Source of the DNA: an uncultured Actinomycetes bacterium
Lineage (GTDB): Bacteria > Actinomycetota > UBA4738 > HRBIN12
NCBI GenBank assembly: GCA_964640965.1
Contig: CAZXJB010000001.1
Span: 6,150 to 70,149, forward strand
Direction of reading: 5' to 3'
Length of the DNA stretch: 64,000 bases
Shown: positions 1 to 64,000 of the stretch, piece by piece
How positions within the stretch are numbered: position 1 is the first letter of the stretch
Layout of the letters: each line of letters opens with the position of its first letter
Notes under the pieces: model-generated
Database searches by the model: none
Told to the model about the DNA's origin: nothing
What the model saw: the letters and a program-made list of their open reading frames with translations, nothing else
Made by a program: the position numbers and the translations under genes

Positions 1-565
1 TCACGAAGATCGGGAGCGCGACGAACGGCACCCACACGTACGCCAGGACGAGGTACACGGCGAACGGGCTGTAGAAGAGCCAGCGGATGCCCTCGTCCGG
101 ACCGATCAGCCCCGCGCTCCGCAGGAACGAGGTGATGAGCCCCTGCTCGCCGAGGATCACCCGCCAGGCGAGGACCCGGAGCAGGTAGCTGGTGAGGAAC
201 GGGGCGATGGTCACGAGCAGCAGCGTGTACTTCCGGCGCCCGGCCACGAGCGCGAGGAAGTAGGCGACCGGGTAGGCCATCACGAGCGAGGCGACCGAGA
301 CGATGAGCGACATGCGCACCGACTTCCAGAACAGGCCCAGGTAGACGTCGCTCTGCAGCAGGTCCGTCCAGGGGCGCAGGGACAGGTAGTGGTCCTGCGG
401 CAGCAGGGTGAGCGCCCCGACGCTGTAGGCGCCGACGAGCACGACCGGCACGACGAAGAACAGGACGAGGTAGCCGAGGGGTCCGGAGATCAGGCCCAGC
501 GTCGAGCGATCACGCCTCCGAGGCCGAGGCCGCGCACCCTCCGCCGCGAGCTCGATCGTGCCCAC
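1..565 (-). CDS. ABC transporter permease (PotB/PotC-like), partial; the C-terminus runs past the window start
   Basis: The minus-frame translation '...YLVLAYVWVPFVALPIFV' matches the conserved PotB mid-region and continues beyond base 1. A GTG start near 565 lies just downstream of the binding-protein stop. The protein is hydrophobic and TM-rich. Confidence 0.6.
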   Translation of the reverse strand, partial: MGTIELAAEGARPRPRRRDRSTLGLISGPLGYLVLFFVVPVVLVGAYSVGALTLLPQDHYLSLRPWTDLLQSDVYLGLFWKSVRMSLIVSVASLVMAYPVAYFLALVAGRRKYTLLLVTIAPFLTSYLLRVLAWRVILGEQGLITSFLRSAGLIGPDEGIRWLFYSPFAVYLVLAYVWVPFVALPIFV

Positions 566-579
566 CGCGCGCCTCCGAC

Positions 580-1644
580 TCAGGCGGCCTTGACCTCGTC
601 CCAGGCACGGTTGTACGCATCGCGGTTCGGCAGGTGCCGCCCGATCAGGCTCGCCGGCTCCGAGAGCGACCCGACAGGATCGTCGAGCCCGAAGACCTCG
701 ATCACCTCCGGGTCGAGGACGGACATATCGATCTTGAGGTTCGAGTGCCCGTAGCCCCACAGGCTCGTGAGCCGGGTCCCCACCGCCGGAGAGGCCCACG
801 CATCGGCGTACGCGTGCGCGTGGTGGTAGTTCTCGCTCTCGGCGTGGAGGATGAGCCCCTCGGCCCAGGACAGGACCCCCTCCTTCGGCTTGATGTAGGC
901 GACCGGGACCTCCTCGCGGAGCACCATCCACGCGTCCTGCCAGGCGTACGCGGCCCACACGTTGCCCTGGCGCACGTCATCCCACATCTGTGTGAAATCG
1001 ACCCAGATGCTGTGGACGTTCTTCTTCTTCTCGATGCAGTACTCCTTGCAGGCGTTCAGGTCCTCCGCCGTCATGTCGAAGACGTCGGACTCGACGCCGA
1101 GCACCAGGCCCGCCTGGATGAGGATCCACGGCGTGTCGAACCAGGAGATCCGCCCCTCGAGGGCGTCGTCGAACAGGTACGAGTACGAGTTGATGGACGG
1201 GTCGACGTGGTCGGTGCGGATGATCACCCCCGAGTACCCCCAGTCCAGCACGACCTCGTACTGCCTCCCGTCGAGCTGACCGAACGCCTGGAGGGCCGGG
1301 TTGAGGTCCGGCCAGTTCGAGATGAGGCTCGTGTCCCAGGGCTGGATGAGCCCGAGGTTCACGTAGTCCTGGATGTACTCGGTCTCGGGGTGCGACACGT
1401 CCCAGCGGTACCCGCCGGCGGTCTTCGCGATGGCCTGCTCGGTGTTGGTGAAGAAGGAGAACTTCGGCTCGGGGTAGCCCTTGCGGGCGTAGTCGCGCCA
1501 GATCCACTTCGCCTCGTAGCCCGCCCACTCGTACACGTGGAGCACACCCGGCTCCTCCTCGAGCGGGGGTCGCGTCGCCGTCGGGGAGGCCTCGCCCGGT
1601 CCCTCCGCGATCACGTTCTTCCGGCACGCGGCGAGCACGCCCAT
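580..1644 (-). CDS. ABC transporter substrate-binding lipoprotein, spermidine/putrescine PotD/PotF-like
   Basis: The 354-aa mature region resembles PotD-family binding proteins and carries a lipobox 'LAAC'. The N-terminal 230 codons of track ORF 580..2340 are Arg/Pro-rich wrong-frame sequence overlapping rpoD. The true start is ambiguous (ATG 1644, or a frameshifted ATG 1723 that has an AGGAGG RBS). Confidence 0.75.
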   Translation of the reverse strand: MGVLAACRKNVIAEGPGEASPTATRPPLEEEPGVLHVYEWAGYEAKWIWRDYARKGYPEPKFSFFTNTEQAIAKTAGGYRWDVSHPETEYIQDYVNLGLIQPWDTSLISNWPDLNPALQAFGQLDGRQYEVVLDWGYSGVIIRTDHVDPSINSYSYLFDDALEGRISWFDTPWILIQAGLVLGVESDVFDMTAEDLNACKEYCIEKKKNVHSIWVDFTQMWDDVRQGNVWAAYAWQDAWMVLREEVPVAYIKPKEGVLSWAEGLILHAESENYHHAHAYADAWASPAVGTRLTSLWGYGHSNLKIDMSVLDPEVIEVFGLDDPVGSLSEPASLIGRHLPNRDAYNRAWDEVKAA

Positions 1645-1799
1645 CCCGCCCGCCACCGCCAGGTACTTCAGGAACGCGCCGACCGGTCGGCGTCCGCAGC
1701 AGCGCGTCGAGCTCGCTCCGCATCCTCGCCTCCTGCCTCCGGGTTGGGCGGATGCTTGGGGCACGGGGTCCCGCCGCGCAAGGCCGTTGCGCGGCTCCG

Positions 1800-3122
1800 C
1801 TACTCGAGGTAGTCGCGGAGCTTCTGGCTGCGGCTGGGGTGCCGGAGCTTGGAGAGCGTCTTGCTCTCGATCTGCCGGATCCGCTCCCGGGTCACGCCGA
1901 ACTCGCGGCCGACCTCCTCCAGCGTGCGGGGATGCCCGTCGAGCAGCCCGAACCGGAGCTGGATGACCTTCTTCTCGCGCTCGGAGAGCGTGTGGAGCAC
2001 GGCCTCGAGCTGCTCCTGCAGCAGGATGAAGCTGGCCGCGTCGACGGGGACCACGGCGTCGGAGTCCTCGATGAAGTCGCCGAGGTGCGAGTCCTCCTCC
2101 TCCCCGATCGGCGTCTCGAGGCTGACCGGCTCCTGGCTCACCTTGAGGATCTCGCGGACCTTCTCGGCCGGGATGCCCATCTGCTTGCCGATCTCCTCCG
2201 CCGTGGGCTCGCGACCGAGGTCCTGCAGCAGCTGGCGCTGGATGCGCACGAGCTTGTTGATGGTCTCGACCATGTGCACGGGGATCCGGATGGTGCGCGC
2301 CTGGTCGGCGATCGCGCGCGTGATGGCCTGGCGGATCCACCAGGTGGCGTACGTGGAGAACTTGTAGCCCTTGGAGTAGTCGAACTTCTCGACGGCGCGG
2401 ATCAGGCCGAGGTTGCCCTCCTGGATGAGGTCCAGGAACAGCATCCCGCGCCCCACGTAGCGCTTGGCGATCGAGACCACCAGGCGGAGGTTGGCCTCGA
2501 TGAGCTTGCGCTTGGCGAGCTGGCCGTCCCGCTCCACCCGCCGGAGGAAGTCGTCCAGCTCCTCCCGCGTCTTCGGCTTCCAGGACTTGGTGATGCGGTC
2601 CCGGCCGATCCCCTCCACCTTGCCGAACCGCTCCTGCTGGTGCTCGCGGATCGCGACGACCGCCTCGAGCACGCGCCGCAGCTGCTTGCCGTCGACCTTG
2701 CCGTCGCCCTCCACGGCCTCACGCAGGGCCGTCGCGAACTCGCCCGCCTCGATCCGCCGCGCGAGATCGACCTCCTGGGCCGCGTTCAGGAGCGGCACCT
2801 TGCCGATCTCCTTCAGGTACATGCGGACGGGGTCGTTCGTCGGCGCCTTCAGGAGATCGACCTCGAGCGCGCGCTGCGCCGCGACGTCGGTCTCGTCGCC
2901 GGGGAGCTCGATCACCTCGATGCCCTCGCCGCGCAGGTGCTCCTCCACCTGCGAGAGGAACTCCTCGAGCTGCTCGGGCGAGAACTCCTCGACGGGCACG
3001 GCCTCGAGGAGGTCGTCGGAGGTCACGAACCCGCGCTCACGGCCGCGAGCGGTGATGGCCTCCTTCGCTTCCTCGAGACCCAGATCGCGGGCCGCTTCCG
3101 TCAAACGAGGCTCCTCGCGCAT
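1800..3122 (-). CDS. rpoD: RNA polymerase principal sigma factor (sigma-70, RpoD/SigA)
   Basis: Regions 1.2-4 are conserved ('[29 protein letters not shown]', '[19 protein letters not shown]'). The start is taken at ATG 3122 ('MREEPRL'). The upstream 75 codons of the track ORF look like spurious low-complexity sequence. Confidence 0.9.
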
Positions 3123-3172
3123 CGGTCCGAACGCTCGGGAAGTGTACGAGATGGCACCGACGGCGACCCCCG

Positions 3173-4954
3173 TCACACGGCGGGGACGCCCCGCCCCTCC
3201 CGGAGGCGGCGCAGGCGTCCGTCCGTCTCGATCAGCTCGCGGAACAGCTCGTCGTAGCCGGCGTCGGTGGTGGGGTTCATGCTCTGGAGCCGTCGGCGGA
3301 GCTCCTCGCTGCGACGTCGGAGCCGGAACTCCTCGAGGCGGCTCCACACCTCCTCGGCGTAGCCCGGGACGGCCTCCCCGTCGAGCGGCTCGAGCGCGAG
3401 GGCCGAGAGCGACCGCACCACGCGCTCGTCGCCTTCGGCGACCGCCCGGCGCAGGTCCCCGCCCACCGAGCGCAGGGCCGCGAACAGGGTCCGGGCCGTC
3501 CGGGTCTGGAAGTGCTCCTCGCTCAGACGCTCCCCGATCGCGCGATAGACGCCCTCGTCCCGCGCGAGCAGGCGCAGCATCTCCCGCTCGACCCGCTCCT
3601 GGGCGGTGGCGCGCGTGATCGCCTTCTCGGGCGCCACCGGTCGGCCCTCGCGCCGGCGCTGGAGCGCGAGCACGACCGAGCCCTCGGTCACCCCGACGAG
3701 CTCGGCGAGCAGGTGGGCGTACTCCGAGAGGCGGACGGGGTCGGTCAACCCCTCGAGCAGCGGCAGGGCCGCCGCCACCGCCGCGGCCTGGCCCTCGACC
3801 GTGGTCAGGTCGTGCCGTCCCACCACCCGGCGGAGCATGTACTCGACGAGGGGCTCCGCGGCAGCCGCCCGCTCCCGGAATGCCCGGCCGCCGTGGGTCC
3901 GGACGAAGTCGGCGGGGTCCTCGCCCTCGGGCAGGATCAGCACCACCGGCCGCAGCGGGTAGGTCTCCAGGAACGCGAAGGCCCGCTCGGCGGCGCGGGC
4001 GCCCGCCTCGTCGGAGTCGAAGGCGAGCACCATCCGCTGCGCGAACCGGGAGGCCGCGCGGAAGTGGCCCTCGCCCAGGGCGGTGCCGCAGGTCGCGACC
4101 ACGTTGTCAACCCCGGCCATGGCGAGCGCGATCACGTCGGTGTAGCCCTCGACCACCACGATCTCGCCGGTGCGGGCCACGGCCGCCTTCGCGCGGTGCA
4201 GGTTGTAGAGCACCTCCCCCTTGCGGTAGATGGGCGTCTCCGGCGAGTTCAGGTACTTCGGCCCGTCATCGCGCGCCCCCGGCAGCGCCCGAGCGCCGAA
4301 CCCCACGGCCCTGCCGGCGAGGTCGTGCACGGGGAACGTGACGCGGCCGCGGAAGCGGTCCCGCACGTTCCCATCGGCGTCGCGGAGCGCCAGCCCGGCC
4401 TCGAGGAGGATCTCGGTCGACAGCGAGCGCGCGAGCCGCCGGAGCAGGAAGTCCGGGTAGCCGGGCGCGTAGCCGATGCCGAACGCCTCCCACGCCTCGC
4501 GCTCGAACCCCCGCGAGCGCAGGTACGCGCGGGCCTCCTCGGCCTCGCGCCCCTCGAGGAGCATGCGGTGGTACAGGGCGGCGGCCTGCTCGTTCGCGCG
4601 GTGGAGCGCCTGGCGGCGGGAGGCGGCGCGGCGCTCGGCCGGGGAATCGCCCTCGTACCGGAGCGTGAGGCCCGCCTCCTTGGCCAGGCGCTCGACCGCC
4701 TCGGTGAACTCCAGGTGCTCGATCTGGCGCAGGAACGTGATGGCGTCGCCGCCGGCCCCGCAGCCGAAGCAGTAGAAGACCCCCTTGCTCGGCGAGACCG
4801 AGAACGAGGGGGTCTTCTCGGCGTGGAACGGGCACAGGCCGCTGTAGGCATCGTGCCCGGTCTTCTTGAGGGCGAGGTAGCCCGAGACGAGCTTCACGAT
4901 GTCGGTCCGCTCCCGGACCGCCTCGAGGTCCTCCTGCCTGATCCTCCCGGCCAC
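3173..4954 (-). CDS. dnaG: DNA primase DnaG
   Basis: It has the zinc-ribbon and TOPRIM motifs '[34 protein letters not shown]' and 'EGYTDVIAL'. A GTG start at 4954 has a purine-rich RBS. The first ~306 codons of track ORF 3173..5872 are wrong-frame. Confidence 0.9.
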
Positions 4955-4989
4955 GCTCGTCCTCTCCCGGAGCGGCCGCGGACGCGGCC

Positions 4990-6000
4990 CTACAGCATCC
5001 AGCCCTGGGGAAGGAAGAGCTGCTCGTACACGCGGAGGGCGTACCGATCCGTCATGCCGGCGATGTAGTCGGCGATGCGGGTCGGCAGGTCGCCCGGAGC
5101 CCGATGGTACTCCTCCGGGACGGCCTCGGGATGCTCGAGGTAGTAGGAGAACAGGGTCCGGACGAGCGCGATGGCCTTCTCCTGCTCCGATCGCGCCTCG
5201 GGCCGCAGGTAGACGCGCTCGAAGAGGAACCCCCGCAGGACGTCGAGCGCGTGGGCCACCGGCTCGGAGAGCCGGACCTCGGGGCCCTCGGCGCTCGAGC
5301 GCACGAGGTCCGTGACCAGGGTGTCGATGCGCCGCCCGTGGGTCGGACCGAGCACCTCGAGCACCTCCGCCGGCAGGTCCTCGGGCCCAAGGACCCCGGC
5401 TCGGACGGCGTCGTCGACGTCGTGGTTCACGTACGCGATCCGGTCCGCGAGGCGCACCACGGCGGCCTCGGGGGTCGCCGGCGGCGGCGTCGACCAGGGG
5501 TGGTGCAGGATCCCGTCCCGGACCTCCCAGGTCAGGTTGAGCCCCCGCCCCTCGTTCTCCAGGTGGTCCACGACCCGGAGGCTCTGCTCGTTGTGCCGGA
5601 ACGGGCGCCCGAGGAACGGCGAGAGCGCCTCCTCGCCGAGGTGCCCGAACGGCGTGTGGCCGAGGTCGTGCCCGAGCGCGATCGCCTCGGTGAGGTCCTC
5701 GTTCAGGCGCAGCGCCCGGGCGGCGGTGCGCGCGATCTGGGCCACCTCGAGCGTGTGCGTGAGCCGCACGCGGTAGTGGTCGCCCTCGGGGGCGAGGAAC
5801 ACCTGCGTCTTGTGCTTGAGCCGTCGGAACGCCTTGGAGTGGACGATGCGGTCGCGGTCGCGCTGGAAGCACGTCCGCAGGGGGTCGAGCGGCTCCTCGC
5901 GCTCGCGGCCCTTGCTCGCCTCCGAACGCGTGGCGTGCGGCGCGAGCGTCTCGCGCTCGATGCGCTCGGTCACCTCCCGTGGGCTCGCCATGCCCCGCAT
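4990..6000 (-). CDS. dgt: dGTP triphosphohydrolase-like HD-domain protein
   Basis: An HD motif ('HTLEVAQIAR', 'GHDLGHTPFGH') is present. It lies in the dgt-dnaG-rpoD arrangement typical of Actinobacteria. Confidence 0.85.
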   Translation of the reverse strand: MRGMASPREVTERIERETLAPHATRSEASKGREREEPLDPLRTCFQRDRDRIVHSKAFRRLKHKTQVFLAPEGDHYRVRLTHTLEVAQIARTAARALRLNEDLTEAIALGHDLGHTPFGHLGEEALSPFLGRPFRHNEQSLRVVDHLENEGRGLNLTWEVRDGILHHPWSTPPPATPEAAVVRLADRIAYVNHDVDDAVRAGVLGPEDLPAEVLEVLGPTHGRRIDTLVTDLVRSSAEGPEVRLSEPVAHALDVLRGFLFERVYLRPEARSEQEKAIALVRTLFSYYLEHPEAVPEEYHRAPGDLPTRIADYIAGMTDRYALRVYEQLFLPQGWML

Positions 6001-6030
6001 GCTAGCGCGGGGGGCCGACGCGGCCGCCGG

Positions 6031-6660
6031 TCACTCGCCGAGCACGCGGTAGTACAGGTACGCGAAGACCTCCCGGAGGTACCCCTCGAGCCGGGTCCGC
6101 CGCGAGCGCGCGGCGGAGCGCCAGGTCGCCGAGACGTACGCCTCGATCCCGAGGTCCCGCGCCATCCGGCGGATCCGCAGGTTGTGCCACGGGTCCGAGA
6201 CGAGGAAGGCCGAGACGAGGCCCCGCTCGCGCATCCACGAGGCCGCCGCGCGGAGGCTCTCCAGGGTGGTCGAGCCGACCGGCAGCGCCACCACCGCCTC
6301 CGGCGGCAGGCCGTGGTCGAGGAGCCACGCGCGGCCGGCCTCGGCCTCCGTCGAGACGTCGCCGAGCCGTCCGGCGCCGAGCACGAGCACCCGCTCGGCG
6401 CGTCCCTGCCGGTACAGGAGGGCGGCGTGCTCCAGGCGCCCCTCGAACACCGGCGAGGGCGCCCCCTGGTACTGGGCCGCCCCCAGGACCACGATCGCGT
6501 CCGCGCGATCGATCTCGCTCGCGTCGTCGTGGTGCGCCGCCGCCCACACCGCCCACGCGGTGAGGCCGAGGACCGCCCCGGCCCCGAGCGCGAGCAGGAG
6601 CGCGAGGCTCGCGACCGGGTGGCGCAGCGGGAAGCGGACGAGGCGGGCGGCGGTCCCCAC
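6031..6660 (-). CDS. DUF218/YdcF (ElyC/SanA-like) membrane-associated protein
   Basis: An N-terminal TM segment is followed by a 'VVLGAAQYQG...LVSDPWHNLR' DUF218-like core. A GTG start is proposed at 6660. Confidence 0.55.
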   Translation of the reverse strand: MGTAARLVRFPLRHPVASLALLLALGAGAVLGLTAWAVWAAAHHDDASEIDRADAIVVLGAAQYQGAPSPVFEGRLEHAALLYRQGRAERVLVLGAGRLGDVSTEAEAGRAWLLDHGLPPEAVVALPVGSTTLESLRAAASWMRERGLVSAFLVSDPWHNLRIRRMARDLGIEAYVSATWRSAARSRRTRLEGYLREVFAYLYYRVLGE

Positions 6661-6733
6661 GGGTCGATGGTAGCCACCCCGGGGGTGGTCGCCCTGGGGT
6701 GATCGCCCGGGGGAACCGCCGCCCCCGCCACGG

Positions 6734-7186
6734 TCAGCCGGTGGGGAGCACGCCCGCCTCACGGAGGACCGTCAGGAACCCCCGCCGGGTGAACCCGCTG
6801 CCGAGCGCGGCCCGCCGCCCGCACGGCCCCGGGACCTGCCAGCTGAGGACCCAGGTGCGCTCCGAGCCGCGCAGCACACCCTCCACGCCGGGCGCGGCCT
6901 CGACCGAGCCGGCGACGGGCAGCCCCTCGCCGAACTCCCCCGGGATCCCGGCGAAGAGATGGATCTCCCGGCCATCCTCGCTCACCAGGCCGACGCGGGT
7001 CCCGATGTGATCCGGGTACGGGTCCCGGAGCGACTCCGCGACCTGGAACCCCGCGGGCGACCCGATCCCCAACTCGCACACCGGGCGCTCGTCGTGGGGT
7101 TCCCCGTCCACGTCGGCGCCGACCGTGCACCCGGAGATCACGAGGCCCGCGAGGACCGACGCCGCGAGACGGATGCCCCGCCTCAC
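6734..7186 (-). CDS. hypothetical lipoprotein
   Basis: It has a signal peptide with lipobox 'LVISGC'. No homology was recognised. Confidence 0.5.
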   Translation of the reverse strand: MRRGIRLAASVLAGLVISGCTVGADVDGEPHDERPVCELGIGSPAGFQVAESLRDPYPDHIGTRVGLVSEDGREIHLFAGIPGEFGEGLPVAGSVEAAPGVEGVLRGSERTWVLSWQVPGPCGRRAALGSGFTRRGFLTVLREAGVLPTG

Positions 7187-7680
7187 GGCAGCGAGGCCGG
7201 GATCGGCCCGACCAGCGGCCCCGAGCCGTCGGGCGCCGCCTCCTGTCCGAGTCCCGCGTACAGCCCGCCGAGCGAGCGGACCCGCTCCGCGAGGATCGTC
7301 GCGGGATGCCCCGCGGCGCTCATCGCCTCGGCGAACTCCCGCGCCCCCTCCTCGGTCCGGAAGGCGGAGACGAGCGCGAACTCGCCCGCCCGTCCAACCT
7401 GCTCGCGGAAGCCCTGGAACTGCGCCACCGGAACGACGTAGTAGCCCTGCACATCCCCGAGCCCCATGGCGCGGTTCGCGGCCTCGGCCTCCTCACGCGT
7501 CTCGAACACCCCGCCGACGACGAGCACGAGCATCTCCCCCGCGCCCGTGTCCGGCTTCATCGTCGCGGGGACCCGCGGCACCTCCGGCCCGGGGGCGGTC
7601 CGCGCGACGACCGCCACCCCGGTGATCAGCGCGAGCACGCCGGCCGCCCAGACCGCCGCGCGGAGCAACGTCTTCCTCAT
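7183..7680 (-). CDS. secreted hypothetical protein, possibly SPOR-like peptidoglycan-binding
   Basis: A strong RBS GAGAGGAGGA precedes ATG 7680 with a 5-nt spacer. A signal peptide 'MRKTLLRAAVWAAGVLALITG' is present. The C-terminal 'YYVVPVAQFQGFREQ...FALVSAFRTEEGAREFAEAM' loosely resembles a SPOR repeat. Confidence 0.5.
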   Translation of the reverse strand: MRKTLLRAAVWAAGVLALITGVAVVARTAPGPEVPRVPATMKPDTGAGEMLVLVVGGVFETREEAEAANRAMGLGDVQGYYVVPVAQFQGFREQVGRAGEFALVSAFRTEEGAREFAEAMSAAGHPATILAERVRSLGGLYAGLGQEAAPDGSGPLVGPIPASLP

Positions 7681-7694
7681 CGCATCCTCCTCTC

Positions 7695-8315
7695 TCAGTA
7701 GCCGAACGCGTACTGGAAGTGCATGGGGTCGCAGAAGTCCAGGCCCCAGCGCCACCCGTGGTCCTTGAAGATGTAGGCGAAGTTCTTGTTCGTCGTGCTC
7801 GTGCACGAGCCCATCGGCTCGTACGAGGCCGAGATGTCGACGGCGATGCCCCACGCGTGGGTGCTCCAGGTCGTGGTGCCGTCGATGTACCGACACAGGT
7901 ACCCCCAGATCCCGCTCTTCGTGTACTGGCCGAGGTGCGCGTTCTGGATGTGGCCGTACACGTCGTTGTCCAGGTTGGTCGAGACGCCGCCCTTGCCCGA
8001 GACCATCTCCGTGCGGTAGCCGCCGAGCTTCTTGTGGAAGCGGATCCGGTAGGTCTTGCCGTTGTCGGCGGCCGTCCAGTCCATCCAGACCTTGGAGGCG
8101 GCGTCGCTGCAGGGCTGGCCGAACCGGTTGACGATCTGCGTGTAGCCGGTCGGCGTGGCCGGGTAGTTGTAGTGCCAGTCGCGCCAGCCCGCCTTCTGCC
8201 AGTGCCACCCGAGCGCGAGCGGCGCGAGCGCGACGAGCGCGACCACCACCGTGAGGGGGAGGAGGCGCGGCCTGCGACGGCCGCGGTCGGGGCGAGCGGA
8301 GCTGCCCATGTCCAC
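7695..8315 (-). CDS. secreted M15-family (VanY / D-Ala-D-Ala carboxypeptidase-like) zinc peptidase
   Basis: A signal/TM segment is followed by the metal-binding motifs 'STHAWGIAVDI' (SxHxxGxAxD) and 'DPMHFQY'. An AGGAGG RBS sits upstream. Confidence 0.6.
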   Translation of the reverse strand: MDMGSSARPDRGRRRPRLLPLTVVVALVALAPLALGWHWQKAGWRDWHYNYPATPTGYTQIVNRFGQPCSDAASKVWMDWTAADNGKTYRIRFHKKLGGYRTEMVSGKGGVSTNLDNDVYGHIQNAHLGQYTKSGIWGYLCRYIDGTTTWSTHAWGIAVDISASYEPMGSCTSTTNKNFAYIFKDHGWRWGLDFCDPMHFQYAFGY

Positions 8316-8330
8316 CTCCTCTGACTCGTG

Positions 8331-8382
8331 GGGGAGTCCTACGGGGGAGTCCTACGGGGGAGTCCCACGGGGGAGTCCCACG
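8331..8382. repeat. 13-bp direct tandem repeat x4 (GGGGAGTCC[T/C]ACG) plus a degenerate fifth unit, in the 5' leader of the M15 peptidase gene
   Basis: The repeat is read directly: ggggagtcctacg x2, then ggggagtcccacg x2, then ggggaggcgggga. Confidence 0.9.
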
Positions 8383-8481
8383 GGGGAGGCGGGGAGGACG
8401 CGAGCCTACCTCGCGGGGCGCGCTCGCGCATCGCCCGCCCGGGGGAGATCGCGCCCCGAGGCGGGGGATTCGACGCTCCGG

Positions 8482-11202
8482 CTACTTCGAGGCCGACTCC
8501 GCCGACCCGAGGACGGCCTGCGCGGCGGCCAGCCGAGCGGTCTCGATGCGGAAGGGCGAGCACGAGACGTAGTCGAGGCCGATCTCGTGGCAGAAGGCCA
8601 CGCTCGCCGGGTCGCCGCCGTGCTCGCCGCAGATGCCGAGGTGCAGGCGGGGGTTCGCGGCCCGCCCCTCCTCGACCGCGATCCGCATCAGCCGGCCGAT
8701 CCCGGTCCGGTCGATCGTGACGAACGGGTTGGCGGGCACGAGGCGCCGCTCCTCGTACATCGCGACGAACTTGCCGATGTCGTCCCGGCTGAACCCGAAG
8801 CCCATCTGCGTGAGGTCGTTCGTGCCGAAGGAGAAGAAGTCGGCGACCTCGGCGATCTCGCCGGCCGTGAGCGCCGCGCGGGGCACCTCGATCATCGTGC
8901 CCCACTCGAGGTGCTCGAGCTCGACGCCCTCGCGCTCGAGCACGTCCCGAGCCACGGGCTCGAGCTCGGCCCGCATCTGCTCGAGCTCGGCTCGCGTCGC
9001 GACGAGCGGGATCATGATCTCGACCCTCGGGTCCCCGCCCTCCTTCCGCACCACCGCGGCCGCCTCGCAGATCGCCCGGACCTGCATCGCGTACAGCCCG
9101 GGCTTCACGATGCCGAGCCGCACCCCGCGCAGGCCGAGCATCGGATTGGCCTCGTGGAGCTCGCGGACCTTCGCGAGGATCCTGCGCGCCTCGTCCAGCG
9201 GCATCCGCTCGCCGCGGACCTCGACCTCCTCCTCGGCGGTGAGCTCCGCCACCCTCGTCGCAACCGCGAGCTCCTCGAGGTTCGGCAGGAACTCGTGCAG
9301 GGGCGGGTCGAGCAGCCGCACCGTGACCGGCAGGCCGCTCATCGCCCGGAAGATCCCGACGAAGTCCCCCCGCTGCAGGGGCAGGAGCTCGTCGTAGGCC
9401 GCCTGCTCCTCGGCCGGGGTCTCGGCGAAGATCATCCGGCGCACGGCCGCGACCCGCTCCGGGCCGAGGAACATGTGCTCGGTCCGGGCGAGGCCGATGC
9501 CCTCCGCCCCGCGCTCGCGCGCGTTCGTCGCCTGCTCGGGGGTGTCGGCGTTCGCACGGACGCGGAGCCGCCGCACGCGATCGGCGTGGGCCATGAGGCG
9601 CTCGAAGGCCAGCCAGATCCTCTCCGACCTCGCGGCGGCGTCCCCGGCCCGAGCGCGCTCCAGGACCGACTCCTCGAGCGGGAGCTCCCCCACGTACACG
9701 TGCCCGGTGAACCCGTCGATCGTGATGACGTCGCCCTCGCGGACCGTGGTCCCGTTGGCGGTGAAGCTCCGCGAGCCGAGGTCGAGCTTGATCTGGTCGG
9801 CGCCGCAGACGGCGGGGATCCCCTCGCCGCGGGCCACCACGGCAGCGTGCGAGTTCGTGCCCCCCGCCGAGGTCAGGATGCCCTGGGAGACGATCATCCC
9901 GTGGTAGTCGTCGGGGGTCGTCTCGCGACGGACGAGGATCACCCGCTCGCCGCGGCCCGCCCACGCCTCGGCATCGTCCGCGCTGAAGACGACCCTGCCG
10001 GTGGCCGCGCCCGGGCTCGCGTTGAGGCCCCTGGCGATCGGCTCCCGCCCCTCGGCCCGCACGCGTCGCTTGAAGAGCTCCTCGAGGCGGTTCGCATCGA
10101 CCCGCAGCAGCGCCGTGTCCTCGTCGATGAGCCCCTCTTCGAGCATGTCGTAGGCCATGACCCACTCCGCGAGCGCGGTGCGCTTCCCGACGCGGGTCTG
10201 GAGGATCCAGAGCTTGCCCTTCTCGATCGTGAACTCGATGTCGCACATGTCCCGGTAGTGCATCTCGAGCGTGTGCATGACCTGCAGGAGCTCCCCGTAG
10301 GAGACGGGGTCCAGCCGCTCGAGCTCGGCGAGCGGCAGCGTGTTCCGGATCCCCGCCACGACGTCCTCCCCCTGGGCGTTCGGCAGGTAGTCGCCGTAGG
10401 GGACCTTCTCCCCCGTCGCCGGGTCGCGCGTGAAGGCCACGCCGGTGCCGGAGTCCTCGCCGCGGTTGCCGAAGACCATGGCGACCACGTTCACCGCGGT
10501 GCCGAGATCGTCGGGGATCCGGTTCTGGCGCCGGTAGTCGCGCGCGCGCTTGCCGTTCCAGCTCTTGAACACCGCCTCGATGGCCAGGCGCAGCTGGACC
10601 CTGGGGTCCTGGGGGAAGTCCTCGCCGACGTGCTCGCGGTAGACCCGCCGGAACTCCTCGATCAGAGCCTGGAGGTCCTCGGCGTCGAGGTCGGTGTCCT
10701 GCGCGCCCGGGAACTTCGCCTCCTTCGCCCGCTCGAGCGCCTCCTCGAACGCCTCCCCCGGCACCCCCATGACGATCTTCCCGAACATCTGGATGAACCG
10801 CCGATAGGCGTCCCGGGCGAAGCGCAGGTCCCCGCCCGAAGCCGCCGCGAGGCCCTCCACGGACGCGTCGTGCAGCCCGAGGTTCAGGACGGTGTCCATC
10901 ATGCCGGGCATGGAGAACTTCGCCCCCGAGCGGACCGAGACGAGGAGGGGATCCTCGGGATCGCCGAGGCGCCGACCCATCGTCGCCTCCAGCCGCGCGA
11001 GGTGCTCCTCGACCTCCTGCATCAGCCCCGGGGGGAAGTCGCCCTCGCGCAGGTACGCGAGGCAGGCCTCGGTCGTGATCGTGAACCCGGGCGGGACGGG
11101 CAGACCCATGTTCGTCATCTCGGCGAGGTTCGCGCCCTTCCCGCCGAGCAGGTCCTTCATGTCCTTGTTGCCCTCGTGGAAGTCGTACACGTACTTCGTC
11201 AC
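8482..11202 (-). CDS. ppdK: pyruvate, phosphate dikinase
   Basis: The 906-aa product starts 'MTKYVYDF...GGKGANLAEM' and contains the catalytic His region 'GGTNSHAAVVARG'. A GGGAGG RBS is present. Confidence 0.95.
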   Translation of the reverse strand: MTKYVYDFHEGNKDMKDLLGGKGANLAEMTNMGLPVPPGFTITTEACLAYLREGDFPPGLMQEVEEHLARLEATMGRRLGDPEDPLLVSVRSGAKFSMPGMMDTVLNLGLHDASVEGLAAASGGDLRFARDAYRRFIQMFGKIVMGVPGEAFEEALERAKEAKFPGAQDTDLDAEDLQALIEEFRRVYREHVGEDFPQDPRVQLRLAIEAVFKSWNGKRARDYRRQNRIPDDLGTAVNVVAMVFGNRGEDSGTGVAFTRDPATGEKVPYGDYLPNAQGEDVVAGIRNTLPLAELERLDPVSYGELLQVMHTLEMHYRDMCDIEFTIEKGKLWILQTRVGKRTALAEWVMAYDMLEEGLIDEDTALLRVDANRLEELFKRRVRAEGREPIARGLNASPGAATGRVVFSADDAEAWAGRGERVILVRRETTPDDYHGMIVSQGILTSAGGTNSHAAVVARGEGIPAVCGADQIKLDLGSRSFTANGTTVREGDVITIDGFTGHVYVGELPLEESVLERARAGDAAARSERIWLAFERLMAHADRVRRLRVRANADTPEQATNARERGAEGIGLARTEHMFLGPERVAAVRRMIFAETPAEEQAAYDELLPLQRGDFVGIFRAMSGLPVTVRLLDPPLHEFLPNLEELAVATRVAELTAEEEVEVRGERMPLDEARRILAKVRELHEANPMLGLRGVRLGIVKPGLYAMQVRAICEAAAVVRKEGGDPRVEIMIPLVATRAELEQMRAELEPVARDVLEREGVELEHLEWGTMIEVPRAALTAGEIAEVADFFSFGTNDLTQMGFGFSRDDIGKFVAMYEERRLVPANPFVTIDRTGIGRLMRIAVEEGRAANPRLHLGICGEHGGDPASVAFCHEIGLDYVSCSPFRIETARLAAAQAVLGSAESASK

Positions 11203-11284
11203 GATCTGCCTCCCGAGCTCACCGGCGTTCCCGCTCAGTCTACGGAGACCGGGGCCCGATGGGACCGTTCAGGACGCCGTGCGC

Positions 11285-12595
11285 TCAGCACACCGCGTTC
11301 AGGAACGGGAAGGGGTTCACGGCCTCCCCGCCCCCGGGGTGGTACTCGAAGTGGTCGTGCGGTCCGGAGGCGTTCCCCGTGCTGCCGACGAAGCCGATGA
11401 CGTCCCCGGCGTGGACCTCGCCGAGCCGCCCGTAGGCCGACAGGTGCGCGTTGTACACGTACCCGCCCTCGCCGTAGACCTTCACGGCGATGCCCCCGAG
11501 CAGGTTGTCCGCGGCGACGGCGACGCCGTCGAACGGCGCCCGGATCGGCGTCCCCGGCGGAGCGAAGATGTCGATCCCCTCGTGCAGGTGGAACCCCCCG
11601 CTCCAGCGCGGCGCGTGCCAGTCGTCGGCGTAGCTCATCGGCTGGTCCACCGGACACACGCGCAGGACCCCTTCGAGCGCGACGTCCACCCGGCCGAGCT
11701 CGCTGGGGAAGGCCTCGAGCCACGTCGCGACGAGCAGCTCGGCCACCACCATCTCCTGCGTGAGGTCCCGGTGCGTCGCGCGCACGCCGCGGAGATCCGC
11801 CTCGAGCTCCTCGATCCGCCCTCGCATCCGGGCGGCCTCCGCGAGCACCTCGGCCTCGCGGGCCCGGAGCTCCAGGCGCGCGCGGAGGGTCCGCCCGAGC
11901 TCGCTCCGGGCCCGGGCGAGCAGCGTCTCGGCCTCGGCGGTGACGCGAGGCTCCCCGGGGATCCCGCGAACGGCGGCGGCGACGGCGGCCGCCCGCGCGA
12001 GCTCCGCCCGCACCCGGTGCTCCTCCTCCGCCAGCCGCGCCTGCGCCCGGCGCAGGTCGGCGAGGAGCGCTCGCATCTGCTCGAGCCTCCGCTCGGCGTC
12101 CGCCCGCTCCGCCAGCAGGGCGATGCCGAGCCGGTCGTTCGCGCGCATCGCCCCGGTCACGACCACGAGCGGCGCTCGCAGGTCGGCGAGGGTCTCCGGG
12201 GCCTCCGGTCGCCCCGGCACCACGCCGGTCATCACGACCCCGGCGGCGAGGGTCCGGCGTCGCTCCCGCAGGCGGCCGAAGGCGGCGAGCCGTCGCTCGG
12301 CGCTCGCCGCCTGATCGCGGATCTCACCCAGACGCACGGCGACGTCCCGGGCGCGCCCTTGCAGCTCCGCGACCTGCGCAGCCAGGACGTCGAGCTGAGC
12401 CCCCACCTCCTCCAGGACCGCCCGGGCCGCCACGAGCCGCACGTCGGGTCCGACCGCGGCGCCCCCCGGGATCCCGCCCGCGAGCACGAGCGCCGCGACG
12501 AGCGCCCCCGCGAGCGCGAGCCGCGGGAGCGACGGCCTCAGGCGAGCTCGTCGACGCGGAGGATCGCGCCGGTCGCGTGCACCTCGGCGCTGCAT
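11285..12595 (-). CDS. M23 family (LytM) metallopeptidase with an N-terminal coiled-coil
   Basis: The C-terminal LytM domain shows 'HxxxD' and 'HDHFE' ('GIDIFAPPGTPIRAPFDGV...GSTGNASGPHDHFEYH'). A long Arg/Ala/Glu coiled-coil precedes it. The start is uncertain (ATG 12595 overlaps the upstream gene by 57 nt; GTG alternatives lie downstream). Confidence 0.8.
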   Translation of the reverse strand: MQRRGARDRRDPPRRRARLRPSLPRLALAGALVAALVLAGGIPGGAAVGPDVRLVAARAVLEEVGAQLDVLAAQVAELQGRARDVAVRLGEIRDQAASAERRLAAFGRLRERRRTLAAGVVMTGVVPGRPEAPETLADLRAPLVVVTGAMRANDRLGIALLAERADAERRLEQMRALLADLRRAQARLAEEEHRVRAELARAAAVAAAVRGIPGEPRVTAEAETLLARARSELGRTLRARLELRAREAEVLAEAARMRGRIEELEADLRGVRATHRDLTQEMVVAELLVATWLEAFPSELGRVDVALEGVLRVCPVDQPMSYADDWHAPRWSGGFHLHEGIDIFAPPGTPIRAPFDGVAVAADNLLGGIAVKVYGEGGYVYNAHLSAYGRLGEVHAGDVIGFVGSTGNASGPHDHFEYHPGGGEAVNPFPFLNAVC

Positions 12596-13275
12596 ACGAA
12601 CCCCCAGGATTGGCCCGGCCGCCAGTCCTCCTTGTTGTCCATGCCGGCGGCGAGCAGGCGACCGCTCCGATCGAGGAACGAGCACCCGAGCTGCGCGTAG
12701 GGGATGACCCGGCCGCTCGTGTTCTCGGCGATCCCGATGAGGTCCGAGTACCCGTAGCTGTGCGTGAGCTGCACGTCGTAGATCCGCACGAGACCCTCGA
12801 ACCCCGTGACCTCCACGCTCACGCCCTCGCCGTTCGGCACGTAGACGGTCTCGGTCACGGTCTCGGTCACGGTCTCGGTCACGACCTTCACCTTGGCCGC
12901 CCGGAGCTCCGCGATCCGCTCCCGCAGCTCCCCGACCCGGGCGGCGAGATCCGCCCGCGCGGCCTCGGCGGCCCGCAGCGCGTCCGCGGTCGCGTCGAGC
13001 TCCGCCCGCAGGGCCTCGATCTGCGTCGCCATCCGGTCCACGTCCCTCCGGGCGCCGACGGACCCGACCGCCCCGGCCGAGACGGCGAGGACCACGAACG
13101 CGAGGACCCACGTGAGCCGGCGCCGCCAGCGCCGGCGACGCCGGGTCGGCGGCCCGCCTCCGGGGCGGGATCTCGCGAGCTCGTCCTCCAGCAGGTCCCG
13201 GCTGACCATGAGCAGCCCCATGCCGGGGAGGAGCGGGTCGGGTGGAGCGGGCGGCGCTTCCAGGGTCGACCTCAT
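12538..13275 (-). CDS. membrane-anchored coiled-coil protein with a (VTET)n repeat; unknown function
   Basis: A TM segment 'LTWVLAFVVLAVSAGAV' and a coiled-coil are followed by 'VTETVTETVTETVYVP' and a C-terminal globular domain. Confidence 0.55.
   Translation of the reverse strand: MRSTLEAPPAPPDPLLPGMGLLMVSRDLLEDELARSRPGGGPPTRRRRRWRRRLTWVLAFVVLAVSAGAVGSVGARRDVDRMATQIEALRAELDATADALRAAEAARADLAARVGELRERIAELRAAKVKVVTETVTETVTETVYVPNGEGVSVEVTGFEGLVRIYDVQLTHSYGYSDLIGIAENTSGRVIPYAQLGCSFLDRSGRLLAAGMDNKEDWRPGQSWGFVCSAEVHATGAILRVDELA
12847..12882. repeat. 12-bp perfect tandem repeat x3 (ggtctcggtcac) encoding VTET repeats
   Basis: The repeat is read directly. Confidence 0.9.
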
Positions 13276-13364
13276 GCCTGCAGCCTGGCAGCGCACGCGC
13301 GGCCGGGGTTGGGTCGGGGAGCCCGCCACCGACGGGCCCTAGGTCCCGGACCCGAGGACCACGC

Positions 13365-14669
13365 TCACGCGGCGGCCCGCAGCGCCGTCAGGGTCGCCGG
13401 GTCGCTCGCGAACAGCACGCGGACGCTCGAGCCCTCGACCGGCAGGACCTCCGCGGCCTGCTCCCCCGCCGCGATCCAGGCGCCCATGGCCTCCGCGAAG
13501 CCCTGGGCGTCCTGCGGGCCGTCCCAGGCGGTCGCGAGCACCACCGCGACGCGCTCGCCGTCCGTCCAGGCCCGGTACAGCCCGCCGTCCCAGCCCGCCG
13601 CCGCCTCCTCCGCCGTCGAGGTCGAAAGACGCAGGCCGAGGGCGATCGCGAGCCAGGCCTCCCCCACCTCCTGCACGTCGAGATCCTCCCACCCGGGGCC
13701 GAGCGCCCGGCCGAGGTCCGGGACGTCCACCGGGGTCGGGACGTCCCCCGGGTAGCGGTCGGGGTGCATGATCTGCTCGGTCGAGACGGGCAGGTCGCGG
13801 AAGGCCCCGTCGATCGCCTGCGCGCCCCCGCGCGAGGAGAGCGCGCTCACGAACGCCTCGCCCTCGGTGTAGGGCCAGAGCTGCTGGCGCTCGATGAACG
13901 GGTCCACCGCGGCGGGGGCGGTGCCGGCCTCGGACGCGAGCTGCAGCTGCTCCTGGGGCGAGAGGTACGTGATCGCGTACCGGCTCATGAGGTGCGTCGC
14001 GTCCCCCTCGGTGAGCCCGATCGCGGCCGTGGCCGCCTCGTCGCGGCAGGAGGTCAGCAGCCGGTCGATGCGCTCGAGGCCGAAGTGCTGGTCGTCGAGG
14101 GCGTGCGTGAGCTCGTGGGCGAGGATCACCCGCGCGTACGGCGAGGGATGCTCGGTGCCGATGAACCGGAGCTCGCCCGTCAGCGTGTCGTAGTAGCCGA
14201 TGACCTGCCCCGACACGAAGCGCTCGAGCTCCTCGCGGATGCTCACCCCGGGCCCGATCACACCGATCGTCTGCCAGGCTCGGCTGCGGCGCTCGAGCAG
14301 CTCCCGCGGGTAGGAGTAGTCGAAGGAGTCGCGCAGGCCCTCGCGGAGCTCCGCCGGGGTCGAGGGCTCGGCCACGACGGGCTCGGTGAAGGTGAGGCCT
14401 CGGAGCTCCTCGACGGCGTCCATCACCTCGGTGACCGCCGGAGGGGTCGGTCCCTCGGGCGGCACCGGCTCGCTCCCGGGCGGCGGCCCGTAGTCGCAGA
14501 GCTTCGCCATCGCCCGGGCGGCCGAGCCGCTCGGGCTCGGGCTCGCGGGGGGGTTCGCCGTCGGCGTGGTCGGCGACGCGCTCGGGCTCGGCGGCGCCGC
14601 CCGCTCGCACGCGACGAGCACGAGCCCGAGGGCGACCACGAGGCCGAGGGCACGTCGGGCTCGCCTCAC
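13365..14669 (-). CDS. lipoprotein, putative secreted zinc metalloprotease (HExxH)
   Basis: It has lipobox 'LVLVAC', a Pro/Ser/Thr linker and the motif 'ILAHELTHALDDQH'. A GTG start at 14669 has a GGGGGGAG RBS. Confidence 0.65.
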   Translation of the reverse strand: MRRARRALGLVVALGLVLVACERAAPPSPSASPTTPTANPPASPSPSGSAARAMAKLCDYGPPPGSEPVPPEGPTPPAVTEVMDAVEELRGLTFTEPVVAEPSTPAELREGLRDSFDYSYPRELLERRSRAWQTIGVIGPGVSIREELERFVSGQVIGYYDTLTGELRFIGTEHPSPYARVILAHELTHALDDQHFGLERIDRLLTSCRDEAATAAIGLTEGDATHLMSRYAITYLSPQEQLQLASEAGTAPAAVDPFIERQQLWPYTEGEAFVSALSSRGGAQAIDGAFRDLPVSTEQIMHPDRYPGDVPTPVDVPDLGRALGPGWEDLDVQEVGEAWLAIALGLRLSTSTAEEAAAGWDGGLYRAWTDGERVAVVLATAWDGPQDAQGFAEAMGAWIAAGEQAAEVLPVEGSSVRVLFASDPATLTALRAAA

Positions 14670-14875
14670 GGCTCCCCCCGACCCGGCACGATCACCGCGG
14701 CGACCGAGAGCGCCGCCGCGGCGACCGAGAGCGCCGCCGAGACCCACAGCCGCCCCATGCCCCGCAGCTCGTCCAGCACCGCCCAAGCCAGGAACGCCGC
14801 CGCGAGCAGCAGGAGCCCGAAGGCGGCCCCGTACAGCCCGAGCGCGAGCGCCGTCGGCCGCCCGCCCCTCCTCAC
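14666..14875 (-). CDS. small two-TM membrane protein, 69 aa
   Basis: A GTG start overlaps the glyS stop (cTGTGAgg). Two hydrophobic helices are predicted. The gene contains a 21-bp perfect tandem duplication. Confidence 0.35.
14698..14739. repeat. 21-bp perfect tandem duplication (gcggcgaccgagagcgccgcc x2), in-frame, duplicating 'AALSVAA'
   Basis: The repeat is read directly. Confidence 0.9.
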
Positions 14876-16245
14876 AGACGGTCCCTCAGGTAGGCGACGA
14901 GGTTCGCGATCGGGATCCGGTCCTGCCGCATCGAGTCGCGCTCGCGGACGGTGACCTGCCGGTCCTGGAGCGTGTCGAAGTCGACCGTCACGCAGAACGG
15001 CGTGCCGACCTCGTCCTGCCGCCGGTACCGCCGGCCGATGGACCCCGCGTCGTCGTAGTCGCACATCCAGTGCACCTTGAGCAGGTCGAAGATCGCCCGG
15101 GCGTCGGGGATCAGCGCCTCGTTGCGAGACAGCGGCAGCACCGCCACCTTCGTCGGCGCGAGGTCCCTGTGGAGCTTCAGCACCACCCGCCGCTCGGTGC
15201 CGCCCGAGGCGGTCGGCGCCTCCTCCTCGTGGTAGGCGTCGATGAGGAACGCGAGCAGGCACCGGTCGACGCCCGCCGCCGGCTCGATCACGTACGGGTG
15301 GTAGCGGACCTGCTTGTCCTGATCGAAGTAGGTGAGGTCCTGGCCCGAGTGCTCCTCGTGCTGGCGCAGGTCGTAGTCGGTGCGGTTCGCGATGCCCTCG
15401 AGCTCGCCCCAGTCGGTGAACGGGTACCGGTACTCGATGTCCACGGTCCGCTTGGAGTAGTGCGAGAGCTCCTCGGGCGCGTGCTCGCGCACCCGCAGGT
15501 TCTCCTCCCGCATCCCGAGGTCCAGGTACCAGCGGTAGCGCTCGGCGATCCAGTACTCGTGCCACTCCTCGTCGGTGCCCGGCTCGACGAAGTACTCCAT
15601 CTCCATCTGCTCGAACTCGCGCATCCGGAAGATGAAGTTGCCCGGGGTGATCTCGTTGCGGAAGGACTTCCCGATCTGGGCGATGCCGAACGGGACCTTC
15701 TTCCGGCTCACCTGCTGGATCTGGACGAAGTCCACGAACATCCCCTGCGCCGTCTCCGGGCGCAGGTACACGACGCTCGCCTCGTCCTCGACCGGGCCCA
15801 TGTGCGTCTTGAACATCAGGTTGAAGTTGCGGGGCTCGGTGAAGCCGTGGTGCCCGCAGCTCGGGCAGACCGGGCGATGGGCGAGGTCGACCGTCGTCTC
15901 GTCCTCCTCGTGCCCGGACTGGGGCGCGTGGAAGCCGGGGATGTGGTCCGCCCGGAACCGCTGGTGGCACTGGAGGCACTCGACGAGCGGGTCGGTGAAG
16001 ACCTCGACGTGCCCCGAGGCCTCCCAGACCCTCGGCGACATGATGATCGCCGCCTCCAGGCCGACGACGTCGTCCCGGAGCTGGACCATCGAGCGCCACC
16101 AGGCGTTGCGGATGTTCCGCTTCAGCTCGACGCCGAGGGGCCCGTAGTCCCAGGACGAGCGGAGCCCCCCGTAGATCTCGCTGGACTGGAAGACGATCCC
16201 CCGCCGCTTGGCGAGGGAGGTGATGGCCTCCATCAGATCGGCCAC
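14872..16245 (-). CDS. glyS: glycine--tRNA ligase (class II, alpha2 type)
   Basis: The 457-aa product begins '[28 protein letters not shown]...[13 protein letters not shown]'. Confidence 0.95.
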
Positions 16246-16339
16246 GTGCTCGCTCCTTTCCCGGCCGCTGGCGGCGGCCGCTGGCGTCGAGCACAGTGTA
16301 CGGTGCAGCGCCCCGCCCGGACGGCCGATACCTGGAGTG

Positions 16340-16930
16340 ATGACCGCGCCGAGGACCTGCCGCGCGTGCGGGGCGCCGCTCCCGGGCGACGTCCGCTGGT
16401 GCCTGCGGTGCTACGAACCGGTGCGCGGGCTCAGCCCGCGGCCGCCCCAGCTGCCCCCGCTCCCCACGGTTCGCGAGCCGCCACCCGAGCCGCGCACGTC
16501 GCGGTGGCGGGCGGGACCGACCACCCTCGGCCCGGTCGGGCGGATCGTCTCGACGCTCGTGCTCGCCCTGTTCGCGCCCTGGCGCGGGCTCGTCGGCTTC
16601 GGCAGCGCGCTCGGACCGCTCATGCTCTGGTACCTCCTCGGCTACACGCTCATCGCCGTGGTGCTCCTGCCCCACATCTGGCGCCGGGAGCGCGTCCTCG
16701 ACCCGAGACCGACCGCGGCCGACCGCCTCCGAGCGCGCGCGGCCGCCGCAGCCCCTCGCCTCGCGCGCCCGATCCCTCCGATCCTGATCCTCGCCGCGCT
16801 CGGCCTCTGCGGGCTCATCGCCCTCGCCGTGGCCTGGACGACCATGGGGAGCGTCGGTCGCTACTACCTGGTGGCGATCGGCGTCACCGTCGGGGCCGGC
16901 CTGTTCCTCGCGATCTGGAACGAGCTGTAG
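16340..16930 (+). CDS. membrane protein with an N-terminal zinc ribbon (CxxC-x13-CxxC) and about four TM helices
   Basis: The motif '[21 protein letters not shown]' is present. ATG 16340 follows GGAG. The upstream 44 codons of the track ORF overlap glyS. Confidence 0.55.
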
Positions 16931-16953
16931 GCGACCCGGCCTAGACTTCGGCC

Positions 16954-18765
16954 GTGGACGTCCCGGGGTTCCTCGCCTCGCACCCGCCCTTCGACGAGCT
17001 CACGCCCGAACAGCTGCAGCGCGTCCTCGGCGCCCTGGAGATCGCGCACTTCCCGCCCGGGGCGGTGATCCTCGAGGAGGCCGGCGAGCCCGCCTCGCAC
17101 CTGTACGTGATCCGCAAGGGCACGGTCGAGATCCTCGACGACGGCCTCGTGATCGACGAGCTCGGCGAGGGCGAGGTCTTCGGGATGTGGTCGCTGCTCG
17201 GCCGCGTCGCGCCGAGCGCCACGGTGCGGGCCAAGGAGGACACGCTCTGCTACCTGCTCGGGGCCGATGTGGCGCAGGAGGTGCTCGCGACCCGCGCCGG
17301 CGCCGCCTTCGTCATCGCGGCCCTGCGCCGGCGGGCCGAGCGCGTCCGCCACGCCCTCGACGAGACGCCGTCCCCCGCCGGGCTGCGGCCGGTCGGCTCG
17401 CTGCTCCGACGGCCCCCGGTCACGTGCGCGCCGGAGCTCCCGGTGGCCGAGGCCGCCGCCCTCATGGCCCGCGAGCGGGTCTCGAGCCTGCTCGTCCCGC
17501 ACGGCGACGGTCGCCTCGGCATCCTCACCGACCGGGACCTCCGCACCCGCGTCGTGGCTCGCCGCCTGGATCCCGGGACCCCCGTCCGCGAGATCATGAC
17601 CCCCCGGGCCGTGACCGTCACCGCGGACGCGATGGCCGGCGAGGTGCTCCTCGCCATGCTCGAGCACGGCGTCCACCACCTGCCCGTCGTCGACCGCGCG
17701 GGGCGCGTGCTCGGGGTCGTCACGGACACCGACCTCATGGGGATCGGGCGTGAGACGCCGTTCGCGCTGAAGAGCGCGCTCGAGCGGGCCGCCGACCCCG
17801 ATGCCGTCGCCGCCGAGCTGCGCCGCCTGCCGGACGTCGTGGCCGCGCTCGTGGGATCCGGCACGGACCCCGTGCACATCGGGCACGTCGTCTCCTTCGC
17901 GATCGACGCGGCGACGAAGCGACTCATCGCGCTCGCGATCCGGGAGCTCGGGGAGCCGCCGACCCCGTGGGCGTGGCTCGCGCTCGGCAGCGCGGCGCGC
18001 CAGGAGCAGGCGATCCGCACCGACCAGGACCACGCCCTCGCCGTGGGGGGCGAGCCCGATGCGTTCGCCGGGATCGCCGAGCGCGTCGTCGCGGGGCTGG
18101 AGGCGGGCGGCATCCCGCGCTGCAACGCCGACGTCATGGCGAGCGACCCCCGGCTCCGCCTCACGCTCGAGGACTGGGTCCGGCGCTTCGAGGCGTGGAT
18201 GGCGGAGGAGGGACCGACGGGCAGCGAGCAGCTCTCGATCCTCGCCGACCAGCGGCAGGTGACGGGCCCGCTGGAGGCCGAAGCGGCGCTGGACGACGTC
18301 ATGGCCCGGGCCGCGGAGCACCCCCGGTTCCTCCGGCAGCTCGCCCGGCGGGCCCTCGACGAGCGCCCGCCCCTCGGCTTCGTCCGCGACCTGCAGGTCG
18401 AGCACCGGGGCGAGCACGCCGGCACGATCGACGTGAAGCACCGGGGCGTCGTGATCGTGAGCAACCTCGCCCGGGCCTACGCCGCCCGGGCGGGCATCAC
18501 GGCGAAGCGGACCCTCGAGCGCCTCCGGGCCGCGGAGACGGCGGGGGTGATCGACGCCGAGACCCGGGCGGACCTCGAGGAGGCCTTCGGGTTCCTCTGG
18601 GAGGTCCGGCTCCGGCACCAGGTCGAGCGCCACCGCGCCGGCCTTGCGCCCGACGACTTCGTCGACCCCCACGAGCTCGGGCCCGTCATTCGCCAGGGGC
18701 TGAAGGAGGCCTTCCGCGTCGTGCACCGGGCACAGCGCGCCCTCGCGCTCGAGCTCGGCCTCTGA
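16954..18765 (+). CDS. signalling protein with a cNMP-binding domain, a tandem CBS pair and a DUF294 nucleotidyltransferase with DUF294_C
   Basis: The cNMP fold 'GEVFGMWSLL' and two CBS motifs are present. The C-terminal architecture is typical of DUF294-family putative nucleotidyltransferases. Confidence 0.8.
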   Translation: MDVPGFLASHPPFDELTPEQLQRVLGALEIAHFPPGAVILEEAGEPASHLYVIRKGTVEILDDGLVIDELGEGEVFGMWSLLGRVAPSATVRAKEDTLCYLLGADVAQEVLATRAGAAFVIAALRRRAERVRHALDETPSPAGLRPVGSLLRRPPVTCAPELPVAEAAALMARERVSSLLVPHGDGRLGILTDRDLRTRVVARRLDPGTPVREIMTPRAVTVTADAMAGEVLLAMLEHGVHHLPVVDRAGRVLGVVTDTDLMGIGRETPFALKSALERAADPDAVAAELRRLPDVVAALVGSGTDPVHIGHVVSFAIDAATKRLIALAIRELGEPPTPWAWLALGSAARQEQAIRTDQDHALAVGGEPDAFAGIAERVVAGLEAGGIPRCNADVMASDPRLRLTLEDWVRRFEAWMAEEGPTGSEQLSILADQRQVTGPLEAEAALDDVMARAAEHPRFLRQLARRALDERPPLGFVRDLQVEHRGEHAGTIDVKHRGVVIVSNLARAYAARAGITAKRTLERLRAAETAGVIDAETRADLEEAFGFLWEVRLRHQVERHRAGLAPDDFVDPHELGPVIRQGLKEAFRVVHRAQRALALELGL

Positions 18766-18806
18766 CCCCCGCGCCGCGGGGGGCCGTCCGCGCCTCGCAC
18801 CTCGTC

Positions 18807-20240
18807 TCACACGTCGGAGAAGTAGACGTTCTTCACCTCGGTGTAGAGGTTCACGGCGTGCATGCCCATCTCGCGTCCGATGCCGCTCCGCTTGTACCCG
18901 CCGAAAGGCGCCTCGGTGTGCACGCTGCTCGAGGAGTTGACCGAGAGGACCCCGGTGCGGATGGCCTTGGCCACGCGGATCGCCCGCCCCAGGTTCTGCG
19001 TCCAGATCGAGCCCGACAGGCCGTACACCGTGTCGTTCGCCAGGCGGATGACCTCCTCCTCGTCGTCGAAGGGGATCATGCACGCGACCGGGCCGAAGAT
19101 CTCCTCCTGCGCCACACGCCACCGGTTGTCGACGTCGGCGAGCACCGTCGGGCGCAGGAAGTACCCGGGCCCCTCCGGGACCTCGCCGCCCGTGACCTTG
19201 CGCGCGCCCTCCTGCAGCCCGATCTCGATGTACTCGAGCGAGGTCCGCCGCTGCCCCTCGGAGATCAGCGGGCCCATCTCGGTCCCCTCGTCGAGCGGGT
19301 CGCCCACCGCGATCGAGGAGGTCCGCTTGGCGAAGCGCTCGACGAACTCGTCGTAGATCGGCCGCTGGATGAACGCCCTCGAGCGCGCGCAGCAGTCCTG
19401 CCCGGCGTTGTCGAAGACCGACCACACCGAGCTCTCCACGCAGGCATCCAGGTCGGCGTCGGCGAACACGATGTTCGCCGACTTGCCCCCGAGCTCGAGC
19501 GAGACCCGGGAGATGTTCTCCGCTGCCGCCCGCATCACCTGGGTGCCGACCTCGGTGGAGCCGGTGAAGCTGATCTTCGCCACGCGCGGGTCCGAGATCA
19601 GCGCGCCCGCCACCGAGGATCCGGGGCCGGGGAGGACGCTGAGCGTCCCCTCCGGCAGGCCGACCTCGGCGAGGATGTCGGCGAGCGCGAGGGCCGTGAG
19701 CGGCGTCTGCGAGGCTGGCTTCACCACCGCGGTGTTCCCGCATGCGAGCGCCGGCGCGATCTTCCAGGACGCGATGGCCGCCGGGAAGTTCCAGGGCGTG
19801 ATGAGGGCGCACACGCCCACCGGCTCTCGCAGCGTGACGTCGAGGCCCGGCGGCACGATCGGGATCGTCTCGCCGAAGATCTTGTTCGCCGCCCCACCCC
19901 AGTACTCGAAGACGTTCGCCACGATGTCGATCTCGCCGCGGGCCGCGTTGATCGGCTTCCCGCCGTTGCGGGCCTCCAGGCGGGCGAGCTCCTCCCGCCG
20001 CTCGCGGATCAGGAGCGAGGCGCGCGTGAGCAGCCTCCCCCGCTCCCTGGCGCTCGTGCGGGGCCACGGGCCCTCCTCGAAGGCCCGAGTCGCGATCTCG
20101 ACGGCGCGCCGGGCATCCTCCGGCCCGGCCTTGGCCACCACCGCCATCGGCTCGCCGGTCGCCGGCTCGATGACCTCGTAGGTCTCGCCCTCCGCGGCCG
20201 CGACCCGCTTCCCACCCAGCACGAGCATCTCCGCGCTCAT
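18807..20240 (-). CDS. NAD(P)-dependent aldehyde dehydrogenase
   Basis: ALDH motifs are present: 'ITPWNFP', 'GNTAVVKPAS', 'ELGGKSANIVFADAD', 'GQDCCARSRAF'. Confidence 0.9.
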   Translation of the reverse strand: MSAEMLVLGGKRVAAAEGETYEVIEPATGEPMAVVAKAGPEDARRAVEIATRAFEEGPWPRTSARERGRLLTRASLLIRERREELARLEARNGGKPINAARGEIDIVANVFEYWGGAANKIFGETIPIVPPGLDVTLREPVGVCALITPWNFPAAIASWKIAPALACGNTAVVKPASQTPLTALALADILAEVGLPEGTLSVLPGPGSSVAGALISDPRVAKISFTGSTEVGTQVMRAAAENISRVSLELGGKSANIVFADADLDACVESSVWSVFDNAGQDCCARSRAFIQRPIYDEFVERFAKRTSSIAVGDPLDEGTEMGPLISEGQRRTSLEYIEIGLQEGARKVTGGEVPEGPGYFLRPTVLADVDNRWRVAQEEIFGPVACMIPFDDEEEVIRLANDTVYGLSGSIWTQNLGRAIRVAKAIRTGVLSVNSSSSVHTEAPFGGYKRSGIGREMGMHAVNLYTEVKNVYFSDV

Positions 20241-20357
20241 CGCGAGGCCTCCTCCCCGAGACGTTAGCTGGATGATAGGGCCTCGGGTCGCTCACGTTCC
20301 TGTGCGCGCTGCTCTATGCTCGCGTGCGTCCGCAGGCACGATCGACAGGAGGTCGAC

Positions 20358-21137
20358 ATGGGACGCCTGGAGGGGAAGGTCGCCCTCATCACCGGGGGGG
20401 CGAGCGGGATGGGGATGGTGGCCTCCAAGCTGTTCGCCGCCGAGGGCGCGAAGGTGGTGCTCACCGACGTCGCGGACGAGGCGGGCGAGCGGGTCGCCGA
20501 CGAGATCCGGGCCGCCGGCGGGCAGGCCCACTACGTCCACGCCGACGTGAGCGTGGAGGACGAGGCCGCCGCGATGGTCCGCGCCGGCGTCGAGCGCTTC
20601 GGCGGGCTCCACGTGCTCTACAACAACGCCGGGGTGATGCTGCCCGACGACGGCTCGGTCACCACGACGGACGTGGCGATCTGGGACCGCACGCTCGCGA
20701 TCAACGTGAAGGGCGTCGCCTTCGGCTGCAAGCACGGGATCCCGGCGATGCTCGACTCCGGCGGCGGCTCGATCATCAACGTCGCCTCCTTCGTCGCGTG
20801 GATGGGCGCGGCGACCTCGCAGACGGCCTACACCGCCTCCAAGGGAGCGGTGCTGTCGATGACGCGCGAGATCGCCGTCGAGTACGCCCGCAAGGGCATC
20901 CGCTGCAACGCGCTCTGCCCGGGGCCGATCGAGACGCCGCTGCTCATGCAGCTGCTCTCGGACGAGGCCGCGCGCCAGCGCCGGTTCGTCCACATCCCGA
21001 TGGGCAGGCTCGGGAAGGCCGAGGAGCTCGCCAAGGCGGCCCTGTTCCTCGCCTCGGACGACTCCTCGTTCATGACCGGGGCCTCCCTCATCGTCGACGG
21101 CGGGATCACCGCCGCCTACGTGACGCCGGAGGACTGA
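20358..21137 (+). CDS. SDR family oxidoreductase
   Basis: It has the 'TGGASGMG' Rossmann motif and the 'YTASKGAV' catalytic motif. An AGGAGG RBS lies 6 nt before ATG 20358. Confidence 0.9.
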   Translation: MGRLEGKVALITGGASGMGMVASKLFAAEGAKVVLTDVADEAGERVADEIRAAGGQAHYVHADVSVEDEAAAMVRAGVERFGGLHVLYNNAGVMLPDDGSVTTTDVAIWDRTLAINVKGVAFGCKHGIPAMLDSGGGSIINVASFVAWMGAATSQTAYTASKGAVLSMTREIAVEYARKGIRCNALCPGPIETPLLMQLLSDEAARQRRFVHIPMGRLGKAEELAKAALFLASDDSSFMTGASLIVDGGITAAYVTPED

Positions 21138-21146
21138 ACGGGCGGG

Positions 21147-21425
21147 GTGCCGGGGTCGCTGCTCGCCTTCGGGGTCCCCACCTGGCCGACGGTCGGCCGC
21201 TCGTGGGATCCCTGGTCCCTCGCGCTCCCCCTGCTCGGGATCGTGATGGCGCGCACGCTGTTCGGGGTCCCGCTCACGGCGCGCTCCACGGCCGTCCTCG
21301 CGCTCGGTGGCACGGCGGCGGCGTGGCTCGTCCCGCCCCTCGGCCTGCTGCCCGCGATCGGGCTCGGCCTCCTCGCCCTCACCGCCTGGACGCTCGTCCG
21401 GCGGTCCCGGCCGAGGGAGCGCTGA
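21147..21425 (+). CDS. small hydrophobic membrane protein, 92 aa
   Basis: A GTG start lies 10 nt after the SDR stop. Three hydrophobic segments are predicted. Confidence 0.35.
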   Translation: MPGSLLAFGVPTWPTVGRSWDPWSLALPLLGIVMARTLFGVPLTARSTAVLALGGTAAAWLVPPLGLLPAIGLGLLALTAWTLVRRSRPRER

Positions 21426-21431
21426 CCCCCG

Positions 21432-22955
21432 CTACCCGGAGCCGAAGACCGGCGCGAGCGCGAAGTAGACCTCGCGGTAGCGGCGGTAGGCCTCCTCGTA
21501 CGCCTCGCGCCGCTCGGGGTCGGGCTCGTGCTCATCGGGCCGGAACGCGACGAACGCCTCCACCGCCTCAGCGACGGTGGCGTGCACACGGGCGCCCACG
21601 GCGGCGAGGATCGCCGCGCCCGTCGCGGTGGTCTCCACGCTCACCGGCACGCGGACCGGCAGACCCGTGACGTCGGCCTTGATCTGCCGCCACAGCGAGC
21701 CCTTCGCCCCGCCGCCCACGATCGTGAGGCGCCGGACCGCGAGGCCCGCCGCCCCCATCGCCTCGAGGATGTCGCGGAGGGCGAACGCGCTCCCCTCCAG
21801 GATCGCCCGGGTCATGTGCGCCCGGGTGTGCGCGAGCGTGAGCCCGTAGAACACGCCCCGAGCGGCGCCGTTCCACTCCGGCGCCATGGCGCCCTGCATG
21901 CAGGGCAGGAACACGAGCCCCTCGGCCCCGGGCGGGATGCGCTCGGCATCCCCCGCGAGCAGGTCGTAGGCGTCCCCGTCGCCGTTCGCCTCCGCCGCCC
22001 GCTCCGGGTGCCCGAACTGGTCCCGCCACCACCGGAGGTTCCCGCCCGAGACGAACCCGGGGTTCTCGAGCAGCCACGCGTCCGGATCGGCGTGCGGATG
22101 GCACTCGACGAGCATCGTCGGATCCTCGCGGGGCTCGGCCGAGGCCGCGCACACCGGCTCCGCCGTACCCACGACATCGCACACCTCCCCCGGTGCGAAC
22201 ACGCCCGCGCCGAGCGTCGCAGCCATCTCGTCGCCGCACCCGACGGCGACGACCGTCTCCGGCGCGAGGCCCGTGGCCTCAGCGAAAGCCCCCGTCACCG
22301 TCCCCACGGGCTGGGTGGCGGGCAGGACCTCGGGCAGCATCTCGACCGGGATCTCGGTCGCCTCCAGCACCTCCGCCGACCACGTGCGCGTGCGCGGGTC
22401 GAGCAGGGCGAGGGACGAGGCGTTCGAGAAGTCCACCGCGAGGACGCCCGTGACCTCGCGCAGCACGTAGCTGCCCGGCGGCATGAGCCGCCGGGCGCCC
22501 GACCAGACCTCCGGCTCCTCGTCGCGGACCCAGAGGGCCTTGAACACCGCGTGCGAGGAGTCCAGGTTCGCGCCCACCCGCCGGTAGAACTCCTCGGGCG
22601 CCATCCGCTCCGCGAGCCTCGCGGCCTGCGCCTCGGCGCGGCGATCCATCCAGATCATCGCCGGGCGGAGGGGCCGGCCTTCCCCGTCGCACACCACCAT
22701 GCCGTCGAGCTGCGACCCGAACGACAGGCCCCGCACGGCGGACGGGCCCTCGGGGACGTGCGCGAGCAGCTCGCGCACGCCGGCGATCACGGCCTCGGGC
22801 CAGGCGCGCGGATCCTGCTCCGCGGCCCCCGGGAACGGGAACGAGAGCTCGTAGGCCTGGTAGGAGGAGGCGACGAGGGTCCCGTCGGCCGAATAGAGGG
22901 CGCAGTTCGTGCCCTGGGACCCGACGTCGCACCCGATCACGTACGGCCCGCTCAC
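21432..22955 (-). CDS. FGGY-family carbohydrate kinase (xylulokinase/ribulokinase-like)
   Basis: 'YVIGCDVGSQG' and FGGY N- and C-domains are present. The GTG start overlaps the upstream stop (GTGA). Confidence 0.85.
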   Translation of the reverse strand: MSGPYVIGCDVGSQGTNCALYSADGTLVASSYQAYELSFPFPGAAEQDPRAWPEAVIAGVRELLAHVPEGPSAVRGLSFGSQLDGMVVCDGEGRPLRPAMIWMDRRAEAQAARLAERMAPEEFYRRVGANLDSSHAVFKALWVRDEEPEVWSGARRLMPPGSYVLREVTGVLAVDFSNASSLALLDPRTRTWSAEVLEATEIPVEMLPEVLPATQPVGTVTGAFAEATGLAPETVVAVGCGDEMAATLGAGVFAPGEVCDVVGTAEPVCAASAEPREDPTMLVECHPHADPDAWLLENPGFVSGGNLRWWRDQFGHPERAAEANGDGDAYDLLAGDAERIPPGAEGLVFLPCMQGAMAPEWNGAARGVFYGLTLAHTRAHMTRAILEGSAFALRDILEAMGAAGLAVRRLTIVGGGAKGSLWRQIKADVTGLPVRVPVSVETTATGAAILAAVGARVHATVAEAVEAFVAFRPDEHEPDPERREAYEEAYRRYREVYFALAPVFGSG

Positions 22956-24004
22956 GGCAGGATCACCATCTTCAGGCCCGCCCCGGCGCGGATCGTCTCG
23001 AAGGCCTCGGCGATGCGCTCGAGCGGGAACCGGTGCGTGACGACCCCGGCGAGGTCGTCCTTGCGCCGATCCAGGTAGCCCATCGTGATCCGGTACTGCC
23101 GGTGGGTCGCGCCGTAGGCCCCGAGGATCGCGAGCTCCTTGTAGTGCAGCTGGTTCATGTCGAGGGGGCTCACGGGGTCGTGCTTCGGCAGGCCGGCGAA
23201 GTACACGACGCGGGCGCGCTTGGCCGCCATCTCGAGCGCCGCCTGCTGCGCCGGCTTGGCCGGCGCGGCCACGCTGATGCGCTCGGCGCCGCGACCCTCC
23301 GTCCGCCGCATGACCTCCTCGACCCCGTTGTCCTCGCCCGCCACCCACGCGTCGTCCACGAAGCGTCCCACGACGCCGAGCGCGATCTCCAGGCGTTCGG
23401 CGTTCACGTCGCTCAGGTACACGCGGCCGGCCCCGCGGTCCCGGCACATCACCGCCTGCCAGCAGCCGATCGGCCCGGCGCCGAGGATCATCACCGTGTC
23501 GCCGAGCCCCACGTCGAGCACCTCGACCCCGTTCAGCGCGCACGCGAACGGGTCGGCCACGGTCGCGAGATCGGACGGCAGGTCCGGGGGCAGCGGGATG
23601 AGGTTCTTCGTCGCGATGGCCGGCACCGAGGCGACCTCCGCGTAGGCGCCCGGGAAGGGCTCGTAGCCGTACAGCAGGTGGCGCTCGCAGAGGTTCTGAT
23701 GCCCGTCCACGCACCAGCGGCAGTCCCCGCACGTGAGGATCGAGCCGAGGAAGACCCGCGAGCCCTTGGCCACGCCCGCGGGGAGCGCGGCCTCCGGGCC
23801 GACCTCCTCGAGCACCCCCACGGGCTCGTGCCCGAGCACCCAGGGGACCGGCGCGCGCGGGTCGCCGTTGAAGAACGTCCGCGCGTCGGTCCCGCAGATC
23901 CCGCACGCCTCGACCCGCAGCAGCGCGCCGCTCGGCTCGAGCTTCGGCTCCTCGGTCTCCCGGACCTCCACGGCGTTCACCGCCGTCATGAAGGCGGCCT
24001 TCAT
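22952..24004 (-). CDS. zinc-dependent MDR alcohol/polyol dehydrogenase (sorbitol/threonine dehydrogenase-like)
   Basis: Zinc and Rossmann motifs 'CGICGTDARTF', 'GHEPVG' and 'GAGPIGC' are present. ATG 24004 has a GGGGGTGAGGG RBS and an ATGA overlap. Confidence 0.85.
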   Translation of the reverse strand: MKAAFMTAVNAVEVRETEEPKLEPSGALLRVEACGICGTDARTFFNGDPRAPVPWVLGHEPVGVLEEVGPEAALPAGVAKGSRVFLGSILTCGDCRWCVDGHQNLCERHLLYGYEPFPGAYAEVASVPAIATKNLIPLPPDLPSDLATVADPFACALNGVEVLDVGLGDTVMILGAGPIGCWQAVMCRDRGAGRVYLSDVNAERLEIALGVVGRFVDDAWVAGEDNGVEEVMRRTEGRGAERISVAAPAKPAQQAALEMAAKRARVVYFAGLPKHDPVSPLDMNQLHYKELAILGAYGATHRQYRITMGYLDRRKDDLAGVVTHRFPLERIAEAFETIRAGAGLKMVILP

Positions 24005-24840
24005 GCCCTCACCCCCTCGAGCTCGGCCTGGAGCGCCTCGTGCGCGTCCTCCGCGCTCCACCGCTCGCGGATCACCCGGGACAGCGCCCGCGTGATCGCC
24101 TCCGGCGAGCGGTGCATGAAGATGTTCCTCCCGACCGAGCAGCCGATCGCCCCGGCCTCCACCGCCACCTGCATCCGCCACAGGAGCTCCCGATCCTCCA
24201 AGCGGGACCCACCGGCGAGCACGAGGGGGATGCCGCTCGCGGCTTCGACGAGCTTCGCGAAGGACCCGGGGTCCCCGGGCCAGTTCGTCTTCACGATGTC
24301 GGCGCCGAGCTCGGCGCACAGCCGGACGTTGCGGCGCAGGTACTCGAACCCGTACTGCTGCTTGAGCTCCTCGACCGTCGCGTAGGTCGTCGGGAACTCG
24401 GCCTCGGCGATGAACGGCATGCCGAGCTGCGCGCACTCACGCCCGACGCCGGCGAGGATCTCGATCATCTCGGGCTCGGTCTCCCCCCCGAGGGCCGTGA
24501 AGAGCACGACCGCGTCCGCGCCGAGCACGAGCGCCTCCTCGACCTCGGCGATCTGGACGATCCTCGGCCGATCCCCGTCCGGGTTCGCCGAGGCCGAGAG
24601 CAGCAACGCGAGCGAGGTGGTCGGCGAGAACGCCGGCTCCGCCACCCGGATCATGCCCTTGCTCATCATGATGACGTTCGCGCCGCCGGCGACCGCCTCC
24701 GCGGTGCGCTCGGTGATCCCCGCGAGCGGCTCGAGGAACGTCGGCGAGGTCATCCCGTGATCCAGGGCGCAGATGATCGAGACGCCCGCGGGGTCGATCA
24801 CCCGCTTCAACCGCATCGCCTTGCCCACCTCAGTACTCAC
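24001..24840 (-). CDS. DeoC/LacD/DhnA-type class I aldolase
   Basis: It has a TIM-barrel aldolase signature with the Schiff-base region 'DFIKTSTG'-like 'DIVKTNWPGD'. An AGGAGGAA RBS precedes GTG 24840. Confidence 0.7.
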   Translation of the reverse strand: MSTEVGKAMRLKRVIDPAGVSIICALDHGMTSPTFLEPLAGITERTAEAVAGGANVIMMSKGMIRVAEPAFSPTTSLALLLSASANPDGDRPRIVQIAEVEEALVLGADAVVLFTALGGETEPEMIEILAGVGRECAQLGMPFIAEAEFPTTYATVEELKQQYGFEYLRRNVRLCAELGADIVKTNWPGDPGSFAKLVEAASGIPLVLAGGSRLEDRELLWRMQVAVEAGAIGCSVGRNIFMHRSPEAITRALSRVIRERWSAEDAHEALQAELEGVRA

Positions 24841-25574
24841 GCATTCCTCCTTCCCGGACCCCTGCGAACGACGGAGAACTCGAACGCATCCACGAGGTGG
24901 TGCTCGTGCGAGGACACCACCGGCCGTCCCGACTCATCGAAATCCACCTGCCGCAGGTACAGCACCAGCGTGCCTCGGGGCACCTCGAGGAGCGACGCGA
25001 GGTGACGGTCGGCGCGGATCGGTCGGAAGGTCGCGAGCCCGTGGTGCACCACGATGCCGCGGTCGCGCTCCAGCACCTCGTAGACCGAGCCGGTGCGGAG
25101 CCGCTCGTGCACCGCGGGATCCTCGCCGATCACCCGCAGCGGCAGGATGTCGCGGGCGATCACCACCGGCTGCCCGTCGGCGGTGCGGACCCGATCGACC
25201 ACGAGCAGATCCTCGCCGGGCTCGACCTCGAGCCGCTCGGCCTCCTCCGCCCACGCGGCCTCGGTCCGGACCTCCGCCCGCTTGGTCCCCGGCTGCTTCC
25301 CCGAGGCTCGGATCGCGTCCGTGACCCCGAAGTTGGCGTCGAGGCTGTTCGGCATCCTCGGGCGGTCGACGACGAAGGTCCCCGCCCCGCGCGTCCGCCG
25401 CAGGAGCCCCTCCTCCTCCAGGGAGCGGAGCGCCTCGCGCAGCGTCGCCCGGGAGACCCCGAGCTCGGCCGCGAGCTGCGGCTCGGGCGGCAGCTGGCTG
25501 CCCGCGGGCGCCGCCAGGATCCGCTCGACGACGTCCCGCCGCACCGCGCTCGTCTTCGATCTCGCTCGCGCCAT
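24837..25574 (-). CDS. GntR-family transcriptional regulator (HutC subfamily, UTRA effector domain)
   Basis: An N-terminal wHTH 'LPPEPQLAAELGVSRATLREALRSLEEEGLLRR' and a C-terminal UTRA-like domain are present. Confidence 0.85.
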   Translation of the reverse strand: MARARSKTSAVRRDVVERILAAPAGSQLPPEPQLAAELGVSRATLREALRSLEEEGLLRRTRGAGTFVVDRPRMPNSLDANFGVTDAIRASGKQPGTKRAEVRTEAAWAEEAERLEVEPGEDLLVVDRVRTADGQPVVIARDILPLRVIGEDPAVHERLRTGSVYEVLERDRGIVVHHGLATFRPIRADRHLASLLEVPRGTLVLYLRQVDFDESGRPVVSSHEHHLVDAFEFSVVRRGPGRRNA

Positions 25575-25604
25575 GCGCCCTCCCGTCGGTGTGACCCACG
25601 ATAT

Positions 25605-25615
25605 TTGTCCGACAA
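25605..25615. promoter_or_regulatory. palindrome TTGTC-C-GACAA; candidate GntR operator in the divergent intergenic region
   Basis: An 11-bp dyad is read directly. It lies 31 bp upstream of the GntR start. Confidence 0.35.
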
Positions 25616-25683
25616 GCCGCCAGCGTCAACCCGCCATCAGCGGCCCCACCCTCGCCGTCAGCCCCGGGAACGGCCGCGACGCC

Positions 25684-25724
25684 TGTTTGACAAACTCGGC
25701 TGTTTGGGGCTCAATACCGCCCAA
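25684..25724. promoter_or_regulatory. dyad elements GTTTG-A-CAAAC (containing TTGACA) and GTTTGG-N12-CCAAAC; candidate operators or promoter
   Basis: The elements are read directly. They lie 45-85 bp upstream of the ethanolamine-permease start. Confidence 0.3.
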
Positions 25725-25766
25725 ACGTCCGACGGCCGGGTGCGTGGCCCGGGAGGAGGTGGCGCC

Positions 25767-27365
25767 GTGTCGGAACGCAGGAAGGTGGGCTCGGTCACCT
25801 ACGAGGAGGTGGGCGAGGAGTACTTCGAGAAGCGCGGCCTGCGGCGACATGCGGCCTTCTGGTCGCTCTGGTCGCTCGGCGTCGCGGCCGTCATCTCGGG
25901 AGACTTCTACGGCTGGAACGTCGGGCTCGACGCCGGGGGGTTCGGCGGCCTCCTCGTCGCCACGGTGGTCGTGGCGATCATGTACTACGGCCTGTGCTTC
26001 AGCATCGCCGAGATGTCCCCGGCGCTGCCCCACACCGGCGGCGCGTACTCCTTCGCGCGCTCCGCGATGGGCCCCTGGGGCGGGTTCATCACCGGCCTCG
26101 CCGAGAACATGGAGTACGTGATCACGCCGGCCGTCGTGGTGTCGGCGATGGGCTTCCTCATGCACGACATCATGAAGGGCCTCCTCGACGTCGCCGGGGA
26201 GCCCGTGTGGAACAGCCCGGTGACGTGGATGGCGGTCTTCTACGTGATCTTCGTCGGGATCAACATCTCCGGCATCGAGGCCACGATGCGCTTCACGGTC
26301 GCCGTGAACATCGTGGCGCTCGGGATCCTCGGGGTCTTCTTCATCGCGGCCCTCGTCTCCGGGAAGCTCGACACCGCGAACTGGACGGACATCACGCCGC
26401 AGGCGGGCGGGTCGACGTTCTTCCCCAAGGGTCTCGGCGGGATCTTCCCCGCGATCCCGTTCGCGATCTGGTTCTTCCTCGCGATCGAGGAGCTGCCGCT
26501 CGCGGCCGAGGAGTCGATGGACCCCCGTCGCGACATCCCGAGGGCCACGATCTGGGGGATGACGACCCTCGTCATCACCGGCGCGCTGACGCTGTTCCTG
26601 AACACCGGCGTCGTGCCCGCCTCGCAGCTCGGCGTCTCGGCCACGCCGCTGTTCGACGGCTTCAAGGCCATCTTCGGCGAGGGGACCTCGGCCGAGCTGC
26701 TCGGCCTCATCGGGCTCTTCGGCCTCATCGCGAGCTTCTTCACGATCATCTACGCGTACGGCCGCAACACCTACTCGCTGTCCCGGGCGGGGTACTTCCC
26801 CAAGTGGCTGTCGCTCACGCACGGGACGCGGAAGACCCCCCACGTGGCGCTGATCGCGGGCGCCGTCGTGGGCTACGCGCTCGCGGTCCTGATGTACTGG
26901 CTGGGCCAGCAGGAGGGCGAGCTCGCCGGCAAGGTCGTCGGCGCGCTCCTGTACATGGCGGTCTTCGGCGCGGTCATCTCCTACGCGATGCAGTGCCTGT
27001 CGTTCATCCTGCTGCGCCAGAAGATGCCGCACATCCAGCGGCCGTACCGGAGCCCGGTCGGCGAGTGGGGCGCGGCGATCGCGGGGATCATCGCCATCGT
27101 GTCGCTGATCTCGCTGTACGGGAACGCCGACTACCGTCCCGGCGTGGTGGGAACGCTGATCTACTTCGTCCTCGGGATGCTGTACTTCGCCATCGCCGGG
27201 CGGCACCGGCTGGTGCTCTCGCCGGAGGAGGAGTTCGCCCTCACGAAGGGCGAGCGCGGGATCCCCGACGAGGCCGGGTTCGTCGCCTCTCGCGAGGAGC
27301 AGGAGGCGATCCTCCGCGGCGAGAGCGGGGGAGGCACGGGCGGTGGGCAGACGCCCTCCGACTGA
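25767..27365 (+). CDS. APC-superfamily permease, ethanolamine permease (Eat/EutP)-like
   Basis: The product has about 12 TM helices. A GGGAGGAGGTGG RBS precedes GTG 25767. The first 290 codons of track ORF 24897..27365 are antisense to the GntR gene and were rejected. Confidence 0.8.
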   Translation: MSERRKVGSVTYEEVGEEYFEKRGLRRHAAFWSLWSLGVAAVISGDFYGWNVGLDAGGFGGLLVATVVVAIMYYGLCFSIAEMSPALPHTGGAYSFARSAMGPWGGFITGLAENMEYVITPAVVVSAMGFLMHDIMKGLLDVAGEPVWNSPVTWMAVFYVIFVGINISGIEATMRFTVAVNIVALGILGVFFIAALVSGKLDTANWTDITPQAGGSTFFPKGLGGIFPAIPFAIWFFLAIEELPLAAEESMDPRRDIPRATIWGMTTLVITGALTLFLNTGVVPASQLGVSATPLFDGFKAIFGEGTSAELLGLIGLFGLIASFFTIIYAYGRNTYSLSRAGYFPKWLSLTHGTRKTPHVALIAGAVVGYALAVLMYWLGQQEGELAGKVVGALLYMAVFGAVISYAMQCLSFILLRQKMPHIQRPYRSPVGEWGAAIAGIIAIVSLISLYGNADYRPGVVGTLIYFVLGMLYFAIAGRHRLVLSPEEEFALTKGERGIPDEAGFVASREEQEAILRGESGGGTGGGQTPSD

Positions 27366-27453
27366 GAGCGGAGCACCGATGGAGGTGGGGGCGGCGGCCG
27401 ATACGGCCGCCGCCTTCGTGAGGACCGAGGTACCGGAACCGTAAGGAGGGACG

Positions 27454-28836
27454 ATGCAGCGGCAGGGAACGTTGACGGCGAAGGAGCTCGAGGAGCTCGC
27501 CGACGCCGGTGAGGTCGACACCGTCCTGTGCATGTTCACCGACCTGCAGGGCCGGTTCATGGGCAAGCGCGTGATCCCGCACTTCTTCCTCGAGGAGATC
27601 CTCGGCGAGGAGGGCCTGCACGCGTGCCTGTACCTGCTCGCGATCGACATGGAGATGGAGCCGCTCCCCGGTTACCGGTACGCGAGCTGGGAGACCGGCT
27701 ACGGGGACTTCCGCATGGTCCCCGACCTGTCGACCCTGCGCTGGTGCCCGTGGCTCGAGAAGACCGTCATGGTGATCTGCGACATCGCCGACGAGGAGAC
27801 GCGGGAGCCGGTCGAGGTCGCGCCGCGCCAGATCCTGAAGCGGCAGATCGAGCGGGCCGCCCAGAAGGGCTACGTCTTCAAGACCGGGTCGGAGCTGGAG
27901 TTCTACCTCTTCAAGGACTCCTACGACGAGATCGCGGACTCCGGCTACCGGAACCTGCGGCCCACCTCCTCGTACATCATGGACTACCACATGCTCCAGA
28001 CGACGAAGGACGAGTGGGTCATCCGGCAGATCCGCAACGGCATGCTCGGTGCGGGGCTCCCCGTGGAGTTCAGCAAGGGCGAGTTCGGCAAGGGACAGCA
28101 CGAGATCAACATCACCTACGCGGACGCGCTCACGACGGCCGACTACCACGCCTTCTACAAGCACGGGGTCAAGGAGATCTGCGCGGCCAACGGCGTCGCC
28201 GCGACCTTCATGGCCAAGTGGTCGATGGCCGAGGCTGGGTCATCCTGCCACATGCACTCGAGCGTGTGGAACGCCGACGGCAGCGAGTCCCTGATGTGGG
28301 AGGAGTCGGCCCCGCACCACCTCTCGGAGACGGCGCGCTACTTCCTCGGCGGCCTCCTCGCGACCGCCCGTGAGATGGCCTGGATGTACGCGCCGTTCGT
28401 GAACTCCTACAAGCGGTACCAGCTGGGCTCGTGGGCGCCCACCGCGATCGTGTGGAGCCGCGACAACCGCACCTGCGGCTTCCGGGTGGTCGGGGAGCAC
28501 AAGGGCCTGCGGATCGAGAACCGGATCCCCGGCGCCGACGTGAACCCCTACCTCGGCTACGCGGCCACGATCGCGAGCGGTCTGTGGGGGATCGAGAACC
28601 GGGTGGAGGCGCCCGAGATGTTCGTCGGGAACGCCTACGAGGCCAAGGACGTCCCGCGCGTCCCGACCGCCCTCCACGAGGCGATCGAGACGTTCCGGGG
28701 AAGCCAGGTCGCCCGCGAGGCGTTCGGCGACTTCGTGTTCGAGCACCTGTTGAACACGGCGGAGCAGGAGCAGATCATCTTCGACAACACGGTCGTGACG
28801 GACTGGGAGCTCGCCCGCTACTTCGAGCGCGGCTGA
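27454..28836 (+). CDS. glutamine synthetase family protein (GS type I-like, gamma-glutamyl-ethanolamide/polyamine synthetase GlnA4/PuuA-like)
   Basis: The GS catalytic domain is recognisable ('ELEFYLF', 'KGEFGKGQHEINI', 'NSYKRY'). It sits immediately downstream of the ethanolamine-type permease. Confidence 0.9.
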   Translation: MQRQGTLTAKELEELADAGEVDTVLCMFTDLQGRFMGKRVIPHFFLEEILGEEGLHACLYLLAIDMEMEPLPGYRYASWETGYGDFRMVPDLSTLRWCPWLEKTVMVICDIADEETREPVEVAPRQILKRQIERAAQKGYVFKTGSELEFYLFKDSYDEIADSGYRNLRPTSSYIMDYHMLQTTKDEWVIRQIRNGMLGAGLPVEFSKGEFGKGQHEINITYADALTTADYHAFYKHGVKEICAANGVAATFMAKWSMAEAGSSCHMHSSVWNADGSESLMWEESAPHHLSETARYFLGGLLATAREMAWMYAPFVNSYKRYQLGSWAPTAIVWSRDNRTCGFRVVGEHKGLRIENRIPGADVNPYLGYAATIASGLWGIENRVEAPEMFVGNAYEAKDVPRVPTALHEAIETFRGSQVAREAFGDFVFEHLLNTAEQEQIIFDNTVVTDWELARYFERG

Positions 28837-28913
28837 GCTGACGCGACGAGCGGTCGGATCCCCGCGAGCCGCGGAGAGGGGAGGCGGAGCGGGACGGATC
28901 GAGGAGGAGGGCG

Positions 28914-29942
28914 ATGTCCGAGCTCAACGTGGTCGCCTACCGTCCTTCGCGCGCGGAGTACGCGTGGACGTTCGGGGGCGCCGCCCCGGTGAGGAAGGTG
29001 CGCCCCGGTGACGTCCTCGAGCTCTGGACGGACGACTGCTTCACGAGCCTCGTGCGCAGCGTCGACGATCTCGCCTCGAGCAAGATCGTGTTCCCGTTCC
29101 TGAACCCGCAGACCGGCCCCTTCTACGTCGAGGGCGCGGAGCCCGGCGACACCCTCGCCCTGCACTTCGTCTCGATCGAGCCGTCCCGTGACTGGGGGGT
29201 CTCGACGACGTTCCCGCTGTTCGGAGCGCTGACGTCCACCACCCGGACGGTCACGCTGCAGGACCCGCTCCCGGAGATCGTATGGATCTACCAGGTCGAC
29301 CGCGAGCGCCGCCTCGTGCGGTACGAGGCTCGAGCCGGCGACCACACCGTCGATCTCCCCCTCGACCCCATGCACGGCACGGTCGGGGTGGCGCCTCCGA
29401 ACCTCGAGGTGCGGTCCCCGCTGGTCCCGGACTCGCACGGCGGCAACATGGACACGCCCGAGATGCGCGTGGGGACGACCTGCTACCTCGGGGTGAACGT
29501 CGAGGGCGCGCTCTTCTCCATCGGGGACGGGCATTACCGGCAGGGCGAGGGCGAGACGTGTGGGGTCGCCGTCGAGGGCGCCATGGACACGACGCTCATC
29601 GTCGACCTCATCAAGGGCCGATCGACCCCGTGGCCCCGCCTGGAGGATGACCGGTACATCATGTCGGCCGGCTCGGCCCGGCCGCTCGAGGACGCGTTCC
29701 GCATCGCCCACGCGGATCTGATCGCATGGCTCGTGGAGGAGTTCGGTCTCGAGCGACTCGACGCCTACCAGCTCGTGACGCAGATCTCGGAGACGCCGAT
29801 CGCGAACGTGTGCGACCCCAACTACACCGTCGTCGCCAAGGCCCCGAAGCGGTACCTGCCGAGCGGCTCGGTCTACGACGGCGCCCACGGACGGCTGCGG
29901 GAGATGGCCGCCGGGTACCGGCGCGAGCGCGGCCTCGCCTGA
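28914..29942 (+). CDS. acetamidase/formamidase (FmdA_AmdA family)
   Basis: The protein begins 'MSELNVVAYRPSRAEYAWTF'. The fold matches FmdA_AmdA. A GGAGGAGG RBS is present. Confidence 0.85.
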   Translation: MSELNVVAYRPSRAEYAWTFGGAAPVRKVRPGDVLELWTDDCFTSLVRSVDDLASSKIVFPFLNPQTGPFYVEGAEPGDTLALHFVSIEPSRDWGVSTTFPLFGALTSTTRTVTLQDPLPEIVWIYQVDRERRLVRYEARAGDHTVDLPLDPMHGTVGVAPPNLEVRSPLVPDSHGGNMDTPEMRVGTTCYLGVNVEGALFSIGDGHYRQGEGETCGVAVEGAMDTTLIVDLIKGRSTPWPRLEDDRYIMSAGSARPLEDAFRIAHADLIAWLVEEFGLERLDAYQLVTQISETPIANVCDPNYTVVAKAPKRYLPSGSVYDGAHGRLREMAAGYRRERGLA

Positions 29943-29944
29943 GC

Positions 29945-30649
29945 ATGCGCCCGGTCGTCGGGATCCGGCATCACCTCCCCCACGAGCTCGGCGTGGTCGC
30001 CGAGGTGCTGGACGAGGAGCGCGTCCCCCACCGGTACCTGGACGCCTGGAGCGAGCCCGACTGGCCCGATCCCGACCACGTCTCCGGTCTGGTCGTGCTG
30101 GGCGGCGAGATGAACGCCGATGAGCTCACGACCTACCCGTTCCTCGCCCGGGAGCGGGCCTACCTGCGCGCGGCGGCCGACGCGGGCGTGCCGATCCTCG
30201 GCATCTGCCTCGGCGCCCAGGTGCTCGCCCGGGCCTTCGACGCGCCGGTCACCCCCTCGCCCGTGCCCGAGCTCGGGTTCCACCCGGTGACGACGACCCC
30301 CGCGGGATCGGCCGACCCGGTCCTCTCCCCCTTCGACGGGATCCCGGTGTTCCAGTGGCACGCCGACACGTTCGGCATCCCCACCGGCGCGGTCCACCTC
30401 GCTCGCGGGGACCGGGTCCCGAACCAGGCGTTCCGGGTCGGCCGCGCCTGCTACGCGGTGCAGTTCCATCCCGAGGCCACGCTCGAGGGGATCGCGGCGT
30501 GGGTCGACCGCTGGGAAGCGGATGTCCGGCGAACGGGTCGGGAGCCCGACGACCTGATCCGGGAGGCGGAGCACGCCTTGCCCGCGCAGCAGGAGGCCGG
30601 CCGGTCGGCGTTCCGAGCGTTCGCGGCCCTCGTGGCCGAGCGTGGCTAG
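29945..30649 (+). CDS. class I glutamine amidotransferase-like hydrolase (gamma-glutamyl-amine hydrolase PuuD-like)
   Basis: 'PILGICLGAQ' (nucleophile Cys) and 'VQFHPE' are present. The ATG lies 2 nt after the amidase stop. Confidence 0.8.
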   Translation: MRPVVGIRHHLPHELGVVAEVLDEERVPHRYLDAWSEPDWPDPDHVSGLVVLGGEMNADELTTYPFLARERAYLRAAADAGVPILGICLGAQVLARAFDAPVTPSPVPELGFHPVTTTPAGSADPVLSPFDGIPVFQWHADTFGIPTGAVHLARGDRVPNQAFRVGRACYAVQFHPEATLEGIAAWVDRWEADVRRTGREPDDLIREAEHALPAQQEAGRSAFRAFAALVAERG

Positions 30650-31488
30650 GCCTCGCCCTCCCAGGCGCCCGGCTCGCGGCCGAGCTCCCGATACCCCTCC
30701 CCGACCTCCTGGTACCACTTCCGAGCGGGACCGACCCTCGCGCGCAGCTTCCACCGGAGGCTCTTCGGCTTGGCCTCCACGAGTCGCCAGAGGTGGTCCA
30801 TCCGCTCCTCGACGAGCGCGCGCTGCCCGTCCGAGAGATCCGGGATCGTCTGCATGTATCGGCGGATCCGGTCGAGGTTCAGCGACACGGTGTAGTAGAA
30901 GCCCCACTCCCCCGAGAGCAGGTCCACGATCCGCGACGCGTCGAACGCCCCCGGGCTCTCGTGATCGGCGATCGGATGCTCGAGGAACAGGACGACCAGG
31001 TCCTTCAGGTCCTTCTCGTTGATCTCGACGATCTGGAGCTTCTCGAGCAGCAGGTCCGTGAGCGGGATCGTGACGGGGTCGAGGTCGAGCCTGCCGCGCA
31101 GGTCGATCGTGTGGCAGAAGTCGAGACGGTCGAGGAAGACGTCGACCCGGCGCCGCGCCCCCGAGGGATCGTGGAAGATGCGGCGGCCGACCCAGACGTC
31201 CATCGTGACCCCGCGCCCCCCGAGGACCTCGTACCCGAGCTCGGCGAACATCCGCTCGACCTGTCCGATCTCCCGGTCGTACCCCATGAAGTCGAGGTCG
31301 GTGAGGATCCGGTTCGTCTTCTCCAGCAGCCACACGTGCTGCGGGCACTGTCTGATGACCGCGAGCGCGCCCAGCAGCCGCAGGTGCACCCCGTGGGCGC
31401 GGGCGGCCTCGATGATCGTCTCGGCCTCCGCGACGAACTCCGGCCACGCCGAGAACGGCTCGCCGATCGGTCCGCTCGGCTCCTGCAT
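30646..31488 (-). CDS. hypothetical protein, possibly nucleotidyltransferase-fold
   Basis: The 280-aa product has a 'LLGALAV...ILTDLDF' segment loosely resembling the Pol-beta NTase G...DxD motif. Its start is 2 nt from the metallophosphoesterase stop. Confidence 0.5.
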   Translation of the reverse strand: MQEPSGPIGEPFSAWPEFVAEAETIIEAARAHGVHLRLLGALAVIRQCPQHVWLLEKTNRILTDLDFMGYDREIGQVERMFAELGYEVLGGRGVTMDVWVGRRIFHDPSGARRRVDVFLDRLDFCHTIDLRGRLDLDPVTIPLTDLLLEKLQIVEINEKDLKDLVVLFLEHPIADHESPGAFDASRIVDLLSGEWGFYYTVSLNLDRIRRYMQTIPDLSDGQRALVEERMDHLWRLVEAKPKSLRWKLRARVGPARKWYQEVGEGYRELGREPGAWEGEA

Positions 31489-31489
31489 C

Positions 31490-32452
31490 TCACCCCACCG
31501 TGAGGGCGTAGTTCTTCACACCCTTCTTCGGGTCCAGGATGACGAGCGACCCGCGGAGCACGCCCTCGTGGTACTCCGAGCCGGTGTTGATGCAGAGCGT
31601 CCGGCCGATCTTGATCCCGGCCGAGCACTCGTGGATGTGTCCGTGGAGCGACAGGAGCGGCTGCCACTTGCGGATGGCCTCGAGCACCGCCGTGCTGCCC
31701 ACCGGGATCATCTTCAGGCCACCCGCCTCCATCGTGGGCTTGAAGTCCTCGTCGAGCTCGGGCGCGAGATCGAGGTTGGAACCCCACGGCGGGGCATGCA
31801 CGTTGAAGATGCACCGGCTCATGTCGGGCACCTGGGCCGCGAGCTCGTCGATCTTCTGCGCGAGCACGTCCTCGGTCACGTCCCGTGGGCAGTTCCACGG
31901 GGTCACGTTCGCGTTCCCGACGGACAGGACGTAGTAGTCGTCGATCTCGATGACCCGTCCGTCGCCGTTCCGGATCGCGGTGCTCTTGTTGACGTAGTCG
32001 TCGATGAACTCGAGGTCGTCGTTGCCGGGCATCCAGATCGCGGGGGTCTTGCCGGGGTCCAGACGCTCGTCCGCGAGCCCGACCCACCCCTCCAGCACCT
32101 CCGCCATGTGCGTGCGGAACAGCTCCTCGACCTGCTCGGGCGTCTGGTACTGCGCTCGCTCCTCCGGCGTCATCCGTTGCGTGTAGTACCCCCGCTGACG
32201 CAGGGCCCGCTCGAGCTCCGCGAGCCCCCGGTCGTCGTCCACCCGCACCTCGGCGCCCTCGAACCGAGCCGTGTGGGAGCCATCGCGCTCCCGGACGATC
32301 GGCACGAGCATCTTCCCGGTCAGGTCCCCGCCCATGAGGAGGACGTCGGCACCGTAGTGCTGCGCGGCGTTCAGCCACTTGCGGAAGGTCGTCTCCGACC
32401 CGTGGACGTCCGTCGCGAAGAACAGCTTCAGCACCCGACACCTCCGTCCCAC
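31490..32452 (-). CDS. calcineurin-like metallophosphoesterase
   Basis: Metallophosphoesterase motifs 'FFATDVHGS', 'GGDLTGK', 'GNDD' and 'LHGHIHE' are present. Confidence 0.8.
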   Translation of the reverse strand: MGRRCRVLKLFFATDVHGSETTFRKWLNAAQHYGADVLLMGGDLTGKMLVPIVRERDGSHTARFEGAEVRVDDDRGLAELERALRQRGYYTQRMTPEERAQYQTPEQVEELFRTHMAEVLEGWVGLADERLDPGKTPAIWMPGNDDLEFIDDYVNKSTAIRNGDGRVIEIDDYYVLSVGNANVTPWNCPRDVTEDVLAQKIDELAAQVPDMSRCIFNVHAPPWGSNLDLAPELDEDFKPTMEAGGLKMIPVGSTAVLEAIRKWQPLLSLHGHIHECSAGIKIGRTLCINTGSEYHEGVLRGSLVILDPKKGVKNYALTVG

Positions 32453-32513
32453 GAGGGGGAGGGGGCTGCGCCGCCCTGCGTAACCCCCTCCACCCGTTCC
32501 ACCACCCCCGCCG

Positions 32514-34121
32514 TCACTCGGGGGGGACCTGCGAGAACTGCACCTTCAGCGGGATCCCCTTGCTCTGGTGGTAGAAGTGCGCGACCACGTAGATGATGAG
32601 CGGGATCACCAGCATCCCCAGGACCGTGATGTACTGGTTCGGCTCGGCGTCGCCCTTGAAGAACGGCTGCGCGACCGCCCACTCGGTGAAGATCGACACC
32701 GCGAGCGTGAGGAACCCCAGGATCGAGATCACGGGCACGCCTCCGATCCGCCGCTGGGTCGCCGGGGGGCCCGCCTCGAAGAGCTCGCGGCGCCGGTAGG
32801 GGTACACGATCCCCGCGATGCCCAAGACGATCCAGGCGACGAACCACGCCACGATCGAGTACAGGATCGCGGTCGAGTAGGCCGGGCTGTAGATGCCGAG
32901 CACCAGGAACACCTCCGCGGCGACGATCACCGCGACGATCGCCCACAGCGGCGCCCGGTACCGGGTCGCGATCTCCGAGAACCTGGTCGGGATGAGCCGG
33001 TCGAAGGACCAGGCGAACACGTTGCGGATCGGCGCGAAGCCGAGCCCCGCGAGGGAGACCCACGTCGCGACGATGAAGCACAGCCCGAAGAGCAGCTGCA
33101 GGATCGGGTTCCCCGTCATGAACGCCACGAGCAGCATCGGGACCGGCTCGCTCGAGGTGTGCTCGTGGACCAGGGCCGGCGGGAGCTTCGACGCATCGCT
33201 CGCCCAGATGGAGTCCAGCGAGTGCATGAAGTTCGTCCCGACGATCCCGTACACGAGCATGTAGAGGGCGAACCAGATCGCCATCTGCATCGCGAGGGAT
33301 CCGAAGAGCGCGAGCGCCTGGGACTTGGCCACCCCGCGGATCTCCCCCGCGAGGTTCGCCGAGAAGGTCTGCCCGAGCGTGTTCAGGTTGATGTACGTCA
33401 CCGCCGCGTACATCAGCGGCAGGAACGAGACCTTGAACAGCGCGCCCGCCTCCCTCCCCGCTTGGAGGACGGCGTCGTAGTCCGCGCCCGACAGGCGGTT
33501 GAAGTTGCCGCGGAACCCGTCCTGGCCGGTGACGATCAGGAGGAACCCGAGGATCGCCACGGCGAGCCACGCGAACGCGACGGCCCAGTAGGAGACCCGC
33601 ATCATCGCCTTGGCGCCCTTCAGGAACAGCCAGCCGGTCAGCACCAGGGCGGCGGTTCCGAGCAGGAACCGGACGATCGGCTGGTCGATGAAGTTCGCGA
33701 GGTCGATCCACCCCTGGCTCCCGCTGGAGATGCCGACCGCTCGGATCGCGTCGGCGAGGCCCCACCGGACCCACCAATCCTGGATCTGCCCCGTCCAGGA
33801 CAGCGCGGTGATGCTGATCGCGAAGGACGCGAACAGCCCCAGGCTCGGATGCAGCGTCCGGCTGATGTAGATGTACTCGCCGCCGGACCGCGGCATCGAG
33901 ACCGAGAAGTACCAGTACAACCCGGCGACCGGGAAGATCAGCAGGACGAACAGCACGCCGATCCCCATGTGCGCCCCGGGGAAGAACGCGGGCGCCCACA
34001 CGATGTACACGAGGGCGTACAGCAGCCCAGGGTTCATCGCGCAGTACATGAGGGCGTCACGGGCGCTGATCTGCCGCGTGAGGCCGGATGACTTGCGGAT
34101 GAACACGTCCTGCGTCGCCAT
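32514..34121 (-). CDS. APC-family amino acid/polyamine permease (PuuP-like)
   Basis: A 535-aa polytopic transporter. ATG 34121 has an AGAAGGGGGTGGA RBS. Confidence 0.85.
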   Translation of the reverse strand: MATQDVFIRKSSGLTRQISARDALMYCAMNPGLLYALVYIVWAPAFFPGAHMGIGVLFVLLIFPVAGLYWYFSVSMPRSGGEYIYISRTLHPSLGLFASFAISITALSWTGQIQDWWVRWGLADAIRAVGISSGSQGWIDLANFIDQPIVRFLLGTAALVLTGWLFLKGAKAMMRVSYWAVAFAWLAVAILGFLLIVTGQDGFRGNFNRLSGADYDAVLQAGREAGALFKVSFLPLMYAAVTYINLNTLGQTFSANLAGEIRGVAKSQALALFGSLAMQMAIWFALYMLVYGIVGTNFMHSLDSIWASDASKLPPALVHEHTSSEPVPMLLVAFMTGNPILQLLFGLCFIVATWVSLAGLGFAPIRNVFAWSFDRLIPTRFSEIATRYRAPLWAIVAVIVAAEVFLVLGIYSPAYSTAILYSIVAWFVAWIVLGIAGIVYPYRRRELFEAGPPATQRRIGGVPVISILGFLTLAVSIFTEWAVAQPFFKGDAEPNQYITVLGMLVIPLIIYVVAHFYHQSKGIPLKVQFSQVPPE

Positions 34122-34295
34122 CCATCCACCCCCTTCTCGCCCGGGCCCCCTCCCCGCGGGCGCGACGTCCCGGGCGTCGTCGGACCGCGCTAAGGGTAGG
34201 GCGGTCCCGTTCAACGGGCAAGACCGAGCCGCGCTCGGGCTGCCCACATCACGGAACGTGCCCTGTGCACGTTGAACACCCCGCCCGGCGAGGCG

Positions 34296-34571
34296 TCAGC
34301 CGGCCCCCTCGATCGCGAGGAGGAGCTGCACCAGGAGGATGGCGACCGCGTTCACCACGATCACGAGCGCGAGGTCGGGGTGCTCCACGGCGACCTCTCC
34401 TCTCGCGGCCGCGCGCAGCCGCGACCCAACGTGCACGAGCGCGACGAGGGCGAGCGCCGGCACCGCCACCTCGGGGCCGGCGAGCAGCACCCACCCGATG
34501 GCGAACAGGACGGCCAGCCACGCCGGCCGCCTGATCCGAGCCCGGTCCCGGCGCCTCATCCCGGGAGCCAT
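34296..34571 (-). CDS. small membrane protein (two predicted TM helices), 91 aa
   Basis: The product is hydrophobic ('WLAVLFAIGWVLLAGPEVAVPALALVALV...LVIVVNAVAILLVQLLLAI'). It lies between the GS-like gene and the permease. Confidence 0.3.
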   Translation of the reverse strand: MAPGMRRRDRARIRRPAWLAVLFAIGWVLLAGPEVAVPALALVALVHVGSRLRAAARGEVAVEHPDLALVIVVNAVAILLVQLLLAIEGAG

Positions 34572-34639
34572 GGTGCGCCCGCCGGGCACGAACGACCAGT
34601 CCGTCCGCACCGCGCAGGGAGGGCCGATCCGCCCTCGCG

Positions 34640-35968
34640 CTAGAAGAGCTCCAGGTACTCCCGCTGCTCCCAGTCGGTGATCCAGTCGTTGAACCGGGCG
34701 AGCTCGTAGCGCCGCATGACGAGGTAGGCCGTCACGAACTCCTCGCCGAAGAAGGCCCGGGTGGCCGGCTCCGCCTCGAACGCGTCGAGGGCCTCCTGGA
34801 TCGAGGTCGGGAGCTTCTCGAAGTCCTCGTCGTCCTCCGCGGGGATCCCCGGCTTGGAGGTCGGTCCCGGCTCGATCCGAGCCTCGATCCCCTGCAGACC
34901 GGCCTGCAGCAGCGCCGCGCCGATGAGGTAGGGGTTCGCGAGCGCCGAGGGGGCGCGGTACTCGAGGTGCCGCGACTGCAGCGAGCCCCCCTTCACACGC
35001 ACCAGCGCCGAGCGGTCCTCCAGTCCCCAGGAGACGTTCGTCGGGCTGAAGGTGTGGCGCCGGCGCCGTCGGTGGCAGTTCACGGTCGGAGCGATCACGG
35101 CGTCGATCGCCTTGGCGTACCGGAGCAGACCGCCGACGAAGTATCGGCAGGCCTCGGAGATCCCCAGCTCGTCCCCGTCGTCGCCGAACGCGTTCGTGCC
35201 GTCGTCCAGCCGCACGAGGGAGACGTGGGTGTGGTTCCCGCAGCCGGCCGAGCCGGCGAAGGGCTTCGACATGAAGGTCGCGAGCAACCCGTCCTGCCGC
35301 GCGATCTCCTTCACCCCGTTCCGGAAGGTGAACGCGTCGTCCGGACCCTTCAGCCCCCGGCTCGCCGCGCACGGGATCTCCCACTGCGAGCCCGCGTACT
35401 CGCAGTTCGCGGTGATGACCGACACCCCGATGCGCGGCATCTCCTCCAGGATGCGCCGGATCGTCGGCACGTAGTCGTTCCGGACGGTGTTGAAGATGTG
35501 GTACCCCTCGAACAGCGGCTCGTGCGTCTGCCCGTCGAGCAGGTAGAACTCGTACTCGGTCCCGATCACCGGCTCGAACCCCATCGCCCGACAGCGCTCG
35601 AGCGCCCGGCGGTACACGTGGCGCGGGGTCGCCTCCAGCGGGCTGCCGTCGTACCAGGTCGCATCGCAGATGAACCGACCGGTCGCCTCCACCCAGGGGA
35701 CCACCGCGGCGGTGTCGGGGTCGGGGTGCAGCAGCTGGTCCCCGTACATCCGCTCCTCGTTGTAGAGCGTGCCGGGGACCACGTCGGAGCGCGTGTCCAG
35801 GACGGAGGTCCCCCCGTACATGTTCAGCCCACGCTCGGCGTACCCGTCCGCGTGCTCGATCGGGACCGTCTTCGAGCGCGAGATGCCGTGCATGTCCGGG
35901 AGCTCGAACCGCACGAACCGGATCCCGTCGCTGCGCCACCGCTCGAGGATGGCTCCAACCTCGCTCAC
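34640..35968 (-). CDS. glutamine synthetase family protein (gamma-glutamylpolyamine synthetase GlnA2/GlnA3-like)
   Basis: The GS catalytic domain is recognisable ('GTEYEFYLL', 'NCHRRRR...'). An AGGAGGG RBS precedes GTG 35968 with a 5-nt spacer. Confidence 0.9.
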   Translation of the reverse strand: MSEVGAILERWRSDGIRFVRFELPDMHGISRSKTVPIEHADGYAERGLNMYGGTSVLDTRSDVVPGTLYNEERMYGDQLLHPDPDTAAVVPWVEATGRFICDATWYDGSPLEATPRHVYRRALERCRAMGFEPVIGTEYEFYLLDGQTHEPLFEGYHIFNTVRNDYVPTIRRILEEMPRIGVSVITANCEYAGSQWEIPCAASRGLKGPDDAFTFRNGVKEIARQDGLLATFMSKPFAGSAGCGNHTHVSLVRLDDGTNAFGDDGDELGISEACRYFVGGLLRYAKAIDAVIAPTVNCHRRRRRHTFSPTNVSWGLEDRSALVRVKGGSLQSRHLEYRAPSALANPYLIGAALLQAGLQGIEARIEPGPTSKPGIPAEDDEDFEKLPTSIQEALDAFEAEPATRAFFGEEFVTAYLVMRRYELARFNDWITDWEQREYLELF

Positions 35969-36012
35969 CTCATCCCTCCTTGTGCGTCGCCTCGCTTCGC
36001 CCCCGAGCTCAC

Positions 36013-36408
36013 CTACTCCGAGGCCACGGCGCTCACCCACCGCAGCAGGTCCCGCTCCGTGACGATCCCGACGAGTCGGGTCCCGTCGAGGACCGCCAGC
36101 CGGCGGACCCCCTTCGCGTTCATCAGGTCGAACGCCTGCTGGATGTCCGTGTCCGGGCGCACGGCGTGCACGGGCGCCGACATCACCTCTCGGATCGGTC
36201 GCCCAAGCAGGTCCGGATCGCCGAGGATCCGCCGGGTCAGGTCCCGCTCGGTGAAGATGCCGACCGCGTGATCGCCCTCGGTCACGAGGACGGATCCGAT
36301 GTCGTGCTCGACCATCGCTCGGACGGCGCTCGAGACCGGATCATCGGGCGCGACGCCGACCACGTTCACCGTCATGATCTCCCCGACCGCATCGGGCGCC
36401 TTCGTCAT
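36013..36408 (-). CDS. CBS-pair domain protein
   Basis: Two CBS motifs are present. A GGAGGGG RBS is present. Confidence 0.8.
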   Translation of the reverse strand: MTKAPDAVGEIMTVNVVGVAPDDPVSSAVRAMVEHDIGSVLVTEGDHAVGIFTERDLTRRILGDPDLLGRPIREVMSAPVHAVRPDTDIQQAFDLMNAKGVRRLAVLDGTRLVGIVTERDLLRWVSAVASE

Positions 36409-36474
36409 GTCCCCTCCGCTCCTCCTCCCTCGACGGCCGCGTCCCCTGTGCGACGCCTCGCCGGTCCGACCGCC

Positions 36475-38421
36475 TCACCGCCGGGAGCCCGTTCGGGACG
36501 CTCGGCGTCCGGCACCTCGCTCCCCGCGCGGTCCCGCGGGCGCCGTGAGCTCGCGGAGGCGGATGATCCGCAGGGCCATCATGAGGTCGAACCACCGAGC
36601 GGTCTCCGTCACGTCGAGCTCGGCCACCTGTCGGATCTTCTGGAACCGGAGCCGCAGGGTGTTCCGGTGCACGAAGAGGCGCTCGGCCGCGAGCTTCGCG
36701 TTCCCCATGCACTCCAGGTACACCTCGACGGTGCGGAACAGGTGGGTCCCCTTGGCCCGATCGTGCTCCACGAGGCGGTGCAGCCGCTCCTGGTAGACGT
36801 CCCGGACCTGCTGCTGCGCCACGTGGAAGAGGTGCCACTGGGCGCCGAGCTCGTCGAAGGTCACCGCCGCCCCCGGACCGCGGGTCGCGCGACCGATCAG
36901 CAGCGCGTTCCTCGCCTCCTCGAAGGCGTCCGGGTAGTCGTCCACGGCGCGGCAGAGCCGCGAGACCCCCACCGACACGAGCACGTCCTGACGTCGCTCG
37001 TGCGGCCGCTTCAGCTCGCACAGCCGCTCGGCGAGGCGATCCAGGCTCGTCGCCGGGGCCACGCGCAGGAGCGCCGTCAGCGTGTGGTCCCGATGCGTCG
37101 CGAGCGACCCCGGGAACCCACCCATGAGGTCCTGCCGGAGGGCCGACCACAGCCGATCGACGTCCGCCCCGCCGGTGCCCGCGGCGATCTCGAAGGCCGC
37201 GACCACGTGCGGCTGCCCGAGGTCCACCCCGAGCCGCAGCGCGCGACCCTCGAGGAGCTGCGCGTCGTCCTCACCGCGCGCGAGCGCCTCGAAGAGGTCG
37301 CGCACGACGTTGCGCTCCGTGAGGGTCTCGATGAGCCTCGCGTTCTGGACGGCGAGCGCCGCCTGGGACGCCAGGGTCAGCAGGAGCTCGCCGTCCTCCC
37401 GGTGCGGCGTGCCGGCCGATCTCGAGAGGCACGCGAGCACGCCGATCACGCGCTCCGACACGCGCATCGGCGCCACGAGCGCCGAGCGGGCCTGCGGCGC
37501 GATCAGGTCGAAGGCCCGGAAGGCCTCCGCGTGCTCGCGCCGCGACAGGGCGAGCGCCGAGGTCGCGCCGAGGAGCCGCGCCCACACCCCGTCCGCCGGA
37601 AGCGTCGGCGGCGGCCCGCCCATCGAGCCCGGCACGGCCTCCCAGAAGGCCTCGACCCCCAGGTGCCCGCCGGCCTCATCGAGCGCGAGGATGGCGGACC
37701 GGTCCGCCGCCACGAGCATCGCCGCCGTGCCGGCCAGCCGGTGCAGCACATGCCGCAGGGAGGAGGTCTGCACGACCGCCTGGCCGGCCTCCGCGAGCGT
37801 GTTCAGGACCTGCACCTGCCGGGCCTGCCGCTCGTACAGCTGCGCGTTCTCGACCGCCGTCGCGATGAGCACCGAGAGGGTGTTCATGAGGATGAGGTCG
37901 TCGTCGTCGAAGCGGTGGGGCGCCTCGGTGTGCATCGTGATGACGCCGATGAGCCGCCCGTTCGCGGAGATCACCGGGATCGTGAGGTAGGACTGGTACC
38001 GATCGTCGTTCAGCTCCGGGAAGCGCTTGAACCGAGGATCCTGGGTGGGGTTCTCCGTGATCATCCCCGGCTGGCGCGTGAGCGCGGTCCAGCCCGTGAG
38101 CCCCTCACCGAGGGCGAGCCCGAACCGACCGATCCACCGCTCGTAGCCCTCCACCCCCGCGCGGACGATGAGCCGCTCGCTCTCCTCGTCCCAGAGGTAC
38201 ACGAGGGCCCCGTGGCACCCGGTGAGCTCCTTGCAGAGGTGGACGACGTAGTCGAGCAGCTTGGCGACGTCGAGCGTCGAGGCCAGGCTCGCGAGGATCC
38301 CGAAGAGCGCCTCGGTCTCGCGCCGCTTGTCCCGGAGCATCTGACGCAGGGCCCGGGCGGCCTCCGCCGGCGGGGTCGCGAGGCCCCGTCGGGCGCTGCG
38401 GTGGGCCGCGGATCTCGTCAT
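36475..38421 (-). CDS. GAF-GAF-PucR(CdaR)-type transcriptional regulator
   Basis: Two GAF domains are followed by a C-terminal PucR HTH ('LFVHRNTLRLRFQKIRQV'). ATG 38421 has a GGAGG RBS. The upstream 174 codons of the track ORF were rejected. Confidence 0.8.
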   Translation of the reverse strand: MTRSAAHRSARRGLATPPAEAARALRQMLRDKRRETEALFGILASLASTLDVAKLLDYVVHLCKELTGCHGALVYLWDEESERLIVRAGVEGYERWIGRFGLALGEGLTGWTALTRQPGMITENPTQDPRFKRFPELNDDRYQSYLTIPVISANGRLIGVITMHTEAPHRFDDDDLILMNTLSVLIATAVENAQLYERQARQVQVLNTLAEAGQAVVQTSSLRHVLHRLAGTAAMLVAADRSAILALDEAGGHLGVEAFWEAVPGSMGGPPPTLPADGVWARLLGATSALALSRREHAEAFRAFDLIAPQARSALVAPMRVSERVIGVLACLSRSAGTPHREDGELLLTLASQAALAVQNARLIETLTERNVVRDLFEALARGEDDAQLLEGRALRLGVDLGQPHVVAAFEIAAGTGGADVDRLWSALRQDLMGGFPGSLATHRDHTLTALLRVAPATSLDRLAERLCELKRPHERRQDVLVSVGVSRLCRAVDDYPDAFEEARNALLIGRATRGPGAAVTFDELGAQWHLFHVAQQQVRDVYQERLHRLVEHDRAKGTHLFRTVEVYLECMGNAKLAAERLFVHRNTLRLRFQKIRQVAELDVTETARWFDLMMALRIIRLRELTAPAGPRGERGAGRRASRTGSRR

Positions 38422-38531
38422 CGCCGACCTCCGGGAGACGCCGAACGCTACCACCCGCCGCGCCCGATGGGAAGACGTGCGGAACAGTGCATCCCGCACA
38501 CGCGCCGACCCGGGCGCTCGACCGGGGGTCG

Positions 38532-39827
38532 CTACACCGCCCGGATGTAGCGCTCGCGCTCCCAGTCCGTCACGGTCTCCTGCCACGCCTTCAGCTCCCA
38601 CTCGCGCGAGGTGACGAAGTACCGGCTGAACGCCTCCCCGAGGGCCCCTCGCAGCCCGGCGTCCTCGCGGAACGCCCCGATCGCGGCCTCGAGGGAGCCG
38701 GGAAGCAGCGGGAGATCGGTCCTCGCGTAGGCATCCCCCGACTCGGCCGGAGGGGGGATGAGCCCCCGGCGCACGCCGTCGGCCGCCGAGGCGGCGATCG
38801 CCGCCAGGGCGAGGTACGGGTTGGCGTCGGCCCCGGGCCGGCGGCACTCGAAGCGCCACAGCTCGGGTCGGGCCGAGCGGATCGCGCGCACCGCGCAGGA
38901 CCGGTTCTCGTAGCCCCAGGTGGCGTTGATCGGCGCGAACCACCCCGGGACGAGCCGCTTGTACGAGTTGATCGTGGGGTTCAGCAGGAGCGATGCCGCC
39001 GGGAGGTGCTCGAGCAGCCCGGCGACGGCCGAGCCGAAGACCTCCGGGAGGGGCTCGCCGGGGTCGGCCCCCGCGAAGGCGTTCACGTCCCCCCGCCAGA
39101 AGGACATGTGGACGTGGCCGCTCGAGCCCTCCTCCCCGGGGACCGTCTTCGCGAGGAAGCTCGCTCGGAAGCCCATCGAGGCGGCCACCTGCTTCACGGC
39201 GAACTTCACGAGGGCCGCGTCGTCCGCCGCCCGGAGGCCGCGCCCGGGGGCCAGGTTCAGCTCGAGCAGCCCCGGACCGGCCTCCGTGTGCACGGCGGAG
39301 AGCCCCACCCCCAAGCCCTCGAGGGCGCGCACCAGCTCGTCGAGGAACCGGGCGTAGCCCCCGATCTCGTTGATGCTGTAGCTGATCCCCGTGGAGGTCG
39401 GCTGGCCCCGCTCGTCGAAGATGCGGATCTCGTACTCGATCGCCGCCATGACCTCGTAGCCGAGCTCCCCGACGTCGGCGAGGACCCGCCGATAGACCTC
39501 ACGGGTCGCGTACGCGCACGGGGAGCCGTCGGGCCAGCTCGGCGTGACCAGGCACAGCCGCCAGCCCGGGCGCCAGGTGAGCTCCCGCACGGAGTCCGGC
39601 TCGGGGTGGACGACCAGGTCCGGCGCCCCGACCCGGATCCCGAAGCGCTCGTAGTCCGAGATCGGGGTGTCGACGGGGTCGAGCCCGAGGAGCAGATCGG
39701 TCATGACCGTCCCGCGCTCCACCGCGGTCTCGAAGGCCGCGGGCCGCAGCGCCTTGCCGCGCAGCGACCCGTTCACGTCGGGCATCGCGAGCAGGATGAA
39801 CTCCTCGTGGGCGTCCGCGCCGCTCAT
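38532..39827 (-). CDS. glutamine synthetase family protein (gamma-glutamylpolyamine synthetase-like)
   Basis: The GS domain is recognisable ('EYEIRIF', 'SGHVHMSFW', 'NSYKRL'). ATG 39827 overlaps the upstream stop (ATGA). Confidence 0.9.
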   Translation of the reverse strand: MSGADAHEEFILLAMPDVNGSLRGKALRPAAFETAVERGTVMTDLLLGLDPVDTPISDYERFGIRVGAPDLVVHPEPDSVRELTWRPGWRLCLVTPSWPDGSPCAYATREVYRRVLADVGELGYEVMAAIEYEIRIFDERGQPTSTGISYSINEIGGYARFLDELVRALEGLGVGLSAVHTEAGPGLLELNLAPGRGLRAADDAALVKFAVKQVAASMGFRASFLAKTVPGEEGSSGHVHMSFWRGDVNAFAGADPGEPLPEVFGSAVAGLLEHLPAASLLLNPTINSYKRLVPGWFAPINATWGYENRSCAVRAIRSARPELWRFECRRPGADANPYLALAAIAASAADGVRRGLIPPPAESGDAYARTDLPLLPGSLEAAIGAFREDAGLRGALGEAFSRYFVTSREWELKAWQETVTDWERERYIRAV

Positions 39828-41188
39828 CGCCGCCCTCCGGCCAGCCGGTCCTTGATCCGCCGCTCGACGTCGACCATCGTCTCGGCCAGGCGCTCGAGCA
39901 TCTGCGTCAGCTCCTCCTCCGTGCTCGTGTAGGCCGGCGCGAACACCGTCTGGTCCCCCGCGTAGCCGTCCGCCTGGGGGTGGGTCGAGGTCACGAGGAG
40001 ACCGTGCTCGAGGGCCGCGTCGTCCACGAGCGCCCCGGCGTCGAGCTCCACGGGCAGGAAGGACCCCCCATCCCGCGGGTCCACGAGCTCGAACCCGAGC
40101 AGGAACCCCCGACCCCGGACCTCCCGCACGATCTCGCGTCCGGCGAGCGCCGCCCGCAGCTCCTCCAGCAGCCGCGGCCCCCGCTCCCGCACGCGCGTCA
40201 CGAGATCGCGCTCGAGGAGCAGGTCGATCACCCGCAGCCCGACGGCGCAGGACAGCGGCGCGCCGTCCCAGGTGTGGCCGAGGTCGAACTCCCGCGAGCC
40301 GCGGTCGACGGCCTCGTAGACGTGCGAGCGACATAGCACCGCGCCGAGGGGGGCGTGCCCGGCGCCGAGCGCCTTCCCGACCGCGACGATGTCGGGCTCG
40401 ATCGGCACCTGATCGGCCGCGAGCCAGGTCCCGACCCGACCGATCCCGGTCACGACCTCGTCGAAGCAGAGGAGGAACCCGTGGCGCTCGCGGCGCTCGG
40501 CCAGCCCCCGCCAGAACCGGTCGGGCGGCGCGTGCCCGGGCAGGGCTGCGGCGCCCACCGGCTCGCAGAGGAACGCCGCGATGCTGTCCCCCTCCGCCTC
40601 GAGGATCCGGTCGAGCGCCGCGAGCGCCGCCTCCCCGTCGGGATCGCCCGGACGCCCCGGCGGCGGGATGTGGCGGTGGTCGGCCAGGTACGGGGTGTAC
40701 GGCTCCTGCAGCGCCCGACGCCCGGTCAGCGCGAGCGTCCCCATCGTCGAGCCGTGGTAGGCCTGGGCCTGCGAGACCACGCGCCAGCGCCGGGTCTCGC
40801 CCCGCTCCACGTGGTACAGGCGGGCGAGCTGGACCATGGTCTCGACCGCCTCCGACCCGCCGGAGACGAAGCGGACCCTGGCCATGCCCGGCGCGACGAC
40901 CTCGGTCAGCCGCTCGGCCAGCCGCTCCTGAGGACCGCTCGTGAAGTGGTGGTTGTAGAAGTACGAGATGCGCTCGGCCTGCTCGGCCGCGGCCGCCGCG
41001 AGCTCGGGCACGCCGTGCCCGAGGCAGGTCACCATCGCCCCGCCGGAGCAGGCGTCGAGGATGCGCCGTCCGTCGACGGTGGTGAGCCACACCCCCTCGC
41101 CGCGCTCGACCTCCGGGTAGGCGAGGTCGAGGAAGCGGGGGAACACGTGCGTGGCGTCCGCCGTCACCGAGCCCGCCACCCGACTCAC
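39824..41188 (-). CDS. class III PLP-dependent aminotransferase
   Basis: The AT-III fold is recognisable ('FDEVVTGIGRVG', 'VAVGKALGAG'). GTG 41188 overlaps the upstream stop (GTGA). Confidence 0.85.
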   Translation of the reverse strand: MSRVAGSVTADATHVFPRFLDLAYPEVERGEGVWLTTVDGRRILDACSGGAMVTCLGHGVPELAAAAAEQAERISYFYNHHFTSGPQERLAERLTEVVAPGMARVRFVSGGSEAVETMVQLARLYHVERGETRRWRVVSQAQAYHGSTMGTLALTGRRALQEPYTPYLADHRHIPPPGRPGDPDGEAALAALDRILEAEGDSIAAFLCEPVGAAALPGHAPPDRFWRGLAERRERHGFLLCFDEVVTGIGRVGTWLAADQVPIEPDIVAVGKALGAGHAPLGAVLCRSHVYEAVDRGSREFDLGHTWDGAPLSCAVGLRVIDLLLERDLVTRVRERGPRLLEELRAALAGREIVREVRGRGFLLGFELVDPRDGGSFLPVELDAGALVDDAALEHGLLVTSTHPQADGYAGDQTVFAPAYTSTEEELTQMLERLAETMVDVERRIKDRLAGGRR

Positions 41189-41907
41189 CCCGCCCTCGTG
41201 GCGAGGCCGGCGTCCCCGCGGCCGAGCCCGGCGATCCCCTCGAGGAAGCCCTCGAAGAGCCGCCACGCCATGGCCTTGCTCGCCTCGGCCCGACGGCGGG
41301 TCTCCTCGAGGAGCGCATCGGGGTCCACGCCCTCGGCGTCGAGCTCGTGCCGGTAGGCGCGCACCCACTCGTCCATGATCCCCACCGTCACCTCGGGGTG
41401 GAACTGGAGGCCGAGGCTGCGCCCGGCCACGAACGCCTGCGGCCCGGCGTCGGACTCCGCGATGAGCGTGGCCCCCTCGGGGACGGTGAACGAGTCGAAG
41501 TGCCACTGGAACCACGGGCCCTCGGGGACGAGGTCGGGGCGTGAGCTCCGCACCGGCAGCCACCCGATCTCGGCGGTGGCGCGGAACCCCTCGCCCCCGA
41601 GGACCCGGGCGAGCAGCTGACCGCCGAAGCAGAGCCCCAGGATCGGCACGTCCGCCCCCACCGCCCGCTCCATGAGGCGCGCCTCCCTCTGGACGAACGG
41701 CTTCGTGTCGTCGAAGGCCGCGAACTCCGAGCCGAGCGAGACGATCAGGTCGAAGCGGCGGGGGTCAACGTCGCGCTCCTCGAGGTCGATGCGGTAGACG
41801 TCCACGTCGGCTCCGTGCTCGGCGAGCCACTCCGTCACGTGGCCCGGCGGCGTCGGGTCCTCGTGCTGGAGGATCAACGCCCGAAGGGGCCGATCGATCC
41901 CGGTCAT
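41185..41907 (-). CDS. class I glutamine amidotransferase-like protein
   Basis: 'ILGLCFGGQLL' and 'LQFHPE' are present. An AGGAGGTGGGG RBS precedes ATG 41907, with an ATGA overlap. Confidence 0.8.
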   Translation of the reverse strand: MTGIDRPLRALILQHEDPTPPGHVTEWLAEHGADVDVYRIDLEERDVDPRRFDLIVSLGSEFAAFDDTKPFVQREARLMERAVGADVPILGLCFGGQLLARVLGGEGFRATAEIGWLPVRSSRPDLVPEGPWFQWHFDSFTVPEGATLIAESDAGPQAFVAGRSLGLQFHPEVTVGIMDEWVRAYRHELDAEGVDPDALLEETRRRAEASKAMAWRLFEGFLEGIAGLGRGDAGLATRAG

Positions 41908-43277
41908 CCCCCCACCTCCTGCTTGGTCATCGGGTGCGCGTCGAGCTCGGCCTCGACCTCGTCCCACACGGCGCGGACCGCGTCGGCGAACCGGGCCACC
42001 ATCTCCCCGAGCTCCTCCTCGGGCGTCGTGAAGGGCGGCGCGAACAGGGTCTGGTCGCCCGCGTAGCCGTCCCGCGTCGGCTGGGTCGAGAGCGTGATGA
42101 GCCCCCGCTCGAAGGCGGCCCGGTCGATCCTGCCCGCCACGCGCAGCTCGGGCGGGAGGAACGAGGTGCCGTCGCGCGGGTCGGCGAAGGACACCCCGAG
42201 CAGGAAGCCGTGCCCGCGGACCTCCTGCACGATGGGGATGCCCTCCAGGGCGACGGCGAGCGCCTCGCGCAGCCCCGGACCCCGCTCGGCCACGCGCTCC
42301 ACGAGCCGCTCCGAGCGCAGCGCCTGCAGGACGGCGAGCCCGACCGCGCAGGCGAGCGGCGCCCCATCCCAGGTGTGCCCGAGGGGGAACCGCCGCGATC
42401 CCGTCGCGATCGCCTCGTACACGTGCCCCGCGCAGAGCACGGCGCCGATCGCCGTGTACCCCGCGCCCAGGCCCTTCGCGGTGGCGATGATATCCGGGGC
42501 GCAGGGGGTGGCCTCGCCGGCGAACCACCGACCGGTCCGCCCGACGCCCGTCACGACCTCGTCGAAGCAGACGAGGAAGCCGTGCCGCTCCCGGCGCTCC
42601 GCGAGCCCCTCCCAGAACCTGCGCGGCGGCGTGTACGCCGGGAGGGCCGCCGAGCTGATCGCCTCGCAGAAGAAGGCCGAGACGTTCTCCGGACCGGCCT
42701 CCTCGAGCGCCGCGTCCAGGGCCGCGAGGGTCGCCTCCCCCGTGGGGTCGAAGCGGGGGGTGGCCGGCGGGATGTGCAGGTGACGGGCGAAGTACGGCGT
42801 GAACGGGCCCTGGAGCCCGGGCCGACCGGTGAGCGCGAGGGTCTCCATCGTCGGCCCGTGGTAGGCCTGCGCTGGGGAGATCACGATCCAGCGCTGCGGC
42901 TCGCCGCGCTCGACGTGGTAGCTGCGGGCGAGCTGCACGGCCATCTCGTTCGCGTCCGAGCCGCTCGTCACGAAGCGCACGCGCGTGAAGCCAGGCGGCG
43001 CCAGCGCCGCGAGCTCCTCGGCGAGGCGCTCCTGCGCCGGGTTCGTGAGCCGCTCGTTGTGCACGAAGGCGAGGCGCTCGGCCTGCGCACGGGCCGCGGC
43101 GATGATGTCCCGCCGACCGTGGCCGAGGGTGGCGGCCATGGACCCCCCGCTCATCGCGTCGAGGTACCGGCGCCCGTCGGAGTCCTCCACCCACGCGCCC
43201 TCGCCCCGCACGATCTCGGGGTAGTCGCGCCCCAGCTCGAGCTGGAAGACCCGGCTCGCCTCGTTCGAAACGCTCAC
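41904..43277 (-). CDS. class III PLP-dependent aminotransferase (paralogue)
   Basis: It is collinear with the 39824..41188 product. GTG 43277 has a GGGGAGGTGGG RBS. Confidence 0.85.
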   Translation of the reverse strand: MSVSNEASRVFQLELGRDYPEIVRGEGAWVEDSDGRRYLDAMSGGSMAATLGHGRRDIIAAARAQAERLAFVHNERLTNPAQERLAEELAALAPPGFTRVRFVTSGSDANEMAVQLARSYHVERGEPQRWIVISPAQAYHGPTMETLALTGRPGLQGPFTPYFARHLHIPPATPRFDPTGEATLAALDAALEEAGPENVSAFFCEAISSAALPAYTPPRRFWEGLAERRERHGFLVCFDEVVTGVGRTGRWFAGEATPCAPDIIATAKGLGAGYTAIGAVLCAGHVYEAIATGSRRFPLGHTWDGAPLACAVGLAVLQALRSERLVERVAERGPGLREALAVALEGIPIVQEVRGHGFLLGVSFADPRDGTSFLPPELRVAGRIDRAAFERGLITLSTQPTRDGYAGDQTLFAPPFTTPEEELGEMVARFADAVRAVWDEVEAELDAHPMTKQEVGG

Positions 43278-43421
43278 GCGGCCCTGCCCACCTCCCCGTT
43301 CCCCCGAACCGAACCCCGCGGAGCCTATCCCACGTCGACCCCGCTGGGGAGCGCGCGCCCGCCGCGTCCCGCGGCGTCGCGCTGTGCACGGCGCATAGTC
43401 AGGTGGCGGCCGCCGGGCGGC

Positions 43422-44168
43422 TCAGTCGGTCCGTTCCTCGATGCCGCCGAACCGCCGGGAGCGCTTCTGGTAGTCGCGGATCGCCTCGTACAGGTGCTCG
43501 CGGTTGAAGTCCGGCCAGAGCACCGGCGTGAAGTAGAGCTCGGCGTAGGCCGCCTGCCAGAGCAGGAAGTTGCTGATCCGCTCCTCACCGCTCGTGCGGA
43601 TGATGAGGTCGGGGTCGGGCATGTCGGGCGCGTACAGCCGGCGCGAGATCGACTCGGGGGTGATCTTCTCCCCCTTCAGCCGTCCGGCGTCGTGGTCCGC
43701 GAGGAGCTTCTTCACGGCGTCCACGATCTCGGTGCGCCCGCCGTAGTTGAAGGCGATCGTGAGCGTCATCCCGGTGTTGTGCCGGGTGAGGGCCTCGGAG
43801 ATGTCCATCTCGCGCAGGACCGAGCGCGGGACCCGCCAGTCCCGGCGCCCGATCCAGCGGACGCGGACGTTCATGCGGTGGAGCTCGTCGCGACGGCGCC
43901 GCAGCAGCCCTCGGTTGAACCCCATGAGGTAGCGGACCTCGGCCTTCGGACGGTTCCAGTTCTCGGTCGAGAAGGCGAACATCGTGAGCCACCGCAGGCC
44001 GAGCTCGTTCGCCCCGACCGCGGTGTCCCACATCGCGGCCTCGCCCGCCGCGTGCCCCTCGGTCCGCGGCAGCCCGCGCTGCGTCGCCCAGCGCCCGTTC
44101 CCGTCCATCACGATGGCGACGTGCCGCGGGAGGCGCTCGGGGTCGAGGTCGGACAGGTACGAGCTCAC
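43422..44168 (-). CDS. uppS: isoprenyl transferase / undecaprenyl-diphosphate synthase
   Basis: 'HVAIVMDGNGRWA' and 'NYGGRTEIVDA' are present. The GTG start overlaps the recO stop. Confidence 0.9.
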   Translation of the reverse strand: MSSYLSDLDPERLPRHVAIVMDGNGRWATQRGLPRTEGHAAGEAAMWDTAVGANELGLRWLTMFAFSTENWNRPKAEVRYLMGFNRGLLRRRRDELHRMNVRVRWIGRRDWRVPRSVLREMDISEALTRHNTGMTLTIAFNYGGRTEIVDAVKKLLADHDAGRLKGEKITPESISRRLYAPDMPDPDLIIRTSGEERISNFLLWQAAYAELYFTPVLWPDFNREHLYEAIRDYQKRSRRFGGIEERTD

Positions 44169-44914
44169 GGCAGCGACCCCCGGACGAGCAGCGGGAGGCT
44201 CTTCATCCGCCGCTCGAGGTGGTACTCGGCGAACCCGAAGAGCAGCCGGCGGGCCTCGCGCCGGACCTGCGGATCGGGGGCGAGCGCGCCGGCCTCGGCG
44301 AACCCGCTTCCCCCGAGGGCCGAGAGCAGCCCGAGCGCCTCGGTCGAGACCGGCTCGGCGTCGGCGGCGGCGCAGGCCCGGCATACCCCGCCGCCCTGCG
44401 CGGTCGAGAACAGGCCCGGGCCGGGGCGGCCGCACTCGGCGCAGGCGGTCAGGCTCGGATGGAAGCCCGAGAGCGACAGGAGCTTGAGCAGGAAGGACTC
44501 GGCCACGGCCGCCGGATCGGGCGGGGCGGCCTCGAGGGCCCGCAGCCCGCCGAGGAGCAGCATGAACAGCCGGACGTTCCGCTCGTGCTCCTCGGCCACC
44601 TTGTCGGTCGCCTCGAGCATCGTCTCGGCGGCGGCGAGCAGCCCGAGGTCGCGGCGGATCGGGAGGAAGGGGCTGATGATCTCGGCCTGGCTGACGGTAT
44701 CCAGCGCGCCCCGCCCTCGGTAGAGCATGAGCGAGACGTGGGTGGTCGGCTCCAGGCGGGCCCCGAACCGGCTCGTGGTCTTGCGGATGCCCTTCGCGAC
44801 GGCCCGGACCTTGCCCGAGCCCTGGGTCATCACCGTCACGATCTTGTCCGCCTCGCCGAGCTTGGCGGCCCGCAGGACGACTCCCTGTTCCTTGTAGAGG
44901 GGCATCGCCCGCAT
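44165..44914 (-). CDS. recO: DNA repair protein RecO
   Basis: An OB-fold N-terminus and a Cys4 zinc motif 'CAECGRP...CRAC' are present. Confidence 0.85.
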   Translation of the reverse strand: MRAMPLYKEQGVVLRAAKLGEADKIVTVMTQGSGKVRAVAKGIRKTTSRFGARLEPTTHVSLMLYRGRGALDTVSQAEIISPFLPIRRDLGLLAAAETMLEATDKVAEEHERNVRLFMLLLGGLRALEAAPPDPAAVAESFLLKLLSLSGFHPSLTACAECGRPGPGLFSTAQGGGVCRACAAADAEPVSTEALGLLSALGGSGFAEAGALAPDPQVRREARRLLFGFAEYHLERRMKSLPLLVRGSLP

Positions 44915-44987
44915 CGTAGCGCCCGGACCCCTGCACGCAGGGACCTCGATGTTGCGGAAGTGTTGAATCGCGGGCCCGGCCCGTCGC

Positions 44988-45841
44988 CTAGGCCCCGATC
45001 GGGTGCCAGACGGTCTTGAACTCGGTGAGCGCGGTGATCTCGTAGGGGCTCTGCGCCGCGTCCGTGAACGGGTCCACCCGGGGCGCCCGGGTCACGCGCT
45101 TCATGTTCTCGGTGGCGAGCTCCTCGACCTGCGCGAGCATCTCCGCCGGCACGCCGGTGACGTCGATCGCGTTCACGTCCATGTGGCCGGCGAGCCAGGG
45201 CACGAGCTCGGTCGTGAAGCCGGTCAGGATGTTCACGACGCCGGCCGGGACGTCCGAGGTGGCGAGCACCTCCGCGAGCGTGACCGCCGGCAGCGGCGCA
45301 GGCTCGCTCGCGAGCACGACCGCGGTGTTCCCGCTCACGATCGCCGGAGCCAGACGCGAGACGAGCCCGAGGAGCGCCGGCTCCGCCGGGGCGACGACGC
45401 CGACGACGCCCATGGGCTCGGGGATCGTGAAGTTGAAGTACGGGCCGGCGACGGGGTTCGTCGCGCCGAGGACCTGGTGCACCTTGTCGGCCCAGCCCGC
45501 GTACCACACCCACCGGTCGATCGCCGCGTCGACCTCGCGCCGAGGCTCCGGCGAGCCGGCGTCGGCGAGCTCCGTCTCGAACTGCGCGCGGCGACCCTCC
45601 ATGAGCTCGGCCACCCGGTAGAGGATCTGGCCGCGGTGGTACGCGGTCAGGCCGGCCCACCCCGGCTGGGCCGTGCGCGCCGCCCGCACGGCGTCGCGGA
45701 GATCCTTGCGCGAGGCGCGGGCGGCGTGCGCGAGCAGGCGCCCACCGGGGGCGAGCACCTCGTAGGAGCGCCCCGACTCGCTGCGCGGGAACGCCCCAGC
45801 GATGAAGAGCTTGGCGGTCCGGCGCACGGGGAGGCGCTCGC

Positions 45842-45845
<4 letters not shown>
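44988..45845 (-). CDS. truncated ALDH-superfamily protein (NAD-binding half only, 285 aa); possible gene remnant
   Basis: It aligns to the ALDH N-terminal and cofactor domain ('GNTAVVLASE') but lacks the catalytic Cys/Glu region. GTG 45845 overlaps the ALDH stop (GTGA) with a GGGGGAG RBS. Confidence 0.55.
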
Positions 45846-47368
<1,523 letters not shown>

Positions 47369-47380
47369 CGCTCCCTCGGT

Positions 47381-48340
47381 CTAGTCGATCGTGAAGTAGT
47401 CCGGCCCCTGGTACCGACCGGTCCGCTCCTTGTGGATCTGCATCAGCACGTCGTTCAGCAGGCCCGAGGCGCCGATCCGGAACAGCTCCGGCCGCAGCCA
47501 GGCGCCGCCGAGGGTCTCGGAGAGCATCACCAGGTAGTGGATCGCCTGCTTCGCGGTCCGGACCCCGCCCGCCACCTTGATCCCCACCCGGCGACCGGTC
47601 TCGGCCTCGAAGTCCCGGGCGGCCTCCATCATGCAGAGCGCGGTCGGGGGCGTCGCGCCGACGCCGATCTTCCCGGTCGAGGTCTTGATGAAGTCCGCTC
47701 CCGCCGCCATCGCCAGGACCGAGGCCTGTCGCACCCGGTCGTAGCTGCCGAGCTCGCCGGTCTCGAGGATCACCTTGAGGTGTGCCTCCCCCGCCGCCTC
47801 GCGCGCCGCCACGAGCTCCTCGAACGCGCCGGCGTAGTCGCCGGCGAGCACGCGTGAGCGGTTCAGCACGATGTCGACCTCGTCGGCGCCCATCTCGACC
47901 GCCGCGCGGATCTCGGCGAGCCGCGCCTCGAGGGGGCCGAGCCCCGAGGGGAAGCTCCCGGCCACGCTCGCGACCCGCACCGGGCTCCCCCGGAGCTCCC
48001 GGACGGCCACCGGGACGAGCTCCGGGTAGATGCACACGGCCGCGACCGGGGGGATGGAGGGGTCGAAGGGGTCCGGGCGCCGCGCCTTCGCGCACATCGC
48101 GACGACCTTGCCGGGCGTGTCGACGCCCTCCAGGGTCGTGAGATCCATGCAGCGGATCGCGAGGTCGAGGGCGAAGAGCTTCGCGTCGCGCTTGATCGAG
48201 CGCCTCCCGAGCGCGGCCGCGCGCTCCTCGAGCCCCACCGCGTCCACCGCGGCCGTCCGGGTCGCCAGACGCACGGCCTCCCGCGGCGCGTACCGCGCGA
48301 GCCCGCCGGCTCCGCTCCGGACCTCGGCCGCTCGGCTCAT
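47381..48340 (-). CDS. deoC: deoxyribose-phosphate aldolase
   Basis: The DeoC barrel with 'DFIKTSTG' and 'VKVAGGVRT' is present. It has the long N-terminal extension typical of actinobacterial DeoC. Confidence 0.8.
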   Translation of the reverse strand: MSRAAEVRSGAGGLARYAPREAVRLATRTAAVDAVGLEERAAALGRRSIKRDAKLFALDLAIRCMDLTTLEGVDTPGKVVAMCAKARRPDPFDPSIPPVAAVCIYPELVPVAVRELRGSPVRVASVAGSFPSGLGPLEARLAEIRAAVEMGADEVDIVLNRSRVLAGDYAGAFEELVAAREAAGEAHLKVILETGELGSYDRVRQASVLAMAAGADFIKTSTGKIGVGATPPTALCMMEAARDFEAETGRRVGIKVAGGVRTAKQAIHYLVMLSETLGGAWLRPELFRIGASGLLNDVLMQIHKERTGRYQGPDYFTID

Positions 48341-48410
48341 GGACCGCCATGGTACGGCGCCGAGCGCCGGATGGGCTATGCTGCGGGCTCCGGTCCGGAG
48401 AGGGGTGAGG

Positions 48411-48773
48411 GTGGGCAGGCTCGCGTCCGCGCTGGTGGCGGTGCTCGCGCTCGGCGCCGCGGCGTGCGGGCGGGCCGCCCCGACGGCCGAGGACTGCGTG
48501 GACCTCACGGCGGGCTCCACGGCCCACGTGGAGATCGCGGACTTCCGCTACCTGCCCGGCTGCTTCACGATGCGCGGGGCCCAGGGGCTCACGGTCGCCA
48601 ACGACGACGGGGCCGACCACACGTTCACCCTCCGGGGCACCGGGGTCGACCTCGAGGTCGCGGGCTCGGGGAGCGCCGAGATCGGGCCGCTCGCCGCCGA
48701 GGCGGACCTCGGCACGTACGACCTGATCTGCCGCTACCACCCGGACATGCGGGGCACCGTCGCGCTCCGCTGA
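48411..48773 (+). CDS. cupredoxin-like (blue copper) lipoprotein
   Basis: It has lipobox 'LGAAAC' and C-terminal copper ligands 'CRYHPDM'. A GGAGAGGGGTGAGG RBS precedes GTG 48411. Confidence 0.6.
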   Translation: MGRLASALVAVLALGAAACGRAAPTAEDCVDLTAGSTAHVEIADFRYLPGCFTMRGAQGLTVANDDGADHTFTLRGTGVDLEVAGSGSAEIGPLAAEADLGTYDLICRYHPDMRGTVALR

Positions 48774-48820
48774 GCCCCCGACCTGCGCGACGACCGGCCC
48801 GCGATGGGCTATCCTCCGCC

Positions 48821-48836
48821 CACCCGAGTTCGGGTG
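48821..48836. promoter_or_regulatory. perfect palindrome CACCCGA-GT-TCGGGTG upstream of the second cupredoxin gene
   Basis: The palindrome is read directly. It lies 30 bp before ATG 48866. Confidence 0.3.
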
Positions 48837-48865
48837 AGGACCTGCGGGCCTGGGAAGGAGGCAGG

Positions 48866-49276
48866 ATGCGCGTCGCGGCGATCGTCCTCGCGGCCTCGCT
48901 CGCCCTCGTGGCGTGCACGGGGAAGTACAAGCCGGAGGGGACTGCCGGGGCCGTCGGTCAGCCGGGCGCCGACGCGACGCCCGCGGCGTCCGGACCGCCC
49001 GCCGACTGCGAGGACCAGACGGCGAGCGCCGCCACCCTCGAGGTCTCCGACTTCGCGTTCCACCCCACCTGCCTGCGCGTGAGCGCCGGCGGCACGCTCC
49101 AGATCCGCAACGAGGACGCCTCGGCCCACTCGTTCACGGTCTCGGGCGGCGCGATCGACGAGACGCTCGAGTCGGGCAGCACCCACCGGATCCGGCTCGG
49201 GGCCCTCGAGCCGGGGACCTACGCCTTCAACTGCCGGTTCCACCCGCCGATGACCGGCACGCTGATCGTGGGGTAG
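48866..49276 (+). CDS. cupredoxin-like (blue copper) lipoprotein, paralogue
   Basis: It has lipobox 'LVAC' and ligands 'H...CRFHPPM'. A GGAAGGAGG RBS is present. Confidence 0.7.
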   Translation: MRVAAIVLAASLALVACTGKYKPEGTAGAVGQPGADATPAASGPPADCEDQTASAATLEVSDFAFHPTCLRVSAGGTLQIRNEDASAHSFTVSGGAIDETLESGSTHRIRLGALEPGTYAFNCRFHPPMTGTLIVG

Positions 49277-49284
49277 GACGCGCC

Positions 49285-50169
49285 TCACAGCCCGAGCCGC
49301 TCGAGCGCGCGCGGGTCCCGCTGCCACTCCCTGAGGACCTTCACGCGGAGGTCGAGGAACACGCGCGTCCCGAGGACGAGCTCCATCTCCTCGCGGGCGC
49401 GCGTGCCGATCGTCTTCAGCATCTGGCCGCCCTTGCCGATCACGATGCCCTTCTGCGACTCGCGCTCGACGACGATCGTGGCGGTCACGCGGGTGAGGTC
49501 GTCCTCGCGCTCGATCTCCTCGACCATCACCGCGATCGAGTGGGGCACCTCCTCGCGGGTGAGCGCGAGCGCCTTCTCCCGCACGATCTCCGCCAGGCGG
49601 ATCTCGAGCGGGAGGTCGGTGACCTCCCCGGGCGGGTACAGCATCGGGCCCTCGGGGAGCCGCTCGACGATCAGGTCGCGGAGCAGGTCCACCCCCCGAC
49701 CCGTCTTGGCCGAGACCGGGACGATCTCCTCGAAGGGCGCGAGCTCGGCGGCGGCCGCGAGCTGCGGGAGCTCGTCCTCCCGGCGGCGCAGGAGGTCGAC
49801 CTTGTTCACGGCGCAGAGCGCCGGGACGCCCGCGCGCGCCACCTGCCGCTCGGCCACGTACGCGTCGCCGCGCCCCACGCCCGCCGCCGCGTCCACGACG
49901 AGCACGACGGCGTCCACCCCCGTGGTCGCCTCGTCCACCACCTCGTTCAACCGCTCGCCGAGGAGCGTCCTCGGCTTGTGGAACCCGGGCGTGTCGGTGA
50001 ACACGACCTGGTACGCCTCGGTCGTGAGGATCCCGCGGATGCCGCGCCGCGTCGTCTGCGGCTTGTCCGAGACGATCGCCACCTTCTGCCCGACGAGGGC
50101 GTTCACGAGCGTCGACTTCCCGACGTTCGGCCGGCCGACGACCGCGACGATGCCCGAGCGGAAGCTCAC
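49285..50169 (-). CDS. era: GTPase Era
   Basis: G-motifs 'GRPNVGKST', 'DTPG' and 'NKVD' and a KH domain are present. The GTG start overlaps the cdd stop. Confidence 0.9.
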   Translation of the reverse strand: MSFRSGIVAVVGRPNVGKSTLVNALVGQKVAIVSDKPQTTRRGIRGILTTEAYQVVFTDTPGFHKPRTLLGERLNEVVDEATTGVDAVVLVVDAAAGVGRGDAYVAERQVARAGVPALCAVNKVDLLRRREDELPQLAAAAELAPFEEIVPVSAKTGRGVDLLRDLIVERLPEGPMLYPPGEVTDLPLEIRLAEIVREKALALTREEVPHSIAVMVEEIEREDDLTRVTATIVVERESQKGIVIGKGGQMLKTIGTRAREEMELVLGTRVFLDLRVKVLREWQRDPRALERLGL

Positions 50170-50588
50170 GGCCGCACGAACGAGGAGCGATCGAAGGCGG
50201 CGGGCAGGAGGTCGCGCAGCCGCCAGGAGGCCCGACGACCCTTGAGCGTCTCCGAGACGACGAGCATCTCCGGGCCGAACTCGTGGAGGACCTGCCGGCA
50301 CCCGCCGCAGGGCGGGGTCGGCTCGTCCTCCCCGGCGACGACGGCGACCGCCTGGATCGCCCGCCGGCCGGCGCGCACGGCCGCGGCCACGGCGTTCCGC
50401 TCCGCGCACACCGAGAGCGGGTACGAGGCGTTCTCGACGTTCACCCCCGAGTAGATGCGGCCGTCGGCCAGGACCGCCGCCCCCACGTGGAACCCCGAGT
50501 ACGGCGCGTAGGCCCGCCGCCTCGCCGTCCGAGCCGCAGCCAGGAGCCGCTCGATCTCCTCCCTGGACGGTCCCGCCCGGGGACTCAC
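50166..50588 (-). CDS. cdd: cytidine deaminase
   Basis: The zinc-ligand motifs 'CAERNA' and 'PCGGCRQ' are present. The GTG start overlaps the upstream stop. Confidence 0.85.
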   Translation of the reverse strand: MSPRAGPSREEIERLLAAARTARRRAYAPYSGFHVGAAVLADGRIYSGVNVENASYPLSVCAERNAVAAAVRAGRRAIQAVAVVAGEDEPTPPCGGCRQVLHEFGPEMLVVSETLKGRRASWRLRDLLPAAFDRSSFVRP

Positions 50589-51850
50589 GCCGTGGTCACC
50601 TCCTCCTGCGAGCCCTCGGGCTCGCGACGGCTGATGAGGACCTTCGCGATCCGCCGGCCCCGGACCTGCTCGGCCGTGAACACGAGATCGCCGTACCGCA
50701 CCTCCTGCCCCTCCTGCGGGATCTGCCCGAGGAGTCCGAGCACGAGCCCCCCGACCGTGTCCCACCCGTCGTGGGGCAGCTCCACGCCGAGGAGCTCGTT
50801 CACCTCGTCGATCGAGACCCTCCCGTTCACGCGGTACACGCCCTCGCGGACCTCGACCACCTGCGGCTCCTCCCGGTCGTACTCATCGGCGATCTCGCCC
50901 ACGAGCTCCTCGAGCAGATCCTCCATGGTGACCAGCCCGACCACCGAGCCGTACTCGTCGGTCACGAGCGCCACGTGGAACTTCTGGCGCTGCATCTCGC
51001 GGAGCAGGTCCGCGACCTTCTTCGACTCCGGGACGAAGTGGGCCTCGCGGACGATCTCGGTGAGCGGCATGTCGCGCCTGCCCTGGTGCAGCGCCTTCAG
51101 CACGTCCTTCGCGAACACGAAGCCGACCACATCGTCGAGGTCTCCCCGGTAGACGGGGATGCGGGAGAAGCCGTGCTGGAGGACCAGCGCTTGGACGTCC
51201 CGCAGCGTGCCCCCGGCCTCGATCGTCACGATGTCCGGCCGCGGCACCATCACCTCGCGCACGATGGTGTCGCCGAACTCGAAGATCGAGTGGATCAGCT
51301 CCTTCTCCTCGCGCTCGATGCTCCCCTCCTCGTGCCCCGCCTCGGCCATCGCGCGCAGATCGGCCTCGGACACGAACGGCCCCTGCCGGAGCCCCTTGCC
51401 CGGCAGCAGGACGTTCGCGAGGCCGATGAGGGCTCGCGTCGGCGCCGCGAGCAGCCGGCCGAGGAACCACACGAAGGGCGCGAGCGCGAGCGCCGCGCGG
51501 TCGCTGTGGAGCACGCCGAAGGTCTTGGCCATCGCCTCGACGACCACGAAGTAGAGGAGGGTGAACCCGACCGAGACCAGCGTGATCCCGAGGCCGCCGA
51601 AGCTGCGCTCGGCGAGGATCGCGACGACGATCGCCGAGCCGTTCTGGCAGAACATCACCGCGAGGTACACGGCGTTCAGGTACCGCGGCGGATCCGCCTC
51701 GATCCGCTCGAGCAGGGCGGCGTTGCGGTGTCGCTCCTCCACGAGCGCGAGGGCCCGCACGCGCGTCATCCGCGTGAGCGCCGCCTCCGAGACCGCGAGC
51801 ACCGTCCCGAGGGCGACGAGGAACACGACGAGCGCCCACAGCCAGGTCAC
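50585..51850 (-). CDS. hemolysin-family / CNNM (DUF21-CBS-CorC_HlyC) protein
   Basis: A DUF21 TM domain, a CBS pair and a C-terminal CorC domain are present. GTG 51850 overlaps the ybeY stop. Confidence 0.85.
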   Translation of the reverse strand: MTWLWALVVFLVALGTVLAVSEAALTRMTRVRALALVEERHRNAALLERIEADPPRYLNAVYLAVMFCQNGSAIVVAILAERSFGGLGITLVSVGFTLLYFVVVEAMAKTFGVLHSDRAALALAPFVWFLGRLLAAPTRALIGLANVLLPGKGLRQGPFVSEADLRAMAEAGHEEGSIEREEKELIHSIFEFGDTIVREVMVPRPDIVTIEAGGTLRDVQALVLQHGFSRIPVYRGDLDDVVGFVFAKDVLKALHQGRRDMPLTEIVREAHFVPESKKVADLLREMQRQKFHVALVTDEYGSVVGLVTMEDLLEELVGEIADEYDREEPQVVEVREGVYRVNGRVSIDEVNELLGVELPHDGWDTVGGLVLGLLGQIPQEGQEVRYGDLVFTAEQVRGRRIAKVLISRREPEGSQEEVTTA

Positions 51851-52284
51851 GGGACCCGCACCCCCGAGTACCGCTCCTGCAGGGCCCACATCCGAGCGCG
51901 CTCGTCCTCCTCCTCGTGGTCGTGCCCGAGCAGGTGCAGGATGCCGTGCACGAGCAGCAGCCGCACCTCAGCAGCCGGATCCGCCGGGTTGTTGCGGGCC
52001 GCCACGGCCGGGCAGATCACCACGTCGCCGAGCAGGCGGACGCTCTCCTCGTCCACCTCGTCGAGGGGGAAGGCGAGCACGTCCGTCGGACCGGGCTCGC
52101 CGAGGTACCGCTCTTGCAGCTCGGCCATCTCCTCCTCGGTGACGAAGGAGACCGAGAGCTCCGAGGCCGCCGCCCCCTCCCCGCGCAGGACGGCCTCCGC
52201 GAGCGCGACGAGCGCCTCCCGGTCGACCGGCCGGTCCTGCCGGTCGTCCACGAGCACCCTGGGGCTATGGTCCCCGTCAGCCAT
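51847..52284 (-). CDS. ybeY: rRNA maturation endoribonuclease YbeY
   Basis: The 'HGILHLLGHDH' zinc motif is present. Confidence 0.9.
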   Translation of the reverse strand: MADGDHSPRVLVDDRQDRPVDREALVALAEAVLRGEGAAASELSVSFVTEEEMAELQERYLGEPGPTDVLAFPLDEVDEESVRLLGDVVICPAVAARNNPADPAAEVRLLLVHGILHLLGHDHEEEDERARMWALQERYSGVRVP

Positions 52285-54331
52285 CGCCGCGCGCCCGTCG
52301 CTCCGCGTGCAGGCGGTACGCCTCCACGATGTCCTGCACGATCCGGTGTCGGACCACGTCCCGCGCCGTCAGGTGGACGAACTCGATCCCCTCGATCCCC
52401 GCGAGGATCTCCTCCATCATCGTGAGGCCCGAGGTCTGCCCCGGCGGCAGGTCGATCTGCGTGACGTCCCCGTTCACGACCACCTTGGAGCCGAACCCGA
52501 GCCGGGTGAGGAACATCTTCATCTGCTCCGGGGTGGTGTTCTGCGCCTCGTCCAAGATGATGAACGCATCATTCAGGGTGTTGTGCGTGACGAGGAAGTC
52601 CTCCGTGACGTACAGCCCATCCGCGGCAGCCACGGCGATGCACACGCTCTCACGCTCCCCGGCCGGCTCGATCGCCTCCACGTAGCGTCTGGGCGCGGCA
52701 CCGCCGATGGCGAGGTACGTCCGGAGCTTCCTCGTCAGCCGGAACGGCGCCATGCCCGGTGGCAGGCGGATGTCGAGGACGTGCGCGTCGGCTCGGTGGT
52801 GCACGGGGCGACCCTGGGCGTTGCCGGGAGGACGCCCGGCCGACGCCCGCACCCTCCGGTACACGACGCCGCCGAGGGAACGGACGAGGAAGACGACGTC
52901 GTCGGCCAGACGTGATGAGGTCGTCGAGTACTGGATCCGGCACCGCCGGCCCGCCTGCGTCACCGGTCCGCCGTCGGTGTCGAGCAGCCCCTGCAGGACC
53001 GCGAGACGCACCTCGGGCGTGTTCCACAGGTACTCCTCGGGCACGAACTTCGTTCCCGAGCGAACGCCCGCGAGACCGAGGTCCCGCAGGAGCTGCGTGA
53101 CGGGGTTCGCAACGATCACACCGCCTCGCCCGCCGGAACGGTTGCGCAGGACGTAGTCGCAACGACCCCGATGGACGAGCTCGATCCCCGGCAGCGCTTC
53201 CTCCAGCGCGAGGACGAGCTCCGGATCCCGGGTCGAGAACGACGGGGTCGTCGAGGTGGTCAAGCACCCATCGCCGAGGAGGAGGCCGAGCACGTAGGGA
53301 TCCAGCGGTACCTCCCGCGGCGCGAGCACGGCCGGTGCGGCGAGCAGCGGCAGCTCGAACCGATGGGCGTGCGCCGCACGCAGCCGGCCCACCATCTCCT
53401 CCGTCCGAAGGACGCGGTACCTCCGCCCGGAACGGCGATCGGCCGCGGTGCGGACGGCCCACAGGTGGTCCGCGGTGCAGAGCGTCGACGCCCCATCCTG
53501 GGCGTGCAGGCGGAACACCGGCTTGCGGCCCTGCGGATAGACGCCGAGCACGTAGGTCGGGGCGCCGTCCGACCCGATCACGAGGTCGCCGACGCGCAGC
53601 GAGCCGATCGGGATGAAGCCCGTGGGGGTCAGCACCAGGCTGTCCACCGGCTGGGCCCTGCCCCGCATGTAGGCGAGGGGGGCGACCTCGATCGTCCCCC
53701 GCTCCATGAGCCGCGGCAGGCTGTCTGCGCCGGTCATCTCGAACAGCGCGTCGTACAGCGGCTTCATGTAGGGGTCGATCTTCTCGTAGAGGGTCCCCGG
53801 CAGGAAGCCGAGCCGCTCGCCGGCCTCGACCGCCGGTCGCGTGAGGATGATGCGCGAGACCTGCTTGTCCTGGAGCGCCCGCACCGCCGTCGCCACCGCG
53901 AGGTAGGTCTTGCCCGTCCCCGCCGGCCCGATCGCGAACGTGACGGTGGCCCGCCGCATCGCGTCGACGTACCGCTTCTGCCCGAGGGTCTTGGGCGCGA
54001 TCCCCTTGCCCCGGCTCGTGAGCAGGACGTCGCCCAGGACCTCCGTCGGGCGCGCCTCCTCGCCCTTGATGAGCTCGATCGAGCGCCCGACGGAGGCCGC
54101 GGTGAGCTCGTGCCCGCGCTCGAGCAGCGCGACGAGCTCCTCGAAGAGGAGCCCCACGCGCTCGGCCTCCTCGGCCGGGCCCGTGATCGTGATCTCGTTG
54201 CCGCGGACCACGATCTCCGAGTCGAACGCCGCCTCGACGAGCTTGAGCAGCTCGTCGCGCTGACCGAGGAGGGCGACCATGGTGTGGTCACCGGGCACGA
54301 GGATCTTCACCTGGGTCCGCGTCTCACCCAA
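52277..54331 (-). CDS. phoH: PhoH-like P-loop ATPase interrupted by a 359-aa intein
   Basis: The extein reads 'GPAGTGKTY' (Walker A) ... 'IEVAPLAYMRGR' | intein | 'TLNDAFIILDEAQNTT'. The spliced host protein would be about 325 aa, the normal PhoH size. Confidence 0.85.
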   Translation of the reverse strand: MGETRTQVKILVPGDHTMVALLGQRDELLKLVEAAFDSEIVVRGNEITITGPAEEAERVGLLFEELVALLERGHELTAASVGRSIELIKGEEARPTEVLGDVLLTSRGKGIAPKTLGQKRYVDAMRRATVTFAIGPAGTGKTYLAVATAVRALQDKQVSRIILTRPAVEAGERLGFLPGTLYEKIDPYMKPLYDALFEMTGADSLPRLMERGTIEVAPLAYMRGRAQPVDSLVLTPTGFIPIGSLRVGDLVIGSDGAPTYVLGVYPQGRKPVFRLHAQDGASTLCTADHLWAVRTAADRRSGRRYRVLRTEEMVGRLRAAHAHRFELPLLAAPAVLAPREVPLDPYVLGLLLGDGCLTTSTTPSFSTRDPELVLALEEALPGIELVHRGRCDYVLRNRSGGRGGVIVANPVTQLLRDLGLAGVRSGTKFVPEEYLWNTPEVRLAVLQGLLDTDGGPVTQAGRRCRIQYSTTSSRLADDVVFLVRSLGGVVYRRVRASAGRPPGNAQGRPVHHRADAHVLDIRLPPGMAPFRLTRKLRTYLAIGGAAPRRYVEAIEPAGERESVCIAVAAADGLYVTEDFLVTHNTLNDAFIILDEAQNTTPEQMKMFLTRLGFGSKVVVNGDVTQIDLPPGQTSGLTMMEEILAGIEGIEFVHLTARDVVRHRIVQDIVEAYRLHAERRARGDG
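52580..53656 (-). other. intein with a LAGLIDADG homing-endonuclease domain inserted in the PhoH Walker-B-proximal region
   Basis: The N-terminal block 'AQPVDSLVLTPTGFIPIG' (Ala1) and the C-terminal 'LVTHN' followed by +1 Thr are present. LAGLIDADG-like motifs 'LGLLLGDGCL' and 'VLQGLLDTDGG' are present. Confidence 0.75.
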
Positions 54332-54443
54332 ACGTCAGCGTCCGGGGCTCCTCCCCGTTCCCTCCTCGGTCGATGACCGACCGCCGCTCATCGGGCGGCC
54401 TCTGCTCGCATCGTACCCCGAGCGGCGGGCCCGCTCGCGCCGC

Positions 54444-54794
54444 TCATCCCGGGGGCCAGCTCATCGGCCGCCCGCCCAGCAGGTGCACGTGCAGGTGGTA
54501 CACGTGCTGCCCGCCCTCGCGGCCGACGTTCGTCACCAGGCGCCACCCGCGGTCCTCCAGCCCCTCGGCGCGCGCCACCTGACGCGCGGCGCGGAACAGG
54601 TCGGCGAGCATCGCCGCGTGCCGCTCCTCGATCTCCGCCGCCGAGGCCAGGTGCTCCTTCGGGATGAGCTGGACGTGGACCGGCGCGACGGGCGCGATGT
54701 CGCGCAAGGCCATCACCGTCTCGCTCGCGAAGAGCACCTCGGCCGGCTCCTCCCCGGCGACGATCCGGCAGAACACGCAGCTCGAGCCGTTCAC
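54444..54794 (-). CDS. HIT-family (histidine triad) protein
   Basis: The motifs 'CVFCRI' and 'HLHVHLLGG' are present. Confidence 0.85.
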   Translation of the reverse strand: MNGSSCVFCRIVAGEEPAEVLFASETVMALRDIAPVAPVHVQLIPKEHLASAAEIEERHAAMLADLFRAARQVARAEGLEDRGWRLVTNVGREGGQHVYHLHVHLLGGRPMSWPPG

Positions 54795-55906
54795 CGGAGC
54801 TCCTCCGGCTCGGGCTTGCGCAGCACCGCGGCCTCCCGCGCGCGGCGGCCCGCGACCTGGCCCCGGAGCTCGGCGAAGCGCTCGAGCAGCTCCCGCTCCT
54901 GCTTGGTGAGGTCGGTGGGCGTCCGGACGCGGATCGTCACGAACAGGTCCCCGCGTCCGCGTCGGCCGAGGCTCGGCAGCCCCTTGCCCCGGAGGCGCAC
55001 GACCGTCCCCGAGGCCGTCCCGGGCTCGATCCGGATGCGCTCGGTCCCTTCGAGGGTGGCCACCTCGAGCTCGGCCCCGAGCGCGGCCTGCACCATCGGG
55101 ACCTCGAGGACGGCGAAGAGGTCCTGCCCCCGACGCTCGAAGATCGGATGCTCCGCGACCCGGACCTGCAGGTAGAGGTCACCGGGTCGACCCCCCGCCA
55201 CGCCGGCGTTCCCGGCCCCGGAGATGCGCAGCTCCAGCCCGTCCGCGACCCCGGGCGGGAGCTCGACGGGGACGACCCGGACGGCCGCGACGCGCCCCCC
55301 TCCCCGGCACCGCCGGCACGGCGTGAGGATCTCCTCCCCCGTGCCCTCGCAGTCGCCGCACGGCCGCGCCGTCATCACCGTGCCGAAGATGCTGCGGCGG
55401 ACCTCCTGCACCTGCCCGGTGCCGCCGCAGGTGCGGCACCGGGTCGGGCCCGTGCCGGGCTCCGCCCCCGTGCCAGCGCAGGACGGGCACGGCTCGAGGC
55501 GCTCCACCTCGACCTCGCGATGGGTGCCGAACGCCGCCTCCTCGAAGCCGATCGAGACCTCCGCGTACAGGTCCTCGCCCGCCCGCGTCCGCGTCCGGCG
55601 GGTGACGGTCCGACGTCCGAACCCGCCCGTGCCGAAGAAGGCCTCGAAGATGTCGGCGACGTCCCCGAAGGGGAAGTCCATCGGGCCCAGGCCCTGCCCG
55701 TACCGGTCGTACTGCGCCCGCTTGTCGGGGTCGGAGAGGATCTCGTAGGCGGCGGCGATCTCCTTGAACCGCTCCTCCGCGTCGTGCGAGCGGTTGACGT
55801 CCGGGTGGTACTGCCGGGCCAGCCGCCGGTACGCGCGCTTGATCTCCTCCTGCGTCGCGTCGCGGGGAACCCCGAGGATCTCGTAGAGGTCGCGGGTGCG
55901 GGCCAT
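54791..55906 (-). CDS. dnaJ: chaperone DnaJ
   Basis: The J-domain 'YHPD', a G/F region and four CxxCxGxG repeats are present. Confidence 0.9.
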   Translation of the reverse strand: MARTRDLYEILGVPRDATQEEIKRAYRRLARQYHPDVNRSHDAEERFKEIAAAYEILSDPDKRAQYDRYGQGLGPMDFPFGDVADIFEAFFGTGGFGRRTVTRRTRTRAGEDLYAEVSIGFEEAAFGTHREVEVERLEPCPSCAGTGAEPGTGPTRCRTCGGTGQVQEVRRSIFGTVMTARPCGDCEGTGEEILTPCRRCRGGGRVAAVRVVPVELPPGVADGLELRISGAGNAGVAGGRPGDLYLQVRVAEHPIFERRGQDLFAVLEVPMVQAALGAELEVATLEGTERIRIEPGTASGTVVRLRGKGLPSLGRRGRGDLFVTIRVRTPTDLTKQERELLERFAELRGQVAGRRAREAAVLRKPEPEELR

Positions 55907-55912
55907 GGCCGG

Positions 55913-56953
55913 CTAGGCGCCGAGCTCGGTCGCGAGCTCGGTCAGCCGCCGGGCGACGGCCCGCACCGAGGCGACGACCGAGAGGTAGTCCATGGCGGTC
56001 GGCCCCACGACCCCGATGGTACCGAGCGCGGTCTCCCCCGCGCGGAACGGCGCGGAGACGAGCGAGGCCTCCCACTCGCGCGTCGTGGGGTGCTCGGCGC
56101 CGATCGTGACCGAGACGTCGTCGGCGGAGGTGACCTCGCGGAGCAGCCGCACGAGCTCGGACTCGCGCTCGAGCGCCTCGAACAGCCTCCGGACCGTCTC
56201 CCGGCGCCAGTGCGCCGCCTCGTCGGCGAGGTTCGCCACCCCTCCGATGACGATGTGGTGCGCGCGCGAGCCCTCCTGCATGCGGGCGAGCGCGTCGGAG
56301 ACCCCGAGCAGGAGCTCGCGCTCCGCGCCGGGCGCGGCGCCCGCCATCCGCAGCGCCGCCGCCTGCGCCTCGGCCACGCCCTTGCCCCCGAGCGCCTGCT
56401 GGAAGCGCCGCTCGACGGCCTCGAGCTCGCCGTCCCGCAGGCCCTCGGGTCGCTCGATGAGCAGCTTCTCGACGCCGCCGTGCTGCCCAACGATGAGGAC
56501 CATCACCGCCTGCCCGAGCTCGATGAGCTCGACGCGCAGGACCGTGTCCTCCCCGGCCGCCGGCGGCACCGCCAGGCCCGCGTACTGCGTCACGCGCGAG
56601 AGCAACCTCGTCGTGCCCCGCAGCACCTCCTCGAGGTCCAGCACGGTCTCGGCGAAGAACCCCGCGATCGCCCGCCGCTGCTGCTCCCGCAGCCGACCGC
56701 CCCGGGGCAGCGTGTCGACGTACTTGCGGTAGCCGGCGTCCGTCGGGATCCGGCCGGCCGACGTGTGCGGGTGGGTGAGGTACCCGAGCTCCTCGAGGGC
56801 CGCCATCTCGTTGCGGATCGTGGCGGCCGACACGCCGAGGCCCGAGCGCTCGGCGATCGTCTCGCTCCCGACGGGCTCGCCGCTGCGGACGTACTCCTCG
56901 ACGACCGCCCGCAGAACGGCGAGCTTGCGCGCGCCGAGCTCCGCTTCCACCAT
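55913..56953 (-). CDS. hrcA: heat-inducible transcription repressor HrcA
   Basis: An N-terminal wHTH and the HrcA C-domain are recognisable. Confidence 0.9.
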   Translation of the reverse strand: MVEAELGARKLAVLRAVVEEYVRSGEPVGSETIAERSGLGVSAATIRNEMAALEELGYLTHPHTSAGRIPTDAGYRKYVDTLPRGGRLREQQRRAIAGFFAETVLDLEEVLRGTTRLLSRVTQYAGLAVPPAAGEDTVLRVELIELGQAVMVLIVGQHGGVEKLLIERPEGLRDGELEAVERRFQQALGGKGVAEAQAAALRMAGAAPGAERELLLGVSDALARMQEGSRAHHIVIGGVANLADEAAHWRRETVRRLFEALERESELVRLLREVTSADDVSVTIGAEHPTTREWEASLVSAPFRAGETALGTIGVVGPTAMDYLSVVASVRAVARRLTELATELGA

Positions 56954-56959
56954 GGCCGA

Positions 56960-56986
56960 TTGGCAGTCTACCCTTGGGAGTGCTAG
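56960..56986. promoter_or_regulatory. CIRCE-like inverted repeat (HrcA operator)
   Basis: The hrcA sense strand reads CTAGCACTC-N9-GACTGCCAA, against consensus TTAGCACTC-N9-GAGTGCTAA. It lies immediately upstream of the hrcA start. Confidence 0.65.
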
Positions 56987-57021
56987 GCGGGCCGGAGCAT
57001 CCGGCGCGCTACGCTTGAGTC

Positions 57022-58128
57022 GTGAGCGAGTCGGACGCGTACCGGGCGCACTGGGAGGACGAGCAGGACGGCGCGGCGCTGTACCGAGCGCTCGCCGAGG
57101 GGGCCGAGGGCGAGCAGCGGGAGATCTTCCTCGCGCTGGCCGCGGCCGAGGAGCGGCACGCCCGTCACTGGGCGGGCAAGCTCGTCGAGCTCGGCCTGCC
57201 CGAGCCCCGACCCGAGGAGCACCGGCCGAGCCCGCGGACCCGCCTGCTCATCTGGCTCACCCGCCGCTTCGGACCGCGCGCCGTGCTGCCGATCGTCGAG
57301 CGTGCCGAGATCAGCGACGCAGCCCATTACGACGACGTCCCCGCGGCCAAGCCCCAGATGGCCGTGGACGAGCGCATCCACGCGCGCGTGCTCGCGGGCC
57401 TCTCCCCCGCCTCCGTCCGCGGCGGGATCGTCCGCGGCGAGCGGTGGCACCGGGGCGACGCCTCGGGCGCCCTCCGGGCGGCGATCTTCGGCGCGAACGA
57501 CGGCCTCGTCTCGAACCTCGCGCTCGTGATGGGCGTGGCCGGCGGCCAGGCCTCGGGCCGCGTGATCCTGCTCGCGGGGGTGGCGGGGCTGCTCGCGGGC
57601 GCCTTCTCGATGGGTGCCGGGGAGTACGTCTCGGTCCGGTCCCAGCGCGAGCTGTTCGAGCGTGAGATCGCCCTCGAGGCCGAGGAGATCCGGATCATGC
57701 CGGAGGAGGAGCAGAACGAGCTCGCGCTCATCTACCGGGCCAAGGGCATCCCGAAGGAGGAGGCCGAGGCGCTCGCCAGGGCCATCTTCTCGGACCCCGC
57801 GCACGCCCTGGACACGAAGGCCCGGGAGGAGCTCGGCCTGAACCCGGAGGAGCTCGGCTCGCCCTGGGGCGTGGCGGTCTCGAGCTTCGTCTCCTTCGCG
57901 CTCGGCGCGATCGTGCCGGTGATCCCCTACGCGATCGGCTCGGGCGTCGCGGCGTTCTGGGCGGCGGTGCTCGCCGCGGCCGTGGCCCTGTTCGCGATCG
58001 GGGCGGGGGTCGGCCTGCTCACGGGCCGCTCGTTCGTGCGGGGCGGCCTCCGGCAGCTGTTCATCGGGGCGCTCGCGGCGACCGCCACCTTCGGCATCGG
58101 CCGGCTCATCGGGGTCTCCGTCAGCTGA
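57022..58128 (+). CDS. VIT1/CCC1-family iron/manganese transporter with an N-terminal ferritin-like domain
   Basis: A rubrerythrin/ferritin-like N-domain is followed by the VIT membrane domain ('GANDGLVSN...'). Confidence 0.8.
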   Translation: MSESDAYRAHWEDEQDGAALYRALAEGAEGEQREIFLALAAAEERHARHWAGKLVELGLPEPRPEEHRPSPRTRLLIWLTRRFGPRAVLPIVERAEISDAAHYDDVPAAKPQMAVDERIHARVLAGLSPASVRGGIVRGERWHRGDASGALRAAIFGANDGLVSNLALVMGVAGGQASGRVILLAGVAGLLAGAFSMGAGEYVSVRSQRELFEREIALEAEEIRIMPEEEQNELALIYRAKGIPKEEAEALARAIFSDPAHALDTKAREELGLNPEELGSPWGVAVSSFVSFALGAIVPVIPYAIGSGVAAFWAAVLAAAVALFAIGAGVGLLTGRSFVRGGLRQLFIGALAATATFGIGRLIGVSVS

Positions 58129-58228
58129 CCTGCCTCGGCGGGCAACCGATCGCCGGCCCCGCGCGTCAACAGGGGCGGAAAGGGGGGCAGCCGCGCTGAT
58201 CGACGAGTGGCAGATCCGGGAGTTCCTC

Positions 58229-58708
58229 GTGACCGGCTACCCACGCCTCGTGGCCGCCGTGGCCCTGGTGAGCGGCAGCCGCCCGGCCGCCGAGGACGCC
58301 GTCCAGGAGGCGCTCCTGCGCGCCTGGGAGCGCTCGGAGCGCGGGGAGGCCATCGAGTCGCTGCCCGCCTGGGTCACGACGGTCTCGCTGAACCTCGCCC
58401 GGAGCGGACTGCGTCGGGTGCTCGCCGAGCGCCGGGCCCGGGCCCGGCTCGACCGAGCCGACCCGGCGGACCTCGGGGATGAGGATCGGATCGACCTCGA
58501 ACGGGCGCTCGCGGCACTGCCCCGCCGTCAGCGGGAGGCCGTGGTCCTCCGCTACTACCTGGGCATGGACACGCGGGAGGTCGCCGAGGCGCTGCGGATC
58601 CACGAGGGGACGGTGAAGAGCACGCTCTTCCGCGCTCGAGCCGCCATCGCGCGCGCGCTGGGTGTCCCCGAGACCGAGGAGGCGAACGACGTTGACCAGG
58701 CTCGATGA
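58229..58708 (+). CDS. ECF-type RNA polymerase sigma factor (short; the N-terminus may be incomplete)
   Basis: Sigma region 2 ('AEDAVQEALLRAWER') and region 4 ('EVAEALRIHEGTVKSTLFRAR') are present. The only in-frame canonical start is GTG 58229. Confidence 0.65.
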   Translation: MTGYPRLVAAVALVSGSRPAAEDAVQEALLRAWERSERGEAIESLPAWVTTVSLNLARSGLRRVLAERRARARLDRADPADLGDEDRIDLERALAALPRRQREAVVLRYYLGMDTREVAEALRIHEGTVKSTLFRARAAIARALGVPETEEANDVDQAR

Positions 58709-60707
58709 GCGGCTGCGACGCGAGCTGGAGCGGGCCGCCCGGCCCGCCGACCCCACCGGCGTCTACGAGGAGCTGATCCGCCGGCGCGAGCGGCGCCGCA
58801 TCGTCCGCCGCGTGGAGGCGGGGTTCGTCGCCTTCGCCGTGAGCGTGGGGAGCATCGTGGGGATCTGGGTCCTCGTCCGCGGGTCCGAGGGCGGCACGGT
58901 GGCCACCCCCGGCCCCGGGGACGAGATCGCGGCCCTGCTGTACCGCTCGCCTTTCGGGCAGCCGCCGACGGACGGAGGGGCGTGGCAGCCCACATCCCTC
59001 GAGCTCGCGCTGATCTCGGCCCGGGACGGCTCGATCCGGACCCTCCTGTCGTCACGAGGTGAGGTCTCCGGGGATCGCATCCTCTCCACCCCCAGCTGGT
59101 CGCCGGACGGGAGCACCCTCGCGTTCTGGCGCGTCCCCGATCGAGCGCGCGCGGATCCGCCGGGCCTGTACACGATCGATGCCGAGGGCGGTCCGCCGAA
59201 GCTCCTGCTCGAGACCGAGCTGTCGATCCAGGACCTCGCCTGGTCCCCGGACGGCACGCGCGTCGCGTTCGTCGGCCTGGAGCCCACCGACGGGACGGAG
59301 CTCGACTGGCCGACCGCGATCTACACGGTGGCGGCCGACGGTTCCGGCCCGGTTGCTCGGCTCCCGATCGAGGGCCCGATCCGGGACCTCGCCTGGTCCC
59401 CCGACGGCTCGCTCCTCGCGATCACGCGGCTCGCCCCCGGGGGTGAGGGCGGCCTCCAGGCCCGACTGATCACCGAGGACATCTACCTCGTGGACCCCGT
59501 GGACGGGAGCATCACGCGCCTCACCGACGACGGGCGGTCCTCCGACCCCGCCTGGTCGCCCGACGGGCGCCAGATCGCCTTCACGAGCAGCGGCGAGACC
59601 CCGCTCCCGGGGCTCTTCGTGATGAACGCGGACGGGAGCGGGCGGCGCCGGCTGACCTTCCCGGACGGCGCGGACGCCAGCCCGACCTGGTCGCCCGACG
59701 GGCGGTGGATCGCCGTCGCGCGGTCCACGCTCAGCCCGAGCGGCGCGAGCGGGCCCATCGGGGGCTCCTCCTGCCAGGTGGTGCTGGTCGCCGCCGACGG
59801 CTCCGGGGAGCGCGTCCTCGTGGACGGCCCCATCGACGGCGCCTGCGCGACCGAGCTCGCCTGGCGTCCCGCCCCGGTCGCCACCTCACCGACGGACCAG
59901 GTCTCCGAGGCACCGAGCCCCCTCCCGACGACCTCGCCCTCCACCGCGAGCCCGGCCCCGGCCAGCCCCTCCCCGGTGCCAGATCTCGCCGCGGGGTGCG
60001 GCCTCTCCGCGATCCAGGGCGACTACGACGGGGACGGCGTCCTCGACGTCGCGGTCGTCGCGACCCTCTCCGCCGACGGCAGCTGCCCCGAGCCCGGCAA
60101 GGGCGAGACGTACCTCGGCATCGGCTTCGGCCAGACCGAGCAGGACGTGGGCGCCGGGACCTTCGGCGCGGACCTCGCCTTCGGCCCGCTCGAGTGCGGC
60201 GCGGACGTCGGCTGTCGGGTGTTCGCGGCCCCCGACCTCGACGGGGACGGGACGGCGGAGATCGCGGTCGTCCAGGACGCGGGGGCCAGCGCCGAGATCC
60301 TCGGCCTGTACCGGATGGAGATCTGCGGGCCGGCCCAGGACTGCCTCACCTCCTCCTGGATCTCCGCCATCGAGGTCGCCGAGCCCGGTGACCCCACCCT
60401 CCCGCTGGAGCCCGGGCCCGCGCGGATCCTGTGGGGCGGCTCGGTCGTCGAGTCCTACGGCGCGTACTGCGGCCCGATGGAGGGCGACCCGCCGACCGAT
60501 GAGACGGGCTTCGTCGTGTGGCGTGCGTCCGCCGATGCCGCCGGCTCGGGAGCGACGGTGCACGAGGCGCTGCTCCAGCTCCGGGGGGCGCGCCTGCGGG
60601 TGGTCGCGACCCACGACTACGAGGTCCCGTCGACGGCGGCCGGCCTTCCCCCCGGTGGCGGCTCCGACCTGTGCGGGGCGCCGGTGGCGGGCCCGGGCGG
60701 GGACTGA
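58662..60707 (+). CDS. membrane-anchored anti-sigma-like protein with a TolB/PD40 beta-propeller and a C-terminal FG-GAP/VCBS-like domain
   Basis: A single TM 'GFVAFAVSVGSIVGIWVLV' is followed by repeated 'WSPDG' PD40 motifs and 'DGDGVLDVAVV' / 'DLDGDGTAEIAVV' FG-GAP-like repeats. The start overlaps the sigma gene (GTG 58662 or TTG 58692). Confidence 0.65.
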   Translation: MSPRPRRRTTLTRLDERLRRELERAARPADPTGVYEELIRRRERRRIVRRVEAGFVAFAVSVGSIVGIWVLVRGSEGGTVATPGPGDEIAALLYRSPFGQPPTDGGAWQPTSLELALISARDGSIRTLLSSRGEVSGDRILSTPSWSPDGSTLAFWRVPDRARADPPGLYTIDAEGGPPKLLLETELSIQDLAWSPDGTRVAFVGLEPTDGTELDWPTAIYTVAADGSGPVARLPIEGPIRDLAWSPDGSLLAITRLAPGGEGGLQARLITEDIYLVDPVDGSITRLTDDGRSSDPAWSPDGRQIAFTSSGETPLPGLFVMNADGSGRRRLTFPDGADASPTWSPDGRWIAVARSTLSPSGASGPIGGSSCQVVLVAADGSGERVLVDGPIDGACATELAWRPAPVATSPTDQVSEAPSPLPTTSPSTASPAPASPSPVPDLAAGCGLSAIQGDYDGDGVLDVAVVATLSADGSCPEPGKGETYLGIGFGQTEQDVGAGTFGADLAFGPLECGADVGCRVFAAPDLDGDGTAEIAVVQDAGASAEILGLYRMEICGPAQDCLTSSWISAIEVAEPGDPTLPLEPGPARILWGGSVVESYGAYCGPMEGDPPTDETGFVVWRASADAAGSGATVHEALLQLRGARLRVVATHDYEVPSTAAGLPPGGGSDLCGAPVAGPGGD

Positions 60708-60709
60708 GC

Positions 60710-60759
60710 CTCAGCCGGCGAGGGCGAGGACGAGCTCAGCCGGCGAGGGCGAGGACGAG
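60710..60759. repeat. 25-bp perfect tandem duplication (ctcagccggcgagggcgaggacgag x2) spanning the hemW stop codon
   Basis: The repeat is read directly. Confidence 0.9.
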
Positions 60760-61832
60760 CTCGTTCAGCACAAGCATGCCGCGCTCGGTCGGCACAAGCG
60801 CCCCGTCCGCCCGCCGCAGGAGGCCGGCCTCGAGCAGCGGGCAGGCGGCGCTCGGCTCCGCCCAGGAGGCCGGGACGCCCTCGAGGATGCGCAGGCGCAG
60901 GAACACCTCCTCGAGGCGCGCCTCCTCGGGCCCGAGGCGCTCCTCGCCGCCGATCGGGAGCTCGCCCGCTTCCACCCGTCGCACGTACTCCTGGGGCGGT
61001 CGGACGTTCCACCAGCGGCGCTCGCCGCGGTAGGAGTGCGCGCCAGCGCCGAGCCCGAGGTAGGGCTCGCGCCGCCAGTACCCGAGGTTGTGCCGGCACT
61101 CGAACCCCGGCCTGGCCCAGTTCGAGACCTCGTAGTGCCGGTACCCGGCCGCGCCGAGGAGCTCGCAGGCGAGGGCGAACATCTCGGCCTGCAGATCCGG
61201 GTCCGGAGCGGGCCGCAGCCCGAGCGCGACCTGCCGTCCGAGCGGGGTCCCCGGCTCGACCGTGAGGGCGTAGGCGCTCACGTGCTCGGGCCCGAGGGCG
61301 ATCGCCTCGCGGAGCGTCCGCTCCCAGGAGGCGAGCGTCTCGCCCTCCGCCCCGTAGATCAGGTCCAGGTTCACGTCCTCGAAGCCCGCCTGGCGAGCGG
61401 CGGCCATCGCCCGACGGACCGAGTCCGGACCATGCACCCGTTCGAGCGACGCGAGCACCGCGGGATCGAAGGACTGCGCGCCCATCGACAGGCGCGTGAC
61501 CCCGGCCTCGCGCAGGGCCGCGAGCTTCGCGGCGTCCACCGTGTCCGGGTTCGCCTCGACCGAGACCTCGGCCCCCGGTGCGATCCGGAAGCGCTCCCGG
61601 AGGGCCGCGAGGACCGCCGTCAGGTCCCCCGCGGGGAGCGTCGTCGGGGTCCCGCCGCCCACGAACACGCTGCGGACCTCCTCCTCCGCCCAGGCCGGCG
61701 CGGCGAGCTCGGCCTCGCGGATCAAGGCTCGGACGTACGGCGCGCGCAGGTGCTCCAGCCCCGCGTACGCGTTGAAGTCGCAGTACCCGCAGCGGGTGAG
61801 GCAGAAGGGCACGTGGACGTAGATGCCCGCGC

Positions 61833-61836
<4 letters not shown>
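60736..61836 (-). CDS. hemW: radical SAM heme chaperone HemW (HemN-like)
   Basis: The radical-SAM motif '[10 protein letters not shown]' and the HemN_C domain are present. ATG 61836 overlaps the lepA stop (ATGA). Confidence 0.85.
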
Positions 61837-63653
<1,817 letters not shown>

Positions 63654-63716
63654 CGTACGGGCCGGCGGGCGGGGAGCCGCGGGCGCCCCGTATCGCCCCT
63701 GGTACACTCCACGGCC

Positions 63717-64000
63717 GTGGCGAACATCAGGTCGCAGATCAAGCGCAACCGCCAGGCCGCCAAGGCTCGCCTGCGGAACAAGTCGGTCCGCTCGGCGCTG
63801 AAGACCGCGCGGAAGAAGGTGCGGCTCGCGCTCGGCCAGGGCGACGTCGAGAGCGCCCTCGCGCGGGCTCGCGAGGCCAGCCGCGCCTACGACAAGGCCG
63901 CCTCGAAGGGGGTCCTCCACAAGCGGGCCGCGGCGCGGCACAAGTCCCGGCTCGCCCGCGCGGTGAACCGGGCCCTCGCCACGGGCGCCGGCGAGCGCTA
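63717..64000 (+). CDS. rpsT: 30S ribosomal protein S20, partial (runs past the window end)
   Basis: '[29 protein letters not shown]...' matches S20. A GTG start is present. It is divergent from lepA. Confidence 0.8.

What the first reader, a model, noticed from the sequence alone, without database searches (positions are those of the whole stretch)
52277..54331. PhoH ATPase carries a full-size LAGLIDADG intein with an atypical Ala1/Thr+1 junction
The phoH reading frame is 684 aa, about twice the normal length. The extra 359 aa sit exactly between the conserved 'PLAYMRGR' and 'TLNDAFIILDEAQN' segments, which are contiguous in canonical PhoH. The insert begins with an intein block-A-like 'AQPVDSLVLTPTGFIPIG' and ends 'LVTHN' followed by Thr. 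It contains two LAGLIDADG-type motifs ('LGLLLGDGCL', 'VLQGLLDTDGG'). Position 1 is Ala, not Cys/Ser. That implies either a class-2 (KlbA-like) splicing mechanism, which normally uses a +1 Cys, or a splicing-impaired or novel variant. I do not recall PhoH being a well-catalogued intein host, which makes this both a candidate new insertion site and a mechanistic curiosity.
Basis: partly seen in the sequence, partly recalled or inferred. Interest (0 to 1): 0.82.

Follow-up and report, generated by a model that had tools for sequence, protein, structure and literature searches.

The report
Class 3 intein inside PhoH gene
The phoH gene of this high-GC actinobacterium is interrupted by a complete self-splicing intein with a homing endonuclease, but its unusual Ala1/Thr+1 junction is the textbook signature of the already described class 3 inteins and PhoH is an already catalogued host, so the finding is real but ordinary.

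Summary
ORF 52277-54331 (-) encodes a 684-aa PhoH precursor. A 359-aa insert (aa 226-584, window 52580-53656) lies between ...PLAYMRGR and TLNDAFIILDEAQN.... Removing it restores a gapless PhoH.

The insert is a two-domain intein: a HINT splicing domain plus a double-motif LAGLIDADG endonuclease. The AlphaFold model has pLDDT 88.7 and TM 0.72 to PI-SceI.

The "atypical" junction is not a class 2 or novel mechanism. The insert carries every sequence mark of a class 3 intein (Tori et al. 2010): non-nucleophilic Ala1, the Trp-Cys-Thr triplet (block B:12 Trp66, block F:4 Cys339, block G:5 Thr357), His-Asn end and Thr+1.

At least 1180 database proteins carry relatives. The top 120 are all PhoH with the insert at the same site, and the triplet is invariant among them.

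PhoH is a published intein host:
- 21 PhoH inteins are listed in Novikova 2016.
- M. smegmatis carries a PhoH intein.
- Class 3 PhoH inteins are aligned in Kelley 2018.

The three closest syntenic orthologues lack the intein, which fits a mobile element. Splicing and DNA cleavage were not tested here.

Verdict: a new member of a known kind, of low interest.

The parts
52277..54331 (-). phoH precursor ORF, 684 aa, TTG start, stop at 52277-52279
   Evidence: ORF list. PhoH PF02562 E = 5e-89, matched in two stretches.
53657..54331 (-). N-extein, aa 1-225, ending ...VAPLAYMRGR. Contains Walker A GPAGTGKT (aa 135-142, window 53906-53929).
   Evidence: Pfam PhoH profile positions 2-117. Coordinates.
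52580..53656 (-). Class 3 intein, 359 aa (precursor aa 226-584), from Ala1 to Asn359
   Evidence: Clean excision restores PhoH. Empty-site orthologues exist. Family profile E = 2e-194. AF2 model pLDDT 88.7, PI-SceI-like.
53618..53656 (-). Intein block A (AQPVDSLVLTPTG), with non-nucleophilic Ala1
   Evidence: Position 1 is Ala in 94 homologues, Ser in 16, with a gap (partial sequences) in 11 of 121 aligned rows. Aligns to block A of class 3 mini-inteins 6rix and 6bs8.
53453..53488 (-). Intein block B (STLCTADHLWAV): His64 (B:10) and Trp66 (B:12, the W of the WCT triplet)
   Evidence: His and Trp are invariant in 121/121 sequences. Aligned to HLW of gp41-1_WCT (6riz) and to HQW of MchDnaB1 (6rix).
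52703..53320 (-). LAGLIDADG homing-endonuclease domain (approximately intein residues 113-318). Boundaries are estimated from the model's secondary structure.
   Evidence: PF14528 E = 8e-10. Foldseek matches to PI-SceI, I-DmoI and PI-PfuI. Secondary-structure elements.
53264..53290 (-). LAGLIDADG motif 1 (LGLLLGDGC), with catalytic-type Asp129
   Evidence: Aligns to PI-SceI LGLWIGDG (Asp218). Asp is invariant in 121/121.
53039..53059 (-). SGTKFVP, with Lys203 aligned to PI-SceI Lys301
   Evidence: phmmer alignment to 1dfa. The Lys is invariant in alignments A1 and A2. That Lys301 is an active-site residue is from my own knowledge of PI-SceI.
52967..52996 (-). LAGLIDADG motif 2 (LQGLLDTDGG), with catalytic-type Asp228
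   Evidence: Aligns to PI-SceI LAGLIDSDG (Asp326). Asp is invariant in 121/121.
52607..52648 (-). Intein block F (SVCIAVAAADGLYV), with Cys339 at F:4, the predicted initiating nucleophile
   Evidence: Cys in 120/121 sequences; the one exception is a truncated sequence. Aligned to the engineered Cys of gp41-1_WCT. Its role is taken from PMC2807308.
52577..52597 (-). Intein block G plus +1 (FLVTHN|T): Thr357 (G:5), His358 (G:6), Asn359 (G:7), Thr+1 (G:8, precursor Thr585)
   Evidence: Thr and Asn in 120/121 and His in 121/121. The +1 residue is Thr in 116 and Ser in 4. Block numbering follows PMC2807308.
52277..52579 (-). C-extein, aa 585-684 plus stop, beginning TLNDAFIILDEAQN. Walker B IILDEAQN is at aa 591-598 (window 52538-52561).
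   Evidence: Pfam PhoH profile positions 118-204. Coordinates.

Best explanation
This is a class 3 intein with an embedded double-motif LAGLIDADG homing endonuclease. It is inserted in the chromosomal housekeeping gene phoH (the ybeZ-type PhoH that sits next to ybeY), six residues upstream of the Walker B motif (IILDEAQN).

Inferred mechanism, following the published class 3 pathway:
1. The 684-aa precursor is translated.
2. Cys339 (block F:4) attacks the Arg225-Ala1 peptide bond, assisted by His64 and Trp66 of block B, and forms a thioester branched intermediate.
3. The N-extein is passed to the side chain of Thr+1 (Thr585).
4. Asn359 cyclises and releases the intein.
5. An O-to-N acyl shift yields a 325-aa PhoH with ...MRGR-TLND... 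joined.

Ala1 is therefore expected for this class and is not a defect. At the DNA level, the endonuclease domain is predicted to cut intein-free phoH alleles at the ...ATGCGGGGCAGG|ACCCTGAATGAT... site and to spread by homing. This fits the patchy distribution across genomes.

What was shown here: the architecture, clean insertion, predicted fold, signature residues, family membership and patchy distribution. What is inferred: the splicing chemistry and the endonuclease activity.
For: - **Clean in-frame insertion.** The PhoH profile is split at position 117/118 and restored by deleting the insert. The spliced product aligns without a gap to 3B85.
- **Intein-free orthologues.** The syntenic orthologues L006-L008 read MRGR|(T/S)(L/V)ND with no insert.
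- **Class 3 marks.** Ala1, Trp at B:12, Cys at F:4, Thr at G:5, His-Asn and Thr+1 are all present. W, C and T are invariant across 120 homologues that are 64-75% identical.
- **Sequence matches in the PDB.** The best matches are the class 3 MchDnaB1 intein (6rix, 6riy), the class 3 Msm DnaBi1 intein (6bs8) and the WCT-grafted gp41-1 intein (6riz).
- **Structure.** The AF2 model (pLDDT 88.7, pTM 0.89) matches PI-SceI at TM 0.72, E = 2e-18. Its splicing domain matches 6riz (rmsd 1.6 Å), 6rix (2.7 Å) and 6bs8.
- **Endonuclease.** PF14528 matches above threshold. Both motif Asp residues and a Lys align with PI-SceI D218, D326 and K301 and are invariant in the family.
- **Phage relatives.** Full-length relatives (34-43% identity) with the same AQP...H-x-W...QCI...VTHN|T pattern sit in phage terminase, DnaB and helicase genes. 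This fits the phage association of class 3 inteins mentioned in PMC5050341.
- **Literature.** Definition and mechanism of class 3 come from PMC2807308. PhoH as a host, including class 3 PhoH inteins, comes from PMC4760082, PMC6195587 and PMC7360933.
Against: - No experiment was done: splicing, the block F branched intermediate and DNA cleavage are all inferred from sequence and a predicted structure.
- The Pfam Hint models match only below their gathering scores: Hint_2 at 16.4 bits against 28.4, and Hom_end_hint at 14.3 against 32.1. Recognition of the splicing domain therefore rests on PDB sequence matches, the fold prediction and the motif alignment.
- In the papers I could read, PhoH inteins are only listed or aligned. 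I found no paper in the held library that tests splicing of a PhoH intein.
- This copy has Thr at block B:7 where 109 of 121 aligned sequences have Cys. Thr is the usual residue at this position in inteins generally (PMC2807308), so this is unlikely to matter.
- Grafting WCT onto a class 1 intein did not give splicing (PMC7664689). The triplet alone is therefore not sufficient proof of activity.
Confidence: 0.9

Rival explanations
1. It is a class 2 (KlbA-like) intein. With no residue-1 nucleophile, the +1 residue attacks the N-terminal splice junction directly.
For: Ala1 is shared with the KlbA inteins (PMC2807308).
Against: Class 2 is defined as lacking the WCT triplet (PMC2807308). Here the triplet is present and invariant. 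The +1 residue is Thr, not the Cys used by KlbA inteins. The best sequence and structure matches are class 3 inteins. The known class 2 members are five archaeal KlbA orthologues, plus one putative Arthrobacter member.
Confidence: 0.02
2. It is a splicing-dead or domesticated insert. The 359 aa stay in the mature protein, or the gene is inactivated, and the intein motifs are relics.
For: No experimental evidence of splicing exists for this copy. One database relative (P0077, 357 aa) is truncated or disrupted in its C-terminal splicing part, so decay does occur in this family. An inactive class 3-like intein pseudogene is published, Arth_1007 (PMC3196547).
Against: The reading frame is intact across 2055 nt in a 72% GC genome. 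Every catalytic position is kept: His64, Trp66, Cys339, Thr357, His358, Asn359 and Thr+1. Those positions are invariant across 120 relatives of only 64-75% identity, which indicates purifying selection on splicing. The insert lies just upstream of Walker B in the ATPase core, where I expect 359 extra residues to disrupt the P-loop fold, so a functional PhoH requires removal (inference).
Confidence: 0.05
3. The intein splices, but its endonuclease is no longer active, so it is now inherited only vertically. This is the late stage of the homing cycle.
For: The intein is only 75% identical to its nearest database relative, and there is no sign of very recent transfer. Intein identity and extein identity are weakly correlated, r = 0.27. 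Many full-length inteins have inactive endonucleases (general knowledge).
Against: Both LAGLIDADG Asp residues, the flanking Gly residues and the Lys aligned to PI-SceI K301 are invariant in the family. The endonuclease domain is modelled with high confidence. The closest syntenic relatives have empty sites, and the element occurs in scattered lineages (Micromonosporaceae, Acidimicrobiia, Mycobacterium, Saccharothrix, Meiothermus, Chloroflexota), which suggests continued mobility.
Confidence: 0.3

Closest known systems
Mycobacterial PhoH inteins: M. smegmatis PhoH intein, and the M. fortuitum and M. xenopi 'PhoHi' class 3 inteins (Kelley et al. 2018, PMC6195587; Woods et al. 2020, PMC7360933)
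   Same: Same host protein and class 3 signature. The mycobacterial relatives found here (P0099 from Mycobacterium sp., 66% identical, and M. sherrisii L005) sit at the same MRGR|...|TLND site and have the same length and LAGLIDADG domain.
   Different: This copy is in a different, uncultured high-GC Actinomycetota lineage. It is 64-75% identical to all database relatives. It has Thr rather than Cys at block B:7. I could not fetch the exact published accessions (OBK00716, EID13626), so identity to those was not measured.
Class 3 inteins MP-Be DnaB, Msm DnaBi1 (PDB 6bs8) and MchDnaB1 (PDB 6rix, 6riy)
   Same: Non-nucleophilic residue 1, WCT triplet, Thr or Ser at +1, and a P-loop NTPase host. 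Direct sequence matches have E = 9e-7 to 1.5e-5, and the structures superpose.
   Different: Those hosts are DnaB helicases, with the intein at the P-loop. The solved structures are mini-inteins without an endonuclease. MP-Be starts with Pro1, and this one starts with Ala1.
Phage class 3 inteins in terminase large subunits and helicases, e.g. Mycobacterium phage Phrappuccino terminase and Xanthomonas phage LucasX DnaB
   Same: Full-length similarity (34-43% identity over all 359 aa), including the endonuclease. The AQP start, H-x-W, QCI and VTHN|T motifs are identical.
   Different: These are inserted directly after the Walker A Gly-Lys (GK|intein|T), not after the RGR upstream of Walker B. 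The hosts are phage genes.
PI-SceI (yeast VMA1 intein, PDB 1ef0, 1lwt)
   Same: Two-domain architecture with a HINT domain plus a double-motif LAGLIDADG endonuclease. TM 0.72, and the active-site Asp/Asp/Lys align.
   Different: PI-SceI is a class 1 intein (Cys1, Cys+1), has an extra DNA-recognition region, and is about 17% identical.
Class 2 KlbA inteins
   Same: Ala at position 1.
   Different: KlbA inteins lack the WCT triplet and use Cys+1 for the first attack. This element has the triplet and Thr+1.

Membership tests
Intein (HINT-domain protein-splicing element) | In-frame insertion in a conserved host protein whose removal restores the uninterrupted host sequence | tested here: met
   The PhoH profile becomes contiguous after deletion. 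The spliced product aligns without a gap to 3B85. Empty-site orthologues L006-L008 exist.
Intein (HINT-domain protein-splicing element) | HINT fold with splicing blocks A, B, F and G | tested here: met
   The AF2 model (pLDDT 88.7) matches intein structures: PI-SceI TM 0.72, and mini-inteins 6riz, 6rix, 6bs8 and NpuDnaB. Blocks A and B align to solved inteins by sequence. Pfam Hint models match only below threshold.
Intein (HINT-domain protein-splicing element) | C-terminal His-Asn followed by a Cys, Ser or Thr at +1 | tested here: met
   The sequence is ...VTHN|T. His, Asn and the +1 Thr/Ser are conserved in the family.
Intein (HINT-domain protein-splicing element) | Actual protein splicing, with ligated exteins and a free intein | not testable with these tools
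   This needs expression followed by SDS-PAGE or mass spectrometry.
Class 3 intein (Tori et al. 2010) | No Cys, Ser or Thr at intein position 1 | tested here: met
   Ala1 is present. In the family, 94 sequences have Ala and 16 have Ser. PMC2807308 also reports WCT-triplet inteins with an N-terminal Ser or Cys.
Class 3 intein (Tori et al. 2010) | Trp-Cys-Thr triplet at block B:12, block F:4 and block G:5 | tested here: met
   Trp66 lies two residues after the block B His. Cys339 is in SVCIAV. Thr357 immediately precedes His-Asn. The triplet is invariant in the family. It aligns to the W and C of gp41-1_WCT. Position numbering follows.
Class 3 intein (Tori et al. 2010) | [quoted passage not shown] | tested here: met
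   Thr585 is the +1 residue. The family has Thr in 116 and Ser in 4.
Class 3 intein (Tori et al. 2010) | Block F Cys is the obligate initiating nucleophile (block F branched intermediate) | not testable with these tools
   This needs C339A/S mutants and detection of the thiol-labile branched intermediate.
Class 2 (KlbA-like) intein | Lacks an N-terminal nucleophile and also lacks the WCT triplet | tested here: not met
   The WCT triplet is present. The definition is in PMC2807308.
Class 2 (KlbA-like) intein | Cys+1 attacks the N-terminal junction directly | tested here: not met
   The +1 residue is Thr.
LAGLIDADG homing endonuclease, double-motif, intein-encoded (PI-SceI type) | Two LAGLIDADG motifs, each ending in a catalytic acidic residue | tested here: met
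   LGLLLGD129G and LLDTD228G are present. PF14528 matches above threshold. The motifs align to PI-SceI D218 and D326 and are invariant.
LAGLIDADG homing endonuclease, double-motif, intein-encoded (PI-SceI type) | Pseudo-dimeric alpha-beta-beta-alpha-beta-beta-alpha fold inserted between intein blocks B and F | tested here: met
   The model matches PI-SceI, PI-PfuI, TliVMA, I-DmoI and I-Tsp061I.
LAGLIDADG homing endonuclease, double-motif, intein-encoded (PI-SceI type) | Site-specific cleavage of the intein-free allele | not testable with these tools
   There is only indirect support: empty sites in the nearest relatives and a patchy distribution.
PhoH family P-loop ATPase (PF02562, YbeZ type) | Full-length match to the PhoH domain with Walker A and Walker B motifs, and genomic linkage to ybeY | tested here: met
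   The spliced product matches PF02562 at E = 3e-96 over 2-204 of 205 positions and 3B85 at E = 9e-93. ybeY lies immediately downstream and overlaps the stop codon, followed by corC and era.

The most novel reading that the evidence does not exclude
The most novel reading not excluded is that this PhoH intein acts as a conditional (redox- or zinc-sensitive) switch. The catalytic Cys339 could be reversibly blocked, for example by a disulfide with the block B Cys60, as the catalytic Cys of the class 3 M. smegmatis DnaBi1 intein is blocked by H2O2 and zinc (PMC6195587, PMC7360933). PhoH ATPase, encoded in the heat-shock and ribosome-maturation cluster hrcA-dnaJ-HIT-phoH-ybeY-corC-era, would then mature only when stress is relieved. 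Nothing in my data tests this. It rests on analogy and on the conserved Cys residues in block B.
Probability: 0.12. Interest if true: 0.5.

Novelty: new member of a known kind. Interest (0 to 1): 0.15.

Why it matters
It matters little beyond correct annotation. The gene should be annotated as an intein-containing phoH with a 325-aa mature product, not as a 684-aa fusion protein.

The copy adds one more full-length class 3 intein with an apparently intact endonuclease, in an uncultured Actinomycetota lineage. The large and very uniform PhoH intein family seen here (over a thousand relatives with an invariant WCT triplet) could serve as a data set for studying class 3 sequence constraints.

One observation may interest intein specialists as a hint to how class 3 inteins move between P-loop NTPase hosts. 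PhoH copies sit after "GR|T", while their phage relatives sit after the Walker A "GK|T". This was not pursued.

Tried and rejected
- **Pfam Hint models.** PF13403 and PF05203 gave only sub-threshold matches. I relied instead on PDB sequence matches, a predicted structure and block alignments.
- **NCBIfam.** It gave only partial matches to intein-containing DnaB, GyrA, Tes and RecA models, and no PhoH-intein-specific model.
- **Class 2 reading.** Considered and rejected because the WCT triplet and Thr+1 are present.
- **Other inteins in the window.** A profile of the family against all six-frame ORFs hit only phoH.
- **RNA genes.** Rfam and tRNA scans of the window found nothing.
- **Tori & Perler 2011 (PMC3133030).** I tried to read this paper, which expands the class 3 definition, but it is not held.
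- **Cys339 geometry.** I wanted to measure the distances from Cys339 to the scissile bond and to Cys60 in the model, but the model coordinates are not exposed to scripts.
- **Foreign origin from composition.** The intein's GC3 is 0.89 against 0.95-0.98 for the exteins. This is suggestive only.
- **Organism.** The window's own genome was not found in the species-representative collection.
Full report
**1. The observation**

The window holds an ORF at 52277..54331 on the minus strand.

- The Pfam PhoH model (PF02562) matches in two stretches, and the first ends at profile position 117.
- When I delete residues 226-584, the remaining 325 aa match the profile in one stretch (positions 2-204 of 205, E = 3e-96).
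- The same 325 aa align without a single gap to the crystallised PhoH of Corynebacterium glutamicum (3B85, E = 9e-93). The junction peptide PLAYMRGRTLNDAF is identical in both.

The insert is 359 aa and occupies window 52580..53656. It starts AQPVDSLV... and ends ...FLVTHN, followed by Thr585. It lies six residues upstream of the Walker B motif IILDEAQN, and Walker A GPAGTGKT is in the N-extein. The only correction is numbering: the intein spans aa 226-584.

**2. What the insert is**

*Domain and sequence matches.*
- Pfam finds a LAGLIDADG_3 domain above its gathering score (39.3 bits against 22.5). The Hint models match only weakly.
- NCBIfam matches the insert to the intein parts of intein-containing DnaB, GyrA, Tes and RecA models.
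- Against PDB sequences, the N-terminal 80 residues match these entries:
  - the WCT-grafted gp41-1 intein (6riz, E = 6e-11);
  - the class 3 Mycobacterium chimaera DnaB-1 intein (6rix and 6riy, E = 9e-7);
  - the class 3 M. smegmatis DnaBi1 intein (6bs8, E = 1.5e-5).
- The middle part of the insert matches PI-SceI.

*Predicted structure.* I built an AlphaFold2 model from a 35-sequence alignment. It is confident, with mean pLDDT 88.7 and pTM 0.89.
- Foldseek places the whole model on PI-SceI (TM 0.72, E = 2e-18) and on other endonuclease-containing inteins (TliVMA, PhoVMA, PI-PfuI).
- The splicing domain alone matches the class 3 mini-inteins and other HINT domains.
- The middle domain matches the free-standing LAGLIDADG enzymes I-DmoI and I-Tsp061I.

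That condition is not met, so the element is a two-domain intein.

*Endonuclease active site.* The motifs align residue for residue with PI-SceI:
- LGLLLGD129G aligns with LGLWIGD218G.
- LLDTD228G aligns with LIDSD326G.
- GTK203FVP aligns with GVK301NIP.

**3. The "atypical" junction is the class 3 signature**

Tori et al. (PMC2807308) defined class 3 inteins by two features: the absence of an N-terminal Cys, Ser or Thr, and a covarying Trp-Cys-Thr triplet. Nearly all have Thr or Ser at +1. Kelley et al. 2016 give the triplet positions as block B:12, F:4 and G:5 (PMC5050341).

In this insert:
- Block B reads TADH64LW66, so Trp lies two residues after the block B His, which is position B:12.
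- Block F reads SVC339IAV, with Cys where standard inteins have Asp.
- Block G reads VT357H358N359 followed by Thr+1.

All four criteria that can be read from sequence are met.

Class 2 (KlbA-type) inteins are defined as lacking the triplet, and they use Cys+1. Both of those tests fail here.

The published class 3 pathway is as follows. The block F Cys attacks the N-terminal splice junction. The N-extein is passed to the +1 Thr/Ser. Asn then cyclises, and an acyl shift completes ligation. I adopt this as the most likely mechanism. It is inferred and was not shown here.

**4. It belongs to a large, uniform, already catalogued family**

*Database relatives.* A search of the 5.8-billion-protein collection with the insert alone returned at least 1180 hits with E <= 1e-5 among the candidates scored. 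The best 120 (64-75% identity, mostly full coverage) are all PhoH-family proteins carrying PF14528.

I aligned those 120 with the query, giving 121 rows:

| Position | Residues in the 121 aligned rows |
|---|---|
| -3 to -1 | R-G-R wherever present |
| Intein residue 1 | Ala 94, Ser 16, gap 11 (partial sequences) |
| His B:10 | 121/121 |
| Trp B:12 | 121/121 |
| Cys F:4 | 120/121 (the exception, P0077, is truncated) |
| Thr G:5 | 120/121 |
| Penultimate His | 121/121 |
| Terminal Asn | 120/121 |
| +1 | Thr 116, Ser 4 |
| Both LAGLIDADG Asp residues | 121/121 |

Intein length is 357-361 aa in 107 of the 121 sequences.

*Literature.*
- Novikova et al. 2016 list PhoH among bacterial intein hosts, with 21 inteins in Actinobacteria and Deinococcus-Thermus (PMC4760082).
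- Woods et al. 2020 state that M. smegmatis houses four inteins, one of them in PhoH (PMC7360933).
- Kelley et al. 2018 align class 3 PhoH inteins of M. fortuitum and M. xenopi with the WCT residues marked (PMC6195587).

Mycobacterial members of the family found here sit at the same site. They are P0099 from Mycobacterium sp. and M. sherrisii L005. PhoH is therefore neither a new host nor a new site.

**5. Mobility**

A scan of one genome per species found 587 PhoH relatives, of which the best 80 were kept.
- Five loci carry the long, intein-containing form: Rugosimonospora, an Acidimicrobiaceae MAG, Meiothermus, Saccharothrix xinjiangensis and M. sherrisii. All five read MRGR|AQP....
- The three closest extein relatives are uncultured Actinomycetota L006-L008, at 90% identity. 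They have a short phoH reading MRGR|(T/S)(L/V)ND.
- Those three loci share the hrcA-dnaJ-HIT-phoH-ybeY-corC-era order with the window, so they are true orthologues with empty sites.

Intein GC3 is 0.89, against 0.98 and 0.95 in the two exteins. Intein and extein identities to the homologues correlate only weakly, r = 0.27.

*Phage relatives.* PHROG families matched by the insert are intein-containing terminases, primases and helicases. tblastn finds full-length relatives (34-43% identity) in 575 phage records, 280 of them mycobacteriophages.

I aligned four of these phage copies: the Phrappuccino terminase, Xanthomonas phage LucasX DnaB, Clostridium phage phi8074-B1 and a Vibrio phage. They show the same AQP start, H-x-W, QCI and VTHN followed by Thr (Cys in Phrappuccino), and they are inserted right after a Gly-Lys.

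All of this fits a homing element that moves among P-loop NTPase genes. It agrees with the phage link for class 3 inteins noted in PMC5050341. Endonuclease activity itself is untested.

**6. Context**

phoH sits in a standard housekeeping cluster on the minus strand: lepA, a radical-SAM HemN-like gene (hemW-type), then hrcA, dnaJ, a HIT protein, phoH, ybeY (overlapping the phoH stop codon), a CNNM/CorC protein, era and recO. There are no phage or plasmid genes nearby. A family profile finds no other intein of this family in the window.

**7. Rivals**

- **Class 2 mechanism:** rejected on two failed defining features (confidence 0.02).
- **Splicing-dead relic:** unlikely, because the frame is intact and every catalytic residue is kept under family-wide invariance, but it is not excluded without an experiment (0.05).
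- **Splicing-competent intein with a dead endonuclease:** possible (0.3). This concerns only the mobility half.
- **Conditional splicing:** this is an elaboration rather than a rival, in which redox or zinc control splicing as in M. smegmatis DnaBi1. It is the most novel reading left open (about 0.12).

**8. Verdict**

The finding is real and precisely located, but it is an ordinary example of a described class in a described host. It is a new member of a known kind, and its closest database relative is 75% identical. Interest: 0.15.

Noticed in passing
Homologue set P0001-P0120 (alignment), intein position 1: 16 of 110 family members with position 1 present (e.g. P0015, P0020, P0023, P0028) have Ser1 instead of Ala1. 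They keep the full WCT triplet at the same PhoH site. Within one orthologous intein family the N-terminal nucleophile therefore seems to be gained or lost freely.
   Followed up: partly
window 53471-53473 (intein Thr61, block B:7): This copy has Thr at block B:7, where 109 of 121 aligned sequences have Cys, giving a conserved Cys-Cys doublet (B:6-B:7) next to the catalytic His/Trp. The role of that doublet in the family is unknown. One possibility is a redox partner for the block F Cys.
   Followed up: no
window 53657-53665 vs L081-L084: PhoH copies of the intein are inserted after ...R-G-R | T. Their phage relatives in terminase, DnaB and helicase genes are inserted after the Walker A ...G-K | T. 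The flanks are similar (Gly-basic | Thr), which might reflect how the element jumped between hosts.
   Followed up: partly
window 52580-53656 vs 52280-52579 and 53657-54331: Third-codon-position GC is lower in the intein (0.89) than in the N-extein (0.98) and C-extein (0.95). This fits a foreign origin that has been partly adjusted to the host genome's composition.
   Followed up: partly
P0077 (alignment): This 357-aa database protein consists of the intein only (PF14528, no PhoH domain). It starts inside block A and diverges before block F. It is probably a frameshifted or decayed copy, or a gene-calling artefact.
   Followed up: no
Hit list and loci: The same PhoH intein appears in records labelled Planctomycetaceae, Candidatus Omnitrophica, Chloroflexota, Candidatus Limnocylindria and Meiothermus, besides many Actinomycetota. 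This is either wide horizontal spread or mis-binned MAG contigs.
   Followed up: no
window 36478-41764 (-): A 1007-aa GAF/GGDEF-like/PucR-HTH regulator ORF and a 646-aa stop-to-stop ORF carrying a class-III aminotransferase domain (the true start was not determined) have lower GC3 (0.81-0.82) than most genes in the window (0.92-0.97). A second class-III aminotransferase lies just downstream (41904-43277), and two glutamine-synthetase-like genes lie at 27454-28836 and 34640-36040. This may be a polyamine or gamma-glutamylation catabolic cluster.
   Followed up: no
window 13365-14786 (-): A 473-aa ORF with coding-like composition (GC3 0.92) has no Pfam match at E <= 1e-5.
   Followed up: no
window 1-64000: There are no tRNA genes and no Rfam family matches at gathering threshold anywhere in the 64 kb.
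   Followed up: yes

What the first reader, a model, noticed from the sequence alone, without database searches (positions are those of the whole stretch)
58229..60707. ECF sigma with an overlapping membrane anti-sigma-like gene bearing a TolB/PD40 propeller and an FG-GAP domain
The 159-aa ECF sigma has only a GTG start and no upstream canonical start despite an open upstream frame. A single-TM protein follows it, overlapping by 17-47 nt, whose short cytoplasmic N-terminus would be the anti-sigma segment. Its large extracytoplasmic part contains multiple 'WSPDG' PD40/TolB blades and two FG-GAP/VCBS-like Ca-binding-type repeats rich in Cys. Such a sensor architecture implies envelope or protein-ligand sensing. 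Its overall domain combination is unusual.
Basis: partly seen in the sequence, partly recalled or inferred. Interest (0 to 1): 0.5.

Follow-up and report, generated by a model that had tools for sequence, protein, structure and literature searches.

The report
Self-regulated ECF sigma with membrane sensor
This is a real two-gene stress-signalling unit of a familiar kind: an alternative sigma factor that very probably starts at a rare CTG codon, followed by a membrane protein that probably holds it in check, whose outside part combines a TolB-like propeller with an undescribed cysteine-rich domain, and the pair is conserved at one chromosomal site across about forty uncultured soil Actinomycetota.

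Summary
An ECF sigma gene and an overlapping single-pass membrane gene lie at 58196-60707 (+).

Comparison with about 45 related loci sharpens the anatomy:
- The sigma very probably starts at CTG 58196 (170 aa), not GTG 58229.
- The partner starts at TTG 58692, overlapping the sigma by 17 nt.
- An invariant ECF-type promoter, CAACC-N16-CGTC (58143-58167), precedes the sigma, which implies autoregulation.

The partner has five parts: a 41-aa basic two-helix cytoplasmic tail, one TM helix, a six-bladed TolB-like PD40 propeller, a Pro/Thr/Ser linker, and a 230-aa Cys-rich FG-GAP-like beta domain. AF2 models that last domain at pLDDT 92, and no close solved fold exists.

The conserved core of the family is tail + TM + C-terminal domain. 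The propeller is an optional insert.

The tail is about twice as conserved as the ectodomains (65% against 37-44%), and about as conserved as the sigma. It matches no known anti-sigma domain and is not ZAS.

My best reading is an autoregulated ECF sigma with a translationally coupled anti-sigma that has a minimal, CnrY-like two-helix tail. Binding is inferred, not shown.

It is a new variant of a known kind and of moderate interest.

The parts
58143..58147 (+). -35-like element CAACC of the ECF-type promoter in front of the sigma gene
   Evidence: CAAC is invariant and the following C nearly invariant in an alignment of 20 orthologous upstream regions. The exact CAACC-N16-CGTC motif lies about 45-50 nt upstream of the sigma start in about 36 loci, including each copy of tandem duplicates. 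The only other match in the window is a coding coincidence inside rpoD.
58164..58167 (+). -10-like element CGTC of the same promoter, 16 nt after CAACC
   Evidence: CGTC is invariant in 20 loci with a fixed 16-nt spacer. A role as the sigma's own target promoter is inferred from the general autoregulation of ECF sigmas (PMC7826278).
58177..58187 (+). Shine-Dalgarno-like GGAAAGGGGGG, 8 nt before CTG 58196
   Evidence: Read directly from the sequence. Loci that share the CTG start carry GAGGAG or AAGGAG at the same place.
58196..58708 (+). ECF sigma factor gene, 170 aa from CTG 58196. Gene callers used GTG 58229, giving 159 aa.
   Evidence: Pfam Sigma70_r2 and Sigma70_r4_2. TIGR02937 passes its cut-off. 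The TIGR02983 profile aligns from residue 6 of the CTG-extended protein. The 11 extra residues LIDEWQIREFL are conserved in all orthologues. P0280, at 90% identity, starts MVDEWQIREFL at exactly this codon. L011, L019, L022 and L025 have an in-frame stop 3-4 codons upstream of the homologous CTG, which leaves CTG as the start, or the next codon ATC in three of them. The 159-aa version is what is on record.
58676..58682 (+). Shine-Dalgarno GAGGAGG for the downstream gene, embedded in the 3' end of the sigma coding sequence
   Evidence: Conserved in nearly all of 49 sigma/partner pairs, 8-10 nt before the partner's start codon.
58692..60707 (+). Gene for the single-pass membrane partner (671 aa, TTG start), overlapping the sigma by 17 nt. 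Putative anti-sigma and sensor.
   Evidence: The start aligns with position 1 of the family's N-terminal profile. An overlap of 11, 14 or 17 nt is found in 48 of 49 pairs. An identical protein, P0001, is on record.
58692..58814 (+). Cytoplasmic tail, residues 1-41 (MTRLDERLRRELERAARPADPTGVYEELIRRRERRRIVRRV). Two helices joined by an RPADPxG loop. Candidate sigma-binding segment.
   Evidence: AF2 gives helix 2-15, a loop, then a helix from residue 24. R7, P18, D20, P21, G23, R30, R31, R34 and R35 are invariant or nearly so. Mean pairwise identity is 65% against 37-44% for the ectodomains. There is no Pfam or PDB anti-sigma match.
58815..58880 (+). Transmembrane helix, residues about 42-63, with invariant V50 and a small-xxx-small motif G53-S54-x-x-G57
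   Evidence: Alignment A1/A4 and the continuous AF2 helix 24-66.
58923..59864 (+). Six-bladed TolB-like PD40 beta-propeller, residues 78-391, with five WSPDG blades plus a closing WRP strand
   Evidence: Pfam PD40 E = 1e-24 and TIGR02800 E = 4e-26, below the cut-off. AF2 gives about 24 strands, mostly at pLDDT > 90. The best Foldseek PDB matches are TolB, E = 1e-14 over about 325 columns. The module is absent in many orthologous loci.
59877..59981 (+). Disordered Pro/Thr/Ser-rich linker, residues about 396-430
   Evidence: Sequence composition. pLDDT is below 50 for residues 398-425. It is the least conserved region, at 28%.
59997..60695 (+). C-terminal Cys-rich FG-GAP-like beta domain, residues 436-668. 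It is the conserved extracytoplasmic core of the family, with six invariant Cys and the invariant loop PD-x-D-G-D-G-x-x-E at 514-523.

Best explanation
This is an autoregulated ECF sigma / membrane anti-sigma signalling pair.

Proposed mechanism, step by step:
- The sigma (170 aa, started at the weak codon CTG 58196) recognises its own promoter, CAACC-N16-CGTC, and transcribes the two-gene operon.
- The partner is translated from an overlapping, strongly Shine-Dalgarno-led start, so it is made at least stoichiometrically.
- The partner inserts in the membrane with its N-terminus inside.
- Its 41-residue basic two-helix tail binds and sequesters the sigma. The likely mode is that of the minimal class II anti-sigma CnrY, where one helix lies on sigma-4 and the other on sigma-2.
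- Outside the cell, the Cys-rich, probably Ca2+-binding and disulfide-bonded FG-GAP-like domain senses an envelope or extracellular ligand, helped here by a TolB-like peptide/protein-binding propeller.
- The signal releases the sigma, either by regulated proteolysis of the partner or by a conformational change passed through the conserved TM helix.

Shown here: the gene anatomy, the promoter conservation, the coupling, the domain structure and the conservation pattern.

Inferred: sigma binding by the tail, autoregulation, the nature of the signal and the release mechanism.
For: - The sigma is an ECF sigma.
- The gene order sigma then +1 single-pass membrane protein, with an 11/14/17-nt overlap and an internal Shine-Dalgarno sequence, is conserved in 48 of 49 pairs from about 45 loci. 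This includes every tandem duplicate.
- An invariant ECF-type promoter precedes each sigma copy. It occurs nowhere else in 476 kb of loci in a conserved position.
- The cytoplasmic tail is the most conserved part of the partner: 65% mean pairwise identity, and 71% for the window against distant members. The propeller and C-terminal domain stand at 36-44%. The tail therefore evolves about as slowly as the sigma, which is 56-82% identical across loci.
- AF2 predicts the tail as helix, Pro/Gly loop, helix. This matches the two-helix architecture described for class II anti-sigma CnrY (PMC7406223).
- In the ECF classification, a +1 TM protein with a conserved cytoplasmic region is the standard criterion for a putative anti-sigma. 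Most such proteins match no Pfam anti-sigma domain (PMC7826278).
- The ectodomain modules vary while tail, TM helix and C-terminal domain stay fixed: none, PD40 or SecDF-P1-head in the middle, and one or two C-terminal domains. This is typical of modular sensors.
Against: - Sigma-tail binding was not tested.
- The tail resembles no known anti-sigma domain in Pfam or the PDB.
- At 41 aa it is shorter than class I domains, which average 101 +/- 33 aa (PMC7406223).
- Part of its conservation is a run of Arg next to the membrane, which the positive-inside rule alone would favour.
- No sigma-partner fusion proteins were found among the ten intermediate-length family members scanned.
- No site-2 protease gene lies in the window by a simple motif search.
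- Neither the ligand nor any regulon member beyond the operon is known.
Confidence: 0.65

Rival explanations
1. The downstream protein is not a regulator of the sigma. It is an envelope protein that is merely co-expressed, the main or only target of the sigma, and its N-terminus is just a signal anchor.
For: No known anti-sigma domain is detected. The tail is short and Arg-rich, as any N-in signal anchor would be. No other copy of the promoter was found in the window or the loci, so the operon itself may be the principal regulon.
Against: A plain signal anchor needs only positive charge. Here a specific pattern is kept at 65% identity while the functional ectodomains drift to 36-44%: LDERLR..LERA.RPADP.GVYE.LIRRRERRR, including an acidic/amphipathic first helix and a Pro-Asp-Pro-x-Gly loop. 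An ECF sigma with no regulator at all would be constitutively self-amplifying from its own promoter.
Confidence: 0.2
2. The partner is a positive or dual regulator rather than a simple inhibitor. Its tail would be needed for sigma activity or stability, as with the pro-sigma activity known for FecR-type N-termini.
For: The same conservation and coupling evidence as for the main explanation. That evidence shows a functional link but not its sign.
Against: No similarity to FecR-type domains. Inhibition is by far the commonest role for +1 membrane partners of ECF sigmas (PMC7826278, PMC8103513).
Confidence: 0.08
3. The sigma really starts at GTG 58229 (159 aa). The conserved sequence upstream would then be a 5' leader, not coding sequence.
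For: GTG 58229 is the only canonical start. A GGGAG lies 6 nt before it. Gene callers chose it.
Against: The 11 upstream codons are conserved as amino acids (I/L-R-E-F-L) across orthologues whose called genes start with ATG or GTG at or just before that point. The SigE-family profile aligns from residue 6 of the extended protein. Four loci have in-frame stops that leave only CTG (or the adjacent ATC) to translate these residues. The GGGAG is itself part of the conserved R-E-F codons.
Confidence: 0.1

Closest known systems
Class II ECF anti-sigma factors (CnrY of Cupriavidus metallidurans, partner of CnrH)
   Same: A minimal cytoplasmic anti-sigma segment made of two alpha-helices, followed by a single TM helix, encoded next to its ECF sigma. 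In CnrY helix 1 contacts sigma-4 and helix 2 contacts sigma-2 (PMC7406223). The tail here is predicted as two helices of similar size.
   Different: No sequence similarity was detected. CnrY works with a separate periplasmic sensor protein (from my own knowledge), whereas this protein carries its own large ectodomain. Binding is untested here.
Class I membrane anti-sigma factors (RseA, RsiW, RskA, RsdA, RslA)
   Same: A +1 gene co-transcribed with an autoregulated ECF sigma. Single-pass, N-in topology. Sensing is extracytoplasmic, and release is commonly by regulated proteolysis (PMC8103513).
   Different: Class I domains have four helices and average 101 +/- 33 aa (PMC7406223), against two helices and 41 aa here. 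The tail has no HxxxCxxC zinc motif and no Cys or His at all. Neither the Pfam anti-sigma families nor the solved anti-sigma chains are matched.
TolB C-terminal beta-propeller (PD40 repeats)
   Same: A six-bladed PD40 propeller. TolB is the best structural match, at E = 1e-14 over about 325 aligned columns and 19-22% identity. WSPDG blade motifs are present.
   Different: It is not TolB. TIGR02800 scores 92 bits against a cut-off of 343. There is no TolB N-terminal domain and no Tol-Pal context, and the host is an actinobacterium. Here the propeller is a facultative module inside a sensor protein.
FG-GAP / integrin-alpha-type propeller repeats
Actinobacterial SigE-family ECF sigmas (NCBIfam TIGR02983)
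   Same: This is the best-scoring specific sigma profile, at E = 1e-31, aligned almost end to end.
   Different: The score is 109.6 bits against a cut-off of 141.55, so it is not a member by the curated threshold.

Membership tests
ECF (group 4) sigma-70 factors | Only regions sigma-2 and sigma-4 are present, and the family profiles are matched above threshold | tested here: met
   Pfam Sigma70_r2 (35.5 bits against 24) and Sigma70_r4_2 (66.1 against 25.7). TIGR02937 scores 78.1 against 42.9. There is no region 3 or region 1.1. The nearest solved chains are ECF sigmas SigL, SigE, SigH and SigK.
ECF (group 4) sigma-70 factors | Autoregulation from a conserved ECF-type promoter (AAC-containing -35, CGT-containing -10) | tested here: inconclusive
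   An invariant CAACC-N16-CGTC lies upstream of every orthologous sigma copy. Recognition by this sigma was not tested.
SigE-family sigma (TIGR02983) | Score above the curated cut-off of 141.55 bits | tested here: not met
   109.6 bits.
Class I anti-sigma domain, including ZAS | A four-helix N-terminal domain of about 50-130 aa, detectable with anti-sigma profiles. For ZAS, an HxxxCxxC zinc motif. | tested here: not met
   The tail is 41 aa with two predicted helices. It has no Cys or His. None of 24 members matches any Pfam anti-sigma family at E <= 10. No solved anti-sigma chain is matched.
Class II (CnrY-like) anti-sigma domain | A short two-helix cytoplasmic segment before one TM helix, encoded next to the sigma | tested here: met
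   Helix 2-15, a loop, then a helix from residue 24 running into the TM helix. The gene sits at +1 and overlaps the sigma. This is architecture only.
Class II (CnrY-like) anti-sigma domain | Homology to CnrY/NccY, and binding across sigma-2 and sigma-4 | not testable with these tools
   No sequence similarity was found. Binding needs an experiment.
Anti-sigma factor (functional definition) | Binds its sigma and inhibits sigma-dependent transcription | not testable with these tools
   Only indirect evidence is available: translational coupling in 48 of 49 pairs, and a tail conserved at 65% against 37-44% for the ectodomains.
TolB (Tol-Pal system) | The equivalog profile matched above cut-off, an N-terminal TolA-binding domain, and a tol-pal operon | tested here: not met
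   TIGR02800 scores 91.8 against 343. Only the propeller aligns. The neighbours are hrcA/dnaJ, VIT1, hemW and lepA.
PD40 beta-propeller | Repeated PD40 units forming a closed propeller | tested here: met
   PF07676 scores 86 bits against 20.9. Five WSPDG motifs are present. AF2 gives a six-bladed propeller at high confidence.
FG-GAP / integrin-type seven-bladed propeller | Seven FG-GAP blades forming a closed propeller | tested here: not met
   There are only two FG-GAP-like loops, in a 230-aa domain of about 14 strands. TM-score to integrin alpha is about 0.33.

The most novel reading that the evidence does not exclude
The 41-residue tail (LDERLR..LERA.RPADP.GVYE.LIRRRERRR) would be a new, independently evolved class of minimal anti-sigma domain. 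The Cys-rich FG-GAP-like C-terminal domain would be a new extracytoplasmic sensor fold, possibly redox- or Ca2+-dependent, or a binder of cell-wall or protein ligands. Together they would form the principal, vertically inherited envelope-stress switch of a whole uncultured Actinomycetota lineage. The weak CTG start would serve as a built-in device to keep the sigma sub-stoichiometric to its inhibitor.
Probability: 0.3. Interest if true: 0.55.

Novelty: new variant of a known kind. Interest (0 to 1): 0.4.

Why it matters
ECF sigma / anti-sigma pairs are the third major mode of bacterial signal transduction, and most of them have no recognisable anti-sigma domain or known signal.

This pair gives a clean, well-delimited example from uncultured soil Actinomycetota, with four useful properties:
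- A sharply defined candidate minimal anti-sigma peptide of 41 aa.
- A precisely conserved promoter, usable as a reporter or an orthogonal genetic part.
- A confidently modelled but undescribed sensor domain that defines a family of more than 500 sequence clusters.
- Comparative evidence for a conserved CTG initiation codon, which automatic annotation misses. The gene is on record 11 codons too short.

None of this overturns current concepts. It extends the catalogue and corrects the annotation.

Tried and rejected
- A profile search with the 65-aa N-terminal alignment in the 5.8-billion protein set returned only 13 short fragments of the same family. It gave no information on other architectures.
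- Rosetta-stone fusions: family members of about 465-550 aa were suspected to be sigma + partner fusions. Pfam shows most are N-terminally truncated PD40 forms, one (P0274) carries a SecDF-P1-head module and one (P0220) has an unidentified insert, and none has sigma domains.
- The second promoter-motif hit in the window (2391-2415, minus strand) was considered as a regulon member. It lies inside the conserved region 2 of the principal sigma gene and is a coding coincidence.
- A ZAS/RsdA-like fold for the tail was rejected.
- TolB identity was rejected.
- A motif search for a site-2 protease in the window found nothing.
- The literature search found no described anti-sigma with PD40 or FG-GAP domains. 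The ECF classification paper has no held supplements with which to assign an ECF group.
- An exact look-up of P0001's contig gave no record, so the source organism is known only as uncultured Actinomycetota, by analogy with the loci.
- A mirror-tree or co-variation test was considered and dropped. Tandem duplication of the pair as a unit makes co-divergence uninformative.
Full report
**Observation**

The window is about 73% G+C. Around the finding the genes run as follows:
- dnaJ and hrcA on the minus strand
- a VIT1/rubrerythrin gene (57022-58128, +)
- the ECF sigma ORF (GTG 58229-58708, +)
- a 671-681-aa ORF ending at 60707 (+)
- hemW and lepA on the minus strand

The sigma matches Sigma70_r2 and Sigma70_r4_2, and passes the ECF superfamily model TIGR02937. 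Its frame is open back to a TGA at 57920. There is no ATG, GTG or TTG before 58229.

The downstream protein has a 41-aa N-terminal tail and one TM helix. It carries five exact WSPDG motifs and two DxDGDG loops. It has ten extracytoplasmic Cys.

**Related loci**

Full-length relatives of the membrane protein exist at 32-74% identity. Four of them were traced to contigs. In each, the sigma/partner pair sits between hrcA-dnaJ and hemW-lepA.

A scan of one genome per species with the C-terminal domain profile returned 43 loci. Their record titles are almost all uncultured Actinomycetota MAGs. The three titled otherwise are two weak FG-GAP-only matches and one apparently mis-binned contig. A tblastn map shows the same arrangement in essentially all loci long enough to judge. 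Sigma identity is 56-82%, about the same as HrcA. The VIT1 gene is an insertion specific to the window and L001. Several loci carry tandem duplicates of the whole pair.

**Start of the sigma**

Several lines place the start upstream of GTG 58229:
- The SigE-family profile aligns from residue 6 of a protein extended to CTG 58196.
- All orthologues conserve the extra residues (x-I/V-D-E-x-x-I/L-R-E-F-L). Most begin with ATG or GTG at or one codon before the position of the window's CTG.
- P0280, 90% identical, starts MVDEWQIREFL exactly there.
- In L011, L022 and L025 an in-frame TGA lies three codons upstream of a homologous CTG-ATC-GAC-GAG. In L019 a TAA lies four codons upstream of CTG-CTC-GAC-GAG. 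Each case has a GAGGAG or AAGGAG Shine-Dalgarno sequence at the right distance.

The window has GGAAAGGGGGG (58177-58187) 8 nt before CTG 58196. I conclude that the gene is 58196-58708 (170 aa) with a CTG start. ATC 58199 cannot be excluded. Public gene calls hold the 159-aa GTG version.

This does not affect the overlap with the next gene, contrary to the finding's refutation clause.

**Promoter**

An alignment of 20 upstream regions shows invariant CAAC(C) and (G)CGTC separated by 16 nt. In the window these are at 58143-58147 and 58164-58167.

The exact motif occurs upstream of the sigma in about 36 loci, and before each copy in tandem duplicates. In the window it occurs once more, inside the region-2 coding sequence of the principal sigma gene, which is a coincidence.

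The motif has the form of an ECF promoter, and ECF sigmas usually autoregulate (PMC7826278). Autoregulation is therefore inferred, not shown. No sigma-70-type promoter or intrinsic terminator was detected in 57900-61000.

**Coupling**

The partner's family-wide start aligns with TTG 58692. In 48 of 49 pairs its start lies 11, 14 or 17 nt before the sigma's stop. It is preceded by a GAGGAGG embedded in the sigma's last codons, which in the window is at 58676-58682. This is the signature of translational coupling.

**The partner protein**

AF2 with 34 relatives gave mean pLDDT 82. The model reads as follows:

| Residues | Element | Notes |
|---|---|---|
| 2-15 | helix 1 | cytoplasmic tail |
| 16-23 | RPADPTG loop | cytoplasmic tail |
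| 24-66 | helix 2 | contains the TM segment |
| 78-391 | beta-propeller, about 24 strands | best solved matches are TolB, E = 1e-14 |
| 398-425 | Pro/Thr/Ser linker | disordered |
| 436-668 | beta domain | C-terminal domain |

The C-terminal domain:
- Modelled alone with 19 relatives, it reaches pLDDT 91.8 and pTM 0.90.
- Its weak neighbours are pieces of FG-GAP/integrin-type propellers and the FG-GAP-like immunity protein XAC2610.
- Pfam sees only weak FG-GAP repeats.
- Six Cys and the loop P-D-x-D-G-D-G-x-x-E are invariant.
- I infer three disulfides and one Ca2+ site from these features. That is inference.

**Family architecture**

A profile of the C-terminal domain finds 517 cluster representatives at E <= 1e-10 in 1.84 billion proteins. 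The domain is always C-terminal. Protein lengths cluster near 300-330, 500-550 and 580-640 aa.

Mapping N-terminal and C-terminal profiles onto the loci shows three forms:
- tail-TM-Cterm
- tail-TM-PD40-Cterm
- forms with two C-terminal domains

One relative has a SecDF P1-head module in place of the propeller. The invariant core is therefore tail + TM + Cys-rich domain.

**Is it an anti-sigma factor?**

For:
- The gene position, the coupling and the modular sensor architecture.
- The conservation pattern. The cytoplasmic tail has 65% mean pairwise identity, and 71% for the window against distant members. The TM helix has 44%, the propeller 37% and the C-terminal domain 44%. The tail keeps pace with the sigma.
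- Its two-helix layout matches the minimal class II anti-sigma CnrY, whose two helices contact sigma-4 and sigma-2 (PMC7406223).

Against:
- No Pfam anti-sigma family is matched by any of 24 members.
- No solved anti-sigma chain is matched.
- There is no zinc motif.
- No sigma-partner fusions were found among the ten intermediate-length family members scanned.
- Complex modelling was not possible.

The ECF classification paper notes that most putative anti-sigmas match no known Pfam anti-sigma domain (PMC7826278), so this absence is not unusual. I put the anti-sigma reading at about 0.65. A merely co-expressed envelope protein gets about 0.2. A positive regulator gets under 0.1.

**Release mechanism**

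This part is speculative. The TM helix has an invariant Val and a G-S-x-x-G motif. That is compatible with intramembrane cleavage or helix-helix signalling. No site-2 protease lies in the window.

A weak CTG start on the sigma, combined with a strong Shine-Dalgarno sequence on the partner, would favour an excess of inhibitor. This is inference.

**Comparison and novelty**

In kind, this is an ordinary ECF sigma/anti-sigma operon. It differs in four ways:
- a tail unrelated in sequence to known anti-sigma domains
- an undescribed Cys-rich sensor domain with optional PD40 or SecDF-head modules
- a conserved CTG start
- a fixed, vertically inherited chromosomal position in an uncultured lineage

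The literature searches found no described PD40- or FG-GAP-bearing anti-sigma. I rate it a new variant of a known kind, with interest about 0.4.

Noticed in passing
window 56960-56986: A CIRCE-like inverted repeat, TTGGCAGTC-N9-GAGTGCTAG, sits immediately upstream of hrcA (start 56953, minus strand). The GAGAGTGCTAG half-site is also conserved in the hrcA-sigma intergenic region of the related loci, about 20-25 nt upstream of the sigma's -35 element.
   Followed up: partly
window 57022-58128 (+): A VIT1/CCC1 iron-transporter gene with an N-terminal rubrerythrin/ferritin-like domain lies between hrcA and the sigma. It is there only in the window and its closest relative L001. All other loci have hrcA and the sigma directly divergent.
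   Followed up: partly
L010, L015, L019, L023, L042: The whole sigma/partner pair is tandemly duplicated, and each copy has its own CAACC-N16-CGTC promoter. Paralogous copies differ in whether they carry the PD40 propeller.
   Followed up: partly
L043 (CAWBFP010000026.1): The contig is titled as an Alphaproteobacteria MAG, but it carries the actinobacterial partner-hemW-lepA arrangement at 73-79% protein identity to the window. It is probably mis-binned.
   Followed up: no
P0274 (protein): This family member has a SecDF P1-head domain between the TM helix and the Cys-rich C-terminal domain, in place of the PD40 propeller. It is a third variant of the middle module.
   Followed up: partly
window 1800-3347 (-) and 3173-5872 (-): The principal sigma factor gene (regions 1.1-4) and dnaG lie at the left end of the window. 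The only other CAACC-N16-CGTC match in the window (2391-2415, minus strand) encodes [10 protein letters not shown] of sigma region 2 and is a coding coincidence.
   Followed up: yes
L015 ~2009, L031 ~2579, L038 ~3478, L045 ~3583 (minus strand, inside hrcA): A recurrent CAACCTSGGCACGATCGGGATCGTC match to the promoter pattern lies within the hrcA coding sequence of one subclade. It most likely reflects coding conservation and was not examined further.
   Followed up: no
window 60736-61977 (-) and 61833-63941 (-): The mechanical ORFs for hemW (413 aa) and lepA (702 aa) are longer than the called orthologues (about 366 and about 603-635 aa), and they overlap each other. The true starts are probably internal.
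   Followed up: no
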